Assembly (NCBI GenBank): GCA_030648615.1 | Contig: JAUSHJ010000042.1 | Span: forward strand, 1-61,590 | Origin: Candidatus Micrarchaeota archaeon | GTDB taxonomy: Archaea > Micrarchaeota > Micrarchaeia > Anstonellales > Bilamarchaeaceae | DNA: 61,590 bases | Direction of reading: 5' to 3' | Part shown: positions 1-61,590 of the stretch, piece by piece | How positions within the stretch are numbered: position 1 is the first letter of the stretch | Layout: every line of letters begins with the position of its first letter | The notes under the pieces: generated by a model | Database searches by the model: none | What the model was told of the DNA's origin: nothing | Seen by the model: only the letters and a program-made list of their open reading frames with translations | Program-made: the position numbers and the translations under genes

Positions 1-4
1 GAGG

Positions 5-559
5 ATGATGACTCACGCAGCACTTAACGAAGCCATTCGTCGTGATTGGAAAAATGTCAAAGAATTCTTACCTGCTAGAACTGCAACTTCTATAAGATAC
101 GAGAAAGGTGCAACCAAGGTAGTGGCATGGAACGAAGACGGAAGTGAAACAAAGATAGATATGCCTCTTAACAATGGTTGGTATGTGCCGGATGGAAACC
201 CATTTAGTATCCCAAATGGCAGGCCAAGTAGCAAAGAAGATTCAAATGCTCTTTACTTATATCGTTATCAAGACAGAAGTTTTAACGGCCCTGTTGGCCT
301 GGCCGACGACCCCGTCGGCGACAGCGGGCGTTTCGTCGGTGCCACCGACAATTGGTCTGATGTTGCTGGGGTGGCGTTGGTTGGTGGTTCAAAAGAACAA
401 GACCTCTCAGTAAACCTTTTAGTAAAAGGAGTTACTCTTGAGGCGTTTAGAGCCTTGGTCGGGGATGCTAATGCAAACTTGGCAGAACTTGCACAGACAT
501 TAAGTCCTGAAAAGCTCGAAGCTTTGACAAGGTTGGCCCAAGCGTTGAAACTTGAGTAG
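5..559 (+). CDS. hypothetical protein, possibly 5'-partial at the window edge
   Basis: Open frame from the window start. Contains a local GC-rich patch at 288-355 encoding a Gly/Asp-rich peptide. Its C-terminal ...KLE tail resembles that of the next ORF. Confidence 0.4.
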   Translation: MMTHAALNEAIRRDWKNVKEFLPARTATSIRYEKGATKVVAWNEDGSETKIDMPLNNGWYVPDGNPFSIPNGRPSSKEDSNALYLYRYQDRSFNGPVGLADDPVGDSGRFVGATDNWSDVAGVALVGGSKEQDLSVNLLVKGVTLEAFRALVGDANANLAELAQTLSPEKLEALTRLAQALKLE

Positions 560-641
560 AATAAATTTCAAAACGTTAGAAATAAGTTAGGACTAAAACT
601 AGCCTAAGACTCAATCATATTTACTAAGATGAGGTACATTT

Positions 642-1430
642 ATGAGTTTCGTAGCAGTTCAAAGTCCAGGGAATGTTCAAAGAATCAGAGGTCCTAATTT
701 AGCAGTATTCAGAACACGATTAAACGGTGCTCCTTTTGATAAAGTTTTGCCAGAAGTAGATGCACAACATTTAGTCCTAGCATCTACCGCAAGATTAAGC
801 AGAGCATTAGTAGGCAGTGAAGAATGGAGGGGCATAAGAGGTGTATTCAGATGCTGGTCTGGTACAATGACTGCTTATATAGAACCAGGACAAAGGCTAG
901 GTAAACAAGTCGTATATGTAGACCCTCAAACAAAAATTAGATGGGTTTTTCCTGTTCCTAAAGCACATCAATATAAAAGAAATGCAATTCTAGTTGCAGA
1001 ACATCCTGATTATATTTTAGAAGTAGATAAAAATAATCGAGTAGTTCATGCCAGTGCAGTTGATTTAGTTTCAGCGTTTCCAACAATGAGCGATTGGTAT
1101 TTAACAGATCCTAAACATTGCATTCCAACAGGAAAAATAGCAACATATTCTGAACAAGCCAGATATTTATGGAGAACATCTAGAAGAGTTGGTCCTGTTG
1201 TTATGGGCTTCAACGATGGTAGTAGGCAGGGTATAGATCTTGATGGTGCTCCTTCGGTCGGTTGCGGGGCGGCAGTGGAGAGTTCCGAGTTTCCAGTTTC
1301 GCGTCTTGTTGTTCCAACTGAAGTAAAACTTACAAGAGAAGGAGATAGAAAGTTAATTGTTGAAGGAACTAAAACGCAATTGGATGAATTAATTCGTTTG
1401 GTAGAAGCGGGAATAATAAAACTCGAATAA
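642..1430 (+). CDS. hypothetical protein, possible paralogue of the upstream ORF
   Basis: 262-aa ORF. GC-rich patch at 1245-1300 encodes 'GAPSVGCGAAVESSEF'. The C-terminus 'LVEAGIIKLE' resembles the ORF1 tail 'LAQALKLE'. Confidence 0.45.
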   Translation: MSFVAVQSPGNVQRIRGPNLAVFRTRLNGAPFDKVLPEVDAQHLVLASTARLSRALVGSEEWRGIRGVFRCWSGTMTAYIEPGQRLGKQVVYVDPQTKIRWVFPVPKAHQYKRNAILVAEHPDYILEVDKNNRVVHASAVDLVSAFPTMSDWYLTDPKHCIPTGKIATYSEQARYLWRTSRRVGPVVMGFNDGSRQGIDLDGAPSVGCGAAVESSEFPVSRLVVPTEVKLTREGDRKLIVEGTKTQLDELIRLVEAGIIKLE

Positions 1431-1452
1431 TCCTTTTTTAATCTTTATTTTT

Positions 1453-1785
1453 CTATCTGTTTTCTAACATTTCTATTAGTTCAGAAGTAGTATAAACTCT
1501 TATTTTATTTTGCTCTTTAAAATGAGGGTCGTTGCTCCAGATATCTATTCTCTTAGCAGTTGCAAGTGCCAATAATGGAAGATCATCTTCATCTGAAATC
1601 TCGTTTTTAACTTTATCTATAAAACCAAAGTATTCTTCTTTTGGTATTATCTCTATTTCAGATCTCAGAAAAACTAGAGTTTTCGCTATAAATTCTTTAT
1701 CTAATCTATATTTGTTAGCTACTTGACCTACATATTCTTCAAGTTCCTCTATTTGATATTCAGTAGTGAATAGATGATTTGCCCA
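1453..1785 (-). pseudogene. 5'-truncated PIN-domain (VapC-like) remnant, paralogue of the 10669-11106 gene
   Basis: The minus-strand frame translates to 'HLFTTEYQIEELEE...IIPKEEYFGFIDKVKNEISDEDDLPLLALATAKRIDIWSNDPHFKEQNKIRVYTTSELIEMLENR'. This is collinear with residues ~29-145 of the intact PIN protein at 10669-11106. There is no start codon: the frame opens immediately after a TAA, and the first ~28 residues, including the N-terminal catalytic Asp, are absent. Confidence 0.6.
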
Positions 1786-1790
1786 TTAGG

Positions 1791-1925
1791 CCACCACAGC
1801 CTAAAGGCTGTGGTTTCATTAGGGCCGACGCGAATGTCGCAAAAGCGACATTGCGCCCATTGTCCAAAGGACAATTGGGAGGGCAAAGTTGTGTAAATTC
1901 GGCACTTCCCCCCAAGGTTAAAACC
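1791..1925. repeat. hairpin-cluster element (family B), copy at the gatD 5' junction
   Basis: Consecutive stem-loops: ccacagcc-taaa-ggctgtgg, aatgtcgc-aaaa-gcgacatt, and cccattgtcc-aaa-ggacaattggg (the CATTG/CAATTG asymmetric stem). Confidence 0.5.
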
Positions 1926-3008
1926 ATGAGTTTCCGTGCCGAATTGACACATGAAATTGCCATACTTGGTTGTGGTGGAACAATTGTAAGTAAAATAGAG
2001 TATAAAACAGGTGCAGTATTCCCTGCGATAGACCCTGAAGAAATAAAAACAGCATTTCCAAAAATAGAAACACTGGCAAAAATAACTACAAAACAAATTT
2101 TTTCTCTTCTTTCTGAAGACATGAACTCTTCCCATTGGTCCATTGCTGGAAAAGCAGTCATGGATAAAATAAGAGAGGGTGTAGAGGGCGTAGTTCTTAT
2201 GCACGGTACCGACACGATGCACTATAGTTCTGCAGCAATGAGCTTTATGATTCAGAATTTACCTATACCGGTTATTTTTGTAGGTTCGCAAAGAAGCAGT
2301 GACAGACCAAGCAGTGATAATGAAACTAATCTGTTAAATGCAGTTTATGCTGCAAAACAAAATTTTGCTGAAGTTGCAATATGTATGCATGCGAATACTA
2401 ACGACGATTATTGTAACCTAATTAGAGGAGTTAATGCAAGAAAATTGCATACATCTAAGAGAGATGCGTTTAAATCGGTAAATTCTCCTCCGCTTGCAAA
2501 AGTCAATTATATCAGCAATACTTTTGAATCTTTAACAGATATGAAAAAACGTGAAAAGAGAACACCTAAAACAGATTTCAAATTCAATGACAATGTCGCC
2601 ATGATATATGTCCATCCAAATATCCAGCCTAAATTCATCTCTAAACTATCTTCTTTTGACGGTATAGTGCTAATGGGTACTGGACTAGGACACGTACCCA
2701 CAAATCCGTTTGGAGATAGAAATGCCAGCCCAGTTATAAAAGAAGTGAAAGAACTTATAAATTCAGATATTCCAGTAGTTATGACACCCCAAACAATATT
2801 CGGAAGAGTCAACATGAATGTTTATACTGCCGGCAGATTGTTGAAAGAAGCAGGAGTGATCGGTGACGGATGTGATTGGACTCCTGAAACAGCTTTTGTA
2901 AAATTAAGCTGGATACTTGGACACACAAAGAAAATAGCCAAGGTAAAGGAAGAAATGCTTACTAACATGATTGGAGAAATCAGTGAGAGGAGTATAGTGG
3001 TTGATTAA
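1926..3008 (+). CDS. gatD: Glu-tRNA(Gln) amidotransferase subunit D (GatD), apparently lacking the usual N-terminal domain
   Basis: Asparaginase-type motifs 'ILGCGGTIVS', 'HGTDTM', 'GSQRSSDRPSSD'. Overlaps the gatE start. The frame is open upstream to a TTG at 1779, but that part is the hairpin element. The first ATG is at 1926, which gives 361 aa. Confidence 0.8.
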   Translation: MSFRAELTHEIAILGCGGTIVSKIEYKTGAVFPAIDPEEIKTAFPKIETLAKITTKQIFSLLSEDMNSSHWSIAGKAVMDKIREGVEGVVLMHGTDTMHYSSAAMSFMIQNLPIPVIFVGSQRSSDRPSSDNETNLLNAVYAAKQNFAEVAICMHANTNDDYCNLIRGVNARKLHTSKRDAFKSVNSPPLAKVNYISNTFESLTDMKKREKRTPKTDFKFNDNVAMIYVHPNIQPKFISKLSSFDGIVLMGTGLGHVPTNPFGDRNASPVIKEVKELINSDIPVVMTPQTIFGRVNMNVYTAGRLLKEAGVIGDGCDWTPETAFVKLSWILGHTKKIAKVKEEMLTNMIGEISERSIVVD

Positions 3009-4794
3009 CATGGTAAAAATAGGAATAGAAATTCATCAACGTATTGATACGAACAAGCTATTCTGCAACTGTTCGTCTACGATTTCAGATAGTGCTATTC
3101 CCAATAGTATAATATCCAGGAAGCTTCACCCCGTACTCAGCGAACTCGGGGAATTCGATAAAGCCGCTCTTGCAGAATATCAAAAAAATAGGATTTACGA
3201 ATACCAGTTATTCGATAAAAACACCTGCTTGGTAGAAACAGATGAAGAACCCCCTCATTCAATGAACAGTGATGCACTCATGATTGCACTCCAGATATCT
3301 ATGCATCTGAACTGCAAACTAGTAGATGAAGTCCACATCATGAGAAAAATGGTCATAGACGGCAGCAATACGTCTGGTTTTCAGAGAACATCTGTAATTG
3401 CCATGGGCGGATATATCGAAACGTCTAAAGGCAAGGTAAGTATAACTCAAATTGCAATAGAAGAAGAAAGCTCAGGTATAGTAGAAAACAAAGAATCAAA
3501 AGTCATTTATCGACTCGATAGATTGGGCATTCCGCTTATAGAAATAACTACTGACCCAGACATAAAAGATGCTCAGCATTTAGTAGAAGTTGCAGAGAAA
3601 ATTGGTTTACTATTAAGAGCTACTGGAAAAGTCGCAAGAGGTTTAGGCACAATAAGACAGGACGTCAACATATCTACAGAAGATGGCGCAAGGGTTGAGA
3701 TAAAGGGAGCCCAAGACTTAAAACTTTTACCAACACTCATGGAAACTGAAGTCAAACGTCAAAAAGAACTAATAAAGATATCCGGTGAGTTGAAAACAAA
3801 ATTTAATGGCAAAATTACAATACAACGAATATTTGTCAATATCACAAATGTTTTTGTCAATACCCAGGCACCAATGGTAAAAAATGGAATAGCTAATGGT
3901 GAAGTAGTTTATGGACTTCGATTGCAGCATTTGAAAGGAATTCTAGGCAGAGAACTTCAACCAAACAAAAGATACGGAACGGAACTAAGTGATTATGCAA
4001 AGACAGCTGGAGTAAAAGGAATAATACATAGCGATGAAACGCTAGAAAAGTATGGATTCGCAGAACAAGAAACGAGCTCGCTTAGGAAAACTCTGAATAT
4101 TGGAGATAATGATGCATTCGTCCTGGTTATTGCGAAAGAAGACGTAGCTAAAAGAGCACTGGAAAACGTTGCAAAAAGATGCGAAATGGATTTCGTTCCT
4201 GAAGAAACCCGGAAAGCAAATCCGGATGGAACTACTAATTATATGAGACCGCTTGCCGGAAAAGCAAGGATGTATCCTGAAACGGATGTCCCCCCTATAG
4301 CAATTGATGCTAAATTACTAAAAGAAGTTAAAGAAAATAAAAGTGAATCGTTAGATGAGAAAAAAGAGAAGCTTGCAAAAATCCTAAACAAAGAAATGGC
4401 AGAATCAATGCTAAGATCGAAGAATTTACAATTATTTGAGAAACTACTTTCATTAGATGTTGATCCTGTACTTATTGCTAATACGCTTGAGAATACAGTG
4501 GTTTCTCTCAGACGGGAAGGCATAGTTATTTCAGATCTTGAAATGGTAATGATTGATTTGTTTACTAATTACAAAAAAGGATTATTTGTAAAAGCTGCAA
4601 TTATAGAAATATTGAAGCACGTAAGCAAAGGAATGCCGGTAGGTGAAGCAGTAGAGAAGAACAATCTCGGAAAACTTTCCGGTGCTGAACTACAGAAAAT
4701 TGCACAGGAAAATAATTTTGATATCGCCAAGATAATGCAGAAATACAGATTGAGAATTGAACCTAGTGATGTGGCAAAGCTGAAGAAAAACTAG
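3001..4794 (+). CDS. gatE: Glu-tRNA(Gln) amidotransferase subunit E (GatE)
   Basis: N-terminus 'MVKIGIEIHQRI' of the GatB/E family, 597 aa. 8-nt overlap with gatD, the classic gatDE operon arrangement. Confidence 0.88.
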   Translation: MINMVKIGIEIHQRIDTNKLFCNCSSTISDSAIPNSIISRKLHPVLSELGEFDKAALAEYQKNRIYEYQLFDKNTCLVETDEEPPHSMNSDALMIALQISMHLNCKLVDEVHIMRKMVIDGSNTSGFQRTSVIAMGGYIETSKGKVSITQIAIEEESSGIVENKESKVIYRLDRLGIPLIEITTDPDIKDAQHLVEVAEKIGLLLRATGKVARGLGTIRQDVNISTEDGARVEIKGAQDLKLLPTLMETEVKRQKELIKISGELKTKFNGKITIQRIFVNITNVFVNTQAPMVKNGIANGEVVYGLRLQHLKGILGRELQPNKRYGTELSDYAKTAGVKGIIHSDETLEKYGFAEQETSSLRKTLNIGDNDAFVLVIAKEDVAKRALENVAKRCEMDFVPEETRKANPDGTTNYMRPLAGKARMYPETDVPPIAIDAKLLKEVKENKSESLDEKKEKLAKILNKEMAESMLRSKNLQLFEKLLSLDVDPVLIANTLENTVVSLRREGIVISDLEMVMIDLFTNYKKGLFVKAAIIEILKHVSKGMPVGEAVEKNNLGKLSGAELQKIAQENNFDIAKIMQKYRLRIEPSDVAKLKKN

Positions 4795-6089
4795 AGAGTA
4801 ATCTGCTTTCCTTTCCCAGAATCTTTTTTAGTCACTTTTTTAACAGTCTCTTCATTTATTATTTTAGTTTCTTCCTTCACTTCTTTAGATTCTTCCTTAG
4901 GTTTTCCGATCTTTAAATTCTCAACGCTCGTCCCCATTATAAATGCCATTTCGTCTTCTGTAAATTTATAGTGAAGCATTACGCGTTCAGTATCTTTAAC
5001 TCCGAATTCTTTTATTATAGGAATAAATATCCTTGCATCTCTTGAATTAGTATGTGTTACTTCTCCTATTTTTTTACCTATAGATTTGAGGATTGCCCTA
5101 GTAGACACAGTGCTAGCCATTTGGCGAAGGTAATTTGGAAATGAATATTTGGTAAATTTCCTGTAAACGCTTTTTTTTGATAATGCTACACCTGCACTTA
5201 CAAAATCCAGAGAGTATTTCAAATAACCCCAATGAGAATTTCTAATGCGACCTTCTAACTGATCTGCACGAGAAAGATAGTAGTATGCCATCGCCCTATC
5301 ATCTAAATTTTCATATTCTAATGGAATATTTTCGTCTACCCAAAGCTTTAGAATACTATAATCGACATCTCCAGAAACTGCCTTTTTAGCATCCTCATAT
5401 TTATCTGATTTGAATATGGATCTTATCCTTTCAAAAATATCTTTATCCCTATCACGCTGAGATGTAGACATACCTTGTAAATCATTAATAGAAGAACAGA
5501 CATCTCCGTTGCAGTTTTCTGCAATTGCATCAATCCTAGCATCATCAACTACGAGTTTTTCTTTCTCAGCAATTTTTTTAAGCAATAATTTTATAGAAGA
5601 CTTATTAACTTTTTTAAATTCTAAAAGCTCTGATTCTACTCTTATTGGAGCAATTTTCTTATCCCACGCATTAGTAGCTGTAAGTATTATTGGTTGATTC
5701 GAATCTCTTAATAATTTTGCTATTGCTGGAATTCCCCCTGAATCACTCCTCTGAAATGCATCTATGTCGTCTATGAGAAATATTTTCTTTCTTCCACTTA
5801 AAGAACCTGCCAATGTAGCAGCAGTCAATATTTTTTCAACTCTATCTTTATTTCTAAGTTCATTTGCTCCCATTTCAATTAGTTCTAAATCAAATTCTTC
5901 TTTTAAAGCATGAGCAGTGGAACTCTTTCCTGTACCTACTGCACCATAGAGCAATAGAGACTTTTTCCTTACACCGTTCATCCAGTTTAATGCCCACTGA
6001 CGTATTCGTGTAAGCTGTTCATCATTGCCAATTATTTCACTAAGTTTTTTAGGTGAATATTTTTGTGTAAATAACGTTCTATTTTCCAT
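4791..6089 (-). CDS. rfcL: replication factor C large subunit
   Basis: 'KYSPKKLSEIIGN', Walker A 'GAVGTGKSS', 'FLIDDID'. AAA+ clamp-loader architecture, 432 aa. Confidence 0.8.
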   Translation of the reverse strand: MENRTLFTQKYSPKKLSEIIGNDEQLTRIRQWALNWMNGVRKKSLLLYGAVGTGKSSTAHALKEEFDLELIEMGANELRNKDRVEKILTAATLAGSLSGRKKIFLIDDIDAFQRSDSGGIPAIAKLLRDSNQPIILTATNAWDKKIAPIRVESELLEFKKVNKSSIKLLLKKIAEKEKLVVDDARIDAIAENCNGDVCSSINDLQGMSTSQRDRDKDIFERIRSIFKSDKYEDAKKAVSGDVDYSILKLWVDENIPLEYENLDDRAMAYYYLSRADQLEGRIRNSHWGYLKYSLDFVSAGVALSKKSVYRKFTKYSFPNYLRQMASTVSTRAILKSIGKKIGEVTHTNSRDARIFIPIIKEFGVKDTERVMLHYKFTEDEMAFIMGTSVENLKIGKPKEESKEVKEETKIINEETVKKVTKKDSGKGKQITL

Positions 6090-7932
6090 TCCAAAACCTC
6101 TCTACATACTGTTCTGGTTGATCAGTAACTATAAATCTTCTGCCATCCATGGCAGCACTGTAATTTTTCCATTTAAATCTTTCATCCATAAATATCAGTG
6201 CAGCACGATCACTTTCTTTTCTTATACATCTTCCAGCAGCCTGCAATGCTTTTGTAACACCAGGGTAGGTATAACCATATTCCCAGCCTTTGCCAAACTT
6301 CTCCTGATAATAATCAATGAGGGATTCTATTTCTAAATTCATCTCTTCCAGTGCTATGCCAATTATTATTGCAGTTTTTATCTCGCTATTAGCATAATCA
6401 ATGCCTTCTGAAAGACTACCTCCTTGAACTGCACAGAGTATGCTACTACCCCTTGAGAATTCTGCAATAAGGTCTGTTATTTCCTTCGGATCCATCTTTT
6501 CATCTTGCATGAGGAGACGCTTTGCCTTAATCAGTGGAGTAATGGAATTCATAACTACGTATGAAGGAAAGAAAAGTGCTACACCTGGAGGAGATAATGA
6601 AATCAGGTTGTCTATCTTCTCTGCAATCGTACGGTATTGTTCGAAATTACGTTTAGAATATTTTGTTGTCATACCATCTACGATTATATTTATAGTATTA
6701 GATTGTTCGAATGGAGAGGGATATTTTTTCATCACTGTTCTTTCCTTATCCAAACCAATGATATCTCTGTGCATTTCCAATGGCATCAATGTACCACTCA
6801 TTAGGATTGCAGAATGCATTTGATTGAGTGCATTGGTTGCAGGAGAAGAATCCAGAAATCGTTTTGATAATGAACTGTAAGTATCTTTTCTTTTCAGAAG
6901 TCTGATTGAGCCAGGTTCGTCTTCTCCCCATCTTTTAATGAAAGTAGCGATCTTCAAACATGCACTTTTTTTATTTGTACGCTCTATGAAATTAGCTCCT
7001 AAAACTTCTAGATAGGTTGCTAGGTCTTCTCGAGTCATATCAAATTTTGAAATTGCCTCATCAAATTCCCCTTTTAGAATTAGTAATTCTTCATTATCCC
7101 CTAGTTTTCTCCTTGCCCATGTCTCAAATACCTTACTAAGCCTGAGTGGTTCGACTCCGAGCACCTTCATTTCTTTTTCTGCACGAGAAAGCATGAATGA
7201 ATTTACAGTGGTAGAAAGCTGGTCACGAATACGTTTTGAAAGATTGTGCGCTTCGTCTATTATGACAATTGATTTATCCATAGATTTCTTGGTTTTTGCC
7301 AGGAATATATCACGAATGCCTGGAATCATAAGATGAAAATAGTCTGCAATAATAACATTTGACACTCCTGCCAATTTGATAAGCCACTCATAGGGGCATG
7401 CTAAATCTTGCTCTCCCTGCTTCAAAATTTCTCCATGAGTTTTAATTGCCCCATACGTTTCTAGCAATTTGGTGAATCTAGTGTTAGCCTTGGCTTCCCC
7501 TAATTTTTCATAGCCTTTTGAATTTCCATAAAAAGTACATTCTTCGTTTCTTCTTTTTTTTTCACAACTCTGATAGAAGCTTTCATGATCAAGTTCCCCA
7601 AGACTTTGGTCGATACACATGTATCTTCTGCCTACCAGATCCACGCCACGAATCTTGACATCGTATTTCTTTGCTATACCTCTGACAACATCCACGGCAA
7701 TTTTATGCTGGGATATTTTTGGGGTGAGGAAAAAGACTGTAAGGTCGTTTTCTAAGGCGTAAGTCAGGGATGCGCCTAAAACGCTATCTGTTTTTCCAAT
7801 TCCCGTTGGAGCGTGAGCTATCAGGTGCTTTTTATTGCTTACTACATCATAAACATCTGCTATAAGGTCTTTCTGATGCTCACGTAGTTTGTCGTGGCGA
7901 AAATATAGTTTAGAGAATTTGTCACTGTCCAT
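6079..7932 (-). CDS. xpd: XPD/Rad3-family 5'-3' DNA helicase (FeS)
   Basis: 'APTGIGKT', DEAH box 'IIDEAHN'. Four-Cys FeS cluster insert (C..C..C..C around 'CIDQ...CEKKRRNEEC'). Confidence 0.82.
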   Translation of the reverse strand: MDSDKFSKLYFRHDKLREHQKDLIADVYDVVSNKKHLIAHAPTGIGKTDSVLGASLTYALENDLTVFFLTPKISQHKIAVDVVRGIAKKYDVKIRGVDLVGRRYMCIDQSLGELDHESFYQSCEKKRRNEECTFYGNSKGYEKLGEAKANTRFTKLLETYGAIKTHGEILKQGEQDLACPYEWLIKLAGVSNVIIADYFHLMIPGIRDIFLAKTKKSMDKSIVIIDEAHNLSKRIRDQLSTTVNSFMLSRAEKEMKVLGVEPLRLSKVFETWARRKLGDNEELLILKGEFDEAISKFDMTREDLATYLEVLGANFIERTNKKSACLKIATFIKRWGEDEPGSIRLLKRKDTYSSLSKRFLDSSPATNALNQMHSAILMSGTLMPLEMHRDIIGLDKERTVMKKYPSPFEQSNTINIIVDGMTTKYSKRNFEQYRTIAEKIDNLISLSPPGVALFFPSYVVMNSITPLIKAKRLLMQDEKMDPKEITDLIAEFSRGSSILCAVQGGSLSEGIDYANSEIKTAIIIGIALEEMNLEIESLIDYYQEKFGKGWEYGYTYPGVTKALQAAGRCIRKESDRAALIFMDERFKWKNYSAAMDGRRFIVTDQPEQYVERFWNGK

Positions 7933-7970
7933 TCTAATCTCCCATTCTAGAAAGATTTAGCGGAGAAGAA

Positions 7971-8810
7971 TTAAAACTCTGTGTGATTACGACGAAGTAC
8001 CCATTCTGGAACAGTCCGTTCAAAAATACCAAATAGGGAAAATCTTCCAGATTGTATCCCATAATGAACGTCTTCTAATTCGTCAGTTCGCATGTCAACC
8101 ACACCATACCCAAGTCTTTTTGCATTTAGCTCTGGATTGTTGGTTTCTCCTGCGAAATGCCAGAACGGCATAATAATGCCACCACCGTTGCTCAAATGTT
8201 CTCGTGCTTCCTGTAAGAAAAAATGAATTAGTTCTCCTTGGTCTAACATCGTTCTAGATACGGATTGATCTGCATCAAAATTGATTGCAAAAAACGGGTG
8301 ATTAAAAATTATGAAATCGAATTTTCCAGAAACATTTTCAAACAGGTCTCCCTGAATAACAGTAGTCGTACATGGTTTTTCAAAAAGATCAGGTTGAGCT
8401 GACATTGATTTGCCCAACTTGCCAAATGTAGAAGCAAAATTCGCTATATTCTCCCTCGTATTTTCCACTGCAGCAAAAGAAACGTCTGAGAAAACCACGT
8501 CTTGGGCTCCGCATACTGCCATGACGATTCCTTGTAATCCGCTACCACAACCCATGTCAACAACACGGTTTCCCTTGTAGATGTTACGCATCCGATTGAG
8601 AAATCTCGCAAGGAAAAGCGAAGAGGTCATAATATCTGCGCGGAAAACGCCTTCGTTTATTTTGAAGCCATCTAAAGCATAATCTACTAACGGAATAGTT
8701 ACAACATAATTTTTGTGAGTGTGCGCTTGCAACTGTTTTCTTACCTGTTTAATCTGTTTACGCCGGTTTAGCATCTTTTTCACCATCTTGTTGAACAACA
8801 TCGTCAACAT
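7971..8810 (-). CDS. SAM-dependent methyltransferase (small-domain MTS type, N-PP-F/Y family)
   Basis: SAM motif 'VVDMGCGSGLQG'. Motif IV 'FIIFNHPFF' (NPPY-like). Confidence 0.55.
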   Translation of the reverse strand: MLTMLFNKMVKKMLNRRKQIKQVRKQLQAHTHKNYVVTIPLVDYALDGFKINEGVFRADIMTSSLFLARFLNRMRNIYKGNRVVDMGCGSGLQGIVMAVCGAQDVVFSDVSFAAVENTRENIANFASTFGKLGKSMSAQPDLFEKPCTTTVIQGDLFENVSGKFDFIIFNHPFFAINFDADQSVSRTMLDQGELIHFFLQEAREHLSNGGGIIMPFWHFAGETNNPELNAKRLGYGVVDMRTDELEDVHYGIQSGRFSLFGIFERTVPEWVLRRNHTEF

Positions 8811-9576
8811 AGGCTACTCCTGCAGGATAAGTTGGAGATGCATCCGCAACTATATCTCGTGAGTCGTAAGTTCCAGAAATACGACGCAGTATAGGCCTAA
8901 CACTGGTACCATCATTTCGAAATAACCATCTTTTTTGATTGACAGACAGCCCACCCCAATAATTATCATATGCTTTTTCTTTATCTAAATTTACAAAATT
9001 TTCCCAGTTATCAGGCACTAAATCGTAAGGAACTCTGTTAGAATCAAACATTCCCCCTCTTCCGCTGTTTTGAATAAATGAAAAACACATACAAACAGAT
9101 GAAGGATGTATGATAACTTTGGCACTGCTGACTTCGACATTTGCTGGATCAATAACCAAAGCCATCCTAAAACGGTTTACAACATAATTGGGAACATAAC
9201 ATGCAGGCAAAATCCATTGTCGTCCTTTTTCATCAGGTTCGGCATCAACAATATCCTCCCCTTTCAAGAATGACCTGTTTTTTTCTGGATAAACGATAAC
9301 TTCTTTTGCCCATGCAGGATAATAAGTAGATAAACCAGTTATTGGACTTGATGCTGGCAAGGCTTCGAAGTAATCGCAACTATCACTTGTGCTCCTCAGA
9401 TCAGCCAAAAGATAAATCGGCTTGTTAACACACGTCCGACGAGACATAACCAGGATATCATCGTGCAAGACATTTGATGGTAGACCTCCCTTAGTTCTAA
9501 CTGCTTCCCTTGCACCTAGCCAATCCAAATGTTGGCCTGTTGGAATGATAACCTGCTTTTTTTGAACTTCTGACAT
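8758..9576 (-). CDS. hypothetical protein, overlapping and co-oriented with the methyltransferase
   Basis: 272-aa ORF with a 53-nt overlap with the downstream MTase gene. No family recognised with confidence. Confidence 0.4.
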   Translation of the reverse strand: MSEVQKKQVIIPTGQHLDWLGAREAVRTKGGLPSNVLHDDILVMSRRTCVNKPIYLLADLRSTSDSCDYFEALPASSPITGLSTYYPAWAKEVIVYPEKNRSFLKGEDIVDAEPDEKGRQWILPACYVPNYVVNRFRMALVIDPANVEVSSAKVIIHPSSVCMCFSFIQNSGRGGMFDSNRVPYDLVPDNWENFVNLDKEKAYDNYWGGLSVNQKRWLFRNDGTSVRPILRRISGTYDSRDIVADASPTYPAGVAYVDDVVQQDGEKDAKPA

Positions 9577-9671
9577 GTTTTTATTTGTGAACTATTATGT
9601 ATTTAATATTTATCATCCCCCTAGGGGGTCGTAGAAGAAAGGTTAATAAAAGAAGACTCTGAATAACATTT

Positions 9672-10421
9672 ATGGATACCAAAATCCTTGAAGACATCGG
9701 ACTAACTAATGGAGAAGTAAAAGTTTACCTTGCACTACTTAAGTTAGGAACAACTAGAACAGGACAGTTAGCTAGAGTAGCAAGCGTTTCATCATCTAAA
9801 GTATACAAGATACTTGATAGACTCGAGAAAAAGGGCTTAGTTGGACATGTAATCAAAGGAAATACAAAATATTTCAATGCACTGGAACCAAAAAGAATTC
9901 TTGATTATATTAATAATAAGGAAGAGGAAATGAAAAATAGAAAACAGCAAATTATAGAAATATTACCAGAACTTGAACAGCAACTGTCATCTGCAGAAAA
10001 GTCTGAGGCTTCTATCTATGAAGGATTTGAAGGGACGACAAATTTCTTTAGGAATATCCTTGATGAACTAAAAACTGGGGAAACATATTATGTAATAGGA
10101 GGGGGATATGGTGAAGACACACCTGAACTAAGAAGATTCTTCCATAAACACCATCAGAAAAGGGCAGCCAGGAAAATCAAGGTAAAGATGCTTGCAAATC
10201 ACGATGTTAAAGGTAATATAGAGGAAACGACAAAAATTAATTCTGAAATAAAATACCTTCCACAATATTTAATTACTAAGATGGAGATAGTATTTTACAG
10301 AAATAAAGTTTTTCTGGTGTTCTGGACAAAGGAACCGAAAGGTTTCCTGATAGAAAGCAGTGAAGCAGTAAAAAGTTTCGAAGCATATTTCAAAGCACTA
10401 TGGAAAATTGCACGCACGTGA
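9672..10421 (+). CDS. TrmB-family transcriptional regulator
   Basis: N-terminal wHTH 'EVKVYLALLKLGTTRTGQLARVASVSSSKVYKILDRLEKKGLV'. A TrmB-like C-terminal domain follows. Confidence 0.65.
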   Translation: MDTKILEDIGLTNGEVKVYLALLKLGTTRTGQLARVASVSSSKVYKILDRLEKKGLVGHVIKGNTKYFNALEPKRILDYINNKEEEMKNRKQQIIEILPELEQQLSSAEKSEASIYEGFEGTTNFFRNILDELKTGETYYVIGGGYGEDTPELRRFFHKHHQKRAARKIKVKMLANHDVKGNIEETTKINSEIKYLPQYLITKMEIVFYRNKVFLVFWTKEPKGFLIESSEAVKSFEAYFKALWKIART

Positions 10422-10469
10422 GTTATGTATTTATAAGTATTTGCACATAATATACATGTAGGTGATAAA

Positions 10470-10694
10470 ATGACTACTATGACATTGGCTGTTCCTGCCG
10501 AACTTAAACATAAACTTGAGGGATTTCCTGAAATAAACTGGAGCGAAGTCGCAAGACAAGCATTCATACAAAAAATAAGAGATTTGGAATTTCTTAAGCA
10601 ATTCAAGTCTGAAAGCAAAATGACTGAAGACGATGCTTTAAGATTGGGTAGAGAAGTAAGAAAGGGAATTGCAAAGCGAGTCCGAGGAGAGTAA
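10470..10694 (+). CDS. putative antitoxin of the VapBC-like pair
   Basis: 74-aa ORF that overlaps the start of the PIN gene. Basic C-terminus. Confidence 0.45.
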   Translation: MTTMTLAVPAELKHKLEGFPEINWSEVARQAFIQKIRDLEFLKQFKSESKMTEDDALRLGREVRKGIAKRVRGE

Positions 10695-11106
10695 TATGGA
10701 TTTAGTGATAGATGCTAATATCCTATTTGCAATGATCATACGAAAGGGCATTACGGAAAGAATTTTATTTTCAGATAGTTTACATATATATGCACCTGAG
10801 TATATATTTCTGGAATTTAAAGAGCGCAAAGAGTATTTACTAAGCATTACAAGCAGACCAGAAGATGAATTTATAAAATTAATAGAAATTTTGGAACGAA
10901 GAATAGAGCTTATCCCTACTTCTGAATTTAAGCAATTTATAAAAGAAGCTGAGACACTGATATCAGACAAAGATGACGCAGTATATCTTGCAGTTTGTCT
11001 TGCTAAAAAAATGCCACTGTGGACAAATGATAATCATTTTTCTCATCAGAACAAAATAAAGATTTTCACCACACAAGAACTGATAAGATACCTTGAAATA
11101 GAATGA
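10669..11106 (+). CDS. PIN-domain ribonuclease (VapC-like toxin)
   Basis: 'MDLVIDANILF' (Asp4). Acidic residues in 'DDAVYLAVCL' and 'WTNDNHF' are typical of PIN. Confidence 0.65.
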   Translation: MQSESEESNMDLVIDANILFAMIIRKGITERILFSDSLHIYAPEYIFLEFKERKEYLLSITSRPEDEFIKLIEILERRIELIPTSEFKQFIKEAETLISDKDDAVYLAVCLAKKMPLWTNDNHFSHQNKIKIFTTQELIRYLEIE

Positions 11107-11118
11107 GATGTTTTTATC

Positions 11119-11862
11119 ATGCGTTTTATCACAAATGAGCCTGCGATATTTCACAAGAATGCACTAATTATAGGAGACACACACTTTGGTATTGAAGATA
11201 AGCTAAGACTGAAAGGAATTTATCAGAATAACTTTACTGATTTGATGGTGGATAGAATAAAAAAATTAATAAAAATGACCAAAGCAAAGAAACTAATTAT
11301 TCTAGGAGACGTAAAAGAAAATATTACAATTGTAGATGAGAAAACCAAACAAACGATAGAAGAACTGGAAAAAATAGTTGAGATAACTATAGTAAGAGGA
11401 AATCACGACGGTGGAATTGAAACTGTTTGCAAGGACGTAAAACCCAGCGAGGGTTACATCTACGAAAATCTAGGTTTAATCCATGGCCACAGCTGGCCTT
11501 CTGAAGAAATTATGAATTGCGACTACTTAATATCGGCACATCAACATCCACAAATAGAATTTATTGATAAATCAGGAAAGAGACACGTCGAAACTGCATG
11601 GTTGGTACTGCCAGCAAATAAAACAAATTTAAAAAAGTTTTATAAAAAATTTAATGAAAAAATGCAATTAATATTGTTACCATCATTCAATCCGCTTGCA
11701 GGAAAAACATTAAAATACGACGATAACGAACATCTTGGGCCACTTTTTAAGAATAAGCTATTTAAATACAACGACGCAATATCTTATCGTTTAGACGGAG
11801 TTTGCATAGGCAAACTAAAAAACCATATAATTTCCAGTAAAATATCATTAAACCGGAGTTGA
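11119..11862 (+). CDS. calcineurin-like metallophosphoesterase
   Basis: Motifs 'GDTHFG', 'ILGDV', 'GNHD', 'GHSW'. Confidence 0.65.
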   Translation: MRFITNEPAIFHKNALIIGDTHFGIEDKLRLKGIYQNNFTDLMVDRIKKLIKMTKAKKLIILGDVKENITIVDEKTKQTIEELEKIVEITIVRGNHDGGIETVCKDVKPSEGYIYENLGLIHGHSWPSEEIMNCDYLISAHQHPQIEFIDKSGKRHVETAWLVLPANKTNLKKFYKKFNEKMQLILLPSFNPLAGKTLKYDDNEHLGPLFKNKLFKYNDAISYRLDGVCIGKLKNHIISSKISLNRS

Positions 11863-11868
11863 TAGTGA

Positions 11869-12117
11869 ATGGGAAGCAAAAGAAGAGGAAGCGACCGAAT
11901 CGAACGTTGTGATTCCTGTGGAAGAACCGTTCCAAGAACAAAAGCAGTATCTTTCGTCAAAAAAAGTTACTTCACTACTGATTTGAGAACCAACGATAAT
12001 GTTTCTCTTGCTACAGAAATTGAAGTTTACTACTGCATAAGTTGCGGAAAGCATCGAAAGATCTTCGAAAAGAAAAAGAAACTACTGGAGCAACAAAAGA
12101 ACCGGGGTGCGTATTGA
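11869..12117 (+). CDS. rps26e: ribosomal protein S26e
   Basis: 'RCDSCGRTVPRTKAVSFV' and 'YYCISCGKHRKI' match the two S26e zinc-ribbon-like segments. Confidence 0.7.
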   Translation: MGSKRRGSDRIERCDSCGRTVPRTKAVSFVKKSYFTTDLRTNDNVSLATEIEVYYCISCGKHRKIFEKKKKLLEQQKNRGAY

Positions 12118-12413
12118 TGGAGGAAGTCCATTGTGATGGGAAAATTTACGTCGCAGTGAAACAGGAATTGGGAAACCTCCCATTGATTGTAGTAAAGGCA
12201 AAAAATGGATACATAGCATGTAGTTACATAGACAAAGAAACAGCTGAGAAAGTTGGCGACATAGCAGCATTTGTTTCTGGTGTCAAAAACATGGACGACT
12301 TCATGAAAGCAAAAATAAGAGAGACTACAACTTGGGCAGAGGACATGGGCATACGAGAAGGCATGAGTGTAAAAAAAGCTTTGGAAATTATGGATATGGA
12401 AACGAAGAAATAA
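12117..12413 (+). CDS. hypothetical protein
   Basis: ATG overlaps the S26e stop (tgATGg). About 98 aa. The ORF-track start at 12042 lies inside S26e and is unlikely. Confidence 0.4.
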   Translation: MEEVHCDGKIYVAVKQELGNLPLIVVKAKNGYIACSYIDKETAEKVGDIAAFVSGVKNMDDFMKAKIRETTTWAEDMGIREGMSVKKALEIMDMETKK

Positions 12414-12482
12414 CTGAAAACGTTTATTTCTTCTAATTTTATTTTTTTAATTAAGTAGTTTTTTTCTTCTTTTATTCTTTTT

Positions 12483-12592
12483 CTATTCTACTGTAAATTC
12501 TATCGATGTTAAAGATTTCTTCTTTAACAGTTGTAAATCATAAAGTAATTTGCTCGAATTTACAACAGGACAAATTCTTCGCAAATTTGTCC
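12483..12592 (+). repeat. MITE-like repeat, copy 1 (family A)
   Basis: Imperfect terminal inverted repeats ctgtaaattctatcga...tcgaatttacaacag. Central hairpin gttaaag-atttctt-ctttaac. Adjacent hairpin ggacaaatt-cttcgca-aatttgtcc. Near-identical copies at 30398 and 59688, and a short one at 22500. Confidence 0.6.
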
Positions 12593-12628
12593 TTTTTATT
12601 ATATTTTATTATTTTTATTTTATCTATT

Positions 12629-13141
12629 CTATTTCTTTTTTCTCAAAATAACCAGACTGACCATAAATGGAAAAATAAATACGATATTACATAAACTATC
12701 AGGACGACTAATAAGTTGTATCGGAGTTGCATGATTTAACGCAATAACTTTTGTATGACAGTCCAAATTAGTTATACGTGTACCCTGAAATAACTGCCCT
12801 GCACCTGCTGATACAATTGAATCGCATATGGATTCGTCTTTCGTTATTTTTGCAACATCAGCAAAACAAACATTTTTTTCTGTTTCAGCTATGGTTGCAG
12901 CGTCACCGCCAACACTTATGCCTGCGGTTTCAACTTGACTACATGCAGTTACTGCACTGGATTTAGCACCAGCATATGCCATGGTTATCGCAGCTTCATG
13001 GAAACAGTATATTTTCTCCCGATTCGAAGCAAGTGCATCACATTCTTGTGGAGTCTTGAGCCCTAGAGCCCCACTAAGAAATATAGCTAGAACTAACGTC
13101 AACACTAAAAATAACTTTGAACGTTCAGAAACACCCATCAA
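12629..13141 (-). CDS. secreted Cys-rich hypothetical protein
   Basis: N-terminal signal peptide 'LFLVLTLVLAIFLSGALG'. Multiple Cys. Confidence 0.45.
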   Translation of the reverse strand: MMGVSERSKLFLVLTLVLAIFLSGALGLKTPQECDALASNREKIYCFHEAAITMAYAGAKSSAVTACSQVETAGISVGGDAATIAETEKNVCFADVAKITKDESICDSIVSAGAGQLFQGTRITNLDCHTKVIALNHATPIQLISRPDSLCNIVFIFPFMVSLVILRKKK

Positions 13142-13173
13142 CTTACCTGTAATTTACACGTTTAAATGTATTA

Positions 13174-13737
13174 TTATTTCCTGGGTTTCTCTGCATAAGG
13201 CTTAAGTAATTTCTGAGCTTTATCAAGCACTATACGAATTTCTTTTTCACTTTTTGCCCCTGCACATATTACTTTTCCGTTCTTGAATAATAGTAGACTT
13301 GCTTTTGGTTCCTTAAACTTAAGGATTGCACCTGGAAACTGTTCTGGTTCGTATTCGACATCGCTAACCTTATAAGCAATTTTGTAAAGATCTAATTCCA
13401 TATCCAAACTTGCTGAAGCAACGATATTAGTTATCACGATGTCTGGTTTTTTCTTCTTAATAATGCGTTTTGCATAAGGTGTAAGAAGCTTAATAGTCTT
13501 TTCAATTGTTTTGTCAATCATGGATCGTTTTTTACAACCTACACAAACGACCTTACCATTCTTGAATAGCAACAAACTTGCTTTCGGATCCTTGAATTTA
13601 AGAATTGCACCTGGAAACTGTTCTGGTTCATATTCTATTTCCTTTATTTTCTGAGCAAGTGAGTATAAGTCTAATTCTAGACCGAGACTTGCAGAAGCTA
13701 CCATATTAGTTACAACAAACACTGGCTTTTTTGTCAA
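13174..13737 (-). CDS. tbp: TATA-box binding protein
   Basis: Two internal direct repeats ('NMVASASLGLELDLYSLA...EYEPEQFPGAILKF' twice). Canonical TBP fold signature. Confidence 0.9.
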   Translation of the reverse strand: MTKKPVFVVTNMVASASLGLELDLYSLAQKIKEIEYEPEQFPGAILKFKDPKASLLLFKNGKVVCVGCKKRSMIDKTIEKTIKLLTPYAKRIIKKKKPDIVITNIVASASLDMELDLYKIAYKVSDVEYEPEQFPGAILKFKEPKASLLLFKNGKVICAGAKSEKEIRIVLDKAQKLLKPYAEKPRK

Positions 13738-13881
13738 TAAATCACCTTTTTAAAAATTAACTCATAACATTTAATTTATTAATAATGTTTATAAATACAA
13801 TAAAGCAATTGTTTAAAAAGGCTAGTGCTTAAAAACAAACTATTCAACTATTCAAGCTTAGAAGTACATAGGTGATTAATT

Positions 13882-14157
13882 ATGGTAAAACGATCTCATG
13901 GCGCACTTGCAACCAGGACTAAGAAATTAAGAGTCAAAGAACCTGTAACAATATCTAAATTAGTGAAATCTTTCGAAATAGGAAATAAGGTAATAATACA
14001 CCCTAGAGCTTATCAGAGAGGAGTACCTGCACTACGATATATTAATAAACAGGGAATAATTATAGAAAAAAGAGGAGAGTGCTACGTGGTTGAAATAAAA
14101 GATATGAACAAGACAAAATACCTCGTATCTCATCCAGTACATTTACAACTTTCTTAG
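13882..14157 (+). CDS. rpl21e: ribosomal protein L21e
   Basis: 'MVKRSHGALATRTKKL' N-terminus, about 91 aa. Confidence 0.8.
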   Translation: MVKRSHGALATRTKKLRVKEPVTISKLVKSFEIGNKVIIHPRAYQRGVPALRYINKQGIIIEKRGECYVVEIKDMNKTKYLVSHPVHLQLS

Positions 14158-14165
14158 GTGATTTT

Positions 14166-14492
14166 ATGGATATTACATCAACAAAACCAGTTTCTCTTGC
14201 AGAAGTAAAGGAAATATTGGAAAAACGAGAAAAGGATGCTCCAGAAGGAAAATTAGAGTATGAGCAATCACAGGCATTGGAACATGCACGAAGATTTGCA
14301 AAATTCGATAGAGAAAAATCTGAAAAAATCGTTGCTTCGATAACTAAGAATTCAAGAATATCACTAGACCTTGCATTTAAAATAGTAGATGTAAAGCCAG
14401 TCAGTGCAGAAACGCTTAAGGCAATAGTACTTAAAGATAAGGTGGAACTCACCGAAGATGAGGTTAATGAGATATTTAAAGCATTACAGTGA
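14166..14492 (+). CDS. rpoF: RNA polymerase subunit Rpo4/RpoF
   Basis: 108 aa. Sits in the conserved archaeal L21e-RpoF-DUF655 arrangement. Confidence 0.65.
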   Translation: MDITSTKPVSLAEVKEILEKREKDAPEGKLEYEQSQALEHARRFAKFDREKSEKIVASITKNSRISLDLAFKIVDVKPVSAETLKAIVLKDKVELTEDEVNEIFKALQ

Positions 14493-14509
14493 TATATTAG
14501 CTGATCAAT

Positions 14510-15097
14510 ATGGAAGATTATGCATGGGTTATAGAGTATTTACCATCAGGACATTCGTCCCAACTCCGAAGGGAGCCAGTAGTCCAGCTAGTGGGTGCTA
14601 AATTTTTCACTATTCTTGAAGCCACAGTAAAACCAGAAGCAACTATTTCTATAGGACAAAAAATATGTGTTGGAAAAGAAGGAAGAAGTGAAGTTGATAG
14701 AATAAAAGGTCGAATGAAATATGTCGATATGACCAACGGTGCAAAGGAATTCTTACCAAATGTCTTGAGAAAAGCAGTTGAAGAAAGAGAGAAAGATTTC
14801 GTTGATTTTGTCAATAGATCAAAACCTATTTCGATACGCGTTCATACTTTAGATTTACTTCCAGGAATAGGGAAAAAAAATATGGAAGCACTTGTTGCAG
14901 AAAGGGAAAAGAAACCTTTTGAATCATTTGTTGACCTTAAAGCACGAGTTCCTACGTTGCCCGATCCAGTGATGATATTCGTTCATAGAATAATCAGTGA
15001 ACTAGAAGGTAATGAGAAATACTACTTATTTACTAAGCCTCCATTTGAGGCATTCCCGACACACAATAACTATGGTGGACAGGGACGAAGATACTGA
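14510..15097 (+). CDS. DUF655-family predicted RNA-binding protein (S1-like plus HhH)
   Basis: Position after rpoF. HhH-like 'LLPGIGKKNMEALV'. Confidence 0.6.
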   Translation: MEDYAWVIEYLPSGHSSQLRREPVVQLVGAKFFTILEATVKPEATISIGQKICVGKEGRSEVDRIKGRMKYVDMTNGAKEFLPNVLRKAVEEREKDFVDFVNRSKPISIRVHTLDLLPGIGKKNMEALVAEREKKPFESFVDLKARVPTLPDPVMIFVHRIISELEGNEKYYLFTKPPFEAFPTHNNYGGQGRRY

Positions 15098-15136
15098 TAG
15101 TAGCATTTATAAACATGTTTATACATAATTAATAAT

Positions 15137-15616
15137 ATGTCTACTCTTTATGCTCCACGGCCAATACGTTTTCTTGAAGTTATGAATGGAACTACTTCTC
15201 CAAATTTAAGAGTTAAATTATATGGCGTTAGTGCTAGAGATAGTGATAGACCACGTGAAGAATTAGTTAAAGCTGCTAAAACTGTTGCTTTTGACAGATT
15301 ACCAAAACCTTCAAAACCATCAATTCCTGAAAGTCCATTGTCGGTTGCAATTGCATGTGTTCATGAAGCCAGGGGAGCAGATTTTCTTCTTCTTGGTTCG
15401 TGGGATGACAACGTACTAATTACAAATGTTTTCAAAATAGACCCTAAAGTTCCTGGCCATACAGTTATGAGTTATCAGAGAGATTCCCCGTTGTGTACTT
15501 GGGACATTAAATTAATTGGATTTGAAAGAGATGCCTGGGTGGAAAAGGTTCTTAAAAGTCCTACAACTGCAGGAATAGAAGCTTATCTTTCTCTTGTTCT
15601 CAACGCAGTAGTATGA
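15137..15616 (+). CDS. hypothetical protein
   Basis: 159-aa ORF. No family recognised. Confidence 0.35.
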   Translation: MSTLYAPRPIRFLEVMNGTTSPNLRVKLYGVSARDSDRPREELVKAAKTVAFDRLPKPSKPSIPESPLSVAIACVHEARGADFLLLGSWDDNVLITNVFKIDPKVPGHTVMSYQRDSPLCTWDIKLIGFERDAWVEKVLKSPTTAGIEAYLSLVLNAVV

Positions 15617-15669
15617 CAGTGTTGCCCTATTACTATAAAAATATAATCATACTTAATTATTTTCTTACT

Positions 15670-15771
15670 GAGCCTATAGTCGAAACTATCTTTTATCCTA
15701 AAGATAGCGAAATTGGTTAAGACGTTGCTCTTACACAGCAAAGATTCGCAGTTCGATCCTGCGTGGGCTCA
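15670..15771 (+). tRNA. tRNA-Val(TAC) with a putative ~27-nt non-canonical intron in the D-loop region
   Basis: Acceptor gagccta/tgggctc (6 WC plus 1 GU). T-arm cgcag-TTCGATC-ctgcg. Anticodon stem ttgct/agcaa with loop cTTACac. The D-region is 37 nt and contains the perfect hairpin ctatctttt-atcc-taaagatag, so a ~27-nt intron is inferred rather than a tRNA with an impossible D-loop. Confidence 0.55.
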
Positions 15772-15816
15772 TATAGTATTTCCAGCAGCTGTGCCGAAGG
15801 CACCGGCTAAGATGTC

Positions 15817-16533
15817 TTGAGTTTCCAGTTTAGAGTTTTTGATCTGATAACCATGAAGCACATCGGCATTGTTGCAATAACTGCAGAAGGTGCAACTCTC
15901 TGTTATAGAACAATAGTTTCAGAAGCAGGGAAACTACTTGGACAGAATAAACATCCTGAAATAACTTTGAATAATGCTCCTTTTGATGAGATACTATCTG
16001 CACAGAATAAAGGAGATTGGTCAAAAGTTGCAAATGTAATTCTAAATTCAATAGCTAAATTACAGAAAGCAGGAACAGAATTTGCAGTTATACCTGCTAA
16101 TTCAGTACACTACTCTTTTGATGAAATAAAAAAGAAGTCTACCATTCCCGTTCTCAGCATAATCGAAATAACTGCTGAAGAGTGTAAAAAACTAGGTTAT
16201 AAAAAAGTTGGACTAGTTGGTACAAAACTAACAATGGAAAATAGTCTTTACCAAAAACCATTGCAAAAATATGATATAGAATTAGTTATTCCTGAGAAAA
16301 AAGATCGTGAAAAAATCAATTGTATAATTTTTAATGAGATCGTACTAAATAAGATCATATCAACAAATGAAATTGTTGAGATAATTAATAAATTAAAGCA
16401 AAATGGATGCGATGCTGTTATTCTTGGTTGTACTGAAATACCGATAGTAATAAATGAACAAAATTCGCCTTTGCCGTTTATAGATACAACGAGATTACTC
16501 GCAATAAAAGCATTAGAGTATAGTTTAAAATAA
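15817..16533 (+). CDS. Asp/Glu racemase family protein (aspartate racemase-like)
   Basis: 'KHIGIVAITAEGATLCY', 'AVIPANSVH', 'GCTEIP'. The true start is probably M at 15856. Confidence 0.65.
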   Translation: MSFQFRVFDLITMKHIGIVAITAEGATLCYRTIVSEAGKLLGQNKHPEITLNNAPFDEILSAQNKGDWSKVANVILNSIAKLQKAGTEFAVIPANSVHYSFDEIKKKSTIPVLSIIEITAEECKKLGYKKVGLVGTKLTMENSLYQKPLQKYDIELVIPEKKDREKINCIIFNEIVLNKIISTNEIVEIINKLKQNGCDAVILGCTEIPIVINEQNSPLPFIDTTRLLAIKALEYSLK

Positions 16534-16536
16534 TAG

Positions 16537-17058
16537 ATGATCTTTATGAAAAAATCTCTAATGTATGTCATCTGTCCAAGTGAAAATTATCAGGAGTTAG
16601 AAGATTTCTTAAAAACCAAATGCCCAAAAATTGAAATTCGATGTGCTCCTGTTGATTTTGTTCGTCTTTTCTGGATGTATGGAAATTTAAATGACTTGTG
16701 GGAAACGTATCGCAATATTACCACTTTTAAAAATTCAAGAAACCTTCAAATAACTACGTTAATAGAACATCTTCCAAAAAAACTCAACAAAAAAGAAAAA
16801 TATACCTTTTTTATATCGACCCCTACAAAGAAAAATAATCCACAATCTATTGAAATGACAAATATTATATTAGACATACTATCTTCACATCAAGATGGAA
16901 TCCAAGAACAAGAAATAATATCGAAAGTTATCGAATCTGATTCAACATTCGATACAGTAAAGATAAAAACTGAGATATCTAAGCTTTTTAGAGAAGGAAA
17001 AATATATATGTTTAAACAATGTTATAAACGAGTTAATTATAACGAAAATACGCACTAA
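16537..17058 (+). CDS. hypothetical protein with a possible C-terminal winged helix
   Basis: 173-aa ORF. No family recognised. Confidence 0.35.
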   Translation: MIFMKKSLMYVICPSENYQELEDFLKTKCPKIEIRCAPVDFVRLFWMYGNLNDLWETYRNITTFKNSRNLQITTLIEHLPKKLNKKEKYTFFISTPTKKNNPQSIEMTNIILDILSSHQDGIQEQEIISKVIESDSTFDTVKIKTEISKLFREGKIYMFKQCYKRVNYNENTH

Positions 17059-17068
17059 GGTTATATCT

Positions 17069-18262
17069 ATGTTAATCGGATTAGTCGGAAAACCATCATC
17101 AGGAAAAAGTACATTCTTCCAGGCACTTACAAGTGTACCTGTGGAACGTTCAGCTAGACCTTTCACTACAATCAAGCCAAACCGAGGCATTGGTTATGTA
17201 GAGATAGAATGCGTAGACAAGGAATTTGATGAAAAATGCAATCCTAGAACAGGTTTTTGTGTAAACTCAAGAAGATTCGTTCCTGTTGAAATTTTAGATG
17301 TTGCAGGACTAGTGCCAGGTGCCCATGAAGGCAAAGGTTTAGGAAACAAATTCTTAGATGATTTAAGACAGGCAGATGTACTTCTTCATATTATAGATGT
17401 ATCAGGTTCCACCAATGAAGTAGGTGAAGGAGTAGAAACTGGCAGTTACGATCCTGCAAACGATATAAAATTCCTAGAAGAAGAACTAAACTTTTGGATA
17501 AAAGGAATACTGGATGCTAACTGGACTAAACTCGTAAGAGAAAGTAACCAGGGTAAAAAGAATGAGGAGATAATGGGTCAGCAATTCTCTGGTTTAGGAA
17601 TGAAAAGAGATACTATAATAAAGACGCTAAATTCGCTAGAACTGCAGGACAAAAAACTTACTGACTGGAGCGATGAAGAACGATTCGCATTCTGTAAAAA
17701 AATAAGAGAGATTGGTAAACAAATAATCATTGCAGCAAATAAATGCGACATAAGCACCGGTTTTGCCAATTATGAAAGAATAAAAAAACAGTTTCCTAAT
17801 TATTTGATAATTCCATGTTCAGCAGAAGCAGAGATTACACTAAAGTCTGCATCAAAAGCTGGATTCATAGATTACATACAAGGAGATGGAGAATTCAAAG
17901 TTTTAAAGGAGCTAAATGAACAGCAGAAAAATGCGATGAATATACTCACAGATTTATTAAAGAAATACAGTTCTACAGGAGTTCAAAAATCATTGAACGT
18001 AGCAGTATTGGATTTCCTAAAATATATTGCCATATTCCCTGGCGGAGTTGGAAAACTAGAGGATAAAGATGGCAATGTTTTGCCAGACTGTTTCCTTTTG
18101 CCACCAAACTCGACAGCATTAGATTTCGCATTCTCGCTGCATACTGATATGGGTAAAGGTTTCATCAGGGCGGTGGATGTTAAGACACGATTGCCACATG
18201 GCAAAGAGCATCCGCTAAAGCATAGAGATGTAATAGAACTATTTTTCAAGAAACCACAGTAA
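17069..18262 (+). CDS. ychF: YchF/OLA1-type Obg-family ATPase/GTPase with a TGS-like C-terminus
   Basis: G1 'GLVGKPSSGKSTFF'. 'FTTIKPNRG', 'DVAGLVPGAHEGKGLGNKFL', 'HTDMGKGFIRA'. Confidence 0.75.
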   Translation: MLIGLVGKPSSGKSTFFQALTSVPVERSARPFTTIKPNRGIGYVEIECVDKEFDEKCNPRTGFCVNSRRFVPVEILDVAGLVPGAHEGKGLGNKFLDDLRQADVLLHIIDVSGSTNEVGEGVETGSYDPANDIKFLEEELNFWIKGILDANWTKLVRESNQGKKNEEIMGQQFSGLGMKRDTIIKTLNSLELQDKKLTDWSDEERFAFCKKIREIGKQIIIAANKCDISTGFANYERIKKQFPNYLIIPCSAEAEITLKSASKAGFIDYIQGDGEFKVLKELNEQQKNAMNILTDLLKKYSSTGVQKSLNVAVLDFLKYIAIFPGGVGKLEDKDGNVLPDCFLLPPNSTALDFAFSLHTDMGKGFIRAVDVKTRLPHGKEHPLKHRDVIELFFKKPQ

Positions 18263-18363
18263 TATTAGTTGATTAGAAAAAATAGATACTAAAATTGATA
18301 AAAACTAGAATTACTTGTTTCCAGTAGTTACTTCTAATCTAGAGATTCGAACCAGCCAATAAT

Positions 18364-18717
18364 TTACTTCTTCTGAACTGATTTCACTGAAGTTGGTTTT
18401 TCAACCGGAGTCTGAATTGTATTGCTTAACTTCTCAGCTTTCTTGGCTGGTCTGTAAACTACAAAGTAGTATATGATTGCTCCAATCCAACCTGTTAATG
18501 CAATTACCAAGATCCACATTACCTTATCATTATGAACCGGAAATTCTCTCTTTAAACAATCTACAAGTGCTAGTATCCATCCAATGAATCCTAGAAGTGC
18601 GAATATACCTATGACACAGTAAAATAATAGAATTCCGCCATAAACTCCTGCAAACAGAGCTGCAATCCCAGCACCGGCTGCTGAACTTCCTGAAGTAGTT
18701 GCTAGTTGAAAGACCAT
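18364..18717 (-). CDS. small membrane protein
   Basis: Two or three TM helices. 'WILVIALTGWIGAIIYY' resembles a PLDc_N-like segment. Confidence 0.45.
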   Translation of the reverse strand: MVFQLATTSGSSAAGAGIAALFAGVYGGILLFYCVIGIFALLGFIGWILALVDCLKREFPVHNDKVMWILVIALTGWIGAIIYYFVVYRPAKKAEKLSNTIQTPVEKPTSVKSVQKK

Positions 18718-18736
18718 AAAGGTATTATAACTTTAC

Positions 18737-19075
18737 ATGCTTTTAAAGGGTATGCTTGTAATGCTAACTACCTGCCCAGATAAGAAATCTGCTGAGAAAG
18801 TAGCCAAAACGCTAGTAGAGGAATGCTATGCTGCATGTGTAAACATTATAAACGTCGAAAATTCTATTTATATGTGGAAAGGAAAACTCAAACAGGATCC
18901 GGAATATATGCTCCTGATAAAAAGCAAAAAGGGATTTCGGGAAATGGAAAGTAAGATAAGAGAGATACACCCGTATAAGATACCAGAGTTAATATCCTTA
19001 AGCGTAGAAACTGAGAGCAGAGATTATTTATCATGGGTTATTGACTGTTGTCATTCTAAACAGGGAAAAAAATAA
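18737..19075 (+). CDS. cutA: CutA1 divalent-cation tolerance protein
   Basis: 'AACVN', 'HPYKIPE'. About 105 aa. Confidence 0.7.
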   Translation: MLLKGMLVMLTTCPDKKSAEKVAKTLVEECYAACVNIINVENSIYMWKGKLKQDPEYMLLIKSKKGFREMESKIREIHPYKIPELISLSVETESRDYLSWVIDCCHSKQGKK

Positions 19076-19085
19076 TTTGTATTCT

Positions 19086-19418
19086 TTAAGGAGAAATAGA
19101 TTTTGTAGTTTTCAGAGATTTTATCGTTCCGCTAGCTCTTTTTGCAATTGTTCTTGCTTTCTTCCCGTTTAGTGAATTAACTAGAGCCAGAAAACCCAAA
19201 ACATCTTTATAATGATCCCGAGCGCAACGGAAAATCGAAAGTTTTTTTACTGAATCGTAATCTATAAACTTAAGTGATATTTTCGATAAACCAAACTCAC
19301 CAAAGAATCTAAGTGCTTCGTTGTAAACACCGTGCTTAACGTCTTCCTCTTTTAGTTCGCTATCACTCTTGATTTCGAAAAGTATGTAACGTTTTTTCAA
19401 TGCTGATGCTCTTACCAT
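19086..19418 (-). CDS. RNase P protein subunit Pop5 (Rpp14-like)
   Basis: 'KKRYILFEI' N-terminus. About 110 aa, basic. Confidence 0.55.
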   Translation of the reverse strand: MVRASALKKRYILFEIKSDSELKEEDVKHGVYNEALRFFGEFGLSKISLKFIDYDSVKKLSIFRCARDHYKDVLGFLALVNSLNGKKARTIAKRASGTIKSLKTTKSISP

Positions 19419-19422
19419 AAAT

Positions 19423-19914
19423 TCACCTGATTTTTGATAATCTTAGAAGATAAACAAGGACTACTGATACTAGACCACAACCAGTAATTAAATATATCGA
19501 ATTGACTGAAATTAATCCTAGCAGTGGATTGACAGCTGTAAAAGGCCAGAAAGGTTTCATGTCTCCGTGCATAAATGAATCTAGAAAGATATGAGAGTAC
19601 GCTGCGAATATAGATGAAATATAAATAAATTTTTCAGTGATTTTAGTTTGATCTAGTTTGAACCGTGACATTAGAGAGTCTGTTGGTTTTCTTAATTTTA
19701 TAAGAACGAATGCAACTACTACGCCAATGATAGTAGCACCAACATAAGTATGAAAAAAACCATGGAGAGCACCAGTACCTGGAGATATGAACATGTAATA
19801 AAATGGTTCTATATCCATGATAGAACTGGAGATTATTAGAGCTGGAATATAGAAAAAGCTTAAGGATAATAACCCGAATATAAGGATACTCCAGTGAAAT
19901 GGTGTTAACGGCAT
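19423..19914 (-). CDS. membrane-bound metal-dependent hydrolase-like protein (DUF457/YdjM-like)
   Basis: His-rich motifs 'HGFFHTYVG' and 'HIFLDSFMHGD' within TM helices. Confidence 0.45.
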   Translation of the reverse strand: MPLTPFHWSILIFGLLSLSFFYIPALIISSSIMDIEPFYYMFISPGTGALHGFFHTYVGATIIGVVVAFVLIKLRKPTDSLMSRFKLDQTKITEKFIYISSIFAAYSHIFLDSFMHGDMKPFWPFTAVNPLLGLISVNSIYLITGCGLVSVVLVYLLRLSKIR

Positions 19915-19964
19915 AAGAGCATAACCAAGAACATGTTTTTAAACTTGTTAGACAGAATAATAGT

Positions 19965-20405
19965 ATGACCGAACGCGTATTAATTCTATCCGGTAGCTCA
20001 AGTGATAAGCCAATAATTGATAAAATTACTCAGGTACTAGATGCATTTGGCGTAATCTATAAGTATGAGGTAGCCAGTGCTCACAGAAATCCTGAGAAAG
20101 TAGATCAATTAATTGCAACAAGCACTGCTGATGTTTTCATAGGCGTTGCAGGAATGAGTGCTGCATTGCCTGGTGTTATCGCTGCAAGAACAATAAAACC
20201 GGTAATCGGCGTACCAGTAAATGCTTCGCTAGATGGTCTGGATGCTTTACTTTCAACAGTTCAAATGCCGCCTAACGTACCAGTGGCAGCAGTGGGCATT
20301 GATGCTGGAAAGAACGCAGGCATACTCGCAGTACAGATTCTTGCAATAAATGATGAAGTATTGAAGAAGAAATTAGTTGAGTTTAAGGAAAGTTTGAAAA
20401 AATAG
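19965..20405 (+). CDS. purE: N5-CAIR mutase / AIR carboxylase catalytic subunit (PurE)
   Basis: 'ILSGSSSD', 'ASAHRNPEK', '[25 protein letters not shown]'. Confidence 0.85.
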
Positions 20406-20567
20406 TTTTCAAGTTATTTGCTTTGAAAAAAGCAAACAGAATCTGAAGAAGTGATAATACGATTACCGACCCGGCAATATAATAACTAAAAACCGAGTCC
20501 TCCAAGTTTGTAATGAGAATGACCGCTTTAGATACGAGTGACGAGAATTACATGAGTTGATTACAGT

Positions 20568-21143
20568 ATGCAAAAACCTGATTTTAATTTTCCTCCTATT
20601 TTTAAGAAATTAAAAAGAGGCGGACCTGCTATCGTATTACCTAAAGACAGCGGAGCTATTATTGCCTATGCTGGCATTAGCAAAGAGAGTTTAGTTATTG
20701 AAGCAGGCGCTGGCACAGGATTCCTTACTGTTGCTCTGGCTTCCGTGGCAAAGGAAGTGATAAGCTACGAAATGAAAAAGGAGTTTGCTGATTTGGCTTC
20801 TGCCAATGTAAGAGCTGTAGGACTAACTAACGTTACTATAAAAAACAAAGATGTCACACTTGGTATTGATGAGAAAGACGTTGATGTGGTAATGCTAGAT
20901 ATGCAACATGCAGATAAGGCAGTTAAAATTGCTTTTGACGTTCTGAAGAAAGATGGTTGTGTTGTTGGCTATTTACCTAATGTTGAACAGGCTAAAGAAT
21001 TCTATCTGGAGTGCCAAAAGCAATTCAAGAAAGTTTTCATGATTGAAACTATTGTCAGAGAATATGAAGTTAGAGATTTCGGTGTTCGTCCTGCACACTG
21101 GGGATTGACACATAGCGCATTTCTTGTTTTTGGAAGGAAATAG
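20568..21143 (+). CDS. trmI: tRNA (adenine-N1)-methyltransferase TrmI
   Basis: 'RGGPAIVLPKDSGAI', 'VIEAGAGTGFLT', 'VISYE', 'VRPAHWGLTHSAFLVFGR'. Confidence 0.65.
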   Translation: MQKPDFNFPPIFKKLKRGGPAIVLPKDSGAIIAYAGISKESLVIEAGAGTGFLTVALASVAKEVISYEMKKEFADLASANVRAVGLTNVTIKNKDVTLGIDEKDVDVVMLDMQHADKAVKIAFDVLKKDGCVVGYLPNVEQAKEFYLECQKQFKKVFMIETIVREYEVRDFGVRPAHWGLTHSAFLVFGRK

Positions 21144-21293
21144 CGTTTATTTTTAAAAAGTTCCATTGAATAATTTCTAGTAATTAACTAGTTGTAATCT
21201 GCTGACACGTAACAAAGTGAAGTGTCTGAAAGGACGTCTCTTAGTTTTTCTAAGACTAGTCCGGCACATTGCATAAGCGTAGTATCAGTCAAT

Positions 21294-21473
21294 GCAGGGG
21301 TGGCGGAGCGGTCAAACGCGGCAGACTCAAGATCTCATAAGTTCCTTACTCGAATGTGAGAAAGGAAATCTGTTGGCCTAGCGCCTACACAGGTTCAAAG
21401 ACCACCTTTCTTTTTCCAAAAGAAAGCTAGTCGCACCAAAGAAAAAGGTGGTATGAAAATCCTGTCCCCTGCA
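21294..21473 (+). tRNA. tRNA-Leu(CAA), type II, with two putative introns (canonical 37/38 and one in the T-loop)
   Basis: Acceptor gcagggg/cccctgc (7 WC). Anticodon stem gcaga only pairs with tctgt about 36 nt downstream; loop ctCAAg gives anticodon CAA. T-stem acagg pairs with cctgt only after removing ~60 nt that follow 'ttcaaa'. Long variable arm. Confidence 0.55.
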
Positions 21474-21547
21474 ATTTATACTGATCAGAGGACGCTAACT
21501 TTTACTGAGGGACCAGTAAACCCACTTCCATTTATTTTGCAAAATCC

Positions 21548-22267
21548 TCATTTTACTAACAGCCTAACTGAGGCTTCAAGAAATGCAGCGTTCACTTTGT
21601 CATAATCTAGTCCCTGACCAAATCTATGTACTGGCCAGTAAGTACCTTCTCTATCTTCTATCAACGCTTTTGCTAATGTAAGATTAGTTATTTCATCAGT
21701 TACTACTGCACCTAAAACACGGCAACCAAATGATCTGAAAAGTTCCTTGGGAATATATTTTGAATGCATTCTTGAATGATTGGGTTCATGCATTTGCTCA
21801 GCATAATCTGGATCATCTTTGAGTAATTCAAGATGACTTCTTTCTAATTCCAACAATACCATCCCAAGACCATCTGACGATTGGCCAGCTCCAGCTGCTT
21901 TTTCTAAGCTTCCGGGTGTATAATGAAATATGGTTTTTAAGGTTGTATTAACGTGTCTACGGATATCATTTACTTTTATCCTTTCATCCCATCTACTTTC
22001 GAAATCAAACAATCTTCCTGAAAGTAGGTATAGAAAGAACCCGGTATTTGTTGATTCTGAATGCATATACGGTGGGGGTACGTAATCTATACCTTCCGTA
22101 AATGCATTAGCAACTAAAAGTCGCCTTACCTCTGCTGCAGTTGTCGCATGGACTCCACATAACGGTCTAACTTTGCTAATCAAAGGCGTTGGAAGAATGG
22201 CTCTAATATCTCTTGGTGATCTAGCAAGATCTGTCTGTGTTAGCACTTTTATTTTGGGGGATACCAC
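21548..22267 (-). CDS. conserved hypothetical protein
   Basis: 239-aa ORF. No family recognised with confidence. Confidence 0.4.
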   Translation of the reverse strand: MVSPKIKVLTQTDLARSPRDIRAILPTPLISKVRPLCGVHATTAAEVRRLLVANAFTEGIDYVPPPYMHSESTNTGFFLYLLSGRLFDFESRWDERIKVNDIRRHVNTTLKTIFHYTPGSLEKAAGAGQSSDGLGMVLLELERSHLELLKDDPDYAEQMHEPNHSRMHSKYIPKELFRSFGCRVLGAVVTDEITNLTLAKALIEDREGTYWPVHRFGQGLDYDKVNAAFLEASVRLLVK

Positions 22268-22499
22268 ATAATACTATCTCAGAAGTACTATATAAATGTT
22301 ACTATTGATGATGTTTTATGCAGATTTACGGTTATTGCCCCGCCAATAGCCTAACCTCGTTCAGGCCAGCATTTATATAGAACGAGTGTTGGATTTACCT
22401 CGACAAAGAGGGCAAAAAACAAGGTTGCGTCCTCAGAGCTGGTCAGGGGGTTTGCCCCCTGCAAATTTTGTTTACAAAATTGCGGTGCTTTGTTTGTAA

Positions 22500-22553
22500 G
22501 GACAAATTGATAAGAAATTTGTCCTGTTGTAAATTCGATAGAATTTACTATAG
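22500..22553 (-). repeat. MITE-like repeat, short copy (TIRs joined, central part deleted)
   Basis: The reverse complement reads ctatagtaaattctatcgaatttacaacaggacaaatttcttatcaatttgtcc, i.e. the family-A termini without the core. Confidence 0.5.
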
Positions 22554-22670
22554 AAAAACAAATGCCACCTGCAATTTCTTTTTATCAATATAATCTAACA
22601 ATACCCCAGACTCACGACCGAAAACGTTCTAGTGACAACTATTTATTAATTTTCCCATCGTATAACCCTC

Positions 22671-22973
22671 ATGTACATGAAGATCCATAGTGATGCCCAT
22701 GGAGTTATTGTTGCAGCCTGCGACAAAGATTTGATAGGTAAAAAACTTGAGCAGGGAGCGGTTTTCCTTGACCTTGAAAAATATAAAAGTTTTTACGTTG
22801 GAGAACTTGTTGATGAGAAAACACTGGAAACACTATTAAAAGCTAATAAATTCAATTCAGCAAATTTAGTAGGAAAGAAAGTAATAGCCATTGCAATTAA
22901 GGTTGGTCTTTTGAGTAAATCAGATATTCTAACTGTGAACAAAATACCGTACGCCCAGGCATATAAACTCTGA
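22671..22973 (+). CDS. DUF424-family protein
   Basis: 'MYMKIHSDAHGVIVAACDKDLIGKK', about 100 aa. Confidence 0.55.
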   Translation: MYMKIHSDAHGVIVAACDKDLIGKKLEQGAVFLDLEKYKSFYVGELVDEKTLETLLKANKFNSANLVGKKVIAIAIKVGLLSKSDILTVNKIPYAQAYKL

Positions 22974-23015
22974 TATTGGTAAACCACACATAACCAATAA
23001 CATTGAGGTGGAAAC

Positions 23016-23432
23016 ATGAAATCTATAACAGTAATTGCAGATGACAGAGTAGGTCTTTTAGCAGATATATCATACCTTCTTGGAAAAGCAAAAATAAACA
23101 TTGAATCGATTGGACTGGAAGTCGTTGCCGGCAAAGCAGTAATGTCTCTTACTTTGAAAGATCCTGAAAAAGCTAAGACTGTCCTAGAACATGCTGGATA
23201 TGAGGTCACTGAAACGAACATGATAGTAGTAAAACTAAATGACCAACCAGGAGAACTTGGAAAAATTACAAGTATGATGGCTCAGGAAAAAATAAATATT
23301 GAGAATATACATATGCTATCAAAAGATGGTAAAGCTACGATTATAGCTATTAAAGTGGATAAACCAAAAAGAGCATTAAAACTTCTAGAACCATACCTTG
23401 TAAATAGAGAAGAATTAACTGGTGTAAATTAA
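23016..23432 (+). CDS. tandem ACT-domain protein
   Basis: Two ~65-aa repeats with 'DRVGLLADIS' / 'DQPGELGKITS' ACT signatures. Confidence 0.65.
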   Translation: MKSITVIADDRVGLLADISYLLGKAKINIESIGLEVVAGKAVMSLTLKDPEKAKTVLEHAGYEVTETNMIVVKLNDQPGELGKITSMMAQEKINIENIHMLSKDGKATIIAIKVDKPKRALKLLEPYLVNREELTGVN

Positions 23433-24484
23433 TCCAACTCCAGTTCAATCTCTTTTTCTTTTTTATTTATTTTAGCATTAGGCAATTTATTCTCAAGATC
23501 ATTTATATTTGTTTTTTCAGCCATTGCTAGCAATGATTCTACTTTCTCGTAATTTGAATAAATAAAATCGCCTTTTGCCTTAAGTTCTTTTTCTTCCTCG
23601 TTCAGAGTAACCAAACGAGCTTCCTGCTCTTCTAACCTTTTTTGCAATTTATCCAGTTCAACATTACGCTCCTCTTTTGCATTTAGATAAAATAAATCTG
23701 CAACTTCGCTAAGTGTTTCAAATGACTTAGTTTCAAAATCAGAATATTTGGAGAATTTTATTAAACCATAGTCAACTATTTGGCTATCTTTGTAGAAACC
23801 TACTGGAGCAAGATGTTTTCTTATAATATCTAATTGAGAAGTTATAGACCCTAGTTCTGATTTTGTCACCGTATTACCAGGCTTCTTCTCTTCTATTTTA
23901 CAAATAGACAATATTTCCTTCGCGTATTCTTTTCCAAGTGGCATCTGAAGAAGTGCACTTATTATATATTTCTCAGATAATGCATCTTCTAGTTTTTCCT
24001 TAACGTTTGATTTTGGATAATTGTATTCAACACCACGTTTTATTTTTCTGTCTTTCCATTCCTCATCCTTAACTGCAAATAAGGTTTTTCCATCTCGCAC
24101 CAGTACAAGATTACCTTTGGCAAATCCTTCATAAACTAAAGTTCCTCCGTCAAACTCAAATGCAATTATCCTATCATTGTTTATCTGTTTTACTGATATT
24201 AGTTTACTGCCTTCTAATTCTTTTCTTAACCCTTGAACGAAACCGTCTCCTTCTTCACCTTCTTCCATGAATTTTGAGGCATTAATTCGCATGCCTAGAT
24301 CTATGGATAGAGAAATATCTCCAAGTTTTATTCTGTACCTGCCTTCGGCTATGAAGTATATCTTATTGAACCTTCTGCCTAGCAGATTATCAAGTTCTTT
24401 TAGTATGAACTGATATTCTATGTTTTCCATCGGTCTGCCCTGTGGGGCAGATCTGTCGACCCTTCGGTTCTCCATCGCACGCAT
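23429..24484 (-). CDS. NFACT-N domain protein (N-terminal half of a NEMF/RqcH/FbpA-type ribosome quality-control factor)
   Basis: 'FILKELDNLLGRRFNKIYFIAEGRYRIKL' with a coiled-coil C-terminus. The partner NFACT-R gene is at 36817-37599. Confidence 0.65.
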   Translation of the reverse strand: MRAMENRRVDRSAPQGRPMENIEYQFILKELDNLLGRRFNKIYFIAEGRYRIKLGDISLSIDLGMRINASKFMEEGEEGDGFVQGLRKELEGSKLISVKQINNDRIIAFEFDGGTLVYEGFAKGNLVLVRDGKTLFAVKDEEWKDRKIKRGVEYNYPKSNVKEKLEDALSEKYIISALLQMPLGKEYAKEILSICKIEEKKPGNTVTKSELGSITSQLDIIRKHLAPVGFYKDSQIVDYGLIKFSKYSDFETKSFETLSEVADLFYLNAKEERNVELDKLQKRLEEQEARLVTLNEEEKELKAKGDFIYSNYEKVESLLAMAEKTNINDLENKLPNAKINKKEKEIELELD

Positions 24485-24527
24485 ATAAAAATTGTTAGAT
24501 GATAGAATATTTATATAGATTGAATTT

Positions 24528-25535
24528 ATGAAAAAACCAATGTCTCGAAATATAATTTCTCGATCAGTTTGTCACGAGGGCAAAAAAATCGTGACAAATC
24601 TCTCGAGATCAAAACGTGATCTCTCAATGGATGCCGAAACAGCGTTATTAGCAATAATGGATAAAGAATCCCTGGAAAAACTAGTAGAGGAAAAAATAGA
24701 TGAATTTCATGGTTTCCTGAGCAAGGAAGTTGCCACTAAGTTAATAGCTAAAGAGAAAGGACTCTTGAAAAATGAAGAAAAGATAGTAACTATAAAAGAA
24801 ATTGCAGCAGGAGATAAAAACATCTCACTTGTGGCAAAGATAACAAAAGTATTCCCAATAATAGAATATGAAAGTGGCAAAAGGTCAAGAAAAATAATGA
24901 TTAATGATGGAGCTACAATTGCTATAAAACTATGGAACGAAGATGTAGAAATTGTAAAAAGGCTCAAGGTAGGAGATGAAGTGAACATACGCAGAGCCTA
25001 TGAGAAAAACGATGAACTAGCACTCAGTTATTCAGGAGAGTTTAAACTTTCTAAAAGTGCACCATTTTCTAAAATCAGTGAATTAGAGGATAATGCAATT
25101 GTAAACCTAAGAGGCACAGTCATAAGCAATCCTACGATTGGTATGCGTGAACTAGAATTCCAAATTTCTGATGGTGAAAATTCAGTTAAATGCATAACTC
25201 CAATAGACCTAGAAGTAGGAAAACACTTGACTAAAGATGATGAAGTGATAGTTGAGAATGCAGTATTCTCTAAAGGCGCCATAAGACTTCTCGGAGAAAG
25301 TAGATTACTAGTAAGAAAAACTAAAGGTATTATTGCTGGCAATGTAACTACTATGAATATTGTCAACGAAGTAATAGAACTGATTATAGGTGAACAAAAA
25401 GTCAAACTTAACAGAAACGAGTTTCTTTCGCTGATAAAAGTAAAAGTTGCCGAAGATATATCACTAGAGGCAATTGCAAGTCTTAAAAAGGATTCTCTGT
25501 TAAATACTTACGTCCGGATATCCGGACTTAACTAA
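24528..25535 (+). CDS. RPA-like ssDNA-binding protein with multiple OB folds
   Basis: Repeated OB-fold-like segments ('ISLVAKITKVF...GDEVNIRRAY', 'IVNLRGTVIS...'). The true start is likely M at 24627, downstream of the IR element. Confidence 0.45.
   Translation: MKKPMSRNIISRSVCHEGKKIVTNLSRSKRDLSMDAETALLAIMDKESLEKLVEEKIDEFHGFLSKEVATKLIAKEKGLLKNEEKIVTIKEIAAGDKNISLVAKITKVFPIIEYESGKRSRKIMINDGATIAIKLWNEDVEIVKRLKVGDEVNIRRAYEKNDELALSYSGEFKLSKSAPFSKISELEDNAIVNLRGTVISNPTIGMRELEFQISDGENSVKCITPIDLEVGKHLTKDDEVIVENAVFSKGAIRLLGESRLLVRKTKGIIAGNVTTMNIVNEVIELIIGEQKVKLNRNEFLSLIKVKVAEDISLEAIASLKKDSLLNTYVRISGLN
24568..24598. repeat. 29-bp inverted-repeat element, copy 1 (tttgtcacga-gggcaaaaaaa-tcgtgacaaa)
   Basis: Exact reverse complement of the copy at 29958-29987. 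Confidence 0.55.
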
Positions 25536-25551
25536 TCCAACTATGCTCTAG

Positions 25552-27720
25552 TTGGTCTTCCGAGGTAAAACGATGGCAAAAAACATCACTCTTAAAGTTG
25601 CTGAAGCATTCCAAAACGATATAGGTCGTGGAATCATAAGAGTAGACTCCAAAGCAAAAAATGAATTGGGAGTCTCCACTGGAGATATAATAAAACTTAC
25701 CGGCAAAAAAGCTGCTTTAGCTATAGTTTGGCAAGCTCATCCTGATGATGAAGGACTAGATATGGTTCGGACGGATGGAATCCTTAGACAAAATGCCGGC
25801 ATAGGTTTAGGCGATAAAGTACAATTAGAGCAGGTAGAAGTAAAAGAAGCAAAAAAACTAGTTTTAGCTCCAAAAGAACCAATGAGATACTCTGTAGGTT
25901 TTGACCAATATGTAAAAAAGAGACTTATCGGAAAACCAGTATTAAAAGGTAATTTATTACCTGTAGGTATATTCGGCACTTCTATTCCACTGGTAGTTGC
26001 ACAGGTAATTCCCCAGGGAGCAGTTATCATAACTGAAGAGACAGATGTAAAGATAAAAAATGAACCGATGAAGGATCTAACAAATATCCCCACAGTAACT
26101 TACGATGATGTGGGCGGCCTCAAGGATACACTACAAAAAGTAAGAGAAATGATTGAACTACCACTAAGACATCCTGAAATTTTTGAGAGATTGGGTATAG
26201 ACCCACCAAAAGGAGTTCTACTTTACGGCTCACCAGGTACTGGAAAAACATTATTGGCAAAAGCAGTTGCCAATGAAAGTGATGCTAATTTCTCATATAT
26301 AGGTGGACCAGAAGTTATCAGCAAATACGTTGGTGAAAGCGAAGAGCGACTTAGAAAACTATTCAAGGAAGCTGAAGAAAACGCACCTAGCATAATATTT
26401 CTAGATGAGATAGATGCCATTGCACCGAAACGCGAGGAAGTGTTCGGAGAAGTAGAAAAAAGGATCGTTTCCCAACTTTTGACATTAATGGATGGACTTA
26501 AAGCTCGTGGCGAAGTTATAGTTATAGGAGCTACTAATAGACCGGATTCTCTTGACCCCGCATTGCGAAGACCAGGAAGGTTTGACAGAGAAATTGAAAT
26601 CGGAATTCCTGATAGAACAGGTAGAAACGAAATATTGAATATTCACGTAAGAAACATGCCTTTGGAGCCAGACGTTAACATAAGCGAACTAGCTGCAATA
26701 ACTTATGGTTATACTGGTGCAGATCTTTCACTATTGACAAAAGAAGCTGCGCTTAAGGCACTACGAAGAATTTTACCTGAGATAAATATCGAAGACGAAT
26801 CCATACCTGCGAGTGTACTTGACAAACTAAAAGTCAGCAGAGATGATTTTTTCAATGGATTACGCGAAGTACAGCCAAGTGCACTTAGAGAAGTATTCGT
26901 TGAAAAACCAAATGTCAAGTGGGAAGACATTGGTGGCATGGAAAACGTAAAAAGCGAAATACAGGAAGCTGTAGAATTGCCACTCAATACACCTGAAGTA
27001 TTTGAAAAGATGGGCATACGACCCCTTAAGGGAATATTGCTCTACGGACCTCCTGGTACCGGAAAGACACTATTGGCAAAAGCAGTTGCAAACGAAAGCA
27101 ATGCAAATTTCATAGGCATAAGCGGTACACAAATACTTAGTAAATACGTTGGTGAAAGTGAAAAAGCAGTACGTGAATTATTCAAAAAAGCCAGGATGGC
27201 AGCACCTTGCATATTATTTATAGATGAAATAGATTCCATAGCACCAATACGTTCAGGTACTAACGAAGGTCACCATACCTTAGAAAGAGTAGTAGACACT
27301 TTGTTAACTGAAATAGATGGATTGAGAAGTCTGAAAAGTGTCGTAGTAATTGGAGCTACAAACAGGCCGGACATGCTAGATCCCGCACTTATGAGAGGCG
27401 GCAGATTCGACAGAGCAATTGAAATAGGAATACCTAACGATGCTGGCAGACTTAAAATACTTGAAATACATACTAAAAAAATGCCACTTGATAAATCAGT
27501 TGATCTGAAAGAATTATCACAGATAACTGAGGGCTACACTGGAGCTGATTTGGAAAATCTTTGTAGAGAATCCGGTATGGCAGCAATAAGAGAAGGTGGA
27601 AAGAAAGTAACTAAAGATAATTTTGCGTTTGCACTAAAAGCAATAATTCCAAATGTGAGGAAATCTGATATTGAAAGTGTACAAAAATTCAAAAATGCCA
27701 CAACGGCAATGTATCGATAA
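25552..27720 (+). CDS. cdc48: Cdc48/VCP-like AAA+ ATPase
   Basis: Two AAA modules (Walker A 'GSPGTGKT' and 'GPPGTGKT'; 'IIFLDEIDA' and 'ILFIDEIDS'). N-domain present. Confidence 0.9.
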
Positions 27721-27736
27721 ATGCTGGTAAATGCTA

Positions 27737-27794
27737 GACAAGCTTGTCGCTCAGAGCGACAAGATGTCCATTGTTCGATATGTCGAACAATTGG
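27737..27794. repeat. hairpin element (family B), intergenic copy
   Basis: cttgtcgc-tcaga-gcgacaag, then ccattgttcga-tatg-tcgaacaattgg (asymmetric stem). About 85% identical over 40 nt to the copy inside argS. Confidence 0.55.
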
Positions 27795-27814
27795 AAGGTA
27801 GAGGCTAGAACGTT

Positions 27815-28201
27815 ATGACGACAAAAATAGCAATATTTGGAAAACTATTACTAGTTTCACTTGCCATTGCGTTAGTAACATTTGCACTTTTGCCTGAAGC
27901 GGGATTTTTATTTCTTACAAAAATAATTGCATTTGGAATTGCAATTTCCATTGCTAGTTCTTTGATTTACCCTGAATTAAGAGGCGTGAAAAAGGGAGAT
28001 CCTGTTTCCGTAGTCACAAGTTCTTCGATACCTGCATTGATTGGCAGAGTAGGAAGAGCACTGTCAAACGGGAAAAAAAGCAGCGAAATAAGAGTGCGTT
28101 TTGATAATGGTGAAGAAGCTATGGGAATCATAGAAGGTTATGCAGGTTTTATCTCTCCACCTAAAGTTAGAATTTTATATGAAGAAAGAATAAACGAGTA
28201 G
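27815..28201 (+). CDS. membrane protein, hypothetical
   Basis: Two N-terminal TM helices. Immediately upstream of the M50 protease gene. Confidence 0.4.
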   Translation: MTTKIAIFGKLLLVSLAIALVTFALLPEAGFLFLTKIIAFGIAISIASSLIYPELRGVKKGDPVSVVTSSSIPALIGRVGRALSNGKKSSEIRVRFDNGEEAMGIIEGYAGFISPPKVRILYEERINE

Positions 28202-28206
28202 ATTTC

Positions 28207-28986
28207 ATGGATTTAAGTGCGCACATTGAGAAAGATGAATTGTCCCGTGGGACAAATATCTCGACAATAAGTCTCGATGAGGCTAAGCATATAATAATAT
28301 CAGTGCTTGCCATTTCCATAGCATTTTCCATAGCGTACTTGAATACAGAAAACCAAAATGGCATAAGTGTTTTCCTTAAATATCCTGCTAGCTTTTTGTT
28401 ATTTTGTTTCTTTTCACTTGTAGGAGTAGGAAGCGGTTTTATACTTCACGAACTTGGACATAAAATTGTTGCAATCCACTATGGAGCATATGCAAAATTC
28501 AACATGTGGACTAAGGGACTCATTTTCATGTTCATCACATCTATTTTTGGAATGTTATTTGCAGCACCTGGTGCAGTTTATATTTATTCGAGCACCATAA
28601 CGAAGAAACAGAATGGTATAATTTCTGCTGTTGGTCCAATAATAAATTTAGTAATAGCATTGGTATTTGTATTTCTTATGAGAGTAAAACCGCTCTACAT
28701 TCCATTTCCATTTGAAATCCCAGTACTCGTAAGCACGAATAATATGCTTGATGTTTGGCTGCTTGGAGCACAAATGAATGTTGTTCTATCACTATTCAAT
28801 ATGATACCTGCATTTCCTCTTGATGGTAGCAAGGTATTTATGTGGAACAAATTTGCCTGGGTTGGAATTGTTTTAGTATGTATGATTATAGCAGTAAAAA
28901 TATTCTCTTCCATAGATATAGTGATAACATGGCTCGTATTAATGGCGATTGCACTTGTCTTCTCTAAACTTGTTTTCAGGTCTTGA
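28207..28986 (+). CDS. site-2-protease-like zinc metalloprotease (peptidase M50)
   Basis: 'HELGH' in a TM helix plus the downstream 'NMIPAFPLDGSKV' (LDG) motif. Confidence 0.7.
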   Translation: MDLSAHIEKDELSRGTNISTISLDEAKHIIISVLAISIAFSIAYLNTENQNGISVFLKYPASFLLFCFFSLVGVGSGFILHELGHKIVAIHYGAYAKFNMWTKGLIFMFITSIFGMLFAAPGAVYIYSSTITKKQNGIISAVGPIINLVIALVFVFLMRVKPLYIPFPFEIPVLVSTNNMLDVWLLGAQMNVVLSLFNMIPAFPLDGSKVFMWNKFAWVGIVLVCMIIAVKIFSSIDIVITWLVLMAIALVFSKLVFRS

Positions 28987-29552
28987 TTATGGCAAATAAA
29001 CTAAAGGGCGCTGAAGCAGTTTTGACAAAAACAAAAATTATCGGAATTTCTGCACTTATTAAAGATAGAATACCGAAGAGCTATCGAGCAAACGAATTGG
29101 ATAATAAATTAAGAAGAGAACGAACACGTGTAGAAGCAAGACTTTTACATAAAGCCAAGTTAGCTGGTGTACTCTGTCCGACAGTGCTTGAAGTAAGAGA
29201 ATTTCAACTGGTCATTGAATTTTTGAATGGTAAACGACCGAAGATGAATGAGCGTATTGCGCTGGAAGCAGGCAAACTACTTGCAAAACTTCACTCCGCG
29301 GGAATAATTCATGGAGATTTTACTCCAGCTAATCTAATGGAAACTAAGAATGAATTGTGCGTAATTGATTTTGGTCTTGGTTTTTTCTCATCAGACATTG
29401 AAGATATGGCAATTGATGTCTTGACTATGCTGAAGAGTGTAAATACCCAGGTTCATACTGATTTTCTTAAAGGTTACTCCATCGCTAAAGATTATTCAAA
29501 AGTAATGCAGAGGCTGGAAGTTGTAAAAAAAAGAGTTAGATATGCGTTCTGA
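28983..29552 (+). CDS. bud32: Bud32/PRPK-type small kinase (KEOPS component)
   Basis: 'GAEAVL', 'HGDFTPANLM', 'IDFGLGFFS'. 189 aa. Confidence 0.7.
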   Translation: MIMANKLKGAEAVLTKTKIIGISALIKDRIPKSYRANELDNKLRRERTRVEARLLHKAKLAGVLCPTVLEVREFQLVIEFLNGKRPKMNERIALEAGKLLAKLHSAGIIHGDFTPANLMETKNELCVIDFGLGFFSSDIEDMAIDVLTMLKSVNTQVHTDFLKGYSIAKDYSKVMQRLEVVKKRVRYAF

Positions 29553-29559
29553 GAGGAAA

Positions 29560-30150
29560 AACGAGTAATTAAAAGCTTCTGAATACTAAGCATATATGGG
29601 CTAGATTGGGGCCAGGGGTCCCAGCACCGTACATCCCCTTTAGACGGGTCGAAGACCCGGGGCGTTATATAATTCTAAGATGCCTTCTGTTTTAAGCGTC
29701 GATGCTCTGCCTCATATGGCAGTCTTTACGCATCAACCGAGCCAGATCGAAAGAAGCAACTCTAAATGCATAAAACTGTGCTTGTGAGATACAGAGTGGA
29801 GCTGATGGCAGAAGCTCCTTCTTAGTGTTACTATGGCCAACCGGGATGCCCATTTTGAAACAAAATGGGCTGAATTTACTAACAAGTAAATCGGATGCCC
29901 ACTCTACTTATGATAAACTAAGGTTCGTGGACCTTTGACGTGTATTCACGTCAAAATTTGTCACGATTTTTTTGCCCTCGTGACAACCCTTCCTAGTCTT
30001 CAGTTTCGCTTATAGACGGAATTCCAGTCAGTTTGCCCTAAAGGCAAATCCCTCGAGCATAGCTCTCGGTCACTCCGCTATCGCTACGTGACAGCCAACA
30101 CGTATCTGTTCTTTCTTGTAAATCGTCAACTGTCGAAAAAAACTACATAA
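29560..30150. other. ORF-free, hairpin-rich ~600-bp region; candidate structured ncRNA or degraded gene
   Basis: No ORF of 60 aa or more on either strand. GC-rich core at 29595-29660 (ggggccaggggtccc..., cgggtc-gaa-gacccg). Downstream hairpins ttgacgtg-tattc-acgtcaaa, tttgcc-ctaaa-ggcaaa, and the 29-bp IR element. Confidence 0.25.
29958..29987. repeat. 29-bp inverted-repeat element, copy 2 (inverted relative to copy 1)
   Basis: tttgtcacga-tttttttgccc-tcgtgacaa, the exact reverse complement of 24568-24598. Confidence 0.55.
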
Positions 30151-30157
30151 AAAGCAA

Positions 30158-30382
30158 ATGTTTTTAAACGACCTCTTAGTCGTTATCTCGGTGATCAATA
30201 TGTGTAATGGAACATGTGGAATAATAAGCGGACTTGTAGTTTTAGTATCAGGTCTATCGTTTACAGGTTTAGTTGGAGCATTAACACCAATGATAGGTGG
30301 ATGGTTGCTATTATTATATGGTTTAATGACAGTAGTACATGGACTTAAATTATGCCCACAATGTGCTGCTGGTAAAAAGTAG
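30158..30382 (+). CDS. small hydrophobic protein, hypothetical
   Basis: 74 aa with two predicted TM helices and a C-terminal 'CPQCAAGKK'. Confidence 0.3.
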   Translation: MFLNDLLVVISVINMCNGTCGIISGLVVLVSGLSFTGLVGALTPMIGGWLLLLYGLMTVVHGLKLCPQCAAGKK

Positions 30383-30397
30383 TTTTTTTAATTTTTT

Positions 30398-30490
30398 TTA
30401 TTCTACTATAAATTCTATCGATGTTAAAGAATTCTTCTTTAACAGTTGTAAATCGCAAATAGATTTACTCGAATTTACAACAGGACAAAA
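30398..30490 (+). repeat. MITE-like repeat, copy 3 (family A)
   Basis: About 90% identical to 12483-12592 over ~95 nt. Confidence 0.6.
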
Positions 30491-30499
30491 TTTCCCGAC

Positions 30500-30585
30500 A
30501 CGATTGTTGCTCGTGGCAACAATTGCGTGGGCACAATTATTTTCCGCAGAAAATAATGTGCATTGACGCGTTTTCGCGTCAATTG
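30500..30585. repeat. hairpin element (family B-like) appended to MITE copy 3
   Basis: cgattgttgc-tcgt-ggcaacaattgcg, gcacaattatttt-ccgcag-aaaataatgtgc, and cattgacgcg-tttt-cgcgtcaattg. All three show the CATTG/CAATTG one-nt asymmetry. Confidence 0.5.
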
Positions 30586-30645
30586 TATCTTTTTCCTAAT
30601 TGGAAAAAGTTTGTTATCATTTTGTCCTTTTATTATCTTTTTATA

Positions 30646-31374
30646 TTAAACAATAGAAATGCCATTGGGCCCTAATTTTATTGGTAATGATAACCCTAGT
30701 GATTGCAATTCTAATTCGAAGGAACCGCCTTTGTCGTGAATAGTCATTTTATCATCCATTCCGTGCTCAACCATACCTAGAAATTGTTTATCATGCACAC
30801 CTTCTTCTACTAGGAATAATGTAGTAGCTTCTGCATTCTTAAGCCGTCCTCCAACTACCTGAAGAAATTTAACCAGAGATTCCTTAGGATTGTACAACAT
30901 TAACGAAGAAAGAGAGTAAAATACTACACGTAGTTTCTTGCCAGCAGTACGATTGATTACCTCTTTTATTGCTACAGACATATCTTCCAGCGCACTTGGC
31001 CCAGGAACATAGATCAGTTGTTTAGTTGCATCTGGAACAGGCATACCTAAAGTAGAAGAATAGCAATCTATGAAAAAAATATTTTCATCAGTTAAGTCTA
31101 TTCCTATAGAAGAAGATTTATCTTTTAGCGATTGTGGAGCGCCATCAATAAGAAGTACTAAAATTGCGTCTTTCTTTGATTTTAGACCATCACCAAGAAA
31201 ATGAAATGCTAAAGCATTTTTTTCCATACCAGTGGGACCCATGAGAAGCATATTAGATGGATTTTGATAACCACCTTCTAGGATAATATCCAGTTCCCTT
31301 ATTCCTGTACTGAGCCTATTTTTCCTTAGAATAGGCATGTCCTTGTCTACACCTAGAGGAGGTAATTCTTGCAT
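30646..31374 (-). CDS. KaiC/RadA-like RecA-superfamily ATPase with a degenerate Walker A
   Basis: 'TGIRELDIILEGGYQNPSNMLLMGPTGMEKN'. The P-loop GPTGMEKN lacks the canonical GK[ST]. Confidence 0.6.
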   Translation of the reverse strand: MQELPPLGVDKDMPILRKNRLSTGIRELDIILEGGYQNPSNMLLMGPTGMEKNALAFHFLGDGLKSKKDAILVLLIDGAPQSLKDKSSSIGIDLTDENIFFIDCYSSTLGMPVPDATKQLIYVPGPSALEDMSVAIKEVINRTAGKKLRVVFYSLSSLMLYNPKESLVKFLQVVGGRLKNAEATTLFLVEEGVHDKQFLGMVEHGMDDKMTIHDKGGSFELELQSLGLSLPIKLGPNGISIV

Positions 31375-31647
31375 GAATTTAATTAGTGTGGAAAATTTAT
31401 AAATAAGTGCTTAGAACTAGAGGTTGAAGCTAGATAGTAGAGGGTTGAAGATGAAACTACTTTCCAGACTAACTACTAGCCGTAATCGACATTTTGATAA
31501 AAATATTTACCGAAAAGTATAACATTTTAGTAAATGGAGTTACCAAAATGCGCATATATTCTACGCTTTGGTAAAATTATTTGACGAAATGCCCAACATT
31601 TTGGTAAAAGTATTTGCCGGAATGCAGAAAACAGAAGAATTACTGCC

Positions 31648-32643
31648 CTATGGTTGCTTAGAAGTTAAATTTTTATGAGTTTTTAGAATTAGCCCTAATT
31701 TATCTATTGCAAATGAAATTAGTACAAACAAAACTAGTAAAAGAAAACTAACCAGTATGGCTGTTGACCAATCAAAAATTTTTATTGAAAACATTTGAAT
31801 CTCATATAATGAAACTGGTATTAAGAATAAAGTAAACATTAGTATCCAGTATCGAAGTGAATTTCTACCTAAATATTCAAGAATAGAACTGAGTTTAGAT
31901 ACACGTTTTACGCGATCGAAAGCAGCGTAACATAACACCCCAAAAACTGCAGAAAGTTGAATGAATGATGGCGAAACCCGCATCTTATCTATAGAAAATA
32001 TCAACAAGGTTATTAAAAAAATCGCCAGTGATGATACAAAAACCTCTTTGAAGGAGCTTTTATCATTTTTAACTAGTCCTTTGCCGATTACTAACCCTGC
32101 AAGTGAAAGCGGTAGATAAAACAGTGCTCCATTATACCCACCTATATAAGCTGAATCAAATATGGCAACTCCGAATTTAGAAACTAAAATATAGTAAACA
32201 AAAGTTAGTAGTACCGAAACTATGACATTTAGATAACTGGAAAAATAAAAAAATAATGAGGATAGAATAAACATTAATGCGATCAGCATCACTTCATCCA
32301 TGCCAAAGAATGCTCCGCTTGAGAACAGAGATAACATAATAGATATTCCTGCAAGCATGGCAAATCTTTCGATAATATCTAAAACGAGAGTTGAATTTTT
32401 TATTCGTTTAGACATAAAAAAAGCAGTTGAAATGCCACTAGCAAAAACAAAAATGGAAAGAACAAAATCACCCATGTGCACTGCTCCGGCAACATTGTGT
32501 GTGAGAAAATCCGGCAACTCTTTGGTGATCCTCAAGAGTATGGAAAAGAATACCATACCTAGAATAGCAAAACCTTTAAGTTGGTCTAGTGTACGATTTC
32601 TAGTAATTAGCTCAGATGGCATAGAATCAGAACTATTTCCCAA
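31648..32643 (-). CDS. polytopic membrane protein (DUF1624/acyltransferase-3-like?)
   Basis: Eight or more TM helices. N-terminal 'LDQLKGFAILGMVF'. Confidence 0.45.
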   Translation of the reverse strand: MGNSSDSMPSELITRNRTLDQLKGFAILGMVFFSILLRITKELPDFLTHNVAGAVHMGDFVLSIFVFASGISTAFFMSKRIKNSTLVLDIIERFAMLAGISIMLSLFSSGAFFGMDEVMLIALMFILSSLFFYFSSYLNVIVSVLLTFVYYILVSKFGVAIFDSAYIGGYNGALFYLPLSLAGLVIGKGLVKNDKSSFKEVFVSSLAIFLITLLIFSIDKMRVSPSFIQLSAVFGVLCYAAFDRVKRVSKLSSILEYLGRNSLRYWILMFTLFLIPVSLYEIQMFSIKIFDWSTAILVSFLLLVLFVLISFAIDKLGLILKTHKNLTSKQP

Positions 32644-33073
32644 GAGTAGTACATTTGAGCGTCGGCTCAGCCCTACAACATTCCCTTACCCAGCTAGTAT
32701 CTGAATTACCAGTAAGCATTAATGCTATTACTACAGGCACAACGATATAAATTAAAATTCCGATTAAAGCACCAGTAAACATTGCAGTTGCCCAGACTGT
32801 CGCCCTTGCCCTTGTTTCTGCACCTAAGACTTGACCTAAAGAGTAGACAATGGCAGATAAAACAGCTAAGAGAATGGTAACTAGTACAATAAGACCTTGA
32901 GCACTAACACACAGTGTTCCCATTGCTCTTTGGATGTTAACTAAGCCGCCCGTACCACCACCGCTATTATGCCCTACAGTGTGGTTTGCAAATGTAATGG
33001 AAATTAGATTAACTAGTATGAATGAGAGTAGAAGATATTGACGAATCTTAAGAAAATTATTGAGTGTGAACAT
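32633..33073 (-). CDS. small membrane protein, VirB2/TrbC-like topology (paralogue A)
   Basis: Signal peptide plus two hydrophobic helices. The C-terminal 60 aa are near-identical to the neighbouring gene ('LGAETRARATVWATAMFTGALIGILIYIVVPVVI'). Confidence 0.45.
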   Translation of the reverse strand: MFTLNNFLKIRQYLLLSFILVNLISITFANHTVGHNSGGGTGGLVNIQRAMGTLCVSAQGLIVLVTILLAVLSAIVYSLGQVLGAETRARATVWATAMFTGALIGILIYIVVPVVIALMLTGNSDTSWVRECCRAEPTLKCTTLGK

Positions 33074-33133
33074 GATTGTTTACCTTTAGATGAAATAAAT
33101 TAAAAAGAAAAATAAAAAAAATAAAAGATAAAA

Positions 33134-33529
33134 TTATCTGACATAATAACCGCATGGGTCACCTGTACCCAGTGGTCTACCAGAAAGCATTCCGATTACA
33201 ACTGGTACAACGATATATATCAAAATGCCTATTACTGCGCCTATAAACATGTTGGTTGCCCATACGCTTGCACGTGCTCTTGTTTCAGCACCAAGCATTT
33301 GACCAGCTGCGTAAGTAACTGCACCTAGAATTATCATTAAGATAGCTGCAACACCTAAAAGGCTTTGTGCATCTCTACATAATGAAGTTAACGCGGTTTT
33401 AATATTACTACCACCCGTAGTTGATGCCGCTCCTGCAAAAATCATGCTCGCAAAACTCAATAGCATAACTAAAGTAACAAATATTTTTCCGAATTGATTT
33501 ATCCTGTTCATCATCTTAAATACGTCCAT
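33134..33529 (-). CDS. small membrane protein, VirB2/TrbC-like topology (paralogue B)
   Basis: Sec-type signal peptide ending 'IFAGAAS', then two hydrophobic helices separated by 'GQMLGAETRARASVWAT'. Confidence 0.45.
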   Translation of the reverse strand: MDVFKMMNRINQFGKIFVTLVMLLSFASMIFAGAASTTGGSNIKTALTSLCRDAQSLLGVAAILMIILGAVTYAAGQMLGAETRARASVWATNMFIGAVIGILIYIVVPVVIGMLSGRPLGTGDPCGYYVR

Positions 33530-33625
33530 AAATTTTCACCTTTTAACCCTCAATGGGAAGTTATTAAAGTTATTAAGAAATAGATAAACATTAAGGTTTA
33601 AAAAGGTTATATATAAGAAAAATTA

Positions 33626-35188
33626 GTGAAATTACCTATTAATATTAAGAACACTAAACAAATGATTTTTTTACTTCTAATAGTATATACTATTACAAGA
33701 CTTTTTATTGTATCTTATGTACCGCTCGTTAAAGATGAAACGATCTATGCCATGATGATAGAAGAACAGGCAGAAAAACCAACGTTAATTACAACATTTT
33801 TAGGCTACGATGTAGGCTGGAAACCACCAGTGTTCTTTTGGATTTATGCTTCTTTTATTAAAATTCTAAAAGTGTTGCCACTACCTCTAGAGCATATTTA
33901 TAGACTACCAACAGTATTTTTTGGAGCTGTAAATGTAGTTCTAGTTTATTTTTTTATAAAAAAATTACATACACCAGAAATTGCTTTTTTGACTGCATTA
34001 ATTTATGAATGCTTATTTCTTACAATTTATACCGATAATTCAGTCTTGACAGATACACTAAACATGACATTTGTTTTTATTAGTCTTTTATTTTACATAA
34101 ACAAGAAACCTACGATGAAAAATTTTATCATCGGCGCAACATTTGCATTTCTAGCGTTCTATGTCAAATTTGCACTTGCATTTATAGTTCCCGTTTTAGT
34201 TATCAGTTATTACTTTTTTAATGATGAAAAATTTGATAAGAAAATTTTTCAGAATTGTAAATTATCAAATTTACAATATGATAAAAAAATATTAAAAAAT
34301 CCAATATTATGGTACTCTTTTATCGCCATACTTTTAGCTCCAGTTATATATTATTCTTTATTTTCTGATAAAAGTTTGACAGAGAACGTATACAATAAAG
34401 ACATTTTGGATAGATTTCTAAGCATACTAGAACCCATAAAAAATATCGACATCGCCAAAAGTTCTTTAATAGGTCTTTTTTTCCTTGTGAGTGTATTTTT
34501 GGTCATTGGAATTGCAGGATTGAAGAACAATTGGAAAAAATATTTATTCTTTGCTTCCTGGTTAAGCCTAATAGCATTTCCAATATTCTCAGGAAATTAT
34601 CTGCCTTGGCATTTCTTACCAATAGCATTGCCATTGGCATTTTTTTCTGCCATAGAATTAAGCTATTATAAAGAAAAATATTTATTCGATAGATTCAGCG
34701 CATTTATTTTAATTTTAATAATAATAGTTAATCTAGCTTTAGGAATGATGTTCTATGATGACCTAAAAAATGGGATTATGCCTGAAAAAAGTGCCGGAGA
34801 ATTCCTTGCGTTTAAACAGAACGTAGCAATAATTGGAGATTATCCCCCCACAATAATAGCATACAAAACACTGAAAGAAAAAAGAAAATTAGGACATATA
34901 CTTGATTATGGCTGGATATTAGGATCTGGACAACAGGATAATGAAAGCTATCAGAAATTAGGCCAAAAATATTTTGAAAATATTAACAATATTGAAAATG
35001 GATCTTTTGCCAAAATGTTTTACGTAGACAATAAAATATTTAGAAAGGATACTAACATCAGCAAATTCGATTACCTGGTGGCCATAGGCTGGAAAAGTAA
35101 AAATGGAAAACTTATTTGGAACAGTACGAACATAAATATTTATGATATTAGTTCAGGAATAAATAAATCAGTTGTATCTTCTCAATAA
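33626..35188 (+). CDS. GT-C fold glycosyltransferase (PMT_2/ArnT-like)
   Basis: More than 11 TM helices. 'LVKDETIYAMM' acidic motif in the first loop. Confidence 0.55.
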   Translation: MKLPINIKNTKQMIFLLLIVYTITRLFIVSYVPLVKDETIYAMMIEEQAEKPTLITTFLGYDVGWKPPVFFWIYASFIKILKVLPLPLEHIYRLPTVFFGAVNVVLVYFFIKKLHTPEIAFLTALIYECLFLTIYTDNSVLTDTLNMTFVFISLLFYINKKPTMKNFIIGATFAFLAFYVKFALAFIVPVLVISYYFFNDEKFDKKIFQNCKLSNLQYDKKILKNPILWYSFIAILLAPVIYYSLFSDKSLTENVYNKDILDRFLSILEPIKNIDIAKSSLIGLFFLVSVFLVIGIAGLKNNWKKYLFFASWLSLIAFPIFSGNYLPWHFLPIALPLAFFSAIELSYYKEKYLFDRFSAFILILIIIVNLALGMMFYDDLKNGIMPEKSAGEFLAFKQNVAIIGDYPPTIIAYKTLKEKRKLGHILDYGWILGSGQQDNESYQKLGQKYFENINNIENGSFAKMFYVDNKIFRKDTNISKFDYLVAIGWKSKNGKLIWNSTNINIYDISSGINKSVVSSQ

Positions 35189-35366
35189 TTAATATGACTG
35201 GATTAGCTGAAAACGTTTTAATTCTAGCATTATTTTAATAACCGTATTAAAATCACCCTAAAACTAGGAAAAATCGTCCACGAAAATATTTTTCTCAATA
35301 ACCTTATAATGCCTACGTTTTTCAGACAAACTTAGAGTTTAGTAGGCACTACGGAAAATTACTTTG

Positions 35367-35458
35367 AATATACCTTAGTTATCAAAATTGATAATTAAAG
35401 TAAAAACAAAGCTTAATATACCTTAGTTATCAAAATTGATAATTATGGTAAAAACAAA
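35367..35458 (+). promoter_or_regulatory. 44-nt tandem direct repeat (x2, period 48 nt) containing the ttatcaaaattgataa palindrome; candidate AbiEi operator
   Basis: Copy 1 is at 35367-35410 and copy 2 at 35415-35458, identical except 'taaag' versus 'tatgg'. Copy 2 overlaps the AbiEi start codon. Confidence 0.5.
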
Positions 35459-36056
35459 TAAGATTATGATTTTGAAAGAATTACAAAAATACCCAGTATT
35501 CACTGCCAAAACTATTAGAGATATTACAGGCAAAGAAAGGCAGTATGGCAATCTGATACTTCATAGATTAAAAAAAGCAGGTCTGATTTTTAAACTCGAG
35601 AGAGATAAATATACTGTACATGAAGATTCTTGGATAGTAGCTTCAAATATTCTATGGCCATCATATATATCTGGTTGGGCAGCCCTCCAGTATTATCATT
35701 TAACTGAACAACTCCCGTGGCGCATAGATATAATAACCACCGGGCAAAAGAAGAAAAGAGAAATAACTTTTGGAAATTCAAGAATACGTTTCATTAAAAC
35801 AAAACCAGAATATATGTTCGGATTTAGAAAAGAGCATTATCACGGTTTTGAGATATTCATAGCAGAAAAAGAAAAGTGTATTGCAGATAGTTTTGTTTTT
35901 AAGAAAGTTTCGGACGAAGAATTATTAGACATCGTATCCAAACATAAAGAAGAGTTAGACATAAGATTAATAACTAAATATATAAAAAAAATGGTTCGTC
36001 GTCCATGGGCGAAGAACGCCGAATATTTTTTAGAGAGGCTCAATACACATGCTTAG
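35436..36056 (+). CDS. AbiEi-like antitoxin / transcriptional regulator (type IV TA, abortive infection)
   Basis: N-terminal wHTH 'ILKELQKYPVFTAKTIRDITGKERQYGNLILHRLKKAGLI'. 8-nt overlap with the downstream DUF1814 gene. The true start is possibly M at 35445. Confidence 0.6.
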   Translation: MIIMVKTNKIMILKELQKYPVFTAKTIRDITGKERQYGNLILHRLKKAGLIFKLERDKYTVHEDSWIVASNILWPSYISGWAALQYYHLTEQLPWRIDIITTGQKKKREITFGNSRIRFIKTKPEYMFGFRKEHYHGFEIFIAEKEKCIADSFVFKKVSDEELLDIVSKHKEELDIRLITKYIKKMVRRPWAKNAEYFLERLNTHA

Positions 36057-36807
36057 CAGAAATGAATTGGAAACAATGATGCAACTGAAACGACTCAGTA
36101 TTGTCCAGACTGAAAAAGATTATCTTCAAAACATTCTCCTTTATACGATATATTCGGTTGCTGGTAGAGAACTGATTTTCAAAGGGGGCACATGCTTATA
36201 CAAGGTATATGGCCTGAATAGATTTAGCGAAGACCTTGATTTTTCCTTAACTAAATATTTTGACTTTGAAAAGTTAGTGAAAAAGATATTATTTATGACA
36301 GGACAAACTGGATTATATGGAAAGGTAAAAACATTTGAAAAATATCAGAATCAGTTTAATATAAATATGGAATTCAAAGGACCACTATATTCAGGAAATC
36401 CAAAAAGTCTATGCTTTATAGGTCTTGACATCAGTATGCGTGAAAAACCATTTTTATCACCGGAGAAGCAAACTTTGAATCAGTTCTACAAAGATATACC
36501 GGCATTTGATATATTTACAATGGATTTAAGAGAAATTCTTGTAGAAAAAATTGCGGCAACACATGACAGAAAAAAACCAAGAGATGTTTATGATATTTGG
36601 TTTCTTTTAAAATTTAAAAATGTCCAAATTGATTATGAGCTTCTGCAAAAAAAATTGAAAAAACGTAAAATATCTTTTGAAAAAGACACATTTCTTCATA
36701 AGATACAGGAAAAAGAACCGATGTGGAAAGGAGATTTGACACCATTGATTGCATCAGAATTACCCCCATTCGATCAGGTAAAAAAGGAGATTGAAGAAAG
36801 ATTATGA
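36049..36807 (+). CDS. AbiEii/AbiGii-family nucleotidyltransferase toxin (DUF1814)
   Basis: 'GGTCLYKVYGLNRFSEDLDFS' hallmark motif. Confidence 0.7.
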   Translation: MLSRNELETMMQLKRLSIVQTEKDYLQNILLYTIYSVAGRELIFKGGTCLYKVYGLNRFSEDLDFSLTKYFDFEKLVKKILFMTGQTGLYGKVKTFEKYQNQFNINMEFKGPLYSGNPKSLCFIGLDISMREKPFLSPEKQTLNQFYKDIPAFDIFTMDLREILVEKIAATHDRKKPRDVYDIWFLLKFKNVQIDYELLQKKLKKRKISFEKDTFLHKIQEKEPMWKGDLTPLIASELPPFDQVKKEIEERL

Positions 36808-36816
36808 GGTTAAATT

Positions 36817-37599
36817 ATGAACATTAAACTCAAAATAGGTAAAACCGTCCACGAGAACGCTGCACGTTACTACGAACAGGCAAAAGAAGCCAGGAAAAAG
36901 ATGGACGGGCTTAAGCAAGCAATAGAAGAAACAAAAAAGGAAATGATTAAATCAGAAAAGAAAGCTAAAGAAAATAAAAAACTAATAAAGACTAAAAAAG
37001 AAAAAAAATGGTTCGAAAAACTGCACTGGTTTTACACTTCAAAAGGAAAAATGGCTATAGGAGGAAGAAATGCACAGCAAAATGATCAGGTAGTTTCAAA
37101 ATACATGGAAGACAGAGACTTGTTTTTCCATGCTGATATCCAGGGAGCTACAGTGGTTATATTGAAGGATGGCATAGATGCAGAAGACAGTGAATTGTTA
37201 GAAACAGCACAGTTTGCAGCCAGCTTTAGCAATGCATGGAAAAACGGTAATGCATCTGTGGATGTCTATGCGGTAAAAAAGGATCAGCTTGCAAAACATA
37301 CAAGTGGCGGTTATATCCCAACAGGGGCTTTTGCCATAACTGGAGAAAGAAAATGGTTCAAGAAAATGAAGATGGCTCTAAGACTTGGTAGAAGCCCTAT
37401 GGTAGAGGGTGGAGGCATACTGATTGTACCTGAGAATTGTACTAAAAAGCTTGAAAATGAAGTTACACTTTTTCCTGCTGCTGCCGGAAAAGACAAGGGA
37501 GAGTTAACAAAAACTCTTGCGAAAAGATTTGCTGTACATCCTGATGAATTAATGGAAGTACTGCCTAATGGGAAAACTAAGATGGTGTACAAGGATTAA
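36817..37599 (+). CDS. NFACT-R (DUF814) domain protein, the C-terminal half of a NEMF/RqcH-type factor
   Basis: 'LHWFYTSKGKMAIGGRNAQQNDQVVSKYMEDRDLFFHADIQGATVVIL'. Confidence 0.65.
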   Translation: MNIKLKIGKTVHENAARYYEQAKEARKKMDGLKQAIEETKKEMIKSEKKAKENKKLIKTKKEKKWFEKLHWFYTSKGKMAIGGRNAQQNDQVVSKYMEDRDLFFHADIQGATVVILKDGIDAEDSELLETAQFAASFSNAWKNGNASVDVYAVKKDQLAKHTSGGYIPTGAFAITGERKWFKKMKMALRLGRSPMVEGGGILIVPENCTKKLENEVTLFPAAAGKDKGELTKTLAKRFAVHPDELMEVLPNGKTKMVYKD

Positions 37600-37693
37600 A
37601 CTCGAATAGAAAAGTATATTATTATTAGTTGTAATATAAGTCCAATTATTAGTAAGGGTAACCGAGACTAAAGACTCGAAACAGGAAACACAT

Positions 37694-40651
37694 ATGGCAC
37701 AAAGACTTGAAGTAAATATTAAGAGCAACATTAAGGATGTTGTAGGCGACGGAGTACTGGCCAGAGTTAAAAATGAATTGAATATTACACTTTCTTCAGT
37801 TAATTTCGTAGAAGCGTATAACATAGATGCCGATCGAGAAGTTCGAGGAACTTCGAAAGATGTGACCGAAGGTCACACTGAGTTATCAGAAGAAGAACTT
37901 GATAAACTTGGCAGAGAAGTTTTTGCAGATATTATAATTCAGGATTGTAACTACAAACAAACTACTTTTTCAGATAAATGGAGAATTGAAATCGGTTACT
38001 TGCCAGGTGTAACTGACAACGTAGGAAATACCGCAAGAGAAGCGATTTACGATGCTCTGGGAAAAAATGTAGATGTTTACTACTCACGAGTTTTTGCAAT
38101 TGAAGGAAAGGAAATTGAAGAACATGACTGCCAAAAAATCGCTGCGTTGCTCCATAATCAGCTTATTGAAAAGGCAATGATCAATAAACCAAATGATTTG
38201 ATAGTCCCATATATTCCAAAAGTAATCCTCAAGCATGAACCACACATAGAAAAAATAATGTTGCCAGTATCAGAAGCAAAACTCAGACTACTTGCAAAAG
38301 AACGGCTACTCGCTTTAAGCATAGATGAATTTAAAACAATAAAAATATATTTAAAAGAGCCACAAGTAATTGAGGAAAGAAAAAGAGTAGGTCTAGACCA
38401 TAGACTTACTGATGTAGAATTAGAAGCGATAGCACAGACATGGAGTGAACATTGCAAACATAAAATATTCAACGCTGAAATAAATTATATTGAAAATGGA
38501 GAACCTCATGCAATAAACTCTATATTTTCAACATTCATAAGAGGAGCAACAGAAACAGTAAAAAAACCGTATATAGTGAGCGTATTCAAGGATAATGGAG
38601 GAATAATAAAATTCAACCATGATTATGATATCTCTGTAAAAGTAGAAACACATAATGCACCAAGTGCTCTGGATCCTTACGGAGGAGCATTAACTGGAAT
38701 ACTAGGTGTACAGAGAGACATTCTTGGGACCGGTATTGGATCTTTACCAATAGCTAACCTAGATGTATTGTGTTTTGGATATCCTAACGAAACCCATGTG
38801 CCAAAAGGAATAATACACCCAAAAAGAATCTACCAAGGAGTAACAAAAGGAATTGAACATGGTGGAAATAAAATGGGTATTCCTACGGTTAATGGATCAA
38901 TAACGTTTGAACACGGATTTACTGCACGACCATTGGTTTATTGTGGGACAATCGGAATCATGCCATCTAAAATAGGCGATAAAAAAACCTGTGAAAAACA
39001 CATAAAACCTGGATACCTCGCAGTAATGGTCGGTGGAAGAATAGGCAAAGACGGCATTCATGGTGCAACTTTTTCTTCTCAGCAAATAGATGAAACCGTC
39101 CCACAAAGTGTTGTTCAGATAGGAGATCCGATAACTCAAAAGAAAGTTCTTGATTTTGTAATAGAAGCACGAGATTTACAATTGTATGAAGCTATAACAG
39201 ACAATGGTGCAGGCGGCATATCTTCAAGCATTGGAGAACTTGCACAACTTAGCAATGGTTGTGAAATATATCTGGAAAAATGCCCATTAAAATATGTGGG
39301 ATTAAATCCTTGGGAAATATTAGTTAGTGAATCGCAAGAGAGAATGACGCTCGCAGTGCCTATGGAAAAATTAGCAGAATTACAAAAAATAGCCAGGAAA
39401 CATGCTACCGAAGTAACAGTAGTTGGTAAATTTACTAACAGTGGAAAATTCCACGTAATGTTTAGAGATATTACAGCTGCTTATCTTGATCTTAGATTCC
39501 TTCACGAAGGTTTACCACAATTAAAACTCAGTGCAGAATGGAAAAGAAAGGTATTTCCTGAACCTTCAATAATTGAAACTGATCTTGGGATAATATTAGA
39601 AAGATTATTGGCATCTCCAAACATCGCATCGAAAGAAGAAGTTATTCGTAGATATGATCATGAAGTGAAAGGCATGAGCGTCATAAAACCATTGATGCGA
39701 GGACCTAATGACGCTGGCGTAATAAAACCGGTATACTCAAGTGACGAAGGACTCGTAATAGCGCATGGGATTTGTCCCAAATATATCCAAGACAGCTATG
39801 ACATGAGTTGCATGGCATTTGATGAAGCTGTACGGAATGCGATTGCAGTAGGAGCAAAATTCGGTTACATGGCTTGTTTGGATAATTTCTCCTGGCCAGA
39901 CCCAGTTAAATCTGATAAAAATCCAGATGGAGAATATAAATTAGCTCAGCTTATTAGATCATGTATTGCAATTTATGAAATGGCAACAGATTATGGTGTT
40001 CCGATAATTTCTGGAAAAGACAGCATGAAAAATGATTACTTTTACGGAGATGTGAAATACTCCATACCTCCAACACTTCTAATCACTGTTGTCGGAAAGA
40101 TAGATGATGTAAAAAAAGCAGTGAGTGCTGATTTAAAACAAGCTGGAGATTACATTTACGTTCTTGGAAAAACCAGGGATGAATTGGGCGGTAGCGAGTA
40201 TTACAAATTATTCAATGGACTAGGAGATAAAAATCCCAAAGTACACAGAGAAGAATGCATACCACTCTATCGTGCTCTTGGAAAGACAATGGAAGATGGA
40301 TTGGTTTCCAGTTGCCACGATGTAAGTGATGGTGGTTTAGCAATTGCACTTGCAGAATGCACATTTGGCACCGGACTTGGTGCAGATTTAGACATTTCAC
40401 TTATACCCAGAGAAAACGAGAAAGAAGATGTACTTTTATTCTCCGAAAGCGCAGGAAGATTTGTTGTTTCGGTTAATGAAAAGAATGTTTCTGCTTTTGA
40501 GAAAGCGATGCATGGAACTAATTTTGCAAAGGCTGGCAGAGTTCGAGGAGATAAAAGATACATAATAAGAAGCGGGGAGAGACTTGTAATAAACAAAGAA
40601 GTGGAAACACTTAGGAACGAGTGGCTAAGCTTAGGGAAGAGGGTTTCTTGA
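37694..40651 (+). CDS. purL: FGAM synthase II (PurL) with an N-terminal tandem PurS-like extension
   Basis: 'WSEHCKHKIF' and AIRS-like domains. The first ~160 aa form two PurS-like modules ('RLEVNIKSNIKDVVGDGVLARV...', 'RIEIGYLPGVTDNVGNTAREAIYDALG...'). 985 aa. Confidence 0.8.
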   Translation: MAQRLEVNIKSNIKDVVGDGVLARVKNELNITLSSVNFVEAYNIDADREVRGTSKDVTEGHTELSEEELDKLGREVFADIIIQDCNYKQTTFSDKWRIEIGYLPGVTDNVGNTAREAIYDALGKNVDVYYSRVFAIEGKEIEEHDCQKIAALLHNQLIEKAMINKPNDLIVPYIPKVILKHEPHIEKIMLPVSEAKLRLLAKERLLALSIDEFKTIKIYLKEPQVIEERKRVGLDHRLTDVELEAIAQTWSEHCKHKIFNAEINYIENGEPHAINSIFSTFIRGATETVKKPYIVSVFKDNGGIIKFNHDYDISVKVETHNAPSALDPYGGALTGILGVQRDILGTGIGSLPIANLDVLCFGYPNETHVPKGIIHPKRIYQGVTKGIEHGGNKMGIPTVNGSITFEHGFTARPLVYCGTIGIMPSKIGDKKTCEKHIKPGYLAVMVGGRIGKDGIHGATFSSQQIDETVPQSVVQIGDPITQKKVLDFVIEARDLQLYEAITDNGAGGISSSIGELAQLSNGCEIYLEKCPLKYVGLNPWEILVSESQERMTLAVPMEKLAELQKIARKHATEVTVVGKFTNSGKFHVMFRDITAAYLDLRFLHEGLPQLKLSAEWKRKVFPEPSIIETDLGIILERLLASPNIASKEEVIRRYDHEVKGMSVIKPLMRGPNDAGVIKPVYSSDEGLVIAHGICPKYIQDSYDMSCMAFDEAVRNAIAVGAKFGYMACLDNFSWPDPVKSDKNPDGEYKLAQLIRSCIAIYEMATDYGVPIISGKDSMKNDYFYGDVKYSIPPTLLITVVGKIDDVKKAVSADLKQAGDYIYVLGKTRDELGGSEYYKLFNGLGDKNPKVHREECIPLYRALGKTMEDGLVSSCHDVSDGGLAIALAECTFGTGLGADLDISLIPRENEKEDVLLFSESAGRFVVSVNEKNVSAFEKAMHGTNFAKAGRVRGDKRYIIRSGERLVINKEVETLRNEWLSLGKRVS

Positions 40652-40890
40652 CACTGTCTTGAGTTGAGGTCTATGAGTTTTGAGTCTTAAGATATTATTT
40701 TGCAAATACAAATTTATACCATCTTACCATGGAGGTACCTTCTTATATAAAACTCAGATGATTTTTCATCTTGTGAGTTATTCCAATTTATATCTATTGT
40801 TGACTGATTAGGATTTTCTGTAATCAATTTTTTCATACATATAAAGATTATACAAAACCTCTATAAATGTAATCAACTAATTCTTATTTC

Positions 40891-42747
40891 ATGCTAACCA
40901 AAATCAAACACCACATAGCTAAAATGCTGGCAGATGCTGCAGATATTAGTGAAGAGAAAACTTTTTCTAGCCTTGAATTACCTAAGAACGAGTTTGGAGA
41001 CCTGACTAGCAAGATTGCATTTGTGCTTGCAAGTGAGCAAAAAAAGAATCCGATGGAGATTGCTAACAGTATCGTTGTGAAACTTCCCAAAGACGAATAC
41101 GTTGCCAAGGTCGAAACTAAAGGTCCATACATAAACTTCTATTTATCTGATAAATTTTACTCTGAACAGGCAAACGAAATAGTAAAATTGAAGGATAAAT
41201 TTGGTATAGGTAAAAAAACAAATAAAAAAGTTATGATAGAATATTTCCATGCAAATACTCACAAGGGCGTGCATATAGGTCACATACGAAACATCTCAAT
41301 AGGAGAAGCATTGGCAAGAACGCTTGAATTTGCAGGTAACAAAGTGATAAGAGCTAATTTTCAAGGAGACATAGGCATGCATGTTGCCAAATGTCTCTGG
41401 GGTTTCATTAATATTTACCATGAAAAAGCTCCAGAAGAAAACCGCGGTGTTTGGTTAGGTAAAGTTTATTCTGAAGCTTCCGGAATGACAAAAGGAAACG
41501 AAGAACTAGAAACCCAGGTCAAAGATATTAACGTCAAGCTTTATACAGGAGATAAGAAACTTACAGCCCTATTGAAAAAAACAAGACAATGGTGTCTTGA
41601 TGATTTTAAAGAATTTTACAAAGAATTTGGAGTAACGTTTGATGAACTTTATTTCGAGAGTGAAACTGAAAAAATAGGGACAAAAATAGTTATGGAAGCA
41701 CTCAAGAAAGGAATAGCAAAGGAAGACCAAGGTGCGATAATAATGGACCTTAAAGATGATGGTCTCGGAGTATACGTACTAATTACTAAAGAAGGCTACC
41801 CGCTCTATTCAACCAAAGATATCGGTCTTGCAAAAATAAAGTTCGACAAATATAAACTTGACAGAAGCATTCATCTCGTTGGAAAAGAACAGGAATTCCA
41901 TTTCATGCAGCTCTTCAAGGCTTTCGAAAAATTAGGCATGGAAAAAGCTGCCAAAGTTTCCTACCACCTCATTTATGATTTAGTTATGCTTCCGGAAGGT
42001 AAAATGTCCTCACGGGAAGGAACGATGGTGCTTTACGAGGATTTGAAGACTAAACTAATGGAACTAACTCGCGTTGAAGTAAAGAAAAGACATGAAGACT
42101 GGGATGCGAAACAAGTAGAAGAAACCGCAAGAAAAATAGCTTTTGCTGCATTGAAGTTTTCCATGGTAAGGAAAGAGAATAACAGGATTATAGTATTTGA
42201 CTGGAATGAAGCATTAAATCTTGAAGGAGATTCTGGACCATACTTACAGTATGCATATGTACGTACTAACGGCATTCTTGAAGGTTATAAAACTTCAAGA
42301 GATGTGGCCAACAAGCTTGTTGTTCAGAGCAACAAGATGTCCACGCAATTGTCGAGCGCGACAATGCGCACATTGTTCGAAACATCGAACAATTGTGTTG
42401 TTGCATTGCAACAATCGGAAGGCCACACCGATATAGAGAAAGCTGGGAAAAAAGAAATAAACGTTAAAGGATATAGTTACACTAATGAAGAGAAAAAACT
42501 CGTTAAACTGCTTTCTGAATTCCCGGAGGTTATTGAGAGGACTGCCAGCCACCTCAGTACAAACACTTTGGCGCAGTATTTGTTAGAAGTAGCATCATTT
42601 TTCAATAAGTTTTATGCATCTTCCCCAGTGCTAAATGCTGAAAAAGAAGATGAAAGAAATGCTAGACTAGAAATAGTAAAGGCAACCAATACCGTATTGA
42701 AGAGTGGACTGAGTTTACTCGGAATAGAATGTCCAGAAAAAATGTAA
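40891..42747 (+). CDS. argS: arginyl-tRNA synthetase, carrying an in-frame hairpin-element insertion
   Basis: HIGH-like 'HANTHKGVHIGHIRN', 'GKMSSREG' (KMSKS), DALR-type C-terminus. 618 aa. Confidence 0.88.
   Translation: MLTKIKHHIAKMLADAADISEEKTFSSLELPKNEFGDLTSKIAFVLASEQKKNPMEIANSIVVKLPKDEYVAKVETKGPYINFYLSDKFYSEQANEIVKLKDKFGIGKKTNKKVMIEYFHANTHKGVHIGHIRNISIGEALARTLEFAGNKVIRANFQGDIGMHVAKCLWGFINIYHEKAPEENRGVWLGKVYSEASGMTKGNEELETQVKDINVKLYTGDKKLTALLKKTRQWCLDDFKEFYKEFGVTFDELYFESETEKIGTKIVMEALKKGIAKEDQGAIIMDLKDDGLGVYVLITKEGYPLYSTKDIGLAKIKFDKYKLDRSIHLVGKEQEFHFMQLFKAFEKLGMEKAAKVSYHLIYDLVMLPEGKMSSREGTMVLYEDLKTKLMELTRVEVKKRHEDWDAKQVEETARKIAFAALKFSMVRKENNRIIVFDWNEALNLEGDSGPYLQYAYVRTNGILEGYKTSRDVANKLVVQSNKMSTQLSSATMRTLFETSNNCVVALQQSEGHTDIEKAGKKEINVKGYSYTNEEKKLVKLLSEFPEVIERTASHLSTNTLAQYLLEVASFFNKFYASSPVLNAEKEDERNARLEIVKATNTVLKSGLSLLGIECPEKM
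42309..42416. repeat. hairpin element (family B) lying in-frame inside argS
   Basis: cttgttgttcagagcaacaag, cgcaattgtcg-agcg-cgacaatgcg, cacattgttcga-aaca-tcgaacaattgtg, and ttgttgcattgcaacaa. Possible TIR-like flanks gatgtggcc / ggccacacc. Confidence 0.5.
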
Positions 42748-42761
42748 GTTAGTGAAATGCT

Positions 42762-43844
42762 ATGGCAAACTTAGCAATAAGACATAAAAAAACAAGGATA
42801 AAACTACCAGACTCCAGAATGCCAAAGCATACTGATCCGCTCCAGGAAGCATTGACAAACTCAAATCATGTTTCTAGAAATACCATTGAAAATAGAAAAT
42901 TCCATAGAGCACTTGCCAAAATAGATGAAACCGTAAGACAGATAGAAAACAGAGAAGCGTGGATAGAAATAATTGAAACCGCAAAAAAATCTGATAAACC
43001 TGGCTCTTACCTAATTATGATTTTGAATGTCAGCGGATGCAATTATAAAAGAGCTGAAGAGTTTCTAAAAGTTCTAGAGCAGATAGCAAAAAGAATAAAA
43101 CTTAATAGCGCATTACCTTTTGATAAAAATTCAGATAGAAAAGAAAAGGAAGATACCACAACTGTAAGAGATACAATAAATGAATTATTGAATATGAGAA
43201 CACCTCAAGATGCAGATAATATCTTACAAAACCTAAGTCTACGAGCAAAGAATATGCTACAAGATAATGGCCTAACTGTGATTAGAAAAAGAACGAACAG
43301 AAGAATAATTACAGCGTGCGTTAATCTTGAAATGCAAATACCACTTGAAACTGGAGGAAACGTTTATATCACATATAATATGCCTGAGACATTATCAGAA
43401 CTTGCAGGCTGGGTGAGTAAAAATAGAAGAGACGTGTATGTGGTAGACAGAGCTCTTGGAGAAGGAAATGGTGAATCAAAACTTTCCATGCGTTCTAGGG
43501 TAAGCTCAACCCTACAACATGAGTTACAGCACTTATTCAATGCATTTTTTGGATTTTCCCGTGTTAATGATGAATATTGTGCTTATTTAGCCGGATTTTC
43601 ATTTGGAAGAATAAGAAGTAAACACATGACTATGCTAAAAAAACCGGAAAAACGTAGCAATGACGCTGCAAAACAAGCAATGTCAAGAATAAGTGAGGAA
43701 CTTAGACAAATTAACGTTGATATAAAATTAAGGAATAGAGGGCATATCGCAGAAGTTTGCAAAGAATTATTAGAAAAATTTTATCTGGAAAAAACAGGAT
43801 TGTGCTACGGTGAACTTATTGCTCCTTTTGTTGCTCAATTATAA
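42762..43844 (+). CDS. hypothetical protein with an HExxH motif (possible zincin)
   Basis: 'HELQHLFNAFFGFSRVNDEY' (HExxH then E). No family recognised. Confidence 0.4.
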   Translation: MANLAIRHKKTRIKLPDSRMPKHTDPLQEALTNSNHVSRNTIENRKFHRALAKIDETVRQIENREAWIEIIETAKKSDKPGSYLIMILNVSGCNYKRAEEFLKVLEQIAKRIKLNSALPFDKNSDRKEKEDTTTVRDTINELLNMRTPQDADNILQNLSLRAKNMLQDNGLTVIRKRTNRRIITACVNLEMQIPLETGGNVYITYNMPETLSELAGWVSKNRRDVYVVDRALGEGNGESKLSMRSRVSSTLQHELQHLFNAFFGFSRVNDEYCAYLAGFSFGRIRSKHMTMLKKPEKRSNDAAKQAMSRISEELRQINVDIKLRNRGHIAEVCKELLEKFYLEKTGLCYGELIAPFVAQL

Positions 43845-44556
43845 ATTTCACAACCTGATCAAAATCTTTTTTATATCCAAATTTAGCAAAGTAATGAAGT
43901 ATGTTTCTAACATCTCTTTCTAAAAATTCCTTTGCTCGCGGATGACGAATAACGACAGCCTGTCCGAAATCTATGAGGTATGGAGCATCCTTAGCAAGAA
44001 GTATATTGTACTCACTTAAATCAGTATGAACAAGACCTGCAGAATACATTTTTTTCATGTCAGAAATTATGGAATCCAGTTCTGCTTCACTAGTTGGACC
44101 AAGAATATTCATTGTAGGATATGGTAACTCCCCTTCTCCGATAAAAGTCATTACCATTACATTCTTATCAACAAAAATAGGTTTTGGTGAATGAACATTT
44201 GCTTGTTCGCATATTTGCAGATTCTTGAATTCCTTTCTGGCAAATGCTATGGCAATGTCAAATTCATTATTTTTTATCTTCTTAAATCTTGGATCTCCTT
44301 CAAGATATTCTGAACGCCTAAAAAAGAACGAGGTTTCAATTTTGTATATCTTTACTGCAAGATAACCGCCTTCTGGAGTAGTTGCACGAAATACGTTTGC
44401 TTCTTTACCAGTGGAAATAGGAAAATCTACAGATTGAAGTATACCTTTTTTTATAAGTTTGGAAAGGATTTGTAAAGTAGCCCTATCAAATACTTCGCTC
44501 TCTACCTTACGTTCTGCTTTTAGAACTCGGCTATCTTTGGAACGTTTTTTTGTCAT
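43816..44556 (-). CDS. rio1: RIO1-type atypical protein kinase
   Basis: 'STGKEANVF', 'LVHTDLSEYN', 'IDFGQAV'. Confidence 0.78.
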   Translation of the reverse strand: MTKKRSKDSRVLKAERKVESEVFDRATLQILSKLIKKGILQSVDFPISTGKEANVFRATTPEGGYLAVKIYKIETSFFFRRSEYLEGDPRFKKIKNNEFDIAIAFARKEFKNLQICEQANVHSPKPIFVDKNVMVMTFIGEGELPYPTMNILGPTSEAELDSIISDMKKMYSAGLVHTDLSEYNILLAKDAPYLIDFGQAVVIRHPRAKEFLERDVRNILHYFAKFGYKKDFDQVVKFIIEQQKEQ

Positions 44557-44582
44557 GTTATCTAACTAGAGAATATGATTGA

Positions 44583-44903
44583 TTATATATAACCTTTCTC
44601 TTTCAGAATTCGTGCCTGCAGTGGATTATATCTCCAAACGATATCTCCTTTTATGTCCCCCTGTATTTCCCAAGGTTTCATGATTACGACATCGCCTTCC
44701 TTAACCCAAATAGTATTTTTCATTCTACCAGGTATCCTGCACATGCGTTCCTTACCATCTTTGCAGGCTACTTTCATCCTTGAAGCTCCCATCATACCTG
44801 AAACTACCCCTAGCATTTCCCTATCTTCTTGTCTAGGTAATCGCATCCTTCTTTGTTGTTCTTCTGGAGTTAGTTCTGGTCTTTTTCTGTTATCCATAAT
44901 CAA
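44583..44903 (-). CDS. eif1a: translation initiation factor aIF-1A
   Basis: '[42 protein letters not shown]'. Confidence 0.85.
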
Positions 44904-45343
44904 CCTCTAATAGAATTCCTTGCACCGCATGCTTCACAGATTAACTGCTTAATGCCATGTCCAAGCTCTTGAATATGAGTATCTGGCTTTTTGCATTCTT
45001 TACAAACAACATACCTAGTTACAAAGTCTTCGAGTTTTTTATTAACAATATCTGCGTTTATTTTTCTTTGTAAGATTAATCGTTCACCCTGAAGATCAGT
45101 AGGAACTGCCAACTCCTTGGAAAGATATTTCATCAGCAAAGTTTTGTCTCTTCTGATCTTATCGCAGACTACCTGGAAGTTTTTTAGGAAAGTTTTATTT
45201 CCTTCTGCGAATAACTCGAATTTAGGTATTTCGAATCTTTCACCAGTACCGTGTGCCTGTTTTGGAAGGTTAGCATAGATATTGTCAAGTGACTGCTCGT
45301 AAGTTTCATCAGTAGTGTTAGTCATATTAGTCATATTAGACAC
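44900..45343 (-). CDS. eif2b: translation initiation factor aIF-2 beta subunit
   Basis: C-terminal zinc ribbon '[12 protein letters not shown]...CEACG'. Confidence 0.82.
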
Positions 45344-45434
45344 TTTATAGAGAGAAGTTTATAAAGAGTGAATATTTAGGGTTAGACCTAAGGAAAGCAG
45401 GGTCTACTTAATTGCAGGAGTATATAACTATATT

Positions 45435-46214
45435 ATGAAGATTAAACTTTTATTCGCTGGATTGTTTGTGGGAATTTTATTGTTAGTTTCTGGATGTTTG
45501 CAGGAACTGCAGAGACCACCTAGCATGGAACCTCAGGGATTTGGATTACCACTGCCAAATAATGCCAGCGAAGTGCCTCAGAAAATCAAGGATATTTATC
45601 TTGAAACACTGAAAGATCACCCTAAAGCCGAACTTTCTGCCTGCATTGGCAAAGGTGAAACTTACGGTTTAGCATTGATATATTCGATTTCAGAGAGTTA
45701 TGGGTTCTCTGCCTGGTACGCATACTATACGATTAATGGTAATTTGATAACAAATGGATCATTTTCTGATGTTCAGACGTACACAGTAGATGGAAAACCA
45801 AGCTTTAGCTCAACAAAGATTCCTGAGACAGGGGAATGTAAAAATATAGATATGACAAATACTTCTGAAGTTCGAACAAATACTAACGATTTGCCTAAAA
45901 ATGTTTCAGATAAATTTGACAGTCTCAAAAATGAATATGGAACACGAGAAACCTTTCGTGGCATTATATTGAATAGTTGCAATAGGAACAACGAAACACT
46001 TTATGTAGTAGCTGCAAGCGATAAATTCTCTGGGGATTTTGTTTACTATGATAAAGATGGAAAACTAGTTTCTAGTGAGTATTATAGCGATATGGGATAT
46101 GGTAATGACAGTAGACCAAATAGGATATATTTAACGAATCATACTTGTACGACTATAAAGGAAGAATTAGGAACGTTTGGAAATCCGTTTACAGAACCAC
46201 CAGTAGCTAATTAG
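45435..46214 (+). CDS. lipoprotein, hypothetical (tandem paralogue 1)
   Basis: Signal peptide plus lipobox 'LLVSGC'. Shares 'ELSACIGKGET' and 'TNHTCTTIKEE' with the next gene. Confidence 0.5.
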   Translation: MKIKLLFAGLFVGILLLVSGCLQELQRPPSMEPQGFGLPLPNNASEVPQKIKDIYLETLKDHPKAELSACIGKGETYGLALIYSISESYGFSAWYAYYTINGNLITNGSFSDVQTYTVDGKPSFSSTKIPETGECKNIDMTNTSEVRTNTNDLPKNVSDKFDSLKNEYGTRETFRGIILNSCNRNNETLYVVAASDKFSGDFVYYDKDGKLVSSEYYSDMGYGNDSRPNRIYLTNHTCTTIKEELGTFGNPFTEPPVAN

Positions 46215-46272
46215 ATTAAGTTCCTTCTTCCCAGCTAGGTTTTACTATTCTAATTCTAATAAGGAAAACAAT

Positions 46273-46677
46273 ATGAACTTAATCATTGGAAGAGATAGTG
46301 ATACTATGAAAAACATTATTGTTATCTTGCTAATCGGATTTTCCCTGCTTATTGCAGGATGTGCACAAAAACAAGAAGTACCGAAAACGGTTTTAGATAA
46401 GTACGAAAATTTAGTAAATAGGTATAGCACTAAGTATTATCTAGGAACAGAACTTTCAGCGTGTACAAACGGCAATGAAACAAACAAGCAGATTTACTAT
46501 ATTCGAGCAGGCGAAAAATCCAATGGGGAAACACATTACTATGGTGAAGATGGATCATATGTAGGAAACTACACTTGGATAGATGAGATAACCCCGAATG
46601 ATCCGAAACCGCCGATTGACATAACAAACTATGATTGCAAATTAATCAAAAAATTAGATGCAATGATCGAGGGTTAG
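46273..46677 (+). CDS. lipoprotein, hypothetical (tandem paralogue 2)
   Basis: Lipobox 'LLIAGC'. 'ELSACTNGNET'. 'TNYDCKLIKK'. Confidence 0.5.
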   Translation: MNLIIGRDSDTMKNIIVILLIGFSLLIAGCAQKQEVPKTVLDKYENLVNRYSTKYYLGTELSACTNGNETNKQIYYIRAGEKSNGETHYYGEDGSYVGNYTWIDEITPNDPKPPIDITNYDCKLIKKLDAMIEG

Positions 46678-46683
46678 CTAAGT

Positions 46684-46775
46684 ATGTTTGTCTGCAAAAT
46701 CCTTGACGCAATTGTCATGCTTGACAATGCACCCATTGTTCGTTGCAACGAACAATTGGGAGTTGCCGCAACTTC
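46684..46775. repeat. hairpin element (family B) apparently inserted into the 3' flank of the lipoprotein paralogue, flanked by AAGT direct repeats
   Basis: gcaattgtca-tgct-tgacaatgc, cccattgttcgttg|caacgaacaattggg, and agttgc-cgcaact. AAGT at 46680-83 and 46776-79. The downstream 'cccttcttcccagct' matches the 3' flank of paralogue 1 at 46222-46236. Confidence 0.55.
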
Positions 46776-48024
46776 AAGTCCCTTCTTCCCAGCTTGCAAG
46801 ATACTTCTTCTGTGCTTCAGTTAATGTATCAATCTTTACAGACATTGAATTAAGTTGCAACAACGCAATATCATTATCTATTGATTCTGGTAAAGTAATT
46901 ACACTTGATTTTAATTTTCCTTTATTCTTCACCAGATATTCACAGGCCAAAGCTTGACCACAAAAAGAAGTTGACATTACTTCTGAAGGATGACCTTCTG
47001 CTGCACCAAGGTTAACTAGACGACCTTCGGCACACAAGTAAATACTCTTGTTACCTACCTTGTATTCTTCCAAAGAAGGACGCATCCTTCTCTTTTTATA
47101 AGCTTTATTTAGTGCTGCAACATCAATTTCATTATCAAAATGACCGGAATTAGCCAAAATTGCACTATCTTTCATTTCTTTTACATGATCTAGAGTAATA
47201 ACGTCTCTATCTCCAGTAACAGTAATGAAAATATCTCCAACTTTAGCAGCATCGTTCATCTGCATAACTCTGAATCCATCTAACACTGCTTGTAGTGCTC
47301 TGAAAGGATTTACTTCTGTAACGATTACGTTTGCACCCATGGCACTCGCACGCAGTGCAACCCCTTTGCCACAGTCACCATAACCAGCAACCACTACAGT
47401 CTTACCAGAAAACAGAACATTAGATGCTCTAATTATACCATCAAGAGTAGATTGACCAGTACCGTAATAATTATCTAGAAGATGTTTGGTGTTATTGTCG
47501 TTCACTGCAATTATCGGATATTTTAATGCGTTGTCCTTCACCATTGCATGTAAACGAATAATCCCAGTTGTAGTTTCTTCACAACCGCCAATTAGCTTTG
47601 GCAATAATTCCTTATGCTTCGTATGGATTAATGAGATGAGATCGCAGCCATCATCTATAGTAAGATCAGGCTTATGAGAAAGGACGAGTTCTAGAAATTT
47701 ATAGTAATCTTCTTTATTTTCTCCCTTATGACCGTAAACATTCACTCCTTCTTTCGCTAACGCAGCAGCAACATCATCTTGAGTAGAGAGTGGATTACAA
47801 CCAGAAATAGCAACTTTTGCGCCTCCTGCAATCAGTGTTCTAACTAGCACTGCAGTTTCTTTAGTGACGTGCAATGCCATACCAATCGTCAAACCTTTGA
47901 ATGGTTGTTCCTTCTTGAAACGTTCCTTTATCGAGAGTAATGCGGGCATCCTCTTCTCTGCCAATTCAATGTTAAGCATTCCTTGTTCTGCCAGTAAAAT
48001 ATCTTTTATCTGATAAGATGTCAT
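46774..48024 (-). CDS. ahcY: adenosylhomocysteinase
   Basis: NAD-binding 'VVVAGYGDCGKGVA', 'HFDNEID'. 416 aa. Confidence 0.9.
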   Translation of the reverse strand: MTSYQIKDILLAEQGMLNIELAEKRMPALLSIKERFKKEQPFKGLTIGMALHVTKETAVLVRTLIAGGAKVAISGCNPLSTQDDVAAALAKEGVNVYGHKGENKEDYYKFLELVLSHKPDLTIDDGCDLISLIHTKHKELLPKLIGGCEETTTGIIRLHAMVKDNALKYPIIAVNDNNTKHLLDNYYGTGQSTLDGIIRASNVLFSGKTVVVAGYGDCGKGVALRASAMGANVIVTEVNPFRALQAVLDGFRVMQMNDAAKVGDIFITVTGDRDVITLDHVKEMKDSAILANSGHFDNEIDVAALNKAYKKRRMRPSLEEYKVGNKSIYLCAEGRLVNLGAAEGHPSEVMSTSFCGQALACEYLVKNKGKLKSSVITLPESIDNDIALLQLNSMSVKIDTLTEAQKKYLASWEEGT

Positions 48025-48220
48025 AGTATTACCTCTTCGATTTGTTTCAAATAACTTTTATTTTTACCACATTATTTTTAAGTTCAAAAATATTTTAATT
48101 TAATAATAAAATTCGTACCAATATCTTAAAAACCTGTTTATACGGACAAAAATAGTAACTTGTGTCTAATTATTCATGATAATGCCAAATTAAAAGACTT
48201 TCGTTATAATATATAGAAAT

Positions 48221-49114
48221 ATGAGGAGAGTTGTAGATAAACAAACGGAGTTTACTCAAAGAGTATATGAGGTTGCAAAAGATCCATCACTGAGCAATAG
48301 ACAGGCAAAAAAACGACTTATTGAATTAGCAAGAGCTCATTTATCGCAACTTGAATCAGATGGTTTTTTATTTGATAATGGCTGGTCAAAAAAAGGAAGA
48401 GTCATTGGAAATGTAAAAATAAATCCGGGATTGGTAGGAGTTGTAATCGCAGCCGGGAAAATACAATCTCGTGCACGATTACCTGGAAGACATTTTGTTT
48501 TTCCACTATGGGAAATAAAAACTCTTAATACAACTATCCAAGGTTTTAATGATTCCTATGAATTGCCATGCAAATCCGGGCTATTAACAACTATTTCAAT
48601 AAAATTAAGATATTCGCTTTTACCTGAAAAGGCTCCGTGGATTTATGAAAGAACAATGGGAAATTATAGTGAATTACTTATTGAACCGATAATACTTCAG
48701 GTAGCCAGAGAGATTTTATCTCAAACCGAAGAAACAAAGGTTATAGGAGAGGCGATTCGCTCAAACATCGCACAGACGCTAATAATTGTGCTTGAAAAAA
48801 TTGGGTTCCGTATGAATCAAGTAGCTATCCAGACAAGATTACCAGAACCAGTAGAAAAAATAGTTTATGCTAACAGACAAGCAGAGGTAAAAAGAGCTAA
48901 AGCCCATGGAACCGCAGATGCTACTAGAATTAATGCAGGTGCTAATGCTTATGCTGCAGGTCTGATGAATTCGCCCGAAGTTATAACTCCAGAGTTATTG
49001 AGAAGAATATCTCTAGAACACCCTGGATCGTTAAATGCGATGGCAGCATCACGAATTGCTGATAAAGTAATAGACTTAGCTGGAATTTACTTGAAAAGAC
49101 AAGGTCGCATATGA
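48221..49114 (+). CDS. SPFH/band-7 (stomatin/prohibitin-like) protein
   Basis: 'PGRHFVFPLWEI', 'LPEPVEKIVYANRQAEVKRAKAHGTADATRINAGA'. Confidence 0.65.
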   Translation: MRRVVDKQTEFTQRVYEVAKDPSLSNRQAKKRLIELARAHLSQLESDGFLFDNGWSKKGRVIGNVKINPGLVGVVIAAGKIQSRARLPGRHFVFPLWEIKTLNTTIQGFNDSYELPCKSGLLTTISIKLRYSLLPEKAPWIYERTMGNYSELLIEPIILQVAREILSQTEETKVIGEAIRSNIAQTLIIVLEKIGFRMNQVAIQTRLPEPVEKIVYANRQAEVKRAKAHGTADATRINAGANAYAAGLMNSPEVITPELLRRISLEHPGSLNAMAASRIADKVIDLAGIYLKRQGRI

Positions 49115-50283
49115 GGTTTTTTATGACAACGTTAAGACAAAGAACACTAGGCGCGATAAAACAACGAAGAACTGGAGATGGCCTAGCTAAATTTATTATG
49201 AATGAAGCACGAAAGGAAAAAATGAAGACTTTTTTAACCTGGTTCGGTGCAGCAGCTATTTTAAGTACATCTTTAGTTTTTGCTTACCGCAAAGAGCTTG
49301 GTTTTGTAGCAGAACCTGAAAAAGCTGATGGTGGCACAACAGAAATCTCTGAAGTTGTAAAACCAAGTTTAGAACTAACGAAAGAAAATGTAATTTGGAG
49401 ATATGTTTTTCGTGATAGATTTGATACACCTGAAGCAATAGATATAAAGGAAAATGCAATTAGAATAATAATAGAGCTTCACGCACCTTATCCTAATGTA
49501 AGTTTGGCTATAGTTAAAGGAGAATTAGATAAGTATACTGGAACGTTTAAAAGAATGCCTTTCCCTGATAATGCTAAATTATTAGAACAAATACCTGGCG
49601 ACCCAGATGAATTTAAAATAGGTAATATAAAACCTGCTCAAGAAGTAATTTATCGCTATAAATGCAGTAAACCGCCTTGCGATGACTCTATACGAAACAT
49701 GAAAATACGTTGTGAATCTGGTATGCTAAGGGCAATTGAAGACAATAAAATAGTGTGGAGTTTTGATACGCATTTGTGTGAAGAGGTTGGAGGTATTATC
49801 GATATTTCTACTATTGGAATACGAACAACACGTGTTATGCAGTCTGGCTCAGATAGGATATACTACCAGCCCGGAGGAAACTTTCTAATATTAGTTAGTG
49901 GAGATAAAATAGAATTGAGATCTTTAGATGATGGTTCCGTATTCTGGAGTTATGATTACAGAAACAAGGATCACCCTGAAAATTACCCTGAAGATATAAT
50001 AAAACCATATGTACCACGTATTTATGGAAACAAGTTAGTATTAGGATTGCCAAGTGAAGAATATGACTTGGTTGTGCTCAACATCGTTAATGGAAAGAAA
50101 ATATTTACAGCTAACACTAGAAACCTAATTAGTCGTGATAGCCAGTATGCAGTTGGACCGAACAGAGATCTAGCGTATGTAGTCGGAATGGAAGGAGATA
50201 TAATTTATCTTGCATCGAGTAAAGAAATTGCAGCTTTCAGAATTCCCACCGCTAAACAACCAGATGCGAAACCAGATGAATAA
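49111..50283 (+). CDS. membrane-anchored beta-propeller-like protein (PQQ/WD-like repeats), co-transcribed with the SPFH gene
   Basis: N-terminal TM helix. Repeated 'IVWSFD' / 'VFWSYDY' blades. ATGA overlap with the upstream gene. Confidence 0.4.
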   Translation: MRFFMTTLRQRTLGAIKQRRTGDGLAKFIMNEARKEKMKTFLTWFGAAAILSTSLVFAYRKELGFVAEPEKADGGTTEISEVVKPSLELTKENVIWRYVFRDRFDTPEAIDIKENAIRIIIELHAPYPNVSLAIVKGELDKYTGTFKRMPFPDNAKLLEQIPGDPDEFKIGNIKPAQEVIYRYKCSKPPCDDSIRNMKIRCESGMLRAIEDNKIVWSFDTHLCEEVGGIIDISTIGIRTTRVMQSGSDRIYYQPGGNFLILVSGDKIELRSLDDGSVFWSYDYRNKDHPENYPEDIIKPYVPRIYGNKLVLGLPSEEYDLVVLNIVNGKKIFTANTRNLISRDSQYAVGPNRDLAYVVGMEGDIIYLASSKEIAAFRIPTAKQPDAKPDE

Positions 50284-50401
50284 TGAATATTTTTATTTTA
50301 TATAATAGAACCAACAACTGCTCAAACGTAACCTCTCCCATTTTTAATGTTTCCATTACTAAGTTTGGAATATCAACTTTTAACTTAGAGAAGGTCAAAT
50401 C

Positions 50402-52471
50402 ATGGCAGATATAGAACTAATCGTCGCAGAAAAACCAAAAGTAGCACAAAAGATAGCTGAAGCTATAGGTGAAGGAATAACTCAGAAAAAACTCGGAAAA
50501 ATAAGCTACTACGAAGGTAAAGCAAATGGAAAACATATATTAGTTGCACCTGCAGTTGGACATATTTACTCATTAGCACAGAAAGAAAAAACTAATGATT
50601 ATCCTGTTTTTGACATAGAATGGAAGCCAGCATACGAGGTAGACAAAGGCGCAGATTATACTAAACAATATATAGACCTATTAGAAAAACTATCAAAAAA
50701 AGCAACTTCTTTCGTGAGCGCATGCGACTACGATATAGAAGGCAGCACCATAGCATGGAATGTCTATAGATTCACATCAGCCAACGGAAAAGAAGCTTCG
50801 AGAATGAAATTTTCGGCAGTTACAACTGCGGATTTGAAAGATGCCTATGAAACCAGAGGAGAAATGGACTATAATAATGCACATGCTGGTGAAGCAAGGC
50901 ATATCCTCGATTGGTATTATGGTATTAATCTATCTAGGGCATTAATGGCAGCAGTAAAAAGCGTGGATCGCTGGAAAGTTATGAGTATAGGAAGAGTACA
51001 GGGACCGTCATTAGGGTTACTTACAGAATTAGAAAGAAAAATTGCAGCATTTGTTCCTACACCCTATTGGGAGTTAAGTATCTGGATAAAGGATATAGAG
51101 TTCAAACACGCTAAAGGCAAATTCCTTGATGAAAAAGAAGCGAAGAAAGCATCTGATAATACTAAAGATAAAGGGACAGTTACAAAAGTAGAAAAGAAAG
51201 AAAATTTACTCTATCAATACCCTCCTTTTGATTTGACGAGTTTGCAAGTGGAAGCATACAAAGTATTTGGTTATGTGCCAACTAGAACTTTAGATATTGC
51301 ACAGAAATTGTATGAAGGATCTCTAATAACATATCCAAGAACAAGTTCACAACAATTTCCCCCAACCATAAAACTTACGCCAATAATAAAAAAACTTGCA
51401 GCACAGGAAAAATATGCTGATTCTGCAAAATATCTTATAGATAATAGTTTATTCAAACCACTGCAAGGCAAAAAAACTGACCCTGCTCACCCTGCAATTC
51501 ACCCAACTGGCTCTGCACCAAGCGGCATAAGCGAACAGGAAATGAGATTATATGATTTAATAGTAAAAAGATTCCTGGCATTATTTGCACCACCAGCAAA
51601 ACGAGAAAAAACTAATCTGGAAGTAACTGGCGGAGAAATTTACGTCGCAGATGGCATGAGAATTGTGGAAAAAGGATGGATTAACTTTTACGCTCCTTAC
51701 TATAAAGGCGAAGATATTGAATTGCCTAAGTTTGAACAGAACGAAACAGTAACATTGGAAAAGAAAAAGAAAACTAAAAAGGAAACAAAACCACCAAACC
51801 GTTATACCGAAGCAAGTGTAATAAGTGAACTGGAAGACAGACACCTTGGTACCAAAGCTACTCGGGCAACAATTGTTGAAACGCTTTTCAAAAGACAATA
51901 CGTAGAAGGAAAAAGCATAAAGGTCACTGATTTTGGACTCAAAGTAATTGACGTGCTTCAGAAATATGCTCCAGAAATATTAGATGAAAATCTTACAAGA
52001 AGAATAGAAGACAATATGGAAAAGATACAAGACGGAAGCATGGCAAAAGAAGCCGTAATAAAAGAAGGGAAGGAAATTTTAGTACAGATACTTGATAAGT
52101 GGAAGAAAAACGAGCACAAAATAGGCACAGACCTCATGGGTGCATTGCAAGCAAGTCAAGAAAAACAAAGTTTTATTGGTAAGTGCGACAAATGCCCAGA
52201 TGGAAATCTCAAAATAATAAGAATGAAAATGGGTAAACAATTCATAGGATGCAGCAGCTACCCTAATTGCAGAAATGCTTACCCTCTACCTGGAAGTGCA
52301 TTTATTACAGTAATGGAGAAACCGTGTGAAGCTTGCAAAAAACCAGTAATTAACGTAGTGAGAAAAGGATTGCGACCTTTCAGCATGTGCATTGACCCTC
52401 AATGTCCTTCAAAGGCTAACTGGGGAAAGCCAAAAGAACAGAAAAAAGATGAACCAAAAAAGATCGAATAA
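50402..52471 (+). CDS. topA: DNA topoisomerase I (type IA) with C-terminal zinc ribbons
   Basis: TOPRIM 'ELIVAEKP'. Active-site 'ITYPRTSSQQ'. C-terminal CxxC pairs. Confidence 0.85.
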   Translation: MADIELIVAEKPKVAQKIAEAIGEGITQKKLGKISYYEGKANGKHILVAPAVGHIYSLAQKEKTNDYPVFDIEWKPAYEVDKGADYTKQYIDLLEKLSKKATSFVSACDYDIEGSTIAWNVYRFTSANGKEASRMKFSAVTTADLKDAYETRGEMDYNNAHAGEARHILDWYYGINLSRALMAAVKSVDRWKVMSIGRVQGPSLGLLTELERKIAAFVPTPYWELSIWIKDIEFKHAKGKFLDEKEAKKASDNTKDKGTVTKVEKKENLLYQYPPFDLTSLQVEAYKVFGYVPTRTLDIAQKLYEGSLITYPRTSSQQFPPTIKLTPIIKKLAAQEKYADSAKYLIDNSLFKPLQGKKTDPAHPAIHPTGSAPSGISEQEMRLYDLIVKRFLALFAPPAKREKTNLEVTGGEIYVADGMRIVEKGWINFYAPYYKGEDIELPKFEQNETVTLEKKKKTKKETKPPNRYTEASVISELEDRHLGTKATRATIVETLFKRQYVEGKSIKVTDFGLKVIDVLQKYAPEILDENLTRRIEDNMEKIQDGSMAKEAVIKEGKEILVQILDKWKKNEHKIGTDLMGALQASQEKQSFIGKCDKCPDGNLKIIRMKMGKQFIGCSSYPNCRNAYPLPGSAFITVMEKPCEACKKPVINVVRKGLRPFSMCIDPQCPSKANWGKPKEQKKDEPKKIE

Positions 52472-52486
52472 TACCAAGGGACACAT

Positions 52487-53680
52487 ATGAGAAAGATTAG
52501 TGAAATAAACGTAAAAGGAAAAAAACTAATTGTCCGAGTAGACCTCAACTCACCAATAGAAGGTGGAGAAATTCAGGTAAATCCTAGAATGCACGCTCAT
52601 GCAGCCACGATTGCAAAACTTAGCAATGCTGGTGCCAAGGTCATAGTAATTGCTCACCAGGGAAGAAGGGGAGATGATGATTTTACTCACTTGCATAGGC
52701 ACACTGAATTACTAAAGGAAATAACAGGAAAACATCAGATGAGCTTCATCGATGACGTGATTGGTGAAAAAGCTAAATCTGCTTTAGCAACTATGAAAGA
52801 TGGAGATATTGTAATACTAGATAATGTGAGAATGCTTAACGATGAAACCAAGGAAAAATGTAATGGACAAATAGTTAAAGAACTTACACCACTTGCTGAT
52901 TATTTTGTACTTGATGCATTATCCATTGCACATCGTGGACATGCGAGCGTAGTAGGTTTTGCAGAGGTTTTGCCTAGTTTTATGGGATATGTTCTCGCAG
53001 CAGAAGTAAGTGCAATTGAAAAAGTAAAAAATAGTAAAAATGTAACATTTTTCTTTGGTGGATCTAAAGTAGAAGAATCATTTGACATTCTTAGGCACTG
53101 GTTGAATGAAGAAAAAGTGAATAAAGTACTGGTTGGCGGGGCACTTTCTATTCTTTTAATTTATTCTGCAGGATATGGTGTTGCAGATTCCTATGAATTT
53201 CTTGAAGAAGGTGGATTGCTAAAATTCGTCGATGAAGCAAGAGAAATACTAAATAAGTTTGCAGATAAAATTGTTTTGCCGATTGATTTTGGAATTAGCA
53301 TTGGTGAAGAAAGAAGGGAAGTTGATTTTGACAAAGTAACCCATGGACAGATATTTGACATTGGTGAAAAAACGATTGCTAATTATGCGAAAATAATTTC
53401 AGAAGCACAGACAATAGTTGCCAATGGCCCTGCTGGAGTTTACGAGTTAGAGAAGTTTGGCAAAGGAACTAAAGGAATTCTTAGTGCAATAGCAAATAGC
53501 AAAGGATTTTCACTCCTTGGTGGAGGACACACTATTACTGCAATAGAGAAGTTCAAATTGCCTAAGGAGAAGTTTGGTTATGTTAGCTTGTCAGGCAAAG
53601 CACTTATTGAATATCTGTCTGGAAAAGAGATTGCTGGATTGAAAGCACTTGAAGAGAGTGAGAAGAAGTTTAAGGTTTAA
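52487..53680 (+). CDS. pgk: phosphoglycerate kinase
   Basis: 'LIVRVDLNSP', 'ILDNVRM', 'GGGHT'. 397 aa. Confidence 0.85.
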   Translation: MRKISEINVKGKKLIVRVDLNSPIEGGEIQVNPRMHAHAATIAKLSNAGAKVIVIAHQGRRGDDDFTHLHRHTELLKEITGKHQMSFIDDVIGEKAKSALATMKDGDIVILDNVRMLNDETKEKCNGQIVKELTPLADYFVLDALSIAHRGHASVVGFAEVLPSFMGYVLAAEVSAIEKVKNSKNVTFFFGGSKVEESFDILRHWLNEEKVNKVLVGGALSILLIYSAGYGVADSYEFLEEGGLLKFVDEAREILNKFADKIVLPIDFGISIGEERREVDFDKVTHGQIFDIGEKTIANYAKIISEAQTIVANGPAGVYELEKFGKGTKGILSAIANSKGFSLLGGGHTITAIEKFKLPKEKFGYVSLSGKALIEYLSGKEIAGLKALEESEKKFKV

Positions 53681-53763
53681 TCACTGATTGCTAGATAGTA
53701 GATGTAGAAGCTTGAAACTATAGGTAGTAAACAAAACTCCGGACTGAAACATTTATATTTTTG

Positions 53764-53772
53764 CCCCCCCCC
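53764..53772. repeat. C9 homopolymer tract upstream of a small ORF
   Basis: 'ttgCCCCCCCCCtaatt', read directly. Unusual in an AT-rich genome. Confidence 0.6.
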
Positions 53773-53793
53773 TAATTATCTTGGTGATATAAT

Positions 53794-54054
53794 ATGCCAA
53801 GTCCAATACCAAGACCAGTAAAACAAGGAGTAGAAGAATTTTTTCAATCAGTTAACGTTGAATTTGGACACAATACTTTTGATTACCAACGGAATGGACA
53901 AACCACAACTTCTACTGCAACCGGAGACTTCGTATTCCTAATTCGTGGAGAAGATATGAAAGTAAGATTTGGATTGAGAGAAGTAACTAGCAAAGAAATA
54001 AGGTATGATATGTCCGATAAAACATATTATGCAAAGCTTCCTAATGGGAAATGA
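53794..54054 (+). CDS. small hypothetical protein
   Basis: 86 aa. 'FDYQRNGQTTTST' resembles 'FDYIKYGQVNQTTVSS' of the next ORF. Confidence 0.35.
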   Translation: MPSPIPRPVKQGVEEFFQSVNVEFGHNTFDYQRNGQTTTSTATGDFVFLIRGEDMKVRFGLREVTSKEIRYDMSDKTYYAKLPNGK

Positions 54055-54135
54055 GATGTATTCCAAAGCACAAATGATTTTCTTGACTTCAGTTGTAAAG
54101 GATCAGATAATTCTTGGGTCAATGTCAAATTAAAA

Positions 54136-54450
54136 TTGGAGTCTAATGAAGGTAGTTTTGATTATATAAAATACGGTCAAGTAAACCAGACTACTGTAAG
54201 TTCTAATAAGTTTATAGACATAAAAACTGACGAACGTTCTGGAAATCAGATAGAAATAGGCGCAGTTTACATCGCTAACCTTGGCAGAACCGTAAGATAT
54301 ACTGACCAGCAAGAACCTGCAATTCTAGTGGAAATGCCAAATAGAAAATGGTTAGGTGGATCTGATAGCTCTGGGAACTTCTTAAGTCAAATAATTTATA
54401 GACAACATGAAACTGGAAAAAGTGTGAAACTGAATCTTCAGAGACCATAA
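54136..54450 (+). CDS. small hypothetical protein, weak paralogue of the preceding ORF
   Basis: 104-aa ORF. Confidence 0.35.
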   Translation: MESNEGSFDYIKYGQVNQTTVSSNKFIDIKTDERSGNQIEIGAVYIANLGRTVRYTDQQEPAILVEMPNRKWLGGSDSSGNFLSQIIYRQHETGKSVKLNLQRP

Positions 54451-54529
54451 ATTGTCGACAAAAGATAGTTTTATATACTTTTTCTACTAATCATACTTAG
54501 TATACAAAATATACTAAGACGGTGAAACT

Positions 54530-54799
54530 ATGACAGAGTACATTTCAAAGAAAATACCTCGAGAAACAGATGTTGTATTGAAATATGTTCAGGCACACTA
54601 CCAACTTGAGAAAGGTGCAAAAGCAACTGAAGCAGAAGTACTGGATTATGCAATAAAGCATGTCGCAGAAGAACAGTATGGTTATGCAACTAAGAAAAAA
54701 GTCAGAAATGGTTTAGGTTTATTGGGCGGTGCGGGAATTATAAAAGGAGGCAAAAAAAGCTCTTCTGAAGATATAGACACGATAGTCTATGGGATTTGA
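54530..54799 (+). CDS. putative antitoxin of the second VapBC-like pair
   Basis: 89-aa ORF. Its stop abuts the PIN gene start (tgaATG). Confidence 0.4.
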   Translation: MTEYISKKIPRETDVVLKYVQAHYQLEKGAKATEAEVLDYAIKHVAEEQYGYATKKKVRNGLGLLGGAGIIKGGKKSSSEDIDTIVYGI

Positions 54800-55183
54800 A
54801 TGATACTACTTGATGCAGATTTCTTGATTGCTTATTTCAGAGAAAATGACCAACAACACAACAGAGCAGTAGAGATAATGAAGAGCGTAAATGAAACTAC
54901 TTTTGTCACTACATCAATTATCAATGAGATTTTTACATATATAAAGGCTAGAGATGGCGGTAAGAAAACCAGAGAAGTTTGGGAATGGATAAAAAATTCA
55001 GACATAGAAATAATTGAAATAAACAGGATAATTGAAGAGATAATATATTATGTAGAAAAATTCGATGGCTTGAGTTTCGGAGATGCGAGCAATATTGCCA
55101 TTATGAAACAACTTGGTATTGAAAGAATTGTTTCCTTCGATTCTGATTTTGATATTATACCTGGAATTCGTAGGATTTACTGA
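54800..55183 (+). CDS. PIN-domain ribonuclease (VapC-like toxin)
   Basis: 'ILLDADFLIAY' (Asp5), 'FGDASNIAI', 'SFDSDF'. Confidence 0.6.
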   Translation: MILLDADFLIAYFRENDQQHNRAVEIMKSVNETTFVTTSIINEIFTYIKARDGGKKTREVWEWIKNSDIEIIEINRIIEEIIYYVEKFDGLSFGDASNIAIMKQLGIERIVSFDSDFDIIPGIRRIY

Positions 55184-57141
55184 GGCTCGTAAGTACATGT
55201 AGTTTCATCAGTGCTAAATGTAAACTGCGCCTTACCTACACGATTTGCAATTAATTGCTGAATGCTTCTAGTATATACTGCTTGCAGAATTGACCCCCTC
55301 TCATTTATGTAACCAGCGTCTATTCCTACAAGATCTAGAGAGGAATCGACTGCACCGTCATTATATGCGAATACAGCTACAAAAGTCTTAGTTGCATCAT
55401 CAGCAATTATTTTTGTAAACGAATATCTGCCAGGATTATTACCACGATGAATAAATCTAGGATCCACATTTGTCGGAACTGTGTTTCCTCCTGATGGCTC
55501 TATGAAAAGAATTTGAAGCATTTGCTGATCGTGGGACAGGAAAATTGCTCCTTCGCCACCACCATTAAGTGAAGCTACAAAAGTATTCGGATTGCTTGGA
55601 AATATTTCTCTGAAAGTGTTATTTCCATCTGCACCAAGTTCTGCAAAAAGACGAAATTCCATGGGCGCATATATCAGATAGTTAGACACTGTTCCGTCAG
55701 GGAAACTTAGGAAATCCCTTGTAATAGAACGTATGCGAACATTGTAGGGAGTCACTATAGTTGTATTAATCGAATTTCCTTCTAACATAATACCAAATGA
55801 ACCATCTTCTATACTACTAGTGACATGGGTATAATCTCCAATATTTTCAGGATTAATATCTAGACCTTCGTAAGTAAAAGAATAACCTTTTCCGTTTCCT
55901 GATTGATCATAACCAACCCATCCGACAAGTGAGCCTGGAAGAAAATCATGTATTGTTGGAGGAGCTACATCTCTTCCGATTGCAACTATTTCTCCATTTT
56001 CATCTATAACAGTCTTGAGACCACTATCACCTGGATTGATGGCAAGTTGATCGATATGAGAAATAATAGCTATGTCTGCTGATTCCACATAAGGAAGAAA
56101 CGTAGTTTGTCCCACATAGTATTGCACTGTTCTTCCGTCTAAAGTAACTACGCTATTAACAGTGTACTCGGGAACTGTAGTTTCTCTTAGCAACTCCCCA
56201 CAACTATCAAATATTTTTAATGCAACTTCCCAATCAGCTCTAACATATTCAAGACTAATGGTAATACCAGTATTTGCACCGTCGTAATTTCCGTCAAGTA
56301 CCTCACTTGAATTTAATTTTCCAGAAACGACTATTTTAGCAAGCATATATGATCGATAATTGGAATCGTAAAGTATTTTTCTATTTTCTCCCATCCATTC
56401 TATTTCTGGTGCTTCTTCTATTTCTGTTTCCGGATGAATAAGTAGAGGTGGCAAAACAATTGCAGAATATGCAAACTGAGCACCTTGTTTCAAAACAATA
56501 GTATCATTTGCATCAGAATAGGCAGTTTCACCTTTCAAAAGCAAATGTTGGTATTCCGTATGAGTAACTCCTGTGGAGGTAGTAAAAGTATAATCAGCAA
56601 ATTCCGGAAGATTATTAACCAAGATAAATGGCGAATCCACACCTAGCAAACCTGAGAGGACTTCAATTTCGCTTCCGTCTTCATAATTACTGCTTCTCAG
56701 TGGAACTCCTATGTAATCGCTTGTTTCAGCAGTGCCAGTAGTAGTTGTATCACATCTTGTAGGTGAATTATAAGAAGTACATAAAATACCACCATCAGCA
56801 GTTGACCCACCGTCTTGTGATGATCCCCCGTCTCGTATCTCATGTCCTGCATCGTTATTGCAGATCGCTTCGCGACAGCCGATGCCACCATCTAATCTTT
56901 CAGAAGGTTCTACTGAAAAAACAGAATTGCGATTTGACAATGTGGTTACAGTTCTTATTGTATCATTGATAGTGCTATTATTTCTAGTTCCAGAATTACT
57001 GTTTTGAACACTAGAATCACCTAGAACGTCAGACTTATCTGTAAGCACGCATCCGTGACTAAAAAAAGCGGTTACCGTAAGTGTTACGGCAGCAATCGTT
57101 CTTCCGACTGTAGTTATTGGTTTAAAATGTAAAGTTTTCAT
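55177..57141 (-). CDS. large secreted or surface lipoprotein (paralogue 1)
   Basis: Signal peptide plus lipobox-like 'FFSHGC'. Low-complexity 'DGGSSQDGGSTADGG'. Many N-x-S/T sequons. Confidence 0.55.
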   Translation of the reverse strand: MKTLHFKPITTVGRTIAAVTLTVTAFFSHGCVLTDKSDVLGDSSVQNSNSGTRNNSTINDTIRTVTTLSNRNSVFSVEPSERLDGGIGCREAICNNDAGHEIRDGGSSQDGGSTADGGILCTSYNSPTRCDTTTTGTAETSDYIGVPLRSSNYEDGSEIEVLSGLLGVDSPFILVNNLPEFADYTFTTSTGVTHTEYQHLLLKGETAYSDANDTIVLKQGAQFAYSAIVLPPLLIHPETEIEEAPEIEWMGENRKILYDSNYRSYMLAKIVVSGKLNSSEVLDGNYDGANTGITISLEYVRADWEVALKIFDSCGELLRETTVPEYTVNSVVTLDGRTVQYYVGQTTFLPYVESADIAIISHIDQLAINPGDSGLKTVIDENGEIVAIGRDVAPPTIHDFLPGSLVGWVGYDQSGNGKGYSFTYEGLDINPENIGDYTHVTSSIEDGSFGIMLEGNSINTTIVTPYNVRIRSITRDFLSFPDGTVSNYLIYAPMEFRLFAELGADGNNTFREIFPSNPNTFVASLNGGGEGAIFLSHDQQMLQILFIEPSGGNTVPTNVDPRFIHRGNNPGRYSFTKIIADDATKTFVAVFAYNDGAVDSSLDLVGIDAGYINERGSILQAVYTRSIQQLIANRVGKAQFTFSTDETTCTYEPQ

Positions 57142-57268
57142 TTTAATCTCTTCAAATTAGTTATAATTAATGTTAATATATAGAAACGTGTTTATAAAGG
57201 AGTATATTGTAAAAAACACAAAAAGAATTGAATTTTTAAGAAGATTACAAAGAAATTTAAAATTAAAA

Positions 57269-59593
57269 TTACCTGCAAATGGGTTCAGTAAGAACCATTT
57301 CTACTTCAGCAGGTCGTCTTGCAACGTGTACAGTGAAACTTGATTCTCCCTTACTAGCTAGTATCGATCCACGATCTGTTACGAAGTTTATTTCTCGCGT
57401 ACCAGAAGAATCCATGAAACTAAGTTCCGGAAGCCCAGAAAATGTTGACACTGGAACATAGTATGCTTTATCTTGAGCATATCTTCCATTGGGACTATCA
57501 CGATTAAGACTTGCATTTGCGATATCATAATTGAATGCTAGAACATCTGCATTTCCTGCTGACAGTCCTTTTCCTGCATCTTCTGAAATAAGAACTACGA
57601 ATGAATTACTTGTCTGTACTTCATTGGTTGCTGAAAAATCAAAACCAATAACATTGTTTAGACCTTGATCACCATAACCAAAAGCGATTACTCCCCCATA
57701 TTCTATAGTGCCACCTTCTCCAGCAGTGAAATAATCTACAGAACCTAATCCGCCTTGATTTACAGAACCTACGTAAGAGTATCTGCCACTATCAAGTTGC
57801 AATAGGACTGTACCTGGTTTAAGTTGAGGACTCTCTGGGAAACCGCTATCTAAAGGATTAGTTTCGAGTGGCACATTTCTATCCTGTCCATTATCAAACA
57901 GTATAACTAATTTACTACCAGTACCTGCCAAAGAAGAAAATGCATCATGGACAGAAGAACGGATTGTAAGATAACTGGATGCATTAACAAATGTAGATAT
58001 TACTGAGCCGTCTGGTCTAAAATTAAACCCACCATGTTCCGAAGTTACGCTTAAAGTATCGTAATCATTAGAATTTGATCTGTCCAAAGTGGTACCAAGA
58101 TAGGTTAAACTGAAGTCAAAAGGATTGCTTAGAATATTGACACCTGAACCAGGAACCATCCAGTCTGTACTAACATTTCTGTAAACTAATATTGATTTTA
58201 GATGATCAACTAAATCTGAACCGAGATCTTTGTTTCTCCAACCAAGAGTAACTATCCAATCCTGATTGTGCTCTCTTTCACCATTAACTTCGATAGTACT
58301 ATCACCATCTCTTAGAGTTATTTGATCGCTTAGAATAGACAGGTCTGCCCATGCCGTAGCTGGATCACCTGGAGAAATTTTGAATGTTCTTATAAGTATC
58401 TGTGTACCGCCATTGTCTAGTGTCAGATTTTGAGTTGAACCTGTTGCAATAGTACTCTGAGCTACTACAACATTAATTGCATCAATCAAGCTAATCGTTG
58501 CACGTATTTCTGAGATTACATCATCTAATCTAACTTTGAAACCGTTACCTGCATCTATTGAACCACCGACATTTACTCTTCCACCTGTGAATTCTTTGGA
58601 CAATTCAACAGAACCACCTGATTTAACCTGTGTTTCGTTATCAACAGTTCCAACTCCAGAAATATCCATTCCGGTAATAAGCCACTTTTCCCCGAGAAAT
58701 ATTACGCCCGCCCTATGATTAGAAGTTGCATTATCGCCAAATGATTCACAATTTGCCCAGCTACCGTTTGCAGAGTTATCACAAACTGGAATACCAAAAG
58801 CATCTGAAGTAAATTTTAATTGATAAATAATATCCCTAAAACGAACAGTTATTTGATCATCAGCATCACGATATGCCGATTCTGCACTAACCCACAAGTT
58901 TTGTTCTTCCTGATATGCGTGTCCTGAAGCATTATCCACAAGAATTACTGAACTAAATGGGACAAAAGAATCTCCAGATATTTTGTATAATGTAGTTGTA
59001 TTCTGTCCGATGTAACCGCCTTGACCATCGCTGAAAGGATTTGCAGTACTACTTGTTTCTGGTGTGGATAGATAATATTCTGACTCTCCGATACCTCGAT
59101 CTTCTAAAGTCCTGTCAACAGTTTCTCCGATGAGGCTTTTTATGCTTACATAACACGTAGGTTGAGGAATACCACCATCAGCAGTTGACCCGCCATCAGT
59201 AATTGGTCCGGCGTCTCCGGTTTCCTGTCCCGCATCTTGTATTGAGCCTGCATCGACAGCTCCACCATCTCGAGTCTCAGGCCCAGAATCTCGCGCTGGT
59301 CCAACATCACTACCACCATCAGTTCCACCGTCTTGAGTTTCGGGTCTTGTGTCTTGAGTCCTGAATCCTGAAAATGGAGCATCGGTAGATGAAGCAATTG
59401 CAACTCCCGCAGAATTATTATTAGTATGATTATTTCCGATCCCCGAATTCCTATCACTAACTTTAGTACCATTAAAATCATCCGGTTTATCATGCAACAC
59501 ACATGCCTGACTAAAAAATACTGTTGCTACTGTGGTTGCGGCAGCGACTGCTCGTTTAACTACGGTGATTGATTTTGAATGTAAAGTTTGCAT
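57269..59593 (-). CDS. large secreted or surface lipoprotein (paralogue 2)
   Basis: N-terminus 'MQTLHSKSITVVKRAVAAATTVATVFFSQAC', homologous to paralogue 1. Tandem 'xETxDGG' repeats. Shared 'GSTADGGI'. Confidence 0.55.
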   Translation of the reverse strand: MQTLHSKSITVVKRAVAAATTVATVFFSQACVLHDKPDDFNGTKVSDRNSGIGNNHTNNNSAGVAIASSTDAPFSGFRTQDTRPETQDGGTDGGSDVGPARDSGPETRDGGAVDAGSIQDAGQETGDAGPITDGGSTADGGIPQPTCYVSIKSLIGETVDRTLEDRGIGESEYYLSTPETSSTANPFSDGQGGYIGQNTTTLYKISGDSFVPFSSVILVDNASGHAYQEEQNLWVSAESAYRDADDQITVRFRDIIYQLKFTSDAFGIPVCDNSANGSWANCESFGDNATSNHRAGVIFLGEKWLITGMDISGVGTVDNETQVKSGGSVELSKEFTGGRVNVGGSIDAGNGFKVRLDDVISEIRATISLIDAINVVVAQSTIATGSTQNLTLDNGGTQILIRTFKISPGDPATAWADLSILSDQITLRDGDSTIEVNGEREHNQDWIVTLGWRNKDLGSDLVDHLKSILVYRNVSTDWMVPGSGVNILSNPFDFSLTYLGTTLDRSNSNDYDTLSVTSEHGGFNFRPDGSVISTFVNASSYLTIRSSVHDAFSSLAGTGSKLVILFDNGQDRNVPLETNPLDSGFPESPQLKPGTVLLQLDSGRYSYVGSVNQGGLGSVDYFTAGEGGTIEYGGVIAFGYGDQGLNNVIGFDFSATNEVQTSNSFVVLISEDAGKGLSAGNADVLAFNYDIANASLNRDSPNGRYAQDKAYYVPVSTFSGLPELSFMDSSGTREINFVTDRGSILASKGESSFTVHVARRPAEVEMVLTEPICR

Positions 59594-59687
59594 TAATTAT
59601 TCCCCTCATATTAGTTATAATTAATGTTATTATGTAGCAATTTATTTATAAATGTACCTATGGATAAGTATAAAAGGATAGTAGGAG

Positions 59688-59790
59688 GACAAATTGATAC
59701 AGAATTTGTACTGTTGTAAATTCGAGTAAATCTATTTTAGATTTACAACTGTTAAAAAAACAAATTTTTTAACATCGATAGAATTTACAG
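59688..59790 (-). repeat. MITE-like repeat, copy 4 (family A, inverted orientation)
   Basis: The reverse complement matches 12483-12592, including the TIRs and central hairpin. Confidence 0.6.
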
Positions 59791-59832
59791 TACAATTAAA
59801 AAATAAAATCAGCCTTCACGCAAGGGACTAAA

Positions 59833-60933
59833 ATGACTAGCACGACAACCAAGTTAAATGTGAAACCTCCGAATGGACAGGTTATCTTAGCATTGGAAGA
59901 ACGTGGATTCTGTGTTGGTCTTTCTTCAGATGGAAAAACAGTTAAAAAAGAATCTAGAGTTATCTCTGAACTACAAGATATCATTAATTCTTCTACAGTA
60001 ACATGGATAGACTACGTGGTCGAAGATTTCAAAAAAGACACTTTGAAAGTTGCAACTGAATTAGGATTTAGTGAATCTCTTATCAATAGTCTATTAAAAG
60101 CAGACAGAGGGGCGTATGAAGATTTAGATAGTGAAATGGGAATGATAATACCTGCAATAATAGTTGAAGGATTTGATGTAAAAGTAGATCCGCTCATGGT
60201 TCTCATAGGCAAAAATTTAGTCATTACTCTCCATACTACAGAGGTAAAGAGATTTTTCCGATTAAGAAGGTATGCAGAAACATTCATGAGAAAAATAAAA
60301 ATTACAATACCACTCAGAGATAAAATAACCTCCGTTCTAATAAGAATTATAGGTGAAAATAACAGTAGGAACTTTGACCATTTAAGAGAAATCGAAGAAA
60401 ACTCTGATAGATTGAGCAAAAAACTTTCAGATCCTAAAACTCCCAGAGAGGTAATTGGTAAAGAAATACACGAAATGAAACACGCATTAATCACTTACCT
60501 TACAGGACTATGGGAAACGGTGGATGTACTTAACACATTGAGATATGGAGATCCGGAATTACTAAGCGACGATCCTAAAATAATAGGAAGACTCGGAGCA
60601 CTTGTAACAGAAGTAAATAACCACATTGGATTAGCAGAGCATTTAAGCGAAGTATTAGCAAGCGGATTAGAGGTTGTACAAAGTATTTACAATAACCAGT
60701 TACAAATTCTTAACAACAAAATGGCATTGCTTGTAGCTTATCTTACTATCCTAGGTACTGCAGTTTTAGTTCCGAACACGTTAGCTACAGTTTTAAGCAA
60801 TCCTGTATATGGACTTACAATTGCTGATGAGGGATGGTTTACGGCACTAATTGTTATCTCTACAATAATCTCAATAATAGGATCATATTGGTGGGTAAAA
60901 AACAAGGGACTACTGCCTGAAAGAACAGATTGA
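59833..60933 (+). CDS. CorA-superfamily (MIT) divalent-cation transporter-like protein lacking the canonical GMN motif
   Basis: Cytoplasmic N-domain plus two C-terminal TM helices. The loop reads 'LSNPVYG' where YGMNF is expected. Confidence 0.5.
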   Translation: MTSTTTKLNVKPPNGQVILALEERGFCVGLSSDGKTVKKESRVISELQDIINSSTVTWIDYVVEDFKKDTLKVATELGFSESLINSLLKADRGAYEDLDSEMGMIIPAIIVEGFDVKVDPLMVLIGKNLVITLHTTEVKRFFRLRRYAETFMRKIKITIPLRDKITSVLIRIIGENNSRNFDHLREIEENSDRLSKKLSDPKTPREVIGKEIHEMKHALITYLTGLWETVDVLNTLRYGDPELLSDDPKIIGRLGALVTEVNNHIGLAEHLSEVLASGLEVVQSIYNNQLQILNNKMALLVAYLTILGTAVLVPNTLATVLSNPVYGLTIADEGWFTALIVISTIISIIGSYWWVKNKGLLPERTD

Positions 60934-60996
60934 AATTATTACAAATTTATTTAAGTTCTGTGTGAACGATCCGTTCACATCTATAAAACGAGCGTC

Positions 60997-61491
60997 TCAT
61001 TTTACATCCCTTAGCTCATCCACAATTCTAATCATATTTATCTTGCCATATTTCTCAATGTGAATTATGCCGGAATCTTCAAGCTTCTTTACTACCCTAT
61101 GTGCCTTAAGCCTGGACATGCCAGGCAATTTTGCAATTTCACTTTGAGTAGTCATACCATCTTTTTCTGTGAGCAGGTGCACTATTTCACGATCTTGGGG
61201 ACTGAGAAATTTCATTATTATACTGATATTAGTTTGTACAACTTTCTTTTGTTTTTCCAAAGTTGAGTTTAGAATGCTATAAACAACAAGACCAGATAAA
61301 ACTCCGAAGACTCCCATAATTACCATAAAGTGTAAATGATACATAAGAAAAGGTTCAAAGATAGATGGAACAGATTCCCCTGTGGATGAAAGTGCATATA
61401 CAAAAACCAGCACTGTAACTAGAAATATAAAGATAGATATTACCAATATACCAATTACCAACTTTTTCCTGACATCCATTTTATTCCCCAT
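60997..61491 (-). CDS. membrane-anchored winged-HTH transcriptional regulator
   Basis: Two N-terminal TM helices. C-terminal 'GMTTQSEIAKLPGMSRLKAHRVVKKLEDSGII'. Confidence 0.45.
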   Translation of the reverse strand: MGNKMDVRKKLVIGILVISIFIFLVTVLVFVYALSSTGESVPSIFEPFLMYHLHFMVIMGVFGVLSGLVVYSILNSTLEKQKKVVQTNISIIMKFLSPQDREIVHLLTEKDGMTTQSEIAKLPGMSRLKAHRVVKKLEDSGIIHIEKYGKINMIRIVDELRDVK

Positions 61492-61590
61492 TTGTTGTAC
61501 GTTGTTTCACTATTTTGTAACTTCTATTTAGACTTAAAAACGATTGTTTCACAAGTTAATATATATTGTTTCAGATAAATGATACATTAA

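Follow-up and report, generated by a model that had tools for sequence, protein, structure and literature searches.

A complete repeated hairpin element lies between a PIN_2 toxin gene remnant and a gatD gene without its N-terminal domain in a Micrarchaeota contig

RESULTS

Layout of the locus

We analyzed a 61.6-kb stretch of DNA (the window), a single contig of a metagenome-assembled genome (MAG) from a Micrarchaeota (DPANN) archaeon. Between a remnant of a PIN_2 toxin gene on the minus strand and a domain-short gatD on the plus strand sits a 181-nt hairpin element, and the join at this element is 1.8 kb from the contig end. A second copy of the element, used below to set its limits, lies on another metagenome contig (L008). 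The features of the window are as follows.

1453 to 1773, minus strand: PIN_2 (VapC-like) toxin gene remnant, residues ~30-136, stop codon at 1453-1455
1774 to 1954, plus strand: complete repeated composite hairpin element, 181 nt, ATGA at both ends (1774-1777 and 1951-1954)
1793 to 1814, plus strand: hairpin H1, a perfect 10-bp stem within an ~33-nt insert missing from the L008 copy
1830 to 1879, plus strand: hairpins H2 (1833-1840 / 1845-1852) and H3 (1856-1865 / 1869-1878), a conserved "family B" two-hairpin module
1890 to 1951, plus strand: hairpin H4, family-A type (GTTGTAAATTCG...CGAATTTACAAC), 16-bp stem 1890-1905 / 1936-1951, 94% complementary
1926 to 3008, plus strand: gatD core open reading frame (ORF), 360 aa from ATG 1926, both asparaginase domains intact (PF00710 and PF17763)
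3010 to 4794, plus strand: gatE, full length (NCBIfam GatE, 698.7 bits), adjoining gatD
10470 to 11106, plus strand: intact paralogous pair, a 74-aa ribbon-helix-helix (RHH)-like ORF (10470-10694) followed by a full-length PIN_2 gene (10696-11106)
42300 to 42430, plus strand: related family-B hairpin cluster within the arginyl-tRNA synthetase (ArgRS) gene, in frame, between the catalytic and DALR domains

The gatD core is intact and lacks GatD_N

The gatD product scored well above the cut-offs of both NCBIfam GatD models (NF003217, 439.8 bits against 310; TIGR02153, 426.1 bits against 324). It is 83% identical to its nearest relative, with the GGT/HGTDT motifs conserved, and neither the gatD core nor gatE shows decay. 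At the DNA level, gatDE shares only 72% identity with the closest relative found. GatD homology begins at ~1953-1960 (EIAILGCGGTI): the equivalog matches start only at model position 62-75 of 405-420 (the 439.8-bit match spans 75-416 of 420), solved GatD structures are matched only from residue 91-93, and tblastn alignments to relatives start at their aa 87-94, corresponding to window positions 1950-1956. NCBI annotates the gatD start at TTG 1779 to give a 409-aa "GatD," a start that falls inside the element.

The GatD_N domain (PF18195, ~70-90 residues) had no Pfam match in the gatD ORF or in the 49 codons upstream and no tblastn match anywhere in the 61.6-kb window. A preliminary description of this DNA had stated that gatD carries no recognizable N-terminal domain, and the Pfam, NCBIfam, and structure matches all agree. 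The alignment to orthologues that it proposed points the same way, as GatD_N is kept without exception in the 119 listed next-best homologues (433-467 aa, 83-56% identity), and the GatD proteins of close relatives do not start at the position equivalent to ATG 1926. The length of the GatD linker varies widely among relatives. The literature searched contained nothing on the role of GatD_N.

The PIN_2 remnant has lost its start codon, active-site Asp, and antitoxin

The minus-strand frame 1456-1785 matched Pfam PIN_2 (PF10130) over profile positions 28-116 of 133 (45.2 bits against a gathering score of 22.4). When aligned to the intact paralogue at 10696-11106, to which it is 41% identical, the remnant lacked ~29 N-terminal residues, including the catalytic Asp of "VIDAN." This fits the earlier account of a paralogue missing its first ~28 codons and its start codon, and we found no ATG, GTG, or TTG ahead of the TTG at 1572. 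Translation also confirmed that the frame opens right after a TAA at 1786-1788, which closes it; the "WAN" codons at this opening are element sequence and not gene sequence. There is no antitoxin gene upstream of the remnant, that side being occupied by the hairpin element and gatD. With its active-site Asp, start codon, and antitoxin lost, the remnant is therefore not a functional module.

The remnant resembles VapBC-type modules (an RHH antitoxin with a PIN toxin) in that it belongs to PIN_2 and its paralogue is preceded by an RHH-like ORF, but it differs from them in each of these three losses. The 74-aa ORF at 10470-10694 reads like an RHH antitoxin, yet it had no Pfam or PHROG match. The pair at 10470-11106 is an insertion relative to the gene order of a related contig (L003), and the nearest PIN homologue elsewhere, itself only 70 aa, also comes after an RHH_12 gene. 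In the left flank, ORF 5-559 and ORF 642-1430 had no Pfam or PHROG match and no significant similarity when checked for paralogy and for virus or defense origin.

The element is a hairpin composite that supplies the first gatD codons

Within the element, a closing stem formed by TTTGCCC (1778-1784) and GGGCAAA (1881-1887) encloses three hairpins, and the fourth follows it. The RNA fold of 1774-1954 has an energy of -84.6 kcal/mol (z = -7.85), and none of 200 shuffles folded as well, so that the hairpins are far beyond chance. The insert containing H1 is bordered by a 7-nt direct repeat, CATTAGG (1784-1790 and 1817-1823). The family-B pattern GACAWTGCRCMCATTGT-N5-20-ACAATTG occurs three times in the window against zero expected, and TGTC/GACA and CATTGT/ACAATTG are invariant in the seven family-B copies that we aligned. 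Scans for tRNAs and Rfam families returned nothing above threshold in the element, and a known RNA gene was rejected as its identity.

The 30-nt loop of H4 is an ~33- to 36-nt insert missing from the L008 copy. It carries a Shine-Dalgarno (SD)-like AAGGT (1914-1918) 7 nt ahead of the in-frame ATG 1926, for which a local ribosome-binding site (RBS), gaAGGTcaaatcATG at 50402, provides a comparison, and the right arm of H4 encodes gatD codons 4-9. Since the H4 hairpin contains ATG 1926, the first 8 or 9 gatD codons are element sequence rather than gene sequence. The gatD frame is open across the whole element; if ATGA is taken as a duplicated 4-nt target, the remaining stretch 1778-1954 is 177 nt long and makes 59 codons. 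Neither the open frame nor the SD-ATG arrangement exceeds chance, being matched by 12.9% and 6.6% of shuffles, respectively.

The sequence-level statements of the preliminary description all held on rechecking, with two refinements: the size of the element and the element origin of these first codons. A 135-nt family-B cluster had been placed exactly between the two genes; the position stands, but the ends set by the L008 copy give 181 nt (1774-1954).

Other copies of the element and an in-frame insertion in ArgRS

The L008 copy is intergenic, in an unrelated context, and has the same two ends. Blastn against it gave 98.7% identity over 78 nt (1825-1902), with matches of 14/14 at the left end (1774-1787) and 14/15 at the right end, and its fold has the same topology (z = -5.64). 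Conservation of the core is thus 98.7% between two contigs drawn from separate datasets; besides L008, contigs L005 and L009 also contain element copies. The remaining copies in the window are only 66-81% like the 1774-1954 copy, and assembly across ten further hairpin clusters of the contig left no visible break. Terminal inverted repeats are not apparent. At the ends, the only direct repeats are ATGA in the window copy and ATATGAT in the L008 copy; these may stem from target duplication or belong to the element itself. The element is probably mobile.

In ArgRS, the Pfam domains stop at aa 438 and resume at aa 517 with the translation open throughout, and the cluster accounts for ~43 extra residues relative to Pyrococcus horikoshii ArgRS (2zue). 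The ArgRS and gatD copies are read in the same element frame ("..ATMRTLF.." and "..ATLRPLS.."). The genome tolerates in-frame copies of the element in essential genes, as in ArgRS.

The element bears a functional resemblance to the Rickettsia palindromic elements (RPE), which are described as hairpin-forming repeats inserted in frame in unrelated housekeeping genes (PMC10969869). Like RPE, which also occur in intergenic DNA, it is a repeat of ~100-180 nt with hairpins and a stop-free frame, a likeness that rests here on ArgRS and probably on the gatD linker. It differs in its archaeal (Micrarchaeota) host and in being a mosaic of small hairpins with a closing stem. As modular, nested clusters of short palindromes found mostly in intergenic DNA or between operon genes, REP/BIME repeats and MITEs are also similar, but no MITE-type terminal inverted repeats are apparent in the 1774-1954 element.

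Both ends and the core recur in L008 in an unrelated context, and hence each flank at the gatD locus ends at an element boundary, as is predicted for an exchange between two copies. Moreover, since the element is complete at both ends, the PIN and gatD flanks would be half-sites of two different insertions. We infer that the element entered the gatD linker and the PIN gene separately, before the two sites were joined through it.

Synteny breaks at the element edge and the promoter box of relatives is lost

The window is collinear with L003 for ~11 kb, from 1956 to ~13063, and collinearity ends exactly at the element edge; among the genes that keep their order in relatives, gatE comes first. 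In three relatives, a co-directional gene of ~987 aa precedes gatD, 7-10 nt upstream, and no PIN gene is found there. A tblastn search found no homologue of this 987-aa gene in the window. An intact vapBC, which the preliminary description had suggested seeking at this site in relatives, therefore does not occur in these three.

The relatives share a conserved GTAAAAATTTATAA box ~20-32 nt before the gatD ATG, within the 3' end of the 987-aa gene, and this box is lost here. A TATA box of the local consensus, TTTATAAA, was not found within 60 nt of ATG 1926 or TTG 1779. Which promoter drives gatDE, as had been asked, is a fair question, since there is no canonical promoter near either start and the box of the relatives is gone. 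Separately, a TATA-like CTATAAAT was seen at 1686-1693.

The comparison with relatives bears on the proposal that a vapBC-like pair and gatD were divergent neighbors and that one insertion of the cluster, with local deletion, clipped both 5' ends. Both genes are indeed truncated exactly at the element edges. However, what lies upstream of gatD in the three relatives is the 987-aa gene, which runs in the same direction and whose 3' end carries the gatD TATA box, and both native ends of the element are present with ATGA at each. A single insertion duplicates one target and would not take away ~90 codons of gatD together with ~29 codons of the PIN gene and its antitoxin gene. We regard a single insertion between divergent neighbors as very improbable.

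Origin of the join

The two truncations, the complete element and its recurrence in L008, the loss of synteny at the edge of the element, and the copy lying in frame in ArgRS were all directly observed. The junction looks like an exchange between two element copies. Either it happened in the cell, and would then split an essential gene, or the assembler made it. We lean toward the assembler, and give about an even chance to a chimera in which the PIN-side and gatD-side half-sites were joined in silico through the repeat. One insertion would have disrupted the PIN_2 toxin gene after about codon 29; the other would have entered the variable gatD linker just before the asparaginase core, in the stop-free frame of the element, as in ArgRS. 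The assembler would then have linked the two half-sites via the shared repeat, which lies 1.8 kb from the contig end. In truth, the organism would carry GatD_N, the element, and the GatD core under the usual gatD promoter, with a PIN pseudogene split by another element copy elsewhere in the genome.

An insert in the gatD linker is plausible because the length of this linker is variable among relatives, and the ArgRS copy, whose element frame matches that at gatD, argues for such an insertion. A real loss of GatD_N should be strongly selected against, given that the domain is kept in all 119 homologues listed and in a natural split version of the gene (see below), and an assembler is blind to fitness. 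Also consistent with a chimera are the end of collinearity with L003 at the element edge, the absence of the 987-aa neighbor from the window, and the absence of a local-consensus TATA box near either start when the box is conserved in relatives. The distance of 1.8 kb to the contig end itself raised this reading; contig ends are a typical place for repeat-mediated mis-joins. The locus shares with the repeat-induced chimeric joins of short-read metagenomes a complete repeat, nonsyntenic flanks, nearness to a contig end, and a costly truncation, but the contig carries no second identical copy. The other copies in the window, at 66-81% likeness, include none near identical that would confuse an assembler, and the ten other hairpin clusters were assembled without visible break. 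Two further points count against a chimera: the SD-like AAGGT and in-frame ATG, which lie in the insert that L008 lacks, are what a functional stand-alone core gene would need (with 6.6% of shuffles matching), and a natural GatD core ORF that stands alone is known with its N terminus at this same boundary.

The exchange might instead have taken place in the cell, which we hold to be a tentative second choice. Recombination between inverted copies in the gatD linker and the PIN gene would have inverted or translocated at least 59 kb and split gatD, with the N-domain kept under the old promoter at another site. Translation of the 360-aa core would start from the element SD and ATG 1926, and both pieces would assemble with GatE. 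A complete element with unrelated flanks fits such an exchange equally well as it fits a chimera, and homologous recombination and rearrangement are known to concentrate at MITE-like and REP-type repeats (PMC10969869, PMC3733652). The SD-like AAGGT and in-frame ATG in the H4 loop resemble local ribosome-binding sites, and the core ORF is intact, with conserved motifs and 83% identity to the nearest relative. Against a real split, there is no GatD_N ORF within the 61.6 kb and no recognizable promoter upstream, the SD-ATG arrangement and the open frame are each within chance, and nearness to the contig end favors an artifact. A break in an essential gene must also be viable at once, which is rare. 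The junction was seen in no independent assembly, P0001 having a single member on a single contig. A search of the JGI metagenomes with a 36-mer that spans the ATG and the element gave no match, and hence neither independent support nor contradiction. That the contig is correct, and that an in-frame-tolerated hairpin element split gatD by recombination while donating its RBS, start codon, and first 8 or 9 codons, is on the present evidence rather unlikely.

A real join could also have arisen by deletion between direct copies, removing the N-terminal part of the PIN gene, the antitoxin, the intervening genes, and GatD_N. The N-less GatD would then be used as it is, or gatD, in a symbiont or minority genotype, would be a recent pseudogene. 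Such a deletion gives the same junction geometry, the window contains neither GatD_N nor a homologue of the 987-aa gene, and DPANN genomes are reductive (PMC3655853, PMC6349945). We nevertheless consider it improbable: the 119 next-best homologues listed all retain GatD_N, as does even the split version, and gatE and the gatD core show no decay. The N-domain also reportedly contacts GatE in the GatDE structures of Pyrococcus abyssi and Methanothermobacter thermautotrophicus. Furthermore, GatDE is the sole route to Gln-tRNA(Gln) in archaea (PMC2330236, PMC9499178).

Natural split genes

A 430-kb contig, L006 (JGI Ga0314843_0000005), encodes gatD as two ORFs with an ATGA overlap, a 68-aa GatD_N and a 345-aa core beginning "MKKVSILGTGG." The core starts 3 residues before VSILGTGG, at the same domain boundary as in the window, which favors a real split of the window gatD. 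The L006 gene differs in that GatD_N is immediately upstream without a hairpin element, the lineage is another one (49% identity), and gatE is nonadjacent. A search with the 68-aa GatD_N as the query also gave several GatD_N-only representatives of 67-70 aa, among which contig-end fragments are indistinguishable from stand-alone genes.

A second precedent that favors a real split is the noncontiguous split gene of the Glu-tRNA(Gln) amidotransferase in Nanoarchaeota, NEQ245/NEQ396 (PMC3655853, Table 1). Both cases concern an essential translation-related gene in a DPANN archaeon, with pieces possibly far apart. In the 61.6-kb window, unlike in Nanoarchaeota, no N-terminal piece was found. We know of no repeat at the Nanoarchaeota split sites.

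Implications of the join

A real join would offer a mechanism by which split essential genes arise in reduced DPANN genomes, namely recombination between hairpin repeats tolerated in frame, and the GatD core would be expressible apart from its N-domain; a correct contig would give a direct view of the birth of scattered DPANN split genes. If the join is an artifact, it is a warning that such elements can mislead assemblers and annotators. The status of the join also affects how the completeness and metabolism of the MAG are read. The element family merits its own study in either case because a member is inserted in frame in ArgRS and the core shows 98.7% conservation across two datasets while gatDE is only 72% identical to the closest relative.

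Truncation of gatD and of a PIN gene at a hairpin element

The plus-strand gatD frame reads from ATG 1926 into a product of 360 amino acids (aa), in which Pfam shows two asparaginase domains only. NCBIfam GatD equivalogs were matched by this core only from model position 62 to 75 on, and the solved GatD chains 1zq1 and 2d6f were matched from residues 93 and 91, respectively; the product scored as a GatD equivalog and lacked the N-domain. Rather than starting at the equivalent position, the next-best homologues listed (83 to 56% identity, 433 to 467 aa) all keep the N-terminal GatD domain, GatD_N (PF18195; 119 of 119). With three relatives as tblastn queries, homology started at their residue 87 to 94, corresponding to window 1950 to 1956, and GatD_N was absent across the whole window. 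The homologue, tblastn, and profile results therefore confirm the preliminary description of gatD as a truncated gene without a recognizable N-terminal domain. DNA alignment with three relatives gave the same element/gatD boundary: native gatD begins at EIAILGCGGTI, a motif common to many relatives (GEIAILGCGG), and codons 1 to 8 or 9 (MSFRAELTH) are sequence of the hairpin element. The longest gatD ORF is 100% identical to one database protein, a 409-aa product annotated as GatD of a Candidatus Micrarchaeota archaeon; its NCBI start, TTG 1779, falls within the element. This protein is known from one contig of 61,590 bp, so the window is an entire contig of a DPANN metagenome-assembled genome (MAG).

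The opposite edge of the element abuts a PIN fragment that was compared with an intact paralogue in the window.

1456-1785, minus strand: PIN remnant frame, translation 'WANHLFTTEYQIEELEEY...ENR'
10696-11106: intact PIN_2 paralogue, full PIN_2 profile, 41% identity to the remnant
10470-10694: 74-aa ORF preceding the paralogue, reading like a ribbon-helix-helix (RHH) antitoxin

The remnant matches Pfam PIN_2 over profile positions 28 to 116 of 133, is bounded by a TAA at 1786-1788, and has TTG 1572 as its earliest ATG, GTG, or TTG. Alignment to the paralogue showed that 'MDLVIDANILFAMIIRKGITERILFSDSL' is missing, a stretch of about 29 residues that holds the first catalytic Asp, and the 'WAN' codons that open the frame are element sequence, not gene. 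The earlier account of a 5'-truncated, startless PIN gene thus holds, and the remnant is a pseudogene. Pfam and PHROG searches with the RHH-like ORF gave no matches.

A complete, repeated hairpin element occupies the junction

An inverted-repeat scan of the junction found four hairpins.

1793-1814: small hairpin
1833-1852: small hairpin
1856-1878: small hairpin
1890-1905 / 1936-1951: 16-bp hairpin (H4), with a 30-nt loop that holds ATG 1926

A degenerate pattern of the conserved two-hairpin module occurred three times in the window versus zero expected, and a scan of public collections with it recovered contig L005 of a Micrarchaeota MAG together with contigs L008 and L009 from metagenome ORJL01, which is also the source of the closest gatD relative (L001). 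The minus-strand L008 copy (ATGATTTGCCCATT ... CCGACGCGAATGTCGCAAcAGCGACATTGCGCCCATTGTCCAAAGGACAATTGGGAGGGCAAAGTTGTGTAAATTCGG gtgt CGAATTGACAtATGA), which when read by eye sits between two co-directional genes, is 98.7% identical to the window core over 78 nt (1825-1902) and matches the window ends at 14 of 14 positions on the left (1774-1787) and 14 of 15 on the right. The window element is therefore 1774-1954, 181 nt with ATGA at either end, and both genes are cut exactly at its ends. The preliminary description had placed the hairpin cluster correctly between the two truncated genes; its size of 135 nt was too small. Both copies share a fold in which a 7-bp stem (TTTGCCC / GGGCAAA) closes around three hairpins, with a fourth hairpin after it (z = -7.85 for the window copy and -5.64 for L008). 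Scans for tRNAs and Rfam families gave zero matches to the element. Relative to L008, the window copy has two additional inserts of about 33 to 36 nt, one at the mini-hairpin 1793-1814 and one in the last-hairpin loop. The mini-hairpin, a perfect 10 bp absent from L008, is flanked by a 7-nt direct repeat, CATTAGG (1784-1823), and resembles an insertion nested in the element. The element core is 98.7% identical to that of L008, whereas gatDE DNA of the window and of L001 is only 72.4% identical, a contrast that suggests a repeat which is either mobile or under strong constraint. By analogy, the element may be likened to REP/BIME clusters and MITEs as modular intergenic palindromes and a recombination substrate.

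A family-B cluster also lies at ~42300-42430 inside the arginyl-tRNA synthetase (ArgRS) ORF 40891-42747, whose frame stays open throughout. The cluster falls between two Pfam domains, the catalytic one up to residue 438 and DALR from residue 517, and about 43 residues are surplus at exactly this site relative to Pyrococcus horikoshii ArgRS. The conserved module is read in the same phase in ArgRS ('...SSATMRTLFETSNN...') and gatD ('...AKATLRPLSKGQLG...'). Rickettsia tolerates its palindromic elements (RPEs) in frame within genes (PMC10969869). The ArgRS copy is like an RPE insertion, in this case in an essential gene of an archaeon, so this genome likewise tolerates hairpin elements in the frame of essential genes, and by the same analogy the element at gatD would insert in frame. 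Within the element the gatD frame stays open from end to end, over 177 nt or 59 codons (1778-1954) supposing that ATGA is a duplicated target, and GatD interdomain linker length is highly variable among relatives. An open frame arose in 12.9% of shuffles and a Shine-Dalgarno-like AAGGT plus in-frame ATG in 6.6%, so neither alone is beyond chance.

Gene order and the origin of the join

In three relatives with full-length gatD (L001; L003; and L002, together with a 9.3-kb ENA contig), the gene that ends 7 to 10 nt before gatD is co-directional, encodes ~987 aa, and has no Pfam match. The left-flank ORFs of the window, 5-559 and 642-1430, are unrelated to this gene. Collinearity with L003 runs rightward for 11 kb, ending at the right edge of the element, in the order gatD core, gatE, RFC, DEAD_2 helicase, 284-aa gene, TrmB, Metallophos, S26e-like, DUF1805, and 177-aa gene; the sole addition in the window is the RHH-like ORF and PIN_2 pair (10470-11106), inserted between TrmB and Metallophos. 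The comparison with relatives that had been proposed for an intact vapBC thus showed the ~987-aa gene upstream of gatD, not PIN.

A complete repeat with half of one gene on its left and half of an unrelated gene on its right has the layout predicted for exchange between two repeat copies. One copy would have inserted into the PIN gene and another where the gatD linker ends, and exchange between them would leave a complete repeat with the two gene halves as flanks. A single insertion clipping two divergent genes cannot give this pattern, so that scenario, taken literally, is unlikely. Taken alone, the sequence is compatible with exchange either in vivo or during assembly. We lean towards a chimeric assembler join through the repeat, which we put at about an even chance. 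The join is only 1.8 kb from the left end of the contig. Archaea make Gln-tRNA(Gln) through GatDE only (PMC2330236, PMC9499178), and fitness matters to a cell, not to an assembler. Every close relative listed retains GatD_N, even the naturally split version described below. The promoter is lost as well: a conserved box about 20 to 32 nt before the relatives' gatD ATG, inside the 3' end of the ~987-aa gene (GTAAAAATTTATAA in L001 and L002, GTAAAAATATATAAA in L003), is missing in the window. The local consensus box, TTTATAAA or TTTATATA, precedes many genes of the contig at about -22 to -35; neither ATG 1926 nor TTG 1779 has such a box within 60 nt, and the nearest similar sequence, CTATAAAT, is at 1686-1693.

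Other observations favor a real event. The other element copies in the window are just 66 to 81% similar, no near-identical second copy was found there, and ten further hairpin clusters show no visible break in the assembled contig. The insert in the H4 loop, absent from L008, supplies AAGGT, 7 nt, and then the in-frame ATG, which resembles local ribosome-binding sites, for example gaAGGTcaaatcATG at 50402. A naturally split gatD occurs on a 430-kb contig (L006, JGI Ga0314843_0000005, 6001-7241), where a 68-aa GatD_N ORF and a 345-aa core overlap in ATGA and gatE is not adjacent; this core begins 'MKKVSILGTGG', at the same boundary as the window core. GatD_N-only representatives of 67 to 70 aa exist, among which there may be contig-end fragments, and in Nanoarchaeota the Glu-tRNA(Gln) amidotransferase gene is split and non-contiguous (PMC3655853, Table 1). 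We regard a real split of gatD into separately encoded parts as a tentative alternative to the assembler join, and real loss of the GatD N-domain as improbable. An inversion between copies in opposite orientation would yield the same arrangement and would place its reciprocal product (GatD_N, element, antisense PIN_N/antitoxin) outside the window, at a distance of at least 59 kb. A real join would be a new case of a split gene in DPANN archaea, here with the repeat that caused the split preserved at the breakpoint; otherwise the junction is an ordinary misjoin induced by a repeat, and the database GatD has its start inside that repeat.

Other repeats and features of the window

Modular clusters that combine hairpin units of family A (AGGACAAATT..., TTGTAAATTCGA...) with those of family B (..ATTGTCG.., CCATTGTYCG..) recur at the following positions.

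Window: 12478-12596, 22464-22564, 27741-27793, 29848-29955, 30393-30609, 46706-46758, 59686-59802
L005: 6670-6860
L009: 690-950

In the window they are mostly intergenic (convergent, divergent, and co-directional), and they are common to at least two other Micrarchaeota data sets. An AT-rich family-A two-hairpin module (34225-34290) lies inside a PMT_2-family membrane-protein ORF (33626-35188). GC-rich patches with short palindromes at 269-384 (62% GC) and 1229-1308 (57% GC), in frame inside ORFs 5-559 and 642-1430, may represent additional repeats inserted in frame. At 22300-22470, a GC-rich stretch containing local stems, between divergent genes and directly upstream of a hairpin cluster, had no Rfam match at E <= 0.1. 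The sequence at 21295-21335, GCAGGGGTGGCGGAGCGGTCAAACGCGGCAGACTCAAGATC, resembles the 5' part of tRNA-Leu(CAA); a matching 3' acceptor strand was not found nearby, and ARAGORN and Rfam make no call. The bacterial large-SRP Rfam model detected an SRP RNA at 29596-29853 (75.9 bits, the only match reaching the gathering score), directly followed by hairpins. Two adjacent genes on the minus strand, 55177-57141 and 57269-59593, share duplicated start and upstream leader/promoter regions (57083-57198 and 59535-59652; 72 to 82% identity), which suggests a tandem paralogue pair.

Follow-up and report, generated by a model that had tools for sequence, protein, structure and literature searches.

The described elements closest to the repeats reported here are the PATEs of Haloquadratum walsbyi, which lack inverted terminal repeats, carry palindromes near their termini and do not duplicate their target (PMC3119063). 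On their 5′ side PATEs adjoin a targeting sequence of 4-6 nt; they exist also as 52-bp versions made of the termini only, and their palindromes are themselves hit by small mobile repeats of ~110 bp (PMC3119063). IS200/IS605 elements are present in >65% of Micrarchaeota genomes (PMC13343696), and their transposase, TnpA, recognises a transposon-adjacent motif together with subterminal hairpins (PMC10055086). In bacteria, the Rickettsia RPEs are palindromic repeats of ~100-150 bp in a small, host-dependent genome, which can lie in frame within protein genes and be translated (PMC10969869). A census of DPANN genomes has tallied MITE-like repeats (PMC11602168). The Micrarchaeota are host-dependent, uncultured archaea whose genomes are small and densely packed; for their small repeats we found no specific description in the papers searched, only the census-level DPANN MITEs and the IS200/IS605 counts for the phylum.

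We analysed a stretch of 61,590 nucleotides (the window), the complete sequence of one contig in a Candidatus Micrarchaeota MAG that has MDO8554103.1 and MDO8554131.1 among its proteins. The window is of archaeal origin because it encodes TBP, GatD/GatE, XPD, RFC, Cdc48, eIF1A and eIF2-beta, and the best matches of its TBP, CorA and GT39 proteins are from Candidatus Micrarchaeota. The genome is compact (the intergenic share of the window is ~9.9%), and four intergenic copies of the repeat, which we call family A, make up ~8% of this intergenic DNA. Comparisons were made with contigs of a close relative from groundwater metagenomes (L011, L095 and L013-L016; 82-90% nucleotide identity to the window) and with more distant relatives (L012 and L005, 67-70% identity; L017). 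L011, L013 and L016 come from study PRJEB22302, and L011 and L095 are identical across their overlap. A further contig, L004, is part of the metagenome assembly that also yielded L011 (GCA_900218215.1), and presumably comes from the same organism.

The sequence-only reading had placed a repeat at four loci, and all four indeed hold it. The 15-mer TCGAATTTACAACAG occurs exactly four times in the window, versus 0.23 occurrences expected, and none of 100 shuffles reached four. An nhmmer profile built from the full copies returned the same loci, 12484-12593 (+), 59686-59796 (-), 30399-30494 (+) and 22499-22549 (-), with E = 2e-33 to 2e-7, and beyond them nothing in the window with E < 1. Copy 1 is a full form of 110 nt at 12484-12593 (+), between convergent genes for a DUF1805 protein and a hypothetical protein adjoining TBP. 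Copy 2 (30399-30628, +) is a full form with a nested insertion, and copy 3 (59686-59797, -) a full form of 112 nt between divergent genes for a 774-aa protein and CorA. Copy 4 is a short form of 54 nt (22499-22552, -; 80.7 bits with a covariance model) between divergent genes for a 239-aa protein and a DUF424 protein. Copy 1 shares 91% identity with copy 2 across 97 nt, and copy 3 is 84-88% identical to both. The neighbouring genes at the four loci are unrelated to one another, and the repeat is therefore dispersed; a single larger duplicated segment, which together with a lack of further copies in the genome the earlier reading had named as fatal to its proposal, is ruled out by the differing flanks and by extra copies on L004. 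A contig of the window's own genome in Logan (L001) begins inside copy 4, at 22519, an assembly break that is expected of a multi-copy repeat.

The copies, five in the window and two on L004, range from 54 to 112 nt and are dispersed and non-coding. On L004, one short copy (3901-3956) lies between two Toprim genes and a partial one at the contig start, upstream of SerRS; L004 was the one real contig in a scan of JGI metagenome contigs. A covariance model (R1) found no further copies in the window or in 71 kb of the relatives' loci. Against contigs of GTDB representative genomes, a 20-base core gave only a chance match, to a GC-rich Clostridia contig (L003). In IMG/VR viral contigs a 22-mer had no match, and the 77 single matches to the 15-mer were all seed-level only by nhmmer. 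BLAST against plasmids and phages gave no match to family A, and Rfam 15, at the gathering threshold and at E <= 0.1, returned only SRP RNA matches in the window.

The full element is 110-112 nt long and consists of a leader of 8-10 nt, (T/A)ATT(C/G)TAC, a stem P1 that encloses two hairpins, P2 and P3, a linker ACAG, a terminal hairpin P4 and a final T. P1 is a 9-nt perfect inverted repeat with arms TGTAAATTC/GAATTTACA; the arms of P2 are TGTTAAAGAA/TTCTTTAACA, those of P3 GTAAATC/GATTTAC, and those of P4 GGACAAATT/AATTTGTCC. In copy 1, P1 is formed by 12492-12500/12556-12564, P2 by 12507-12515/12521-12529 and P4 by 12567-12576/12584-12593, with P3 between P2 and the 3′ arm of P1; P1, P2 and P3 of copy 2 lie within 30399-30482. 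The core thus holds two hairpins rather than the single central one first described. The motif TGTAAAT(T)C occurs four times per full element, twice in forward and twice in reverse orientation. The same motif, as TGTAAAT/ATTTACA with the arms swapped relative to P1 and P3, is seen in a separate hairpin, GAATTTAC-taacaa-GTAAATC, at 29866-29890, adjoining the 3′ end of the SRP RNA.

The short form (54-60 nt) consists of P1 closed by a tetraloop, followed by P4; in copy 4 and L004 3901-3956 the loop is TATC. Full and short forms differ by a block of 51-53 nt with TCGA on both sides. The description of the short copy as core-deleted may hold, as TCGA provides microhomology at the edges of the core; it is equally possible that the full form arose by insertion of the core into the P1 loop.

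Family-A copies fold far better than shuffled sequence on both strands (z = -4.8 to -6.7; -6.4 for copy 1 as RNA and -6.7 for copy 4). The stems are almost purely Watson-Crick, with one G-T among ~158 predicted pairs in six copies, and both strands fold equally, with no G-U asymmetry. This symmetry argues for a palindrome acting at the DNA level and against an RNA with G-U pairs. Arm changes are compensated in P2 of copy 3 (G:C to A:T), in P4 of copy 2 and L004 (T:A to A:T), and at four P4 positions of a diverged copy within a protein gene (below), where pairing is kept. A formal covariation test on the six sequences was only suggestive, the observed score being reached by 16 of 500 shuffles.

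The copies were compared with orthologous sites that lack them. Copy 1 is missing in L011/L095, where the flanks are 84-88% identical to the window (L011 2109-4637 corresponds to window 15093-12593, and 4608-5978 to 12488-11119), and is likewise absent from the orthologous sites of L012 and L005. For copy 3 the empty site is clean in L013-L016, whose CorA is 92% identical at the amino acid level: L013 2262-2318 corresponds to window 59629-59685 and 2322-3465 to 59798-60940, with only GCC between them. The junction reads ...TTTCTT-GGC-CCTGC... in L013 and ...TTTTTT-[element]-CCTAC... in the window, so that copy 3 is a clean insertion of 112 nt with no duplicated target. The distant relatives L005, L012 and L017 are also without copies at the compared sites. 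Taken together, the empty sites for copies 1 and 3 and the copies at other loci on L004 indicate that family A is mobile and has moved since the lineages split. We therefore consider it highly probable that family A is a mobile, non-autonomous repeat. The earlier proposal of a non-autonomous transposable element thus stands as far as it concerns a dispersed, non-coding, multi-copy and mobile sequence, but not in its model of a MITE with terminal inverted repeats and target-site duplications.

The partial L004 copy (1-54) has a degenerate P4, GGACAAATTCTTATAAATTCGTTC, and its TTATAAAT has its centre ~27 nt before the ATG of SerRS, which is where an archaeal TATA box would lie if the mRNA were leaderless; judged from this spacing, the partial copy may have been co-opted as a promoter. 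At the copy 3 locus, a segment of ~6 kb between PGK and CorA (53654-59628) is absent in L013-L016 and L017, where the PGK-CorA gap is 190-220 nt. This segment encodes small ORFs, including a PIN-domain protein, and paralogous proteins of 654 and 774 aa with no Pfam match; copy 3 sits 57 nt from its right edge.

The ends defined by the empty sites are 5′-(T/A)ATT(C/G)TACTGTAAATTC...AATTTGTCCT-3′, the 5′ side reading (T/A)ATT(C/G)TACTG.... The termini, TATTCTACTG... and ...AATTTGTCCT, are not reverse complements of each other. The empty sites place the true ends beyond P1, as the element runs ~30 nt past the 3′ arm of P1 and through P4; what had been reported as a terminal inverted repeat is therefore an internal stem, with P4 outside it. 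Palindromes lie near both ends, P1 at 8-10 nt from the 5′ end and P4 at 1 nt from the 3′ end.

In five of the six copies TTTTC or TTTTT abuts the 5′ end on the element strand, so that the element has one orientation relative to the T-run. The background of TTTTY is ~1% per position even in intergenic DNA, which gives P ~1e-9 for its presence at the left end, a value that depends on the choice of boundary and treats as independent copies 1 and 2, which share ~9 nt beyond each end and possibly are not. The T-run is native to the target: it is present in the L013 empty site, and in the copy within a protein gene it is made of lysine codons of that gene. The right flanks of the copies are unrelated. 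We could not detect any convincing IS608-style guide/target pairing between the leader and TTTTY.

Target-site duplications, the proposed check for a transposable element, showed no fixed length: of the two copies with an empty site for comparison, copy 3 has none and copy 1 an ambiguous, T-rich one of 13-19 nt, and none is visible at copy 4. Both flanks of copy 1 in the window align with one and the same L011 stretch, TTTTATTATTTTTATTTTC (26/30 on each side), and the apparent direct duplication is of low complexity and slippage-prone. The hexamer TTTTTA was considered as a candidate duplication for copy 2; a 6-nt candidate for copy 3, TTTTAT, was rejected, as both of its occurrences are native in the empty site. 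A direct repeat, TGCC(C/A)CCTGCAA(A)TTT, at 22453-22468 and 22563-22577 brackets copy 4 along with two more hairpins (GCAATTTTGT/ACAAAATTTGC and CAGGGGG/CCCCCTG), and is too distant from the element ends to be its target duplication.

Copy 2 has itself been invaded. The two arms of its P4, GGACAAAAT on the left (30483-30491) and ATTTTGTCC on the right (30619-30627), are separated by a block of 116 nt (30494-30609, +) in the P4 loop. The same P4 variant is uninterrupted on L004, and copy 2 is therefore interrupted by a nested insertion. The block consists of three hairpins of a second family, which we call family B (ATTGTTGC/GCAACAAT, ATTATTTTC/GAAAATAAT and ATTGACGCG/CGCGTCAAT), and an additional hairpin, CTTTTTCC/GGAAAAAG. 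The P4 stem thus encloses four hairpins, and the DNA fold of copy 2 has z = -10.4. Family-B hairpins had been ascribed to the third copy as a fusion; the copy concerned is the one at 30398, and the block sits inside its P4 loop rather than being fused to it. Family B is a modular hairpin-array repeat with two to four hairpins per copy, built of the units ACAAGCTTGTYG...CRACAAG, ATTGTCG...CGACAAT and ATTGTTCG...CGAACAAT, with the end CAATTGGAAGG. Its copies lie at 27741-27793, 42343-42395, 46706-46758 and 30494-30585; two are intergenic, one is in the ArgRS gene and one is nested in copy 2.

The four listed copies of family A are all intergenic, as had been stated, but a fifth is not. A diverged short-form copy at 34224-34283 (-) lies in frame within a GT39/PMT_2 gene (33626-35188). 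It has two perfect 10-bp hairpins, ATTGTAAATT/AATTTACAAT and TGAAAAATTT/AAATTTTTCA, in the short-form layout, the P4 loop of copy 4 (GATAAGA on the + strand) and the P1 core GTAAATT. Alignment with three homologs revealed a 19-aa insertion in the protein, NDEKFDKKIFQNCKLSNLQ, exactly at the hairpin copy. Since the homologs are only 34-38% identical, the assignment is based on the coinciding position and architecture. By nhmmer alone this copy is not significant, and with the covariance model it scores 47.8 bits, but as one of the six training sequences.

A second protein gene, for ArgRS (ORF 40891-42747), contains an in-frame insertion of 52 aa (156 nt) at 42283-42438 (+), between the catalytic and the anticodon-binding domains. 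The insertion is missing in seven homologs (up to 67% identity) and in the ArgRS DNA of L017. It has an outer stem, GTGGCC/GGCCAC, around four hairpins, including those of family B, and its DNA fold has z = -8.4. By analogy, it is an RPE-like insertion into an essential archaeal gene. Both inserts were considered as BHB introns, a candidate we rejected: they are in frame and stop-free, as is expected if they are translated and improbable if they are spliced out. At the left junction of the ArgRS insert (42276-42300), the native codons ATT CTT GAA (TCTTGAAG) can pair with the first inserted bases, CTTCAAGA, so that the insert starts with its own flanking sequence in inverted form; a match of 7-8 nt may be due to chance or may have been left by snap-back or template-switch synthesis.

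How does family A compare with the described systems? Like PATEs, it is too short for a transposase and has no terminal inverted repeats (PMC3119063; PMC10055086). The palindromes lie near both ends, with the 5′ one further from its end; copy 3 shows no duplication; a short conserved motif abuts the 5′ end; a terminal-only version of ~52-55 nt exists beside the longer one; and a near-terminal palindrome has been hit by another small repeat of ~110 nt. These correspondences, namely the asymmetric ends, the palindromes, the lack of duplication at copy 3, the left motif, the short form and the attacked palindrome, favour mobilisation in trans as single-stranded DNA. The likeness is one of features, and no cognate element of the IS605 type or TnpA was seen for family A. 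In contrast to PATEs, family A has end hairpins of two different sequences, its 3′ hairpin reaches right to the end, its target, a T-run, is unusually simple, and copy 1 is flanked by the T-rich duplication.

We thus favour a transposase-less, PATE-like family mobilised in trans by an enzyme of the IS200/IS605 type, a statement that, taken as a whole, we rate at slightly below even probability, while the IS200/IS605 type of the enzyme, proposed by analogy, is a tentative assignment. A hairpin-recognising HUH/Y1 transposase of this type would move family A as single-stranded DNA, with the T-run acting as the transposon-adjacent target motif. Copies insert precisely and directly 3′ of TTTTY on the element strand, without target duplication in the one cleanly readable case, and land in intergenic DNA and also in genes when the frame is preserved. 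Family A contains no ORF, and neither a transposase nor tnpA or tnpB was found when window ORFs >= 64 aa were compared with Pfam (nearly all non-overlapping ORFs >= 60 aa). No transposase was found among the annotated genes of the relatives' loci, and the window holds no IS with ends matching those of family A (TATTCTACTGTAAATTC...AATTTGTCCT). Three features speak against the PATE-like reading, which is based on only six known copies. Left and right hairpins of IS200/IS605 elements are usually similar, whereas P1 and P4 share only AAATT; IS608-type cleavage takes place several bases beyond the hairpin, whereas P4 is flush with the 3′ boundary; and the T-rich flanking duplication of copy 1 is not expected of a peel-and-paste mechanism.

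Other mechanisms have to be weighed against the PATE-like one. The IS110/IS1111 and IS607 families insert without typical target-site duplications, and IS1111-type elements target palindromes. Family A might thus be moved by a recombinase of this kind, a DEDD enzyme of the IS110/IS1111 type or a serine recombinase of the IS607 type, with the TGTAAAT(T)C motifs serving as protein-binding sites; its asymmetric ends, the clean insertion of copy 3, the sequence-specific placement adjoining TTTTY and the four motifs per full element would all fit. However, the window contains no gene for a DEDD or serine recombinase, and the compensated stem changes, among them four altered positions in a P4 that still pairs, suggest a role for the fold and not for the duplex sequence. 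We regard this explanation as rather unlikely. A classical MITE, that is, an internally deleted derivative of a DDE transposon with terminal inverted repeats and duplications of fixed length, would account for the small size, the lack of an ORF, the several copies and the prominent perfect repeat P1; the T-rich duplication around copy 1, as seen against the L011 empty site, and the census of MITEs in DPANN genomes (PMC11602168) point the same way. Yet the element extends ~30 nt past the 3′ arm of P1, so that its real ends lack inverted repeats, copy 3 is free of any duplication and copy 4 of a plausible one, and no IS with matching ends was found in the window; a MITE origin is, thus, improbable.

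A different possibility is that the repeat serves the host, as a 3′-end or terminator cassette, a small RNA or a protein-binding site, and was spread by recombination and kept by selection rather than being selfish. Its folds are very stable (z = -5 to -10), it directly follows oligo-T runs, a termination signal in archaea, convergent genes end at copies 1 and 2, and relatives have other, unrelated hairpins in the corresponding spacer. Its orientation, however, does not follow transcription: divergent genes flank copies 3 and 4, one copy is within a coding sequence, and L004a, on L004, is antisense to both of its neighbours. The absence of G-U asymmetry means that neither strand is preferred, there is no Rfam match at E <= 0.1, and close relatives do without the element at the same loci, with nothing in its place, making a host function very unlikely. 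Chance similarity or a single duplicated segment, for which nothing but the AT-rich background speaks, is already refuted by the fourfold 15-mer, by 84-91% identity across ~100 nt between unrelated flanks and by the copies on another metagenome contig. Finally, an undescribed hairpin-propagating system of DPANN archaea, which we consider unlikely, could have as its modules families A and B together with one or more other hairpin families. In such a system short perfect palindromes would insert without duplication after T-runs, into the loops of hairpins already present, and in frame into essential genes (ArgRS and GT39), with no conventional transposase, for example by template switching, snap-back synthesis or an unknown single-strand DNA enzyme. 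If true, this would be an archaeal counterpart of the Rickettsia RPEs, remodelling proteins in a reduced genome.

Besides PATEs, several described repeats share properties with family A. Haloquadratum SMR-A (PMC3119063) is likewise ~110 bp long, has prominent inverted repeats, makes no target duplication and is mobilised by an unexplained mechanism; it inserts into near-terminal palindromes of other elements, as the family-B block did into the P4 loop of copy 2. The inverted repeats of SMR-A are terminal, however, whereas P1 is internal, no sequence relation is known, and family A mostly targets T-runs rather than other elements. The RPEs (PMC10969869) resemble the inserts found here (19 aa in GT39 and, from family B, 52 aa in ArgRS) in how they work, not by homology; they are from another domain of life, their families encode conserved peptides whereas family A is known here from one coding copy, and, unlike them, most family-A copies are intergenic. 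Prokaryotic MITEs such as Correia/CREE, the Sulfolobus SM elements and ERIC are also small, non-coding, multi-copy, hairpin-forming and mostly intergenic, but family A lacks their terminal inverted repeats and fixed target-site duplications. REP/REPIN sequences, mobilised by RAYT, a domesticated Y1 transposase, are likewise palindromes outside genes, probably processed as single-stranded hairpins by an HUH enzyme that acts in trans, and they form modular hairpin arrays, which family B especially resembles. REPs, however, are units of 20-40 nt that begin with a conserved tetranucleotide at the 5′ end and are linked to a RAYT gene, and most of them are bacterial.

Further hairpins and some unusual genes were noted in the same DNA. 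The hairpin TTGTCACGA-gggcaaaaaaa-TCGTGACAA represents a third repeat and was seen at 24569-24598 and 29957-29986 as an exact inverted pair of 30 nt; the first copy lies in the 5′ part of ORF 24528-25535, at its end, the second follows the SRP RNA, and the Logan contig L001 ends at the first. Unrelated perfect hairpins are found at the same convergent-gene and post-PGK positions in relatives (L005 11113-11178 and L013 2101-2150; examples of their spacer hairpins are GAATTTGT/ACAAATTC, ATTTGCTCATC/GATGAGCAAAT and TGAATTTTC/GAAAATTCA), and hairpin-filled spacers seem to be a general feature of the lineage. The SRP RNA (29596-29853, +) scores best against the bacterial large SRP model RF01854 (75.9 bits) and not the archaeal one. 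A putative tRNA-Leu(CAA) was recognised by eye at ~21296-21476 (+), with two introns, one after the anticodon loop and one in the T-loop (segments GCAGGGGTGGCGGAGCGGTCAAACGCGGCAGACTCAAGA...TCTGT...ACAGGTTCAAA...TCCTGTCCCCTGCA); it was missed by ARAGORN, with or without the intron option, and by Rfam. The N-terminal and NFACT-R parts of NFACT are encoded by separate genes, 23429-24484 (-) and 36817-37599 (+), which are 12 kb apart, and an AbiEi/AbiEii toxin-antitoxin pair (35436-36807) lies directly upstream of the NFACT-R gene.

Family A is a new family, all of whose properties are covered by the PATE, SMR, REP and RPE elements. Since haloarchaea and bacteria are already known to have elements of this kind, the finding adds to established biology without overturning it. 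Its wider interest lies in the in-frame insertion into genes and the nesting of hairpin within hairpin in a reduced archaeal genome. Family A and its companions differ between relatives of ~85% identity and break metagenome assemblies. For DPANN bins, family A provides a concrete marker by which strains can be typed and accounts for breaks of contigs. If a cognate IS200/IS605 TnpA/TnpB were found, TTTTY would be a testable target motif. In this organism, hairpin repeats have lengthened two proteins, an essential aminoacyl-tRNA synthetase and a glycosyltransferase, by peptide segments.

Follow-up and report, generated by a model that had tools for sequence, protein, structure and literature searches.

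A tRNA-Leu(CAA) gene predicted to be interrupted by introns in both the anticodon loop and the T-loop on a micrarchaeal contig

In Candidatus Micrarchaeum ARMAN-2, a member of the Micrarchaeota, 56% of the tRNA genes are disrupted (Fujishima et al. 2011, PMC3239211), and it was in this organism that the epsilon2 splicing endonuclease was first found (PMC3239211). Its pre-tRNA-Cys(GCA) carries a 13-nt intron at position 59/60 that is cleaved in vitro by the epsilon2 EndA, and its pre-tRNA-Pro(GGG) carries introns at both 53/54 and 59/60 (PMC3239211). Position 59/60 has been listed among the non-canonical intron sites (PMC4090602), and multi-intron tRNAs have been recorded in ARMAN-1 as well as in ARMAN-2 (PMC4033280); a two-intron layout of a tRNA gene is already documented in the Micrarchaeota lineage. 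For the Thermoproteales, the work of Sugahara 2008 and Fujishima 2010, as related in the relevant passages of PMC4090602 and PMC4033280, describes tRNA genes with up to three bulge-helix-bulge (BHB) introns each and 59/60 as a recurrent site, together with related introns at different positions, which were read as intron transposition. In eukaryotes, the canonical intron of tRNA-Leu(CAA) is required for m5C34 (PMC11408192). Meanwhile, a 2018 survey noted that the tRNA sets of DPANN archaea look incomplete, probably owing to hidden disrupted genes (PMC5829648).

The DNA analysed here is a 61.6-kb stretch (hereafter, the window) of ordinary archaeal chromosome with about 36% GC, a contig that also turns up in sequencing run SRR13727527; it has Pfam matches to GatD/GatE, XPD, TBP, L21e, Rpb4, Cdc48, eIF1A, eIF2-beta, RIO kinases, ArgRS, PGK and topoisomerase. 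ARAGORN with default settings reported zero tRNAs across the whole window. An interrupted tRNA-Leu(CAA) gene consisting of three exons and two introns lies at 21294-21473 on the + strand (180 nt; GCAGGGG...CCCCTGCA by direct reading), and CCA is not encoded in it. As the original prediction had proposed, the type-II fold was obtained only after two excisions: deletion of 21332-21367 and 21400-21459 left 84 nt that ARAGORN recognized as a class II tRNA-Leu(CAA). The intron of some 36 nt expected after position 37 was thus located at 21332-21367 (36 nt, canonical position 37/38) by excision and a BHB scan, and the one of some 60 nt expected in the T-loop at 21400-21459 (60 nt, position 59/60) by excision, minimum free energy (MFE) folding and the same scan. 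All parts being on the + strand, exon 1 (21294-21331, tRNA positions 1-37) contributes the 5' strand of the acceptor stem, the D-arm, the 5' strand of the anticodon stem and the loop through G37, with the anticodon CAA at 21328-21330; exon 2 (21368-21399, positions 38-59) contributes the 3' strand of the anticodon stem, the variable arm, the 5' strand of the T-stem and the T-loop residues UUCAAA; and exon 3 (21460-21473, positions 60-73) contributes U60, the 3' strands of the T-stem and the acceptor stem, and the discriminator A.

In the ARAGORN fold of the 84-nt product, the acceptor stem is 7 bp long, the D-stem 3 bp and the anticodon stem, which closes the loop CUCAAGA, 5 bp; the T-stem is ACAGG/CCUGU and the T-loop UUCAAAU. 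The product shows the marks of a class II tRNA-Leu, namely a cloverleaf with a long variable arm, an anticodon of the NAR form and A73. In its uninterrupted state, on the other hand, the 180-nt gene went unreported by ARAGORN even when intron options (-i), wider ranges and a lowered threshold were applied, and by Rfam both at the gathering threshold and at E<=5. The window holds no uninterrupted copy of tRNA-Leu(CAA). For comparison, homologues were retrieved from species-representative genomes with a degenerate pattern of the D-arm plus anticodon loop, which gave 52 loci, mostly from genomes labelled Micrarchaeota, Woesearchaeota or Nanoarchaeia (DPANN); 50 Leu-tRNA loci were parsed, and L042, which runs off a contig end, was left out. 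Three intron-free orthologues (L043, L020 and L011), scoring 56-61 bits with Rfam and read as Leu(CAA) by ARAGORN, match the spliced product, which is 85% identical to the uninterrupted tRNA-Leu(CAA) of L043. Taken together with the junction motifs and homologues described below, 21294-21473 is very probably a genuine two-intron tRNA-Leu(CAA) gene that gives rise to a functional tRNA, both introns presumably being removed by EndA.

When the T-loop intron alone was deleted, ARAGORN returned another reading, tRNA-Ser(CGA) with an intron at 35/36 (21329-21364). These junctions were rejected: the cut sites fall outside any BHB geometry, the 3' cut lies inside a conserved helix, and the orthologues lacking an anticodon intron read CUCAAGAUC, that is, CAA. 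In addition, one homologue (L032) permits the 37/38 junction only, and the discriminator A73, which fits Leu under the established archaeal identity rules, also counts against Ser(CGA). The probability of the Ser(CGA) reading is therefore considered negligible, and the assignment to Leu(CAA) is retained in what follows.

The junctions were assessed with a BHB scanner in which each strand consists of a 4-nt helix segment followed by a 3-nt bulge on its 3' side, with the cut placed between bulge nucleotides 2 and 3. In an unbiased scan, the top-scoring cut pairs inside the gene were 21331/21367 and 21399/21459. Of the roughly 17 million cut pairs evaluated over the two strands of the window, only 21399/21459 combined 4/4 central pairs with an outer helix of at least 5 bp and an inner helix of at least 9 bp. 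Since weaker 4/4/4 BHB-like motifs are common by chance (about 139 per strand of the window), a BHB motif by itself was regarded as insufficient proof, and the evidence rests instead on the coincidence of the motifs with the tRNA-restoring junctions and on the homologues. The BHBs that the original prediction called for could be formed at both junctions, nearly strict in the T-loop and relaxed in the anticodon loop.

On the 5' side of the T-loop junction (21389-21409, +), the T-stem strand ACAGG (21389-21393) is followed by the central-helix strand UUCA (nt 54-57 of the tRNA; 21394-21397), the bulge AAG (21398-21400, cut after 21399) and the inner-helix (h') strand ACCACCUUU (21401-21409). The 3' side (21444-21465, +), supported in addition by covariation, comprises the h' strand AAAGGUGGU (21444-21452), an unpaired A (21453), the central-helix strand UGAA (21454-21457), the bulge AAU ending in U60 (21458-21460, cut after 21459) and the T-stem strand CCUGU (21461-21465). 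With a fully paired central helix (UUCA/UGAA, 4/4), a 5-bp outer helix, a 9-bp inner helix, AAG and AAU as bulges and a single additional unpaired A, the modelled junction is a nearly strict hBHBh' motif. It was the strongest BHB in the window, and folding of the 180-nt RNA without constraints reproduced it, with its long inner hairpin, in the MFE structure (z = -2.98).

The same architecture was found in related genes. In an alignment of 11 genes including that of the window, for which 15 nt of the 5' flank were joined to 16 nt of the 3' flank, the 10 other DPANN genes showed UUCR/YGRA with 3-nt bulges at the T-loop site, as does the window gene. Nucleotides 54-57 (UUCA or UUCG) pair with UGAA, UGGA, CGAA or CGGG, and the 3-nt bulge follows directly 3' of the intron-side strand as AA/U, AG/U and variants (the slash marking the cut). 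Pairing amounted to 99% of the cells for the junction as a whole and 100% for the central helix, in which 7 genes have A-U and 4 have G-C at the pair involving nt 57, a compensatory change. None of 500 shuffles reached this level of pairing and covariation, and slid controls attained at most 58%. The unpaired A immediately 5' of the 3' strand of the central helix was seen again in several of the T-loop-intron genes.

A T-loop insertion occupies the same place in 15 of the 52 loci, and the 59/60 intron of Leu(CAA) is common to many Micrarchaeia and to some genomes labelled Woesearchaeota or Nanoarchaeia. Given these loci and the 59/60 introns documented in ARMAN-2, the rare-looking T-loop intron is to be expected in this lineage; the rarity attributed to such introns in the original prediction thus holds across archaea overall, and not within the lineage. 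Three of the T-loop introns are short (12-13 nt in L038, L045 and L049), and the whole set forms a comparative series on how BHB introns persist, lengthen and move.

The closest exons belong to L018, from the Bilamarchaeaceae (class Micrarchaeia, order Anstonellales), and L030: the spliced exons are 99% identical to both, and the 5' exon is identical across L018, L030 and L047, while the introns diverge in length and sequence. In the comparison with L018 and L030, intron 1 ranges over 34-110 nt with 31-67% identity to that of the window, and intron 2 over 92-108 nt (60 nt in the window) with 45-54% identity. Furthermore, the gene order Rpp14-PurE-TrmI-tRNA-DUF424-ACT-NFACT_N is kept in L047 and L039, whose proteins are 40-65% identical to those of the window, and these two are accordingly orthologous loci in well-diverged genomes. 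The upstream regions of the orthologues are not conserved and revealed neither a shared promoter motif nor a clear TATA box. These comparisons bear on the view that the locus is a pseudogene in decay, once a tRNA-Leu gene and now broken by two insertions that are never removed, which would account for its rejection by the standard detectors and for the poor central helix at intron 1 described below. Exons conserved at 99% beside insertions free to diverge are, however, at odds with decay, as is the filling of both insertion sites in orthologues from genomes at 40-65% protein identity, and covariation in a junction helix is not expected of dead DNA. A pseudogene is accordingly very unlikely, and the locus is best regarded as a working gene.

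At the anticodon junction, the 5' side (21326-21332, +) consists of the central-helix strand CUCA (21326-21329) and the bulge AGA (21330-21332, cut after 21331), and is followed by the 5' strand of the inner helix, UCUCAUA (21333-21339, +), which forms 7 bp with 21355-21361. The 3' side (21355-21368, +), delineated by the BHB scan and the comparison of homologues, comprises the h' strand UGUGAGA (21355-21361), the central-helix strand AAGG (21362-21365) and the bulge AAA (21366-21368, cut after 21367). The geometry is exact, with outer and inner helices of 7 bp each, and only 2 of the 4 central pairs between AAGG and CUCA can form; on this model, the anticodon intron fits the relaxed BHB class. 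Because the strand CUCA is set by the anticodon, only the intron side of this central helix is free to vary, and the family consensus facing CUCA is UGRG-AA/A. Across 30 intron-bearing gene copies the central helix was paired at 4/4 in 12, 3/4 in 16 and 2/4 in 2, the window gene being among the last. Its weak central helix is, as far as the predicted pairing goes, offset by the longest h' of the set.

Whether intron 1 uses a two-bulge motif at all was weighed against splicing of the hBH/BHL type, in which structure is confined to the 3' half (anticodon stem, AAA bulge and helix) and the 5' site is part of a loop, or against ordered splicing, with one intron leaving before the other. The h' helix is missing in 4 of 13 close homologues, whereas all 13 have a hairpin over the 3' site, and the ARMAN-2 enzyme is able to cut hBH substrates (PMC3239211). 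For the window gene itself, the 7-bp h' is longer than expected from shuffled sequences (p<0.001), and the MFE structure of the isolated anticodon arm with intron 1 is the anticodon stem plus h', both of which speak against this mode. We consider splicing without the two-bulge motif, or in a set order, to be possible but the less probable course, and prefer the relaxed two-bulge BHB for this gene. In the full-length RNA, the cloverleaf bearing both BHBs is less stable than the global MFE structure by 7.3 kcal/mol.

The last 26 nt of the anticodon intron (21342-21367, +) form a 10-bp hairpin, UUCCUUACUC / 6-nt loop / GAGAAAGGAA, that ends at the 3' splice site. It was found in 13 close homologues whatever the length of the 5' tail (the window gene, L044, L018, L039, L032, L030, L034, L036, L047, L008, L024, L010 and L033); in 4 of the 13 the insertion is longer, and its 3' module was the part aligned. 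In this alignment 94.6% of the cells are paired and 6 of the 10 pairs show compensatory changes, a level of pairing and covariation matched by none of 500 shuffles, with slid controls at or below 65%. As the hairpin takes up both bulge nucleotides of the anticodon BHB as well as the 3' strand of its central helix, the two structures are mutually exclusive. Column 21 of the alignment is U in 9 of the 13 genes, and this residue is the partner of A35 in the BHB and frequently forms a mismatch in the hairpin, a pattern that, judged from the alignment, suggests selection on both states. A covarying hairpin of this kind would suggest that splicing is gated by a conformational switch. Alternatively, it could have a role in the precursor or in the excised intron, for example in an intron-dependent modification near C34, by analogy with eukaryotic tRNA-Leu(CAA), or as a stable circular intron RNA.

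The canonical 37/38 intron was present in 27 of 36 CAA genes versus 1 of 14 genes for other Leu isoacceptors (50 parsed loci, a sample that is not phylogenetically independent), a bias reminiscent of eukaryotic tRNA-Leu(CAA), whose intron is conserved and linked to modification. The two have in common the isoacceptor and a 37/38 intron that prolongs the anticodon stem, which is a resemblance only. A further parallel is offered by Haloferax and other Euryarchaeota, where the tRNA-Trp intron bears a box C/D sRNA; there too, a structured and conserved canonical intron resides in an archaeal tRNA. Unlike the tRNA-Trp intron, the two introns of the window show neither a D box (CUGA) nor a C box (RUGAUGA) on direct reading. 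GUGAUGA-like elements, and in some cases CUGA-like ones, occur in the anticodon introns of L013, L014, L028, L051 and L003, a putative resemblance to box C/D sRNA; the genomes concerned are labelled Woesearchaeota, Nanoarchaeia or 'Methanosarcinales', and the MAGs with the last label may be mislabelled bins, to judge by exons in common with Woesearchaeota genes.

Two of the homologues, L030 and L034, have a long anticodon insertion whose 5' module matches the T-loop intron of the same gene over about 50-65 nt, with about 80% identity in the L034 alignment and local alignment scores of 37 and 59 for the two genes, as against 14.6±2.2 for shuffles. By these alignments, one intron family occupies both 37/38 and 59/60 in the two genes, an indication that introns have been duplicated or have transposed in Micrarchaeota, and a pattern that mirrors the occurrence of related introns at different sites in Thermoproteales. 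If the sharing is indeed due to transposition, it would extend the Thermoproteales phenomenon to DPANN archaea. We hold only as a rather doubtful proposal the joint reading that the canonical Leu(CAA) intron of the Micrarchaeia clade is more than a passive spacer and, separately, that tRNA-intron transposition reaches DPANN. Introns 1 and 2 of the window are unrelated to each other (score 12 versus 11.4±2.0 for shuffles), and intron 2 has a relative in the T-loop intron of L047 (31 versus 14.1±2.0). The anticodon insertions of L030 and L034 look like two tandem introns with a common 5' site. Another micrarchaeotal gene, a tRNA-Leu(TAA) (L009), carries an insertion of about 40 nt in neither the anticodon loop nor the T-loop but the variable-arm region, which, from its sequence, would add one more non-canonical intron site to those of the lineage.

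For the maturation of the transcript, the following course is proposed. The region 21294-21473 would be transcribed as a 180-nt precursor, each intron would be cut by EndA at the two 3-nt bulges on either side of the 4-bp helix, and the exons would then be sealed by an RtcB-type ligase to give the 84-nt class II tRNA, to which CCA would be added afterward. Strict EndA enzymes (alpha4, alpha'2) need a 3-4-3 hBHBh', whereas enzymes of the (alpha-beta)2 and epsilon2 types also process relaxed motifs located outside the canonical position. The anticodon intron, being a relaxed BHB, would call for a broad-specificity EndA like that of Ca. Micrarchaeum ARMAN-2; enzymes able to cut relaxed or non-canonical BHBs include epsilon2, (alpha-beta)2 and loop-bearing alpha4 forms. 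The gene structure, the junction motifs, and their conservation and covariation in homologues are documented above, and we infer cleavage, ligation, the type of enzyme and the order of intron removal with the help of the literature. The Pfam scan of the 64 ORFs of the window detected no EndA (tRNA_int_endo) or RtcB gene, and two unannotated ORFs of the window had no match among the PDB sequences. Self-splicing is at variance with the data, the introns being 36 and 60 nt long with no Rfam intron family at E<=5; the ribozyme core of group I and II introns takes hundreds of nucleotides. A split or permuted tRNA gene was ruled out by the colinear arrangement of the three exons within 180 nt. Likewise, an integrated element at a tRNA att site was ruled out by the lack of the corresponding direct repeat, no second copy of the T-arm/tRNA 3' end being present in the window at up to 3 mismatches.

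Compared with the described systems, the locus is most like those of ARMAN-2, with which it shares the affiliation to Micrarchaeota, the T-loop site at 59/60, several introns per gene and a mixture of strict and relaxed BHBs; the 13-nt intron of the ARMAN-2 tRNA-Cys also resembles the short T-loop introns noted above. Unlike the ARMAN-2 genes, that of the window encodes a class II tRNA-Leu(CAA) and combines introns at 37/38 and 59/60, its 60-nt T-loop intron exceeds theirs in length and includes a complete inner helix, and its host apparently belongs to another order, the closest exons being those of Anstonellales/Bilamarchaeaceae. The Thermoproteales share the 59/60 site, but they are high-GC thermophiles of the TACK group with an (alpha-beta)2 EndA, unlike the window at about 36% GC. 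The known mechanism of splicing is left unchanged by these findings, the practical value of which lies mainly in annotation, with modest comparative interest in the hairpin and in intron mobility.

Apart from that of the Leu gene, the window contains a single T-arm plus acceptor, at 15670-15771 (+). This is a tRNA-Val(TAC) gene that, in keeping with the D-loop intron previously postulated for it, becomes a tRNA, as recognized by ARAGORN, upon excision of 27-29 nt from the D-loop. The junction is ambiguous between 15686-15712 (27 nt) and 15685-15713 (29 nt); the intron has an inner hairpin of 7-8 bp and a 3/4 central helix, giving a relaxed HBh' motif. The unspliced gene was missed by ARAGORN and gave a partial Rfam match of 27 bits, short of the threshold of 29. 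Since the Leu and the Val gene each need excision and there is no other T-arm/acceptor, both tRNA genes of the window are non-canonically interrupted. All T-loop-intron genes tested were likewise missed by both Rfam and ARAGORN, so that both tRNA genes of the 61.6-kb window and T-loop-intron orthologues in published MAGs are invisible to these programs. Unrecognized genes of this kind make reduced genomes seem more tRNA-deficient than they are.

Several features of the surroundings were also recorded. Directly upstream of the tRNA-Leu gene, 20568-21143 (+) encodes a homologue of the TrmI/GCD14 family (tRNA m1A58 methyltransferase); this adjacency is kept in L047, L039, L044 and L006, and the T-loop intron sits one nucleotide beyond A58, which may be a coincidence. 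Right downstream, 21548-22267 (-) is an ORF of 239 aa with no Pfam or PDB match. It is missing from the syntenic L047 and L039, where DUF424 closely follows the tRNA, and it may be a lineage-specific insertion beside the tRNA gene. The SRP RNA at 29596-29853 (+) scored best on the bacterial large-SRP model (75.9 bits) and not on the archaeal one, despite the archaeal nature of the window, and an Archaea_SRP match lies near the tRNA-Leu gene in L043 and L020. Finally, NFACT is apparently split into a gene for the N-terminal/middle domains at 23429-24484 (-) and an NFACT-R gene at 36817-37599 (+), about 12 kb apart.

Follow-up and report, generated by a model that had tools for sequence, protein, structure and literature searches.

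Two open reading frames (ORFs) on a contig of an ultrasmall archaeon of the Micrarchaeota were confirmed to be complementary parts of one archaeal RqcH/NEMF protein, a ribosome quality-control (RQC) factor, and their products probably act together as the subunits of a single factor. The window, meaning the whole stretch of DNA that was analyzed, was the 61,590-bp contig JAUSHJ010000042.1 (GCA_030648615.1) of a metagenome-assembled genome (MAG) named Candidatus Micrarchaeota archaeon. The N-half gene occupies positions 23429–24484 of the minus strand, where the longest ORF encodes 351 aa comprising the NFACT-N domain, the HhH region, coiled-coil helix 1 and the first two strands of the M domain. 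The C-half gene occupies positions 36817–37599 of the plus strand, where an ORF of 260 aa encodes the third M strand, coiled-coil helix 2, the NFACT-R domain and an archaeal C-terminal domain. The two genes are separated by 12,332 bp and lie on opposite strands in divergent orientation. The original prediction, made from the window alone, had described an NFACT-N gene on the minus strand and an NFACT-R/DUF814 gene on the plus strand about 12 kb apart, and both ORFs were found at exactly the coordinates it gave.

Family Assignment of the Two ORFs

The two products were assigned to families using profile searches. Pfam NFACT_N matched the N-half with an E-value of 5e-25 over profile positions 8–373 of 456, and Pfam NFACT-R_1 matched the C-half with an E-value of 1.8e-29, the whole profile being covered. 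The C-half also matched the tail of NFACT_N, at positions 369–418 of 456. The NCBIfam model RqcH_arch (NF041120, 645 positions) aligned with the N-half over positions 3–370 (E = 1e-48, 166.3 bits) and with the C-half over positions 380–644 (E = 1e-78, 265.5 bits), and since these ranges complement one another the two ORFs are pieces of one protein. Both the Pfam and the RqcH_arch searches therefore placed the ORFs in one family, as had been proposed, and not in unrelated families. Profile searches of all ORFs in the window returned exactly one N-half and one C-half, and no intact NFACT gene was found there. The RqcH_arch equivalog cut-off is 400 bits, and no single polypeptide in the window scored above it; each half fell below this value and only the sum of the two, 431.8 bits, exceeded it. 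Annotation pipelines name the halves separately and may score RqcH as absent because both halves are below the cut-off.

Features of the N-half Gene

The N-half aligned with residues 5–332 of P. furiosus aRqcH. Alignments with homologues and with P. furiosus aRqcH begin only at Met19 (nt 24430), an alternative start, and the 18 codons before it contain a 45-nt insert specific to the window genome, so that it is uncertain where the gene truly starts. The 36-nt GC-rich insert is present in one copy only, and no second copy of it or of its palindrome was found in the window. Direct reading of the minus strand gave a TATA-box-like element, CTATATAAAT, at positions 24509–24518, 25–34 nt upstream of the first ATG, which may represent the putative promoter of the N-half. 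This element falls within a 43-bp spacer common to the N-half and a divergent RPA-like gene.

The DR motif of NFACT-N was located at Asp104-Arg105 (24170–24175, minus strand), equivalent to D97/R98 of B. subtilis RqcH. These two residues mediate tRNA-Ala recognition in the B. subtilis protein, and their mutation abolishes it (PMC8373112). The DR motif was invariant in 47/47 N-halves, as was the E..F.KGN motif downstream of it. Coiled-coil helix 1 was assigned from an AlphaFold model of the fused halves, described below, and is predicted to span N-half residues of about 275–324 (23513–23662, minus strand); in the model it appears as one near-continuous helix (257–292 and 294–306) with pLDDT above 95. 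The last two β-strands of the N-half (KINK and EIELEL) and the terminal Asp351 are encoded at 23432–23476 on the minus strand and form the N-side of the cut M-domain hairpin. They correspond to strands 319–322 and 327–331 of the fusion model and lie opposite ‘kviVdL-DG’ of the full-length proteins.

Features of the C-half Gene

The C-half aligned with residues 380–640 of P. furiosus aRqcH, such that residue 1 of the C-half corresponded to residue 380 of aRqcH. The first β-strand (NIKLK; 36820–36834, plus strand) aligned opposite ‘xeVeLDi’ of the full-length proteins and corresponds to strand 335–339 of the fusion model, on the C-side of the cut M-domain hairpin. Coiled-coil helix 2, at C-half residues of about 11–53 (36847–36975, plus strand), contains a conserved ENAxxYY motif, is modeled as helix 344–386 and aligned to NEMF from residue 465 onward and to Rqc2 from residue 505 onward.

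The NFACT-R domain, given by the Pfam match to C-half residues 68–176 (37018–37344, plus strand), contains Asp101 and His105 within the stretch ‘DLFFHAD,’ and both residues were invariant in 45 diverse C-halves. This stretch is probably the counterpart of the DWH motif that B. subtilis RqcH requires for association with the 50S subunit. The archaeal-type C-terminal domain covers C-half residues of about 179–258 (37351–37590, plus strand), with the RqcH_arch match extending to position 644 of 645 and the aRqcH match to residue 640, and it was confidently folded in the fusion model. Pfam NFACT-C gave no match in the C-half at E ≤ 0.1. A putative Shine-Dalgarno-like GAGGT was read directly from the plus strand at positions 36806–36810, 6 nt before the ATG of the C-half, and overlaps the stop codon of the AbiEii gene upstream.

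Position of the Cut and Model of the Fused Protein

The junction was examined in an alignment of an in silico fusion of both products with 49 full-length archaeal proteins. The end of the N-half, ‘KEIELELD,’ and the start of the C-half, ‘MNIKLKIGKTVHENAARYY,’ were placed opposite ‘NKVTLNL-DG-IKVSLDVEKSLEENAELYY’ of P. furiosus aRqcH, the immediate junction of ‘IELELD’ and ‘MNIKLKI’ lying opposite ‘VTLNL-DG-IKVSLDV.’ Compared with the full-length proteins the junction was seamless, with zero residues lost and zero gained at the cut, and the M domain of the split pair was shorter than that of most full-length proteins in the alignment.

The AlphaFold model of the covalent in silico fusion was obtained with a 117-row alignment, and was therefore guided by one-piece homologues, giving a pLDDT of 95.8 and a pTM of 0.75. 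The order of elements along the model was the NFACT-N sheet, the HhH helices, helix 257–306, strands 319–322, 327–331 and 335–339, helix 344–386, NFACT-R and the C-terminal domain. The junction, between residues 333 and 334, was located in the turn that connects M strands 2 and 3. The cut lies inside the coiled-coil/M module, at the β-hairpin turn of the M domain, and not between domains; the tip of the coiled-coil hairpin is the region called the M domain in the RqcH papers. The original prediction had proposed looking for the middle coiled-coil/HhH region in one of the two ORFs; the HhH region is contained in the N-half, and the coiled-coil/M module is divided between both.

When the fusion was modeled from the single sequence the result was poor, with a pLDDT of 42, and helix 1 was confident even there. 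The best structural match of the alignment-based model was ribosome-bound human NEMF (9gy4_Z; E = 1.7e-35, TM 0.62), followed by yeast Rqc2 and B. subtilis RqcH, and by these matches the fused model shares the NEMF/Rqc2/RqcH fold. Because the model is of a covalent fusion guided by full-length homologues, it speaks for the compatibility of the halves with this fold and not for their mutual binding.

Conservation of the Split in Micrarchaeota

A total of 47 relatives of the N-half were identified, with lengths of 270–396 aa (45/47 within 301–396 aa), together with 609 relatives of the C-half, which were 247–278 aa in length among the 120 matches listed. The named relatives of either half were Micrarchaeota, Bilamarchaeaceae or ‘ainarchaeum.’ An exhaustive HMMER search of 1.84 billion representative proteins was performed with the C-half and the best 150 matches were taken. 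Within these best 150, 83 of the 143 C-half matches with at least 85% query coverage were stand-alone proteins of less than 330 aa. Most of the stand-alone matches aligned their own first five residues to query residues 1–5, and in proteins of 590–720 aa query residues 2–14 aligned at residues around 330–480. The closest named full-length proteins were those of Pyrococcus, Methanomicrobia and Thermoprotei, where the 590–720 aa forms agree with the original statement that most archaea carry these domains in one polypeptide.

A scan of GTDB species genomes with the C-half gave 135 relatives, of which the best 80 loci were examined. All 80 were Micrarchaeota, the scan having been made with the closer C-half set (A2) as query, which biases these loci towards that phylum. 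A stand-alone C-half starting at the cut position was present in 80/80 of the Micrarchaeota loci (best 80 of 135). In 78 of these loci a start codon, ATG or in two cases GTG, was at or no more than 2 codons from the aligned first position, and an in-frame stop was found upstream of the C-half in every checkable locus, usually within 20 codons. The N-half ended on the same strand (‘...KKEKEIELEL’) in 46 of 47 relatives, with the remaining one running 5 residues beyond. The halves have separate start and stop codons. The split is phylum-wide in Micrarchaeota and is not peculiar to the window genome. Comparison with related genomes extended the original prediction, the same split occurring throughout the Micrarchaeota loci examined and also beyond the phylum.

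The ratio of N-part to C-part conservation was 0.66–0.86 for split pairs and 0.74 for one-piece proteins, the N part being the faster-evolving in both. Compared by this ratio with unsplit proteins, the N-half showed no relaxation of constraint following the split.

Genomic Arrangement of the Two Halves

In all 80 loci, the sequence up to 10 kb from the C-half gave no match to an N-half profile HMM. Both halves were located on one contig in three genomes only, and their co-occurrence was seen directly in those three. The halves are 12 kb apart and divergent in the window, 6 kb apart on the same strand in locus L001 and 23 kb apart and convergent on contig JBGFRX010000020.1; in the other loci examined more than 10 kb lies between the N-half and the C-half. 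The order of the halves is uninformative about the origin of the split, since it is divergent, tandem and convergent in the three genomes.

The two halves each retain neighbors of their own. The purL gene lies directly 3′ of the C-half in the window, in L001 and in 18/80 species loci. An ACT-domain gene is next after the N-half in the window and in L001, L003, L085 and L086, with one gene between them in L002, and DUF424 follows the ACT gene in L001, L002, L003 and L086. The RPA-like OB-fold gene is divergently upstream of the N-half in the window, L003, L085 and L086; the run of RPA-like, CDC48, M50 peptidase and RIO1 genes is complete in L003 and L086 and extends to the M50 peptidase in the window.

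Halves Cut at the Same Site Beyond Micrarchaeota

A profile built from four divergent N-only proteins identified 289 further N-halves. Among the 120 matches listed, almost all were 330–395 aa, with three shorter or partial entries, and those named among the matches listed were Candidatus Diapherotrites, ‘ainarchaeum’ or ‘archaeon.’ These divergent N-halves have a conserved context of ferredoxin, geranylgeranyl reductase, N-half and PRC-barrel genes, and no C-half was found within 10 kb of the Diapherotrites-type N-halves in the loci examined. Stand-alone C-halves with the same start were also observed in MAGs named Diapherotrites, Altiarchaeales and Woesearchaeota, these MAG names being approximate. 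Two C-halves from outside Micrarchaeota were checked in context and were true separate genes with no N-half nearby.

A quick neighbor-joining tree of 143 C-regions was weakly resolved and accommodates both one split event and several. In this tree 63 of the 83 short forms, including that of the window, formed one pure clade, and 20 were interspersed among full-length proteins. In a tentative joint reading, which we consider rather unlikely, a single cut in an early DPANN ancestor would have passed to Micrarchaeota, Iainarchaeota/Diapherotrites, Woesearchaeota/Nanoarchaeota and Altiarchaeales-like lineages, and loss of the covalent hinge may have made RqcH a dissociable two-part machine. The C-subunit would be anchored on the 50S subunit, possibly with Jlp2-like release via the invariant histidine, and the N-subunit would bind and leave together with tRNA. 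If true, a cut of single origin would be a rare genomic change supporting the disputed monophyly of DPANN.

Proposed Assembly and Alternative Explanations

The two ORFs are best explained as encoding the subunits of one RqcH/NEMF-type factor, forming a non-covalent heterodimer through an antiparallel coiled coil and a cross-chain M-sheet, and we give this reading a probability of roughly 80%. According to the proposed mechanism an early cut would have divided the gene at the β-turn on the outermost tip of the coiled-coil/M hairpin. The N-subunit would then consist of the tRNA-recognizing NFACT-N/HhH head, coiled-coil helix 1 and two M strands, and the C-subunit of the third M strand, coiled-coil helix 2, NFACT-R and the archaeal C-terminal domain. 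The halves would re-associate non-covalently by an antiparallel coiled coil of roughly 45 residues, with the small M-domain sheet being completed across both chains. By analogy with the one-piece protein the heterodimer would bind the obstructed 50S subunit and recruit tRNA, contacting the stalk base via a surface built from both subunits, and the split pair would have RQC activity.

The properties of B. subtilis RqcH are consistent with a break at this position. The bacterial protein makes only two contacts with the 50S subunit, through NFACT-R on the A-site finger and through the distal CC-M on uL11/H44, while NFACT-N/HhH is mobile and dispensable for 50S binding and the two coiled-coil helices open in a scissor-like manner during the cycle. 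Because the 50S contacts are limited to NFACT-R and the distal CC-M and the coiled coil moves like scissors, the hairpin tip is a plausible site for a tolerated break. The heterodimer is proposed because a break at the tip leaves all domains intact, with each helix on its own functional head. The pair has kept the two helices and the two sides of the M hairpin without losing residues, which argues for pairing and would otherwise be hard to explain.

The two halves could instead be functionally independent, the C-half acting alone on the 50S subunit, for example like Jlp2, and the N-half being a free tRNA-binding protein. This is unlikely, although the genes are dispersed and not co-transcribed, the NFACT-N/HhH portion of the B. 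subtilis protein is not required for 50S binding, and solo NFACT-R proteins are known, among which Jlp2 uses a conserved histidine in the NFACT-R cavity (preprint). A recent preprint assigns Jlp2 the role of a peptidyl-tRNA release factor whose catalytic histidine is absent from Rqc2, and His105 of the C-half is invariant, with NEMF having a histidine at this position and yeast Rqc2 not. However, His105 is also found in one-piece archaeal proteins and in NEMF and for this reason is not specific to the split. The N-to-C conservation ratio of the split pairs is as in one-piece proteins, the coiled-coil helices and the sides of the M hairpin are all retained without lost residues, and the C-half matches RqcH_arch from end to end and does not have the architecture of CCDC25, all of which favor subunits of one factor over independent proteins.

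Joining of the products into a one-piece protein, by a split intein or by RNA-level trans-splicing, is very improbable and was rejected, since Pfam identified no intein or Hint domain in either ORF and the junction carries no additional residues. The halves abut when compared with the full-length proteins, which leaves no room for intein halves, the C-halves start with Met-Asn/Lys/Arg (Met-Asn in the window) so that no Cys, Ser or Thr nucleophile is present at the junction, and start and stop codons are conserved in both ORFs. Precedent for joining does exist, as in N. equitans a split intein unites the parts of the DNA polymerase. The tRNA halves of N. equitans, which are trans-spliced, provide a second precedent (Podar et al., 2013). 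It is hardly credible that the arrangement is an artefact or a decaying gene, in which mis-assembly, a frameshift or a recent rearrangement had left two pseudogene fragments, despite the window being a metagenome-assembled contig with an odd 45-nt insert at the 5′ end of the N-half. The same arrangement and boundary were found in 80/80 species-level loci and on hundreds of independently assembled contigs, each half has a separate start and stop codon, and the functional motifs are invariant; the artefact or pseudogene explanation was rejected on the conservation of the boundary across loci and on these motifs.

Comparison with Known Systems

The kind of split reported here is already known, even for this family. 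Podar et al. (2013) described a split ‘predicted RNA-binding protein’ in Nanoarchaeota, encoded by NEQ438/NEQ506 and Nst1_176/Nst1_251 with one split site in both, and the supplement to that paper assigns both Nst1 pieces to arCOG01695, which is COG1293. COG1293 corresponds to RqcH (NFACT). The Nanoarchaeota genes resemble those of the window in belonging to the same family and in being two distant genes of a reduced-genome DPANN lineage; they differ in being from another phylum, and the likeness is drawn at the level of the family and not of the cut residue. The window genes also follow the split-gene paradigm of Nanoarchaeota, in which most other archaea have an undivided orthologue, the two ORFs are non-adjacent and complete, and related genomes are cut at the same site. 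Split genes in Nanoarchaeota and Micrarchaeota are documented in reviews, which bears out the original description of split genes as a reported DPANN trait, and the cases named there are reverse gyrase and tRNA synthetases. The NFACT paper of Burroughs and Aravind makes no mention of a split. Among the literature matches listed, none treated DPANN or Micrarchaeota together with NFACT, RqcH or NEMF, and no activity data for archaeal RqcH were found in the searchable literature, nor was any paper found there under the name ‘aRqcH.’ The occurrence of the split in Micrarchaeota, the extent of its distribution and the precise structural site of the cut appear not to have been described before.

The one-piece archaeal RqcH, represented by P. 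furiosus aRqcH (Q8U137, 649 aa), has the same domains, order and motifs as the split pair, whereas in the window these are carried by two unlinked genes and the chain is broken at the hairpin turn of the M domain. B. subtilis RqcH (YloA; PDB 7AS8, 7AQC) is the best-characterized member of the family and recruits tRNA-Ala to the 50S-peptidyl-tRNA complex. It shares the NFACT-N domain with its DR motif, the HhH region, the CC-M hairpin and NFACT-R, but is one polypeptide, does not contain the archaeal/eukaryotic C-terminal domain and works with RqcP. CCDC25/Jlp2, the eukaryotic solo NFACT-R protein, resembles the C-half in consisting of a stand-alone NFACT-R and a coiled-coil segment, and gave a weak structural match with an E-value of about 1e-4. 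The coiled coil of CCDC25/Jlp2 is C-terminal, and these proteins originated through partial duplication and coexist with an intact NEMF/Rqc2. In contrast, the coiled coil of the C-half is N-terminal and is the cognate helix 2 of RqcH, and the window contains no intact copy. The CCDC25/Jlp2 architecture was not recovered in the C-half, which instead matched RqcH_arch 380–644 from end to end.

Implications of the Split

The division of RqcH/NEMF at the M-domain hairpin is real, conserved and seamless; it is widespread among Micrarchaeota and also occurs in further DPANN-labeled lineages. The tip of the RqcH coiled-coil arm touches the uL11 stalk base in B. subtilis, and covalent continuity at the tip of the RqcH/NEMF arm appears to be dispensable, making the archaeal pair a natural split-protein experiment. 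A natural two-piece RqcH gives a defined cut site for the bacterial or human protein, and a two-piece version could separate ribosome anchoring from tRNA delivery. The identical split site in several DPANN-labeled lineages is a discrete character that can be mapped on a tree, and once mapped could test common ancestry against repeated reductive splitting at one permissive site.

Gene neighborhoods of the NFACT-N and NFACT-R genes

The NFACT-N gene of the split RqcH/NEMF (23429–24484, minus strand) is separated by a 43-bp spacer from a divergent run of genes on the plus strand (24528–28986) encoding an RPA-like OB-fold protein, a CDC48 AAA ATPase and an M50 peptidase. The RPA-like protein contained 335 amino acids and matched replication factor A models with an E-value of 5e-14. 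The same arrangement was found in two comparison loci that carry the NFACT-N gene, L003 and L086, where the run is followed by RIO1, and in part in two further Micrarchaeota loci, L002 and L085. Cdc48 is a component of eukaryotic RQC; the proximity of the NFACT-N gene to CDC48 could equally be plain synteny. The CDC48 gene near NFACT-N in L002 (1–2715) encodes 1159 amino acids with a weak Pfam match to intein splicing, and is probably an intein-containing CDC48.

The NFACT-R gene (36817–37599, plus strand) is immediately preceded on the same strand by a pair of genes for an AbiEi antitoxin and an AbiEii nucleotidyltransferase toxin (35436–36807), and its SD-like GAGGT shares bases with the stop codon of the pair. 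In L001 the NFACT-R gene is adjoined by PMT_2 and HGSNAT-like genes without the AbiEi/AbiEii pair, so that the pair in the window looks like an insertion. On the other side lies purL (37694–40651, plus strand), which was kept beside NFACT-R in 18 of the 80 Micrarchaeota species loci with a stand-alone NFACT-R gene. The 985-residue PurL has an N-terminal extension of ~230 amino acids, which gives a match to the large single-chain form of FGAM synthase (model positions 111–985 of 1290), but the glutaminase domain is missing.

An in-frame insert of 45 nt (24422–24466, minus strand) was located at the 5′ end of the NFACT-N reading frame, with a GC content of 60% compared to 36% for the window. SalI (GTCGAC) and BglII (AGATCT) sites lie side by side in the insert, which also holds a palindrome with a 6-bp stem (CTGCCC-CACA-GGGCAG) and is bordered by the nearly identical 9-mers ATGGAGAAC and ATGGAAAAC. 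It was also present in P0001, from an independent Logan assembly, and absent from P0002, a homologue of 72% identity. The insert duplicates the 'MEN' start, which makes the true start codon ambiguous.

The sole Rfam match in the window was an SRP RNA (29596–29853, plus strand), for which the best model was the bacterial large SRP (75.9 bits) despite the archaeal host. No tRNA genes were found by ARAGORN across the whole 61.6 kb.

Neighbors in other lineages

In a single contig labelled Altiarchaeales (L091, 6440–9871), a stalk-base operon of uL11, uL1 and uL10 lies just upstream of a stand-alone NFACT-R gene, the two being separated by one small reverse-strand gene. The coiled-coil tip of bacterial RqcH binds uL11. 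In a Diapherotrites-labelled MAG (L004), an AMMECR1 gene (12704–13303) was located 1.5 kb from an N-only NFACT gene, which echoes the NFACT-AMMECR1 neighborhood described in archaea by Burroughs and Aravind (2014).
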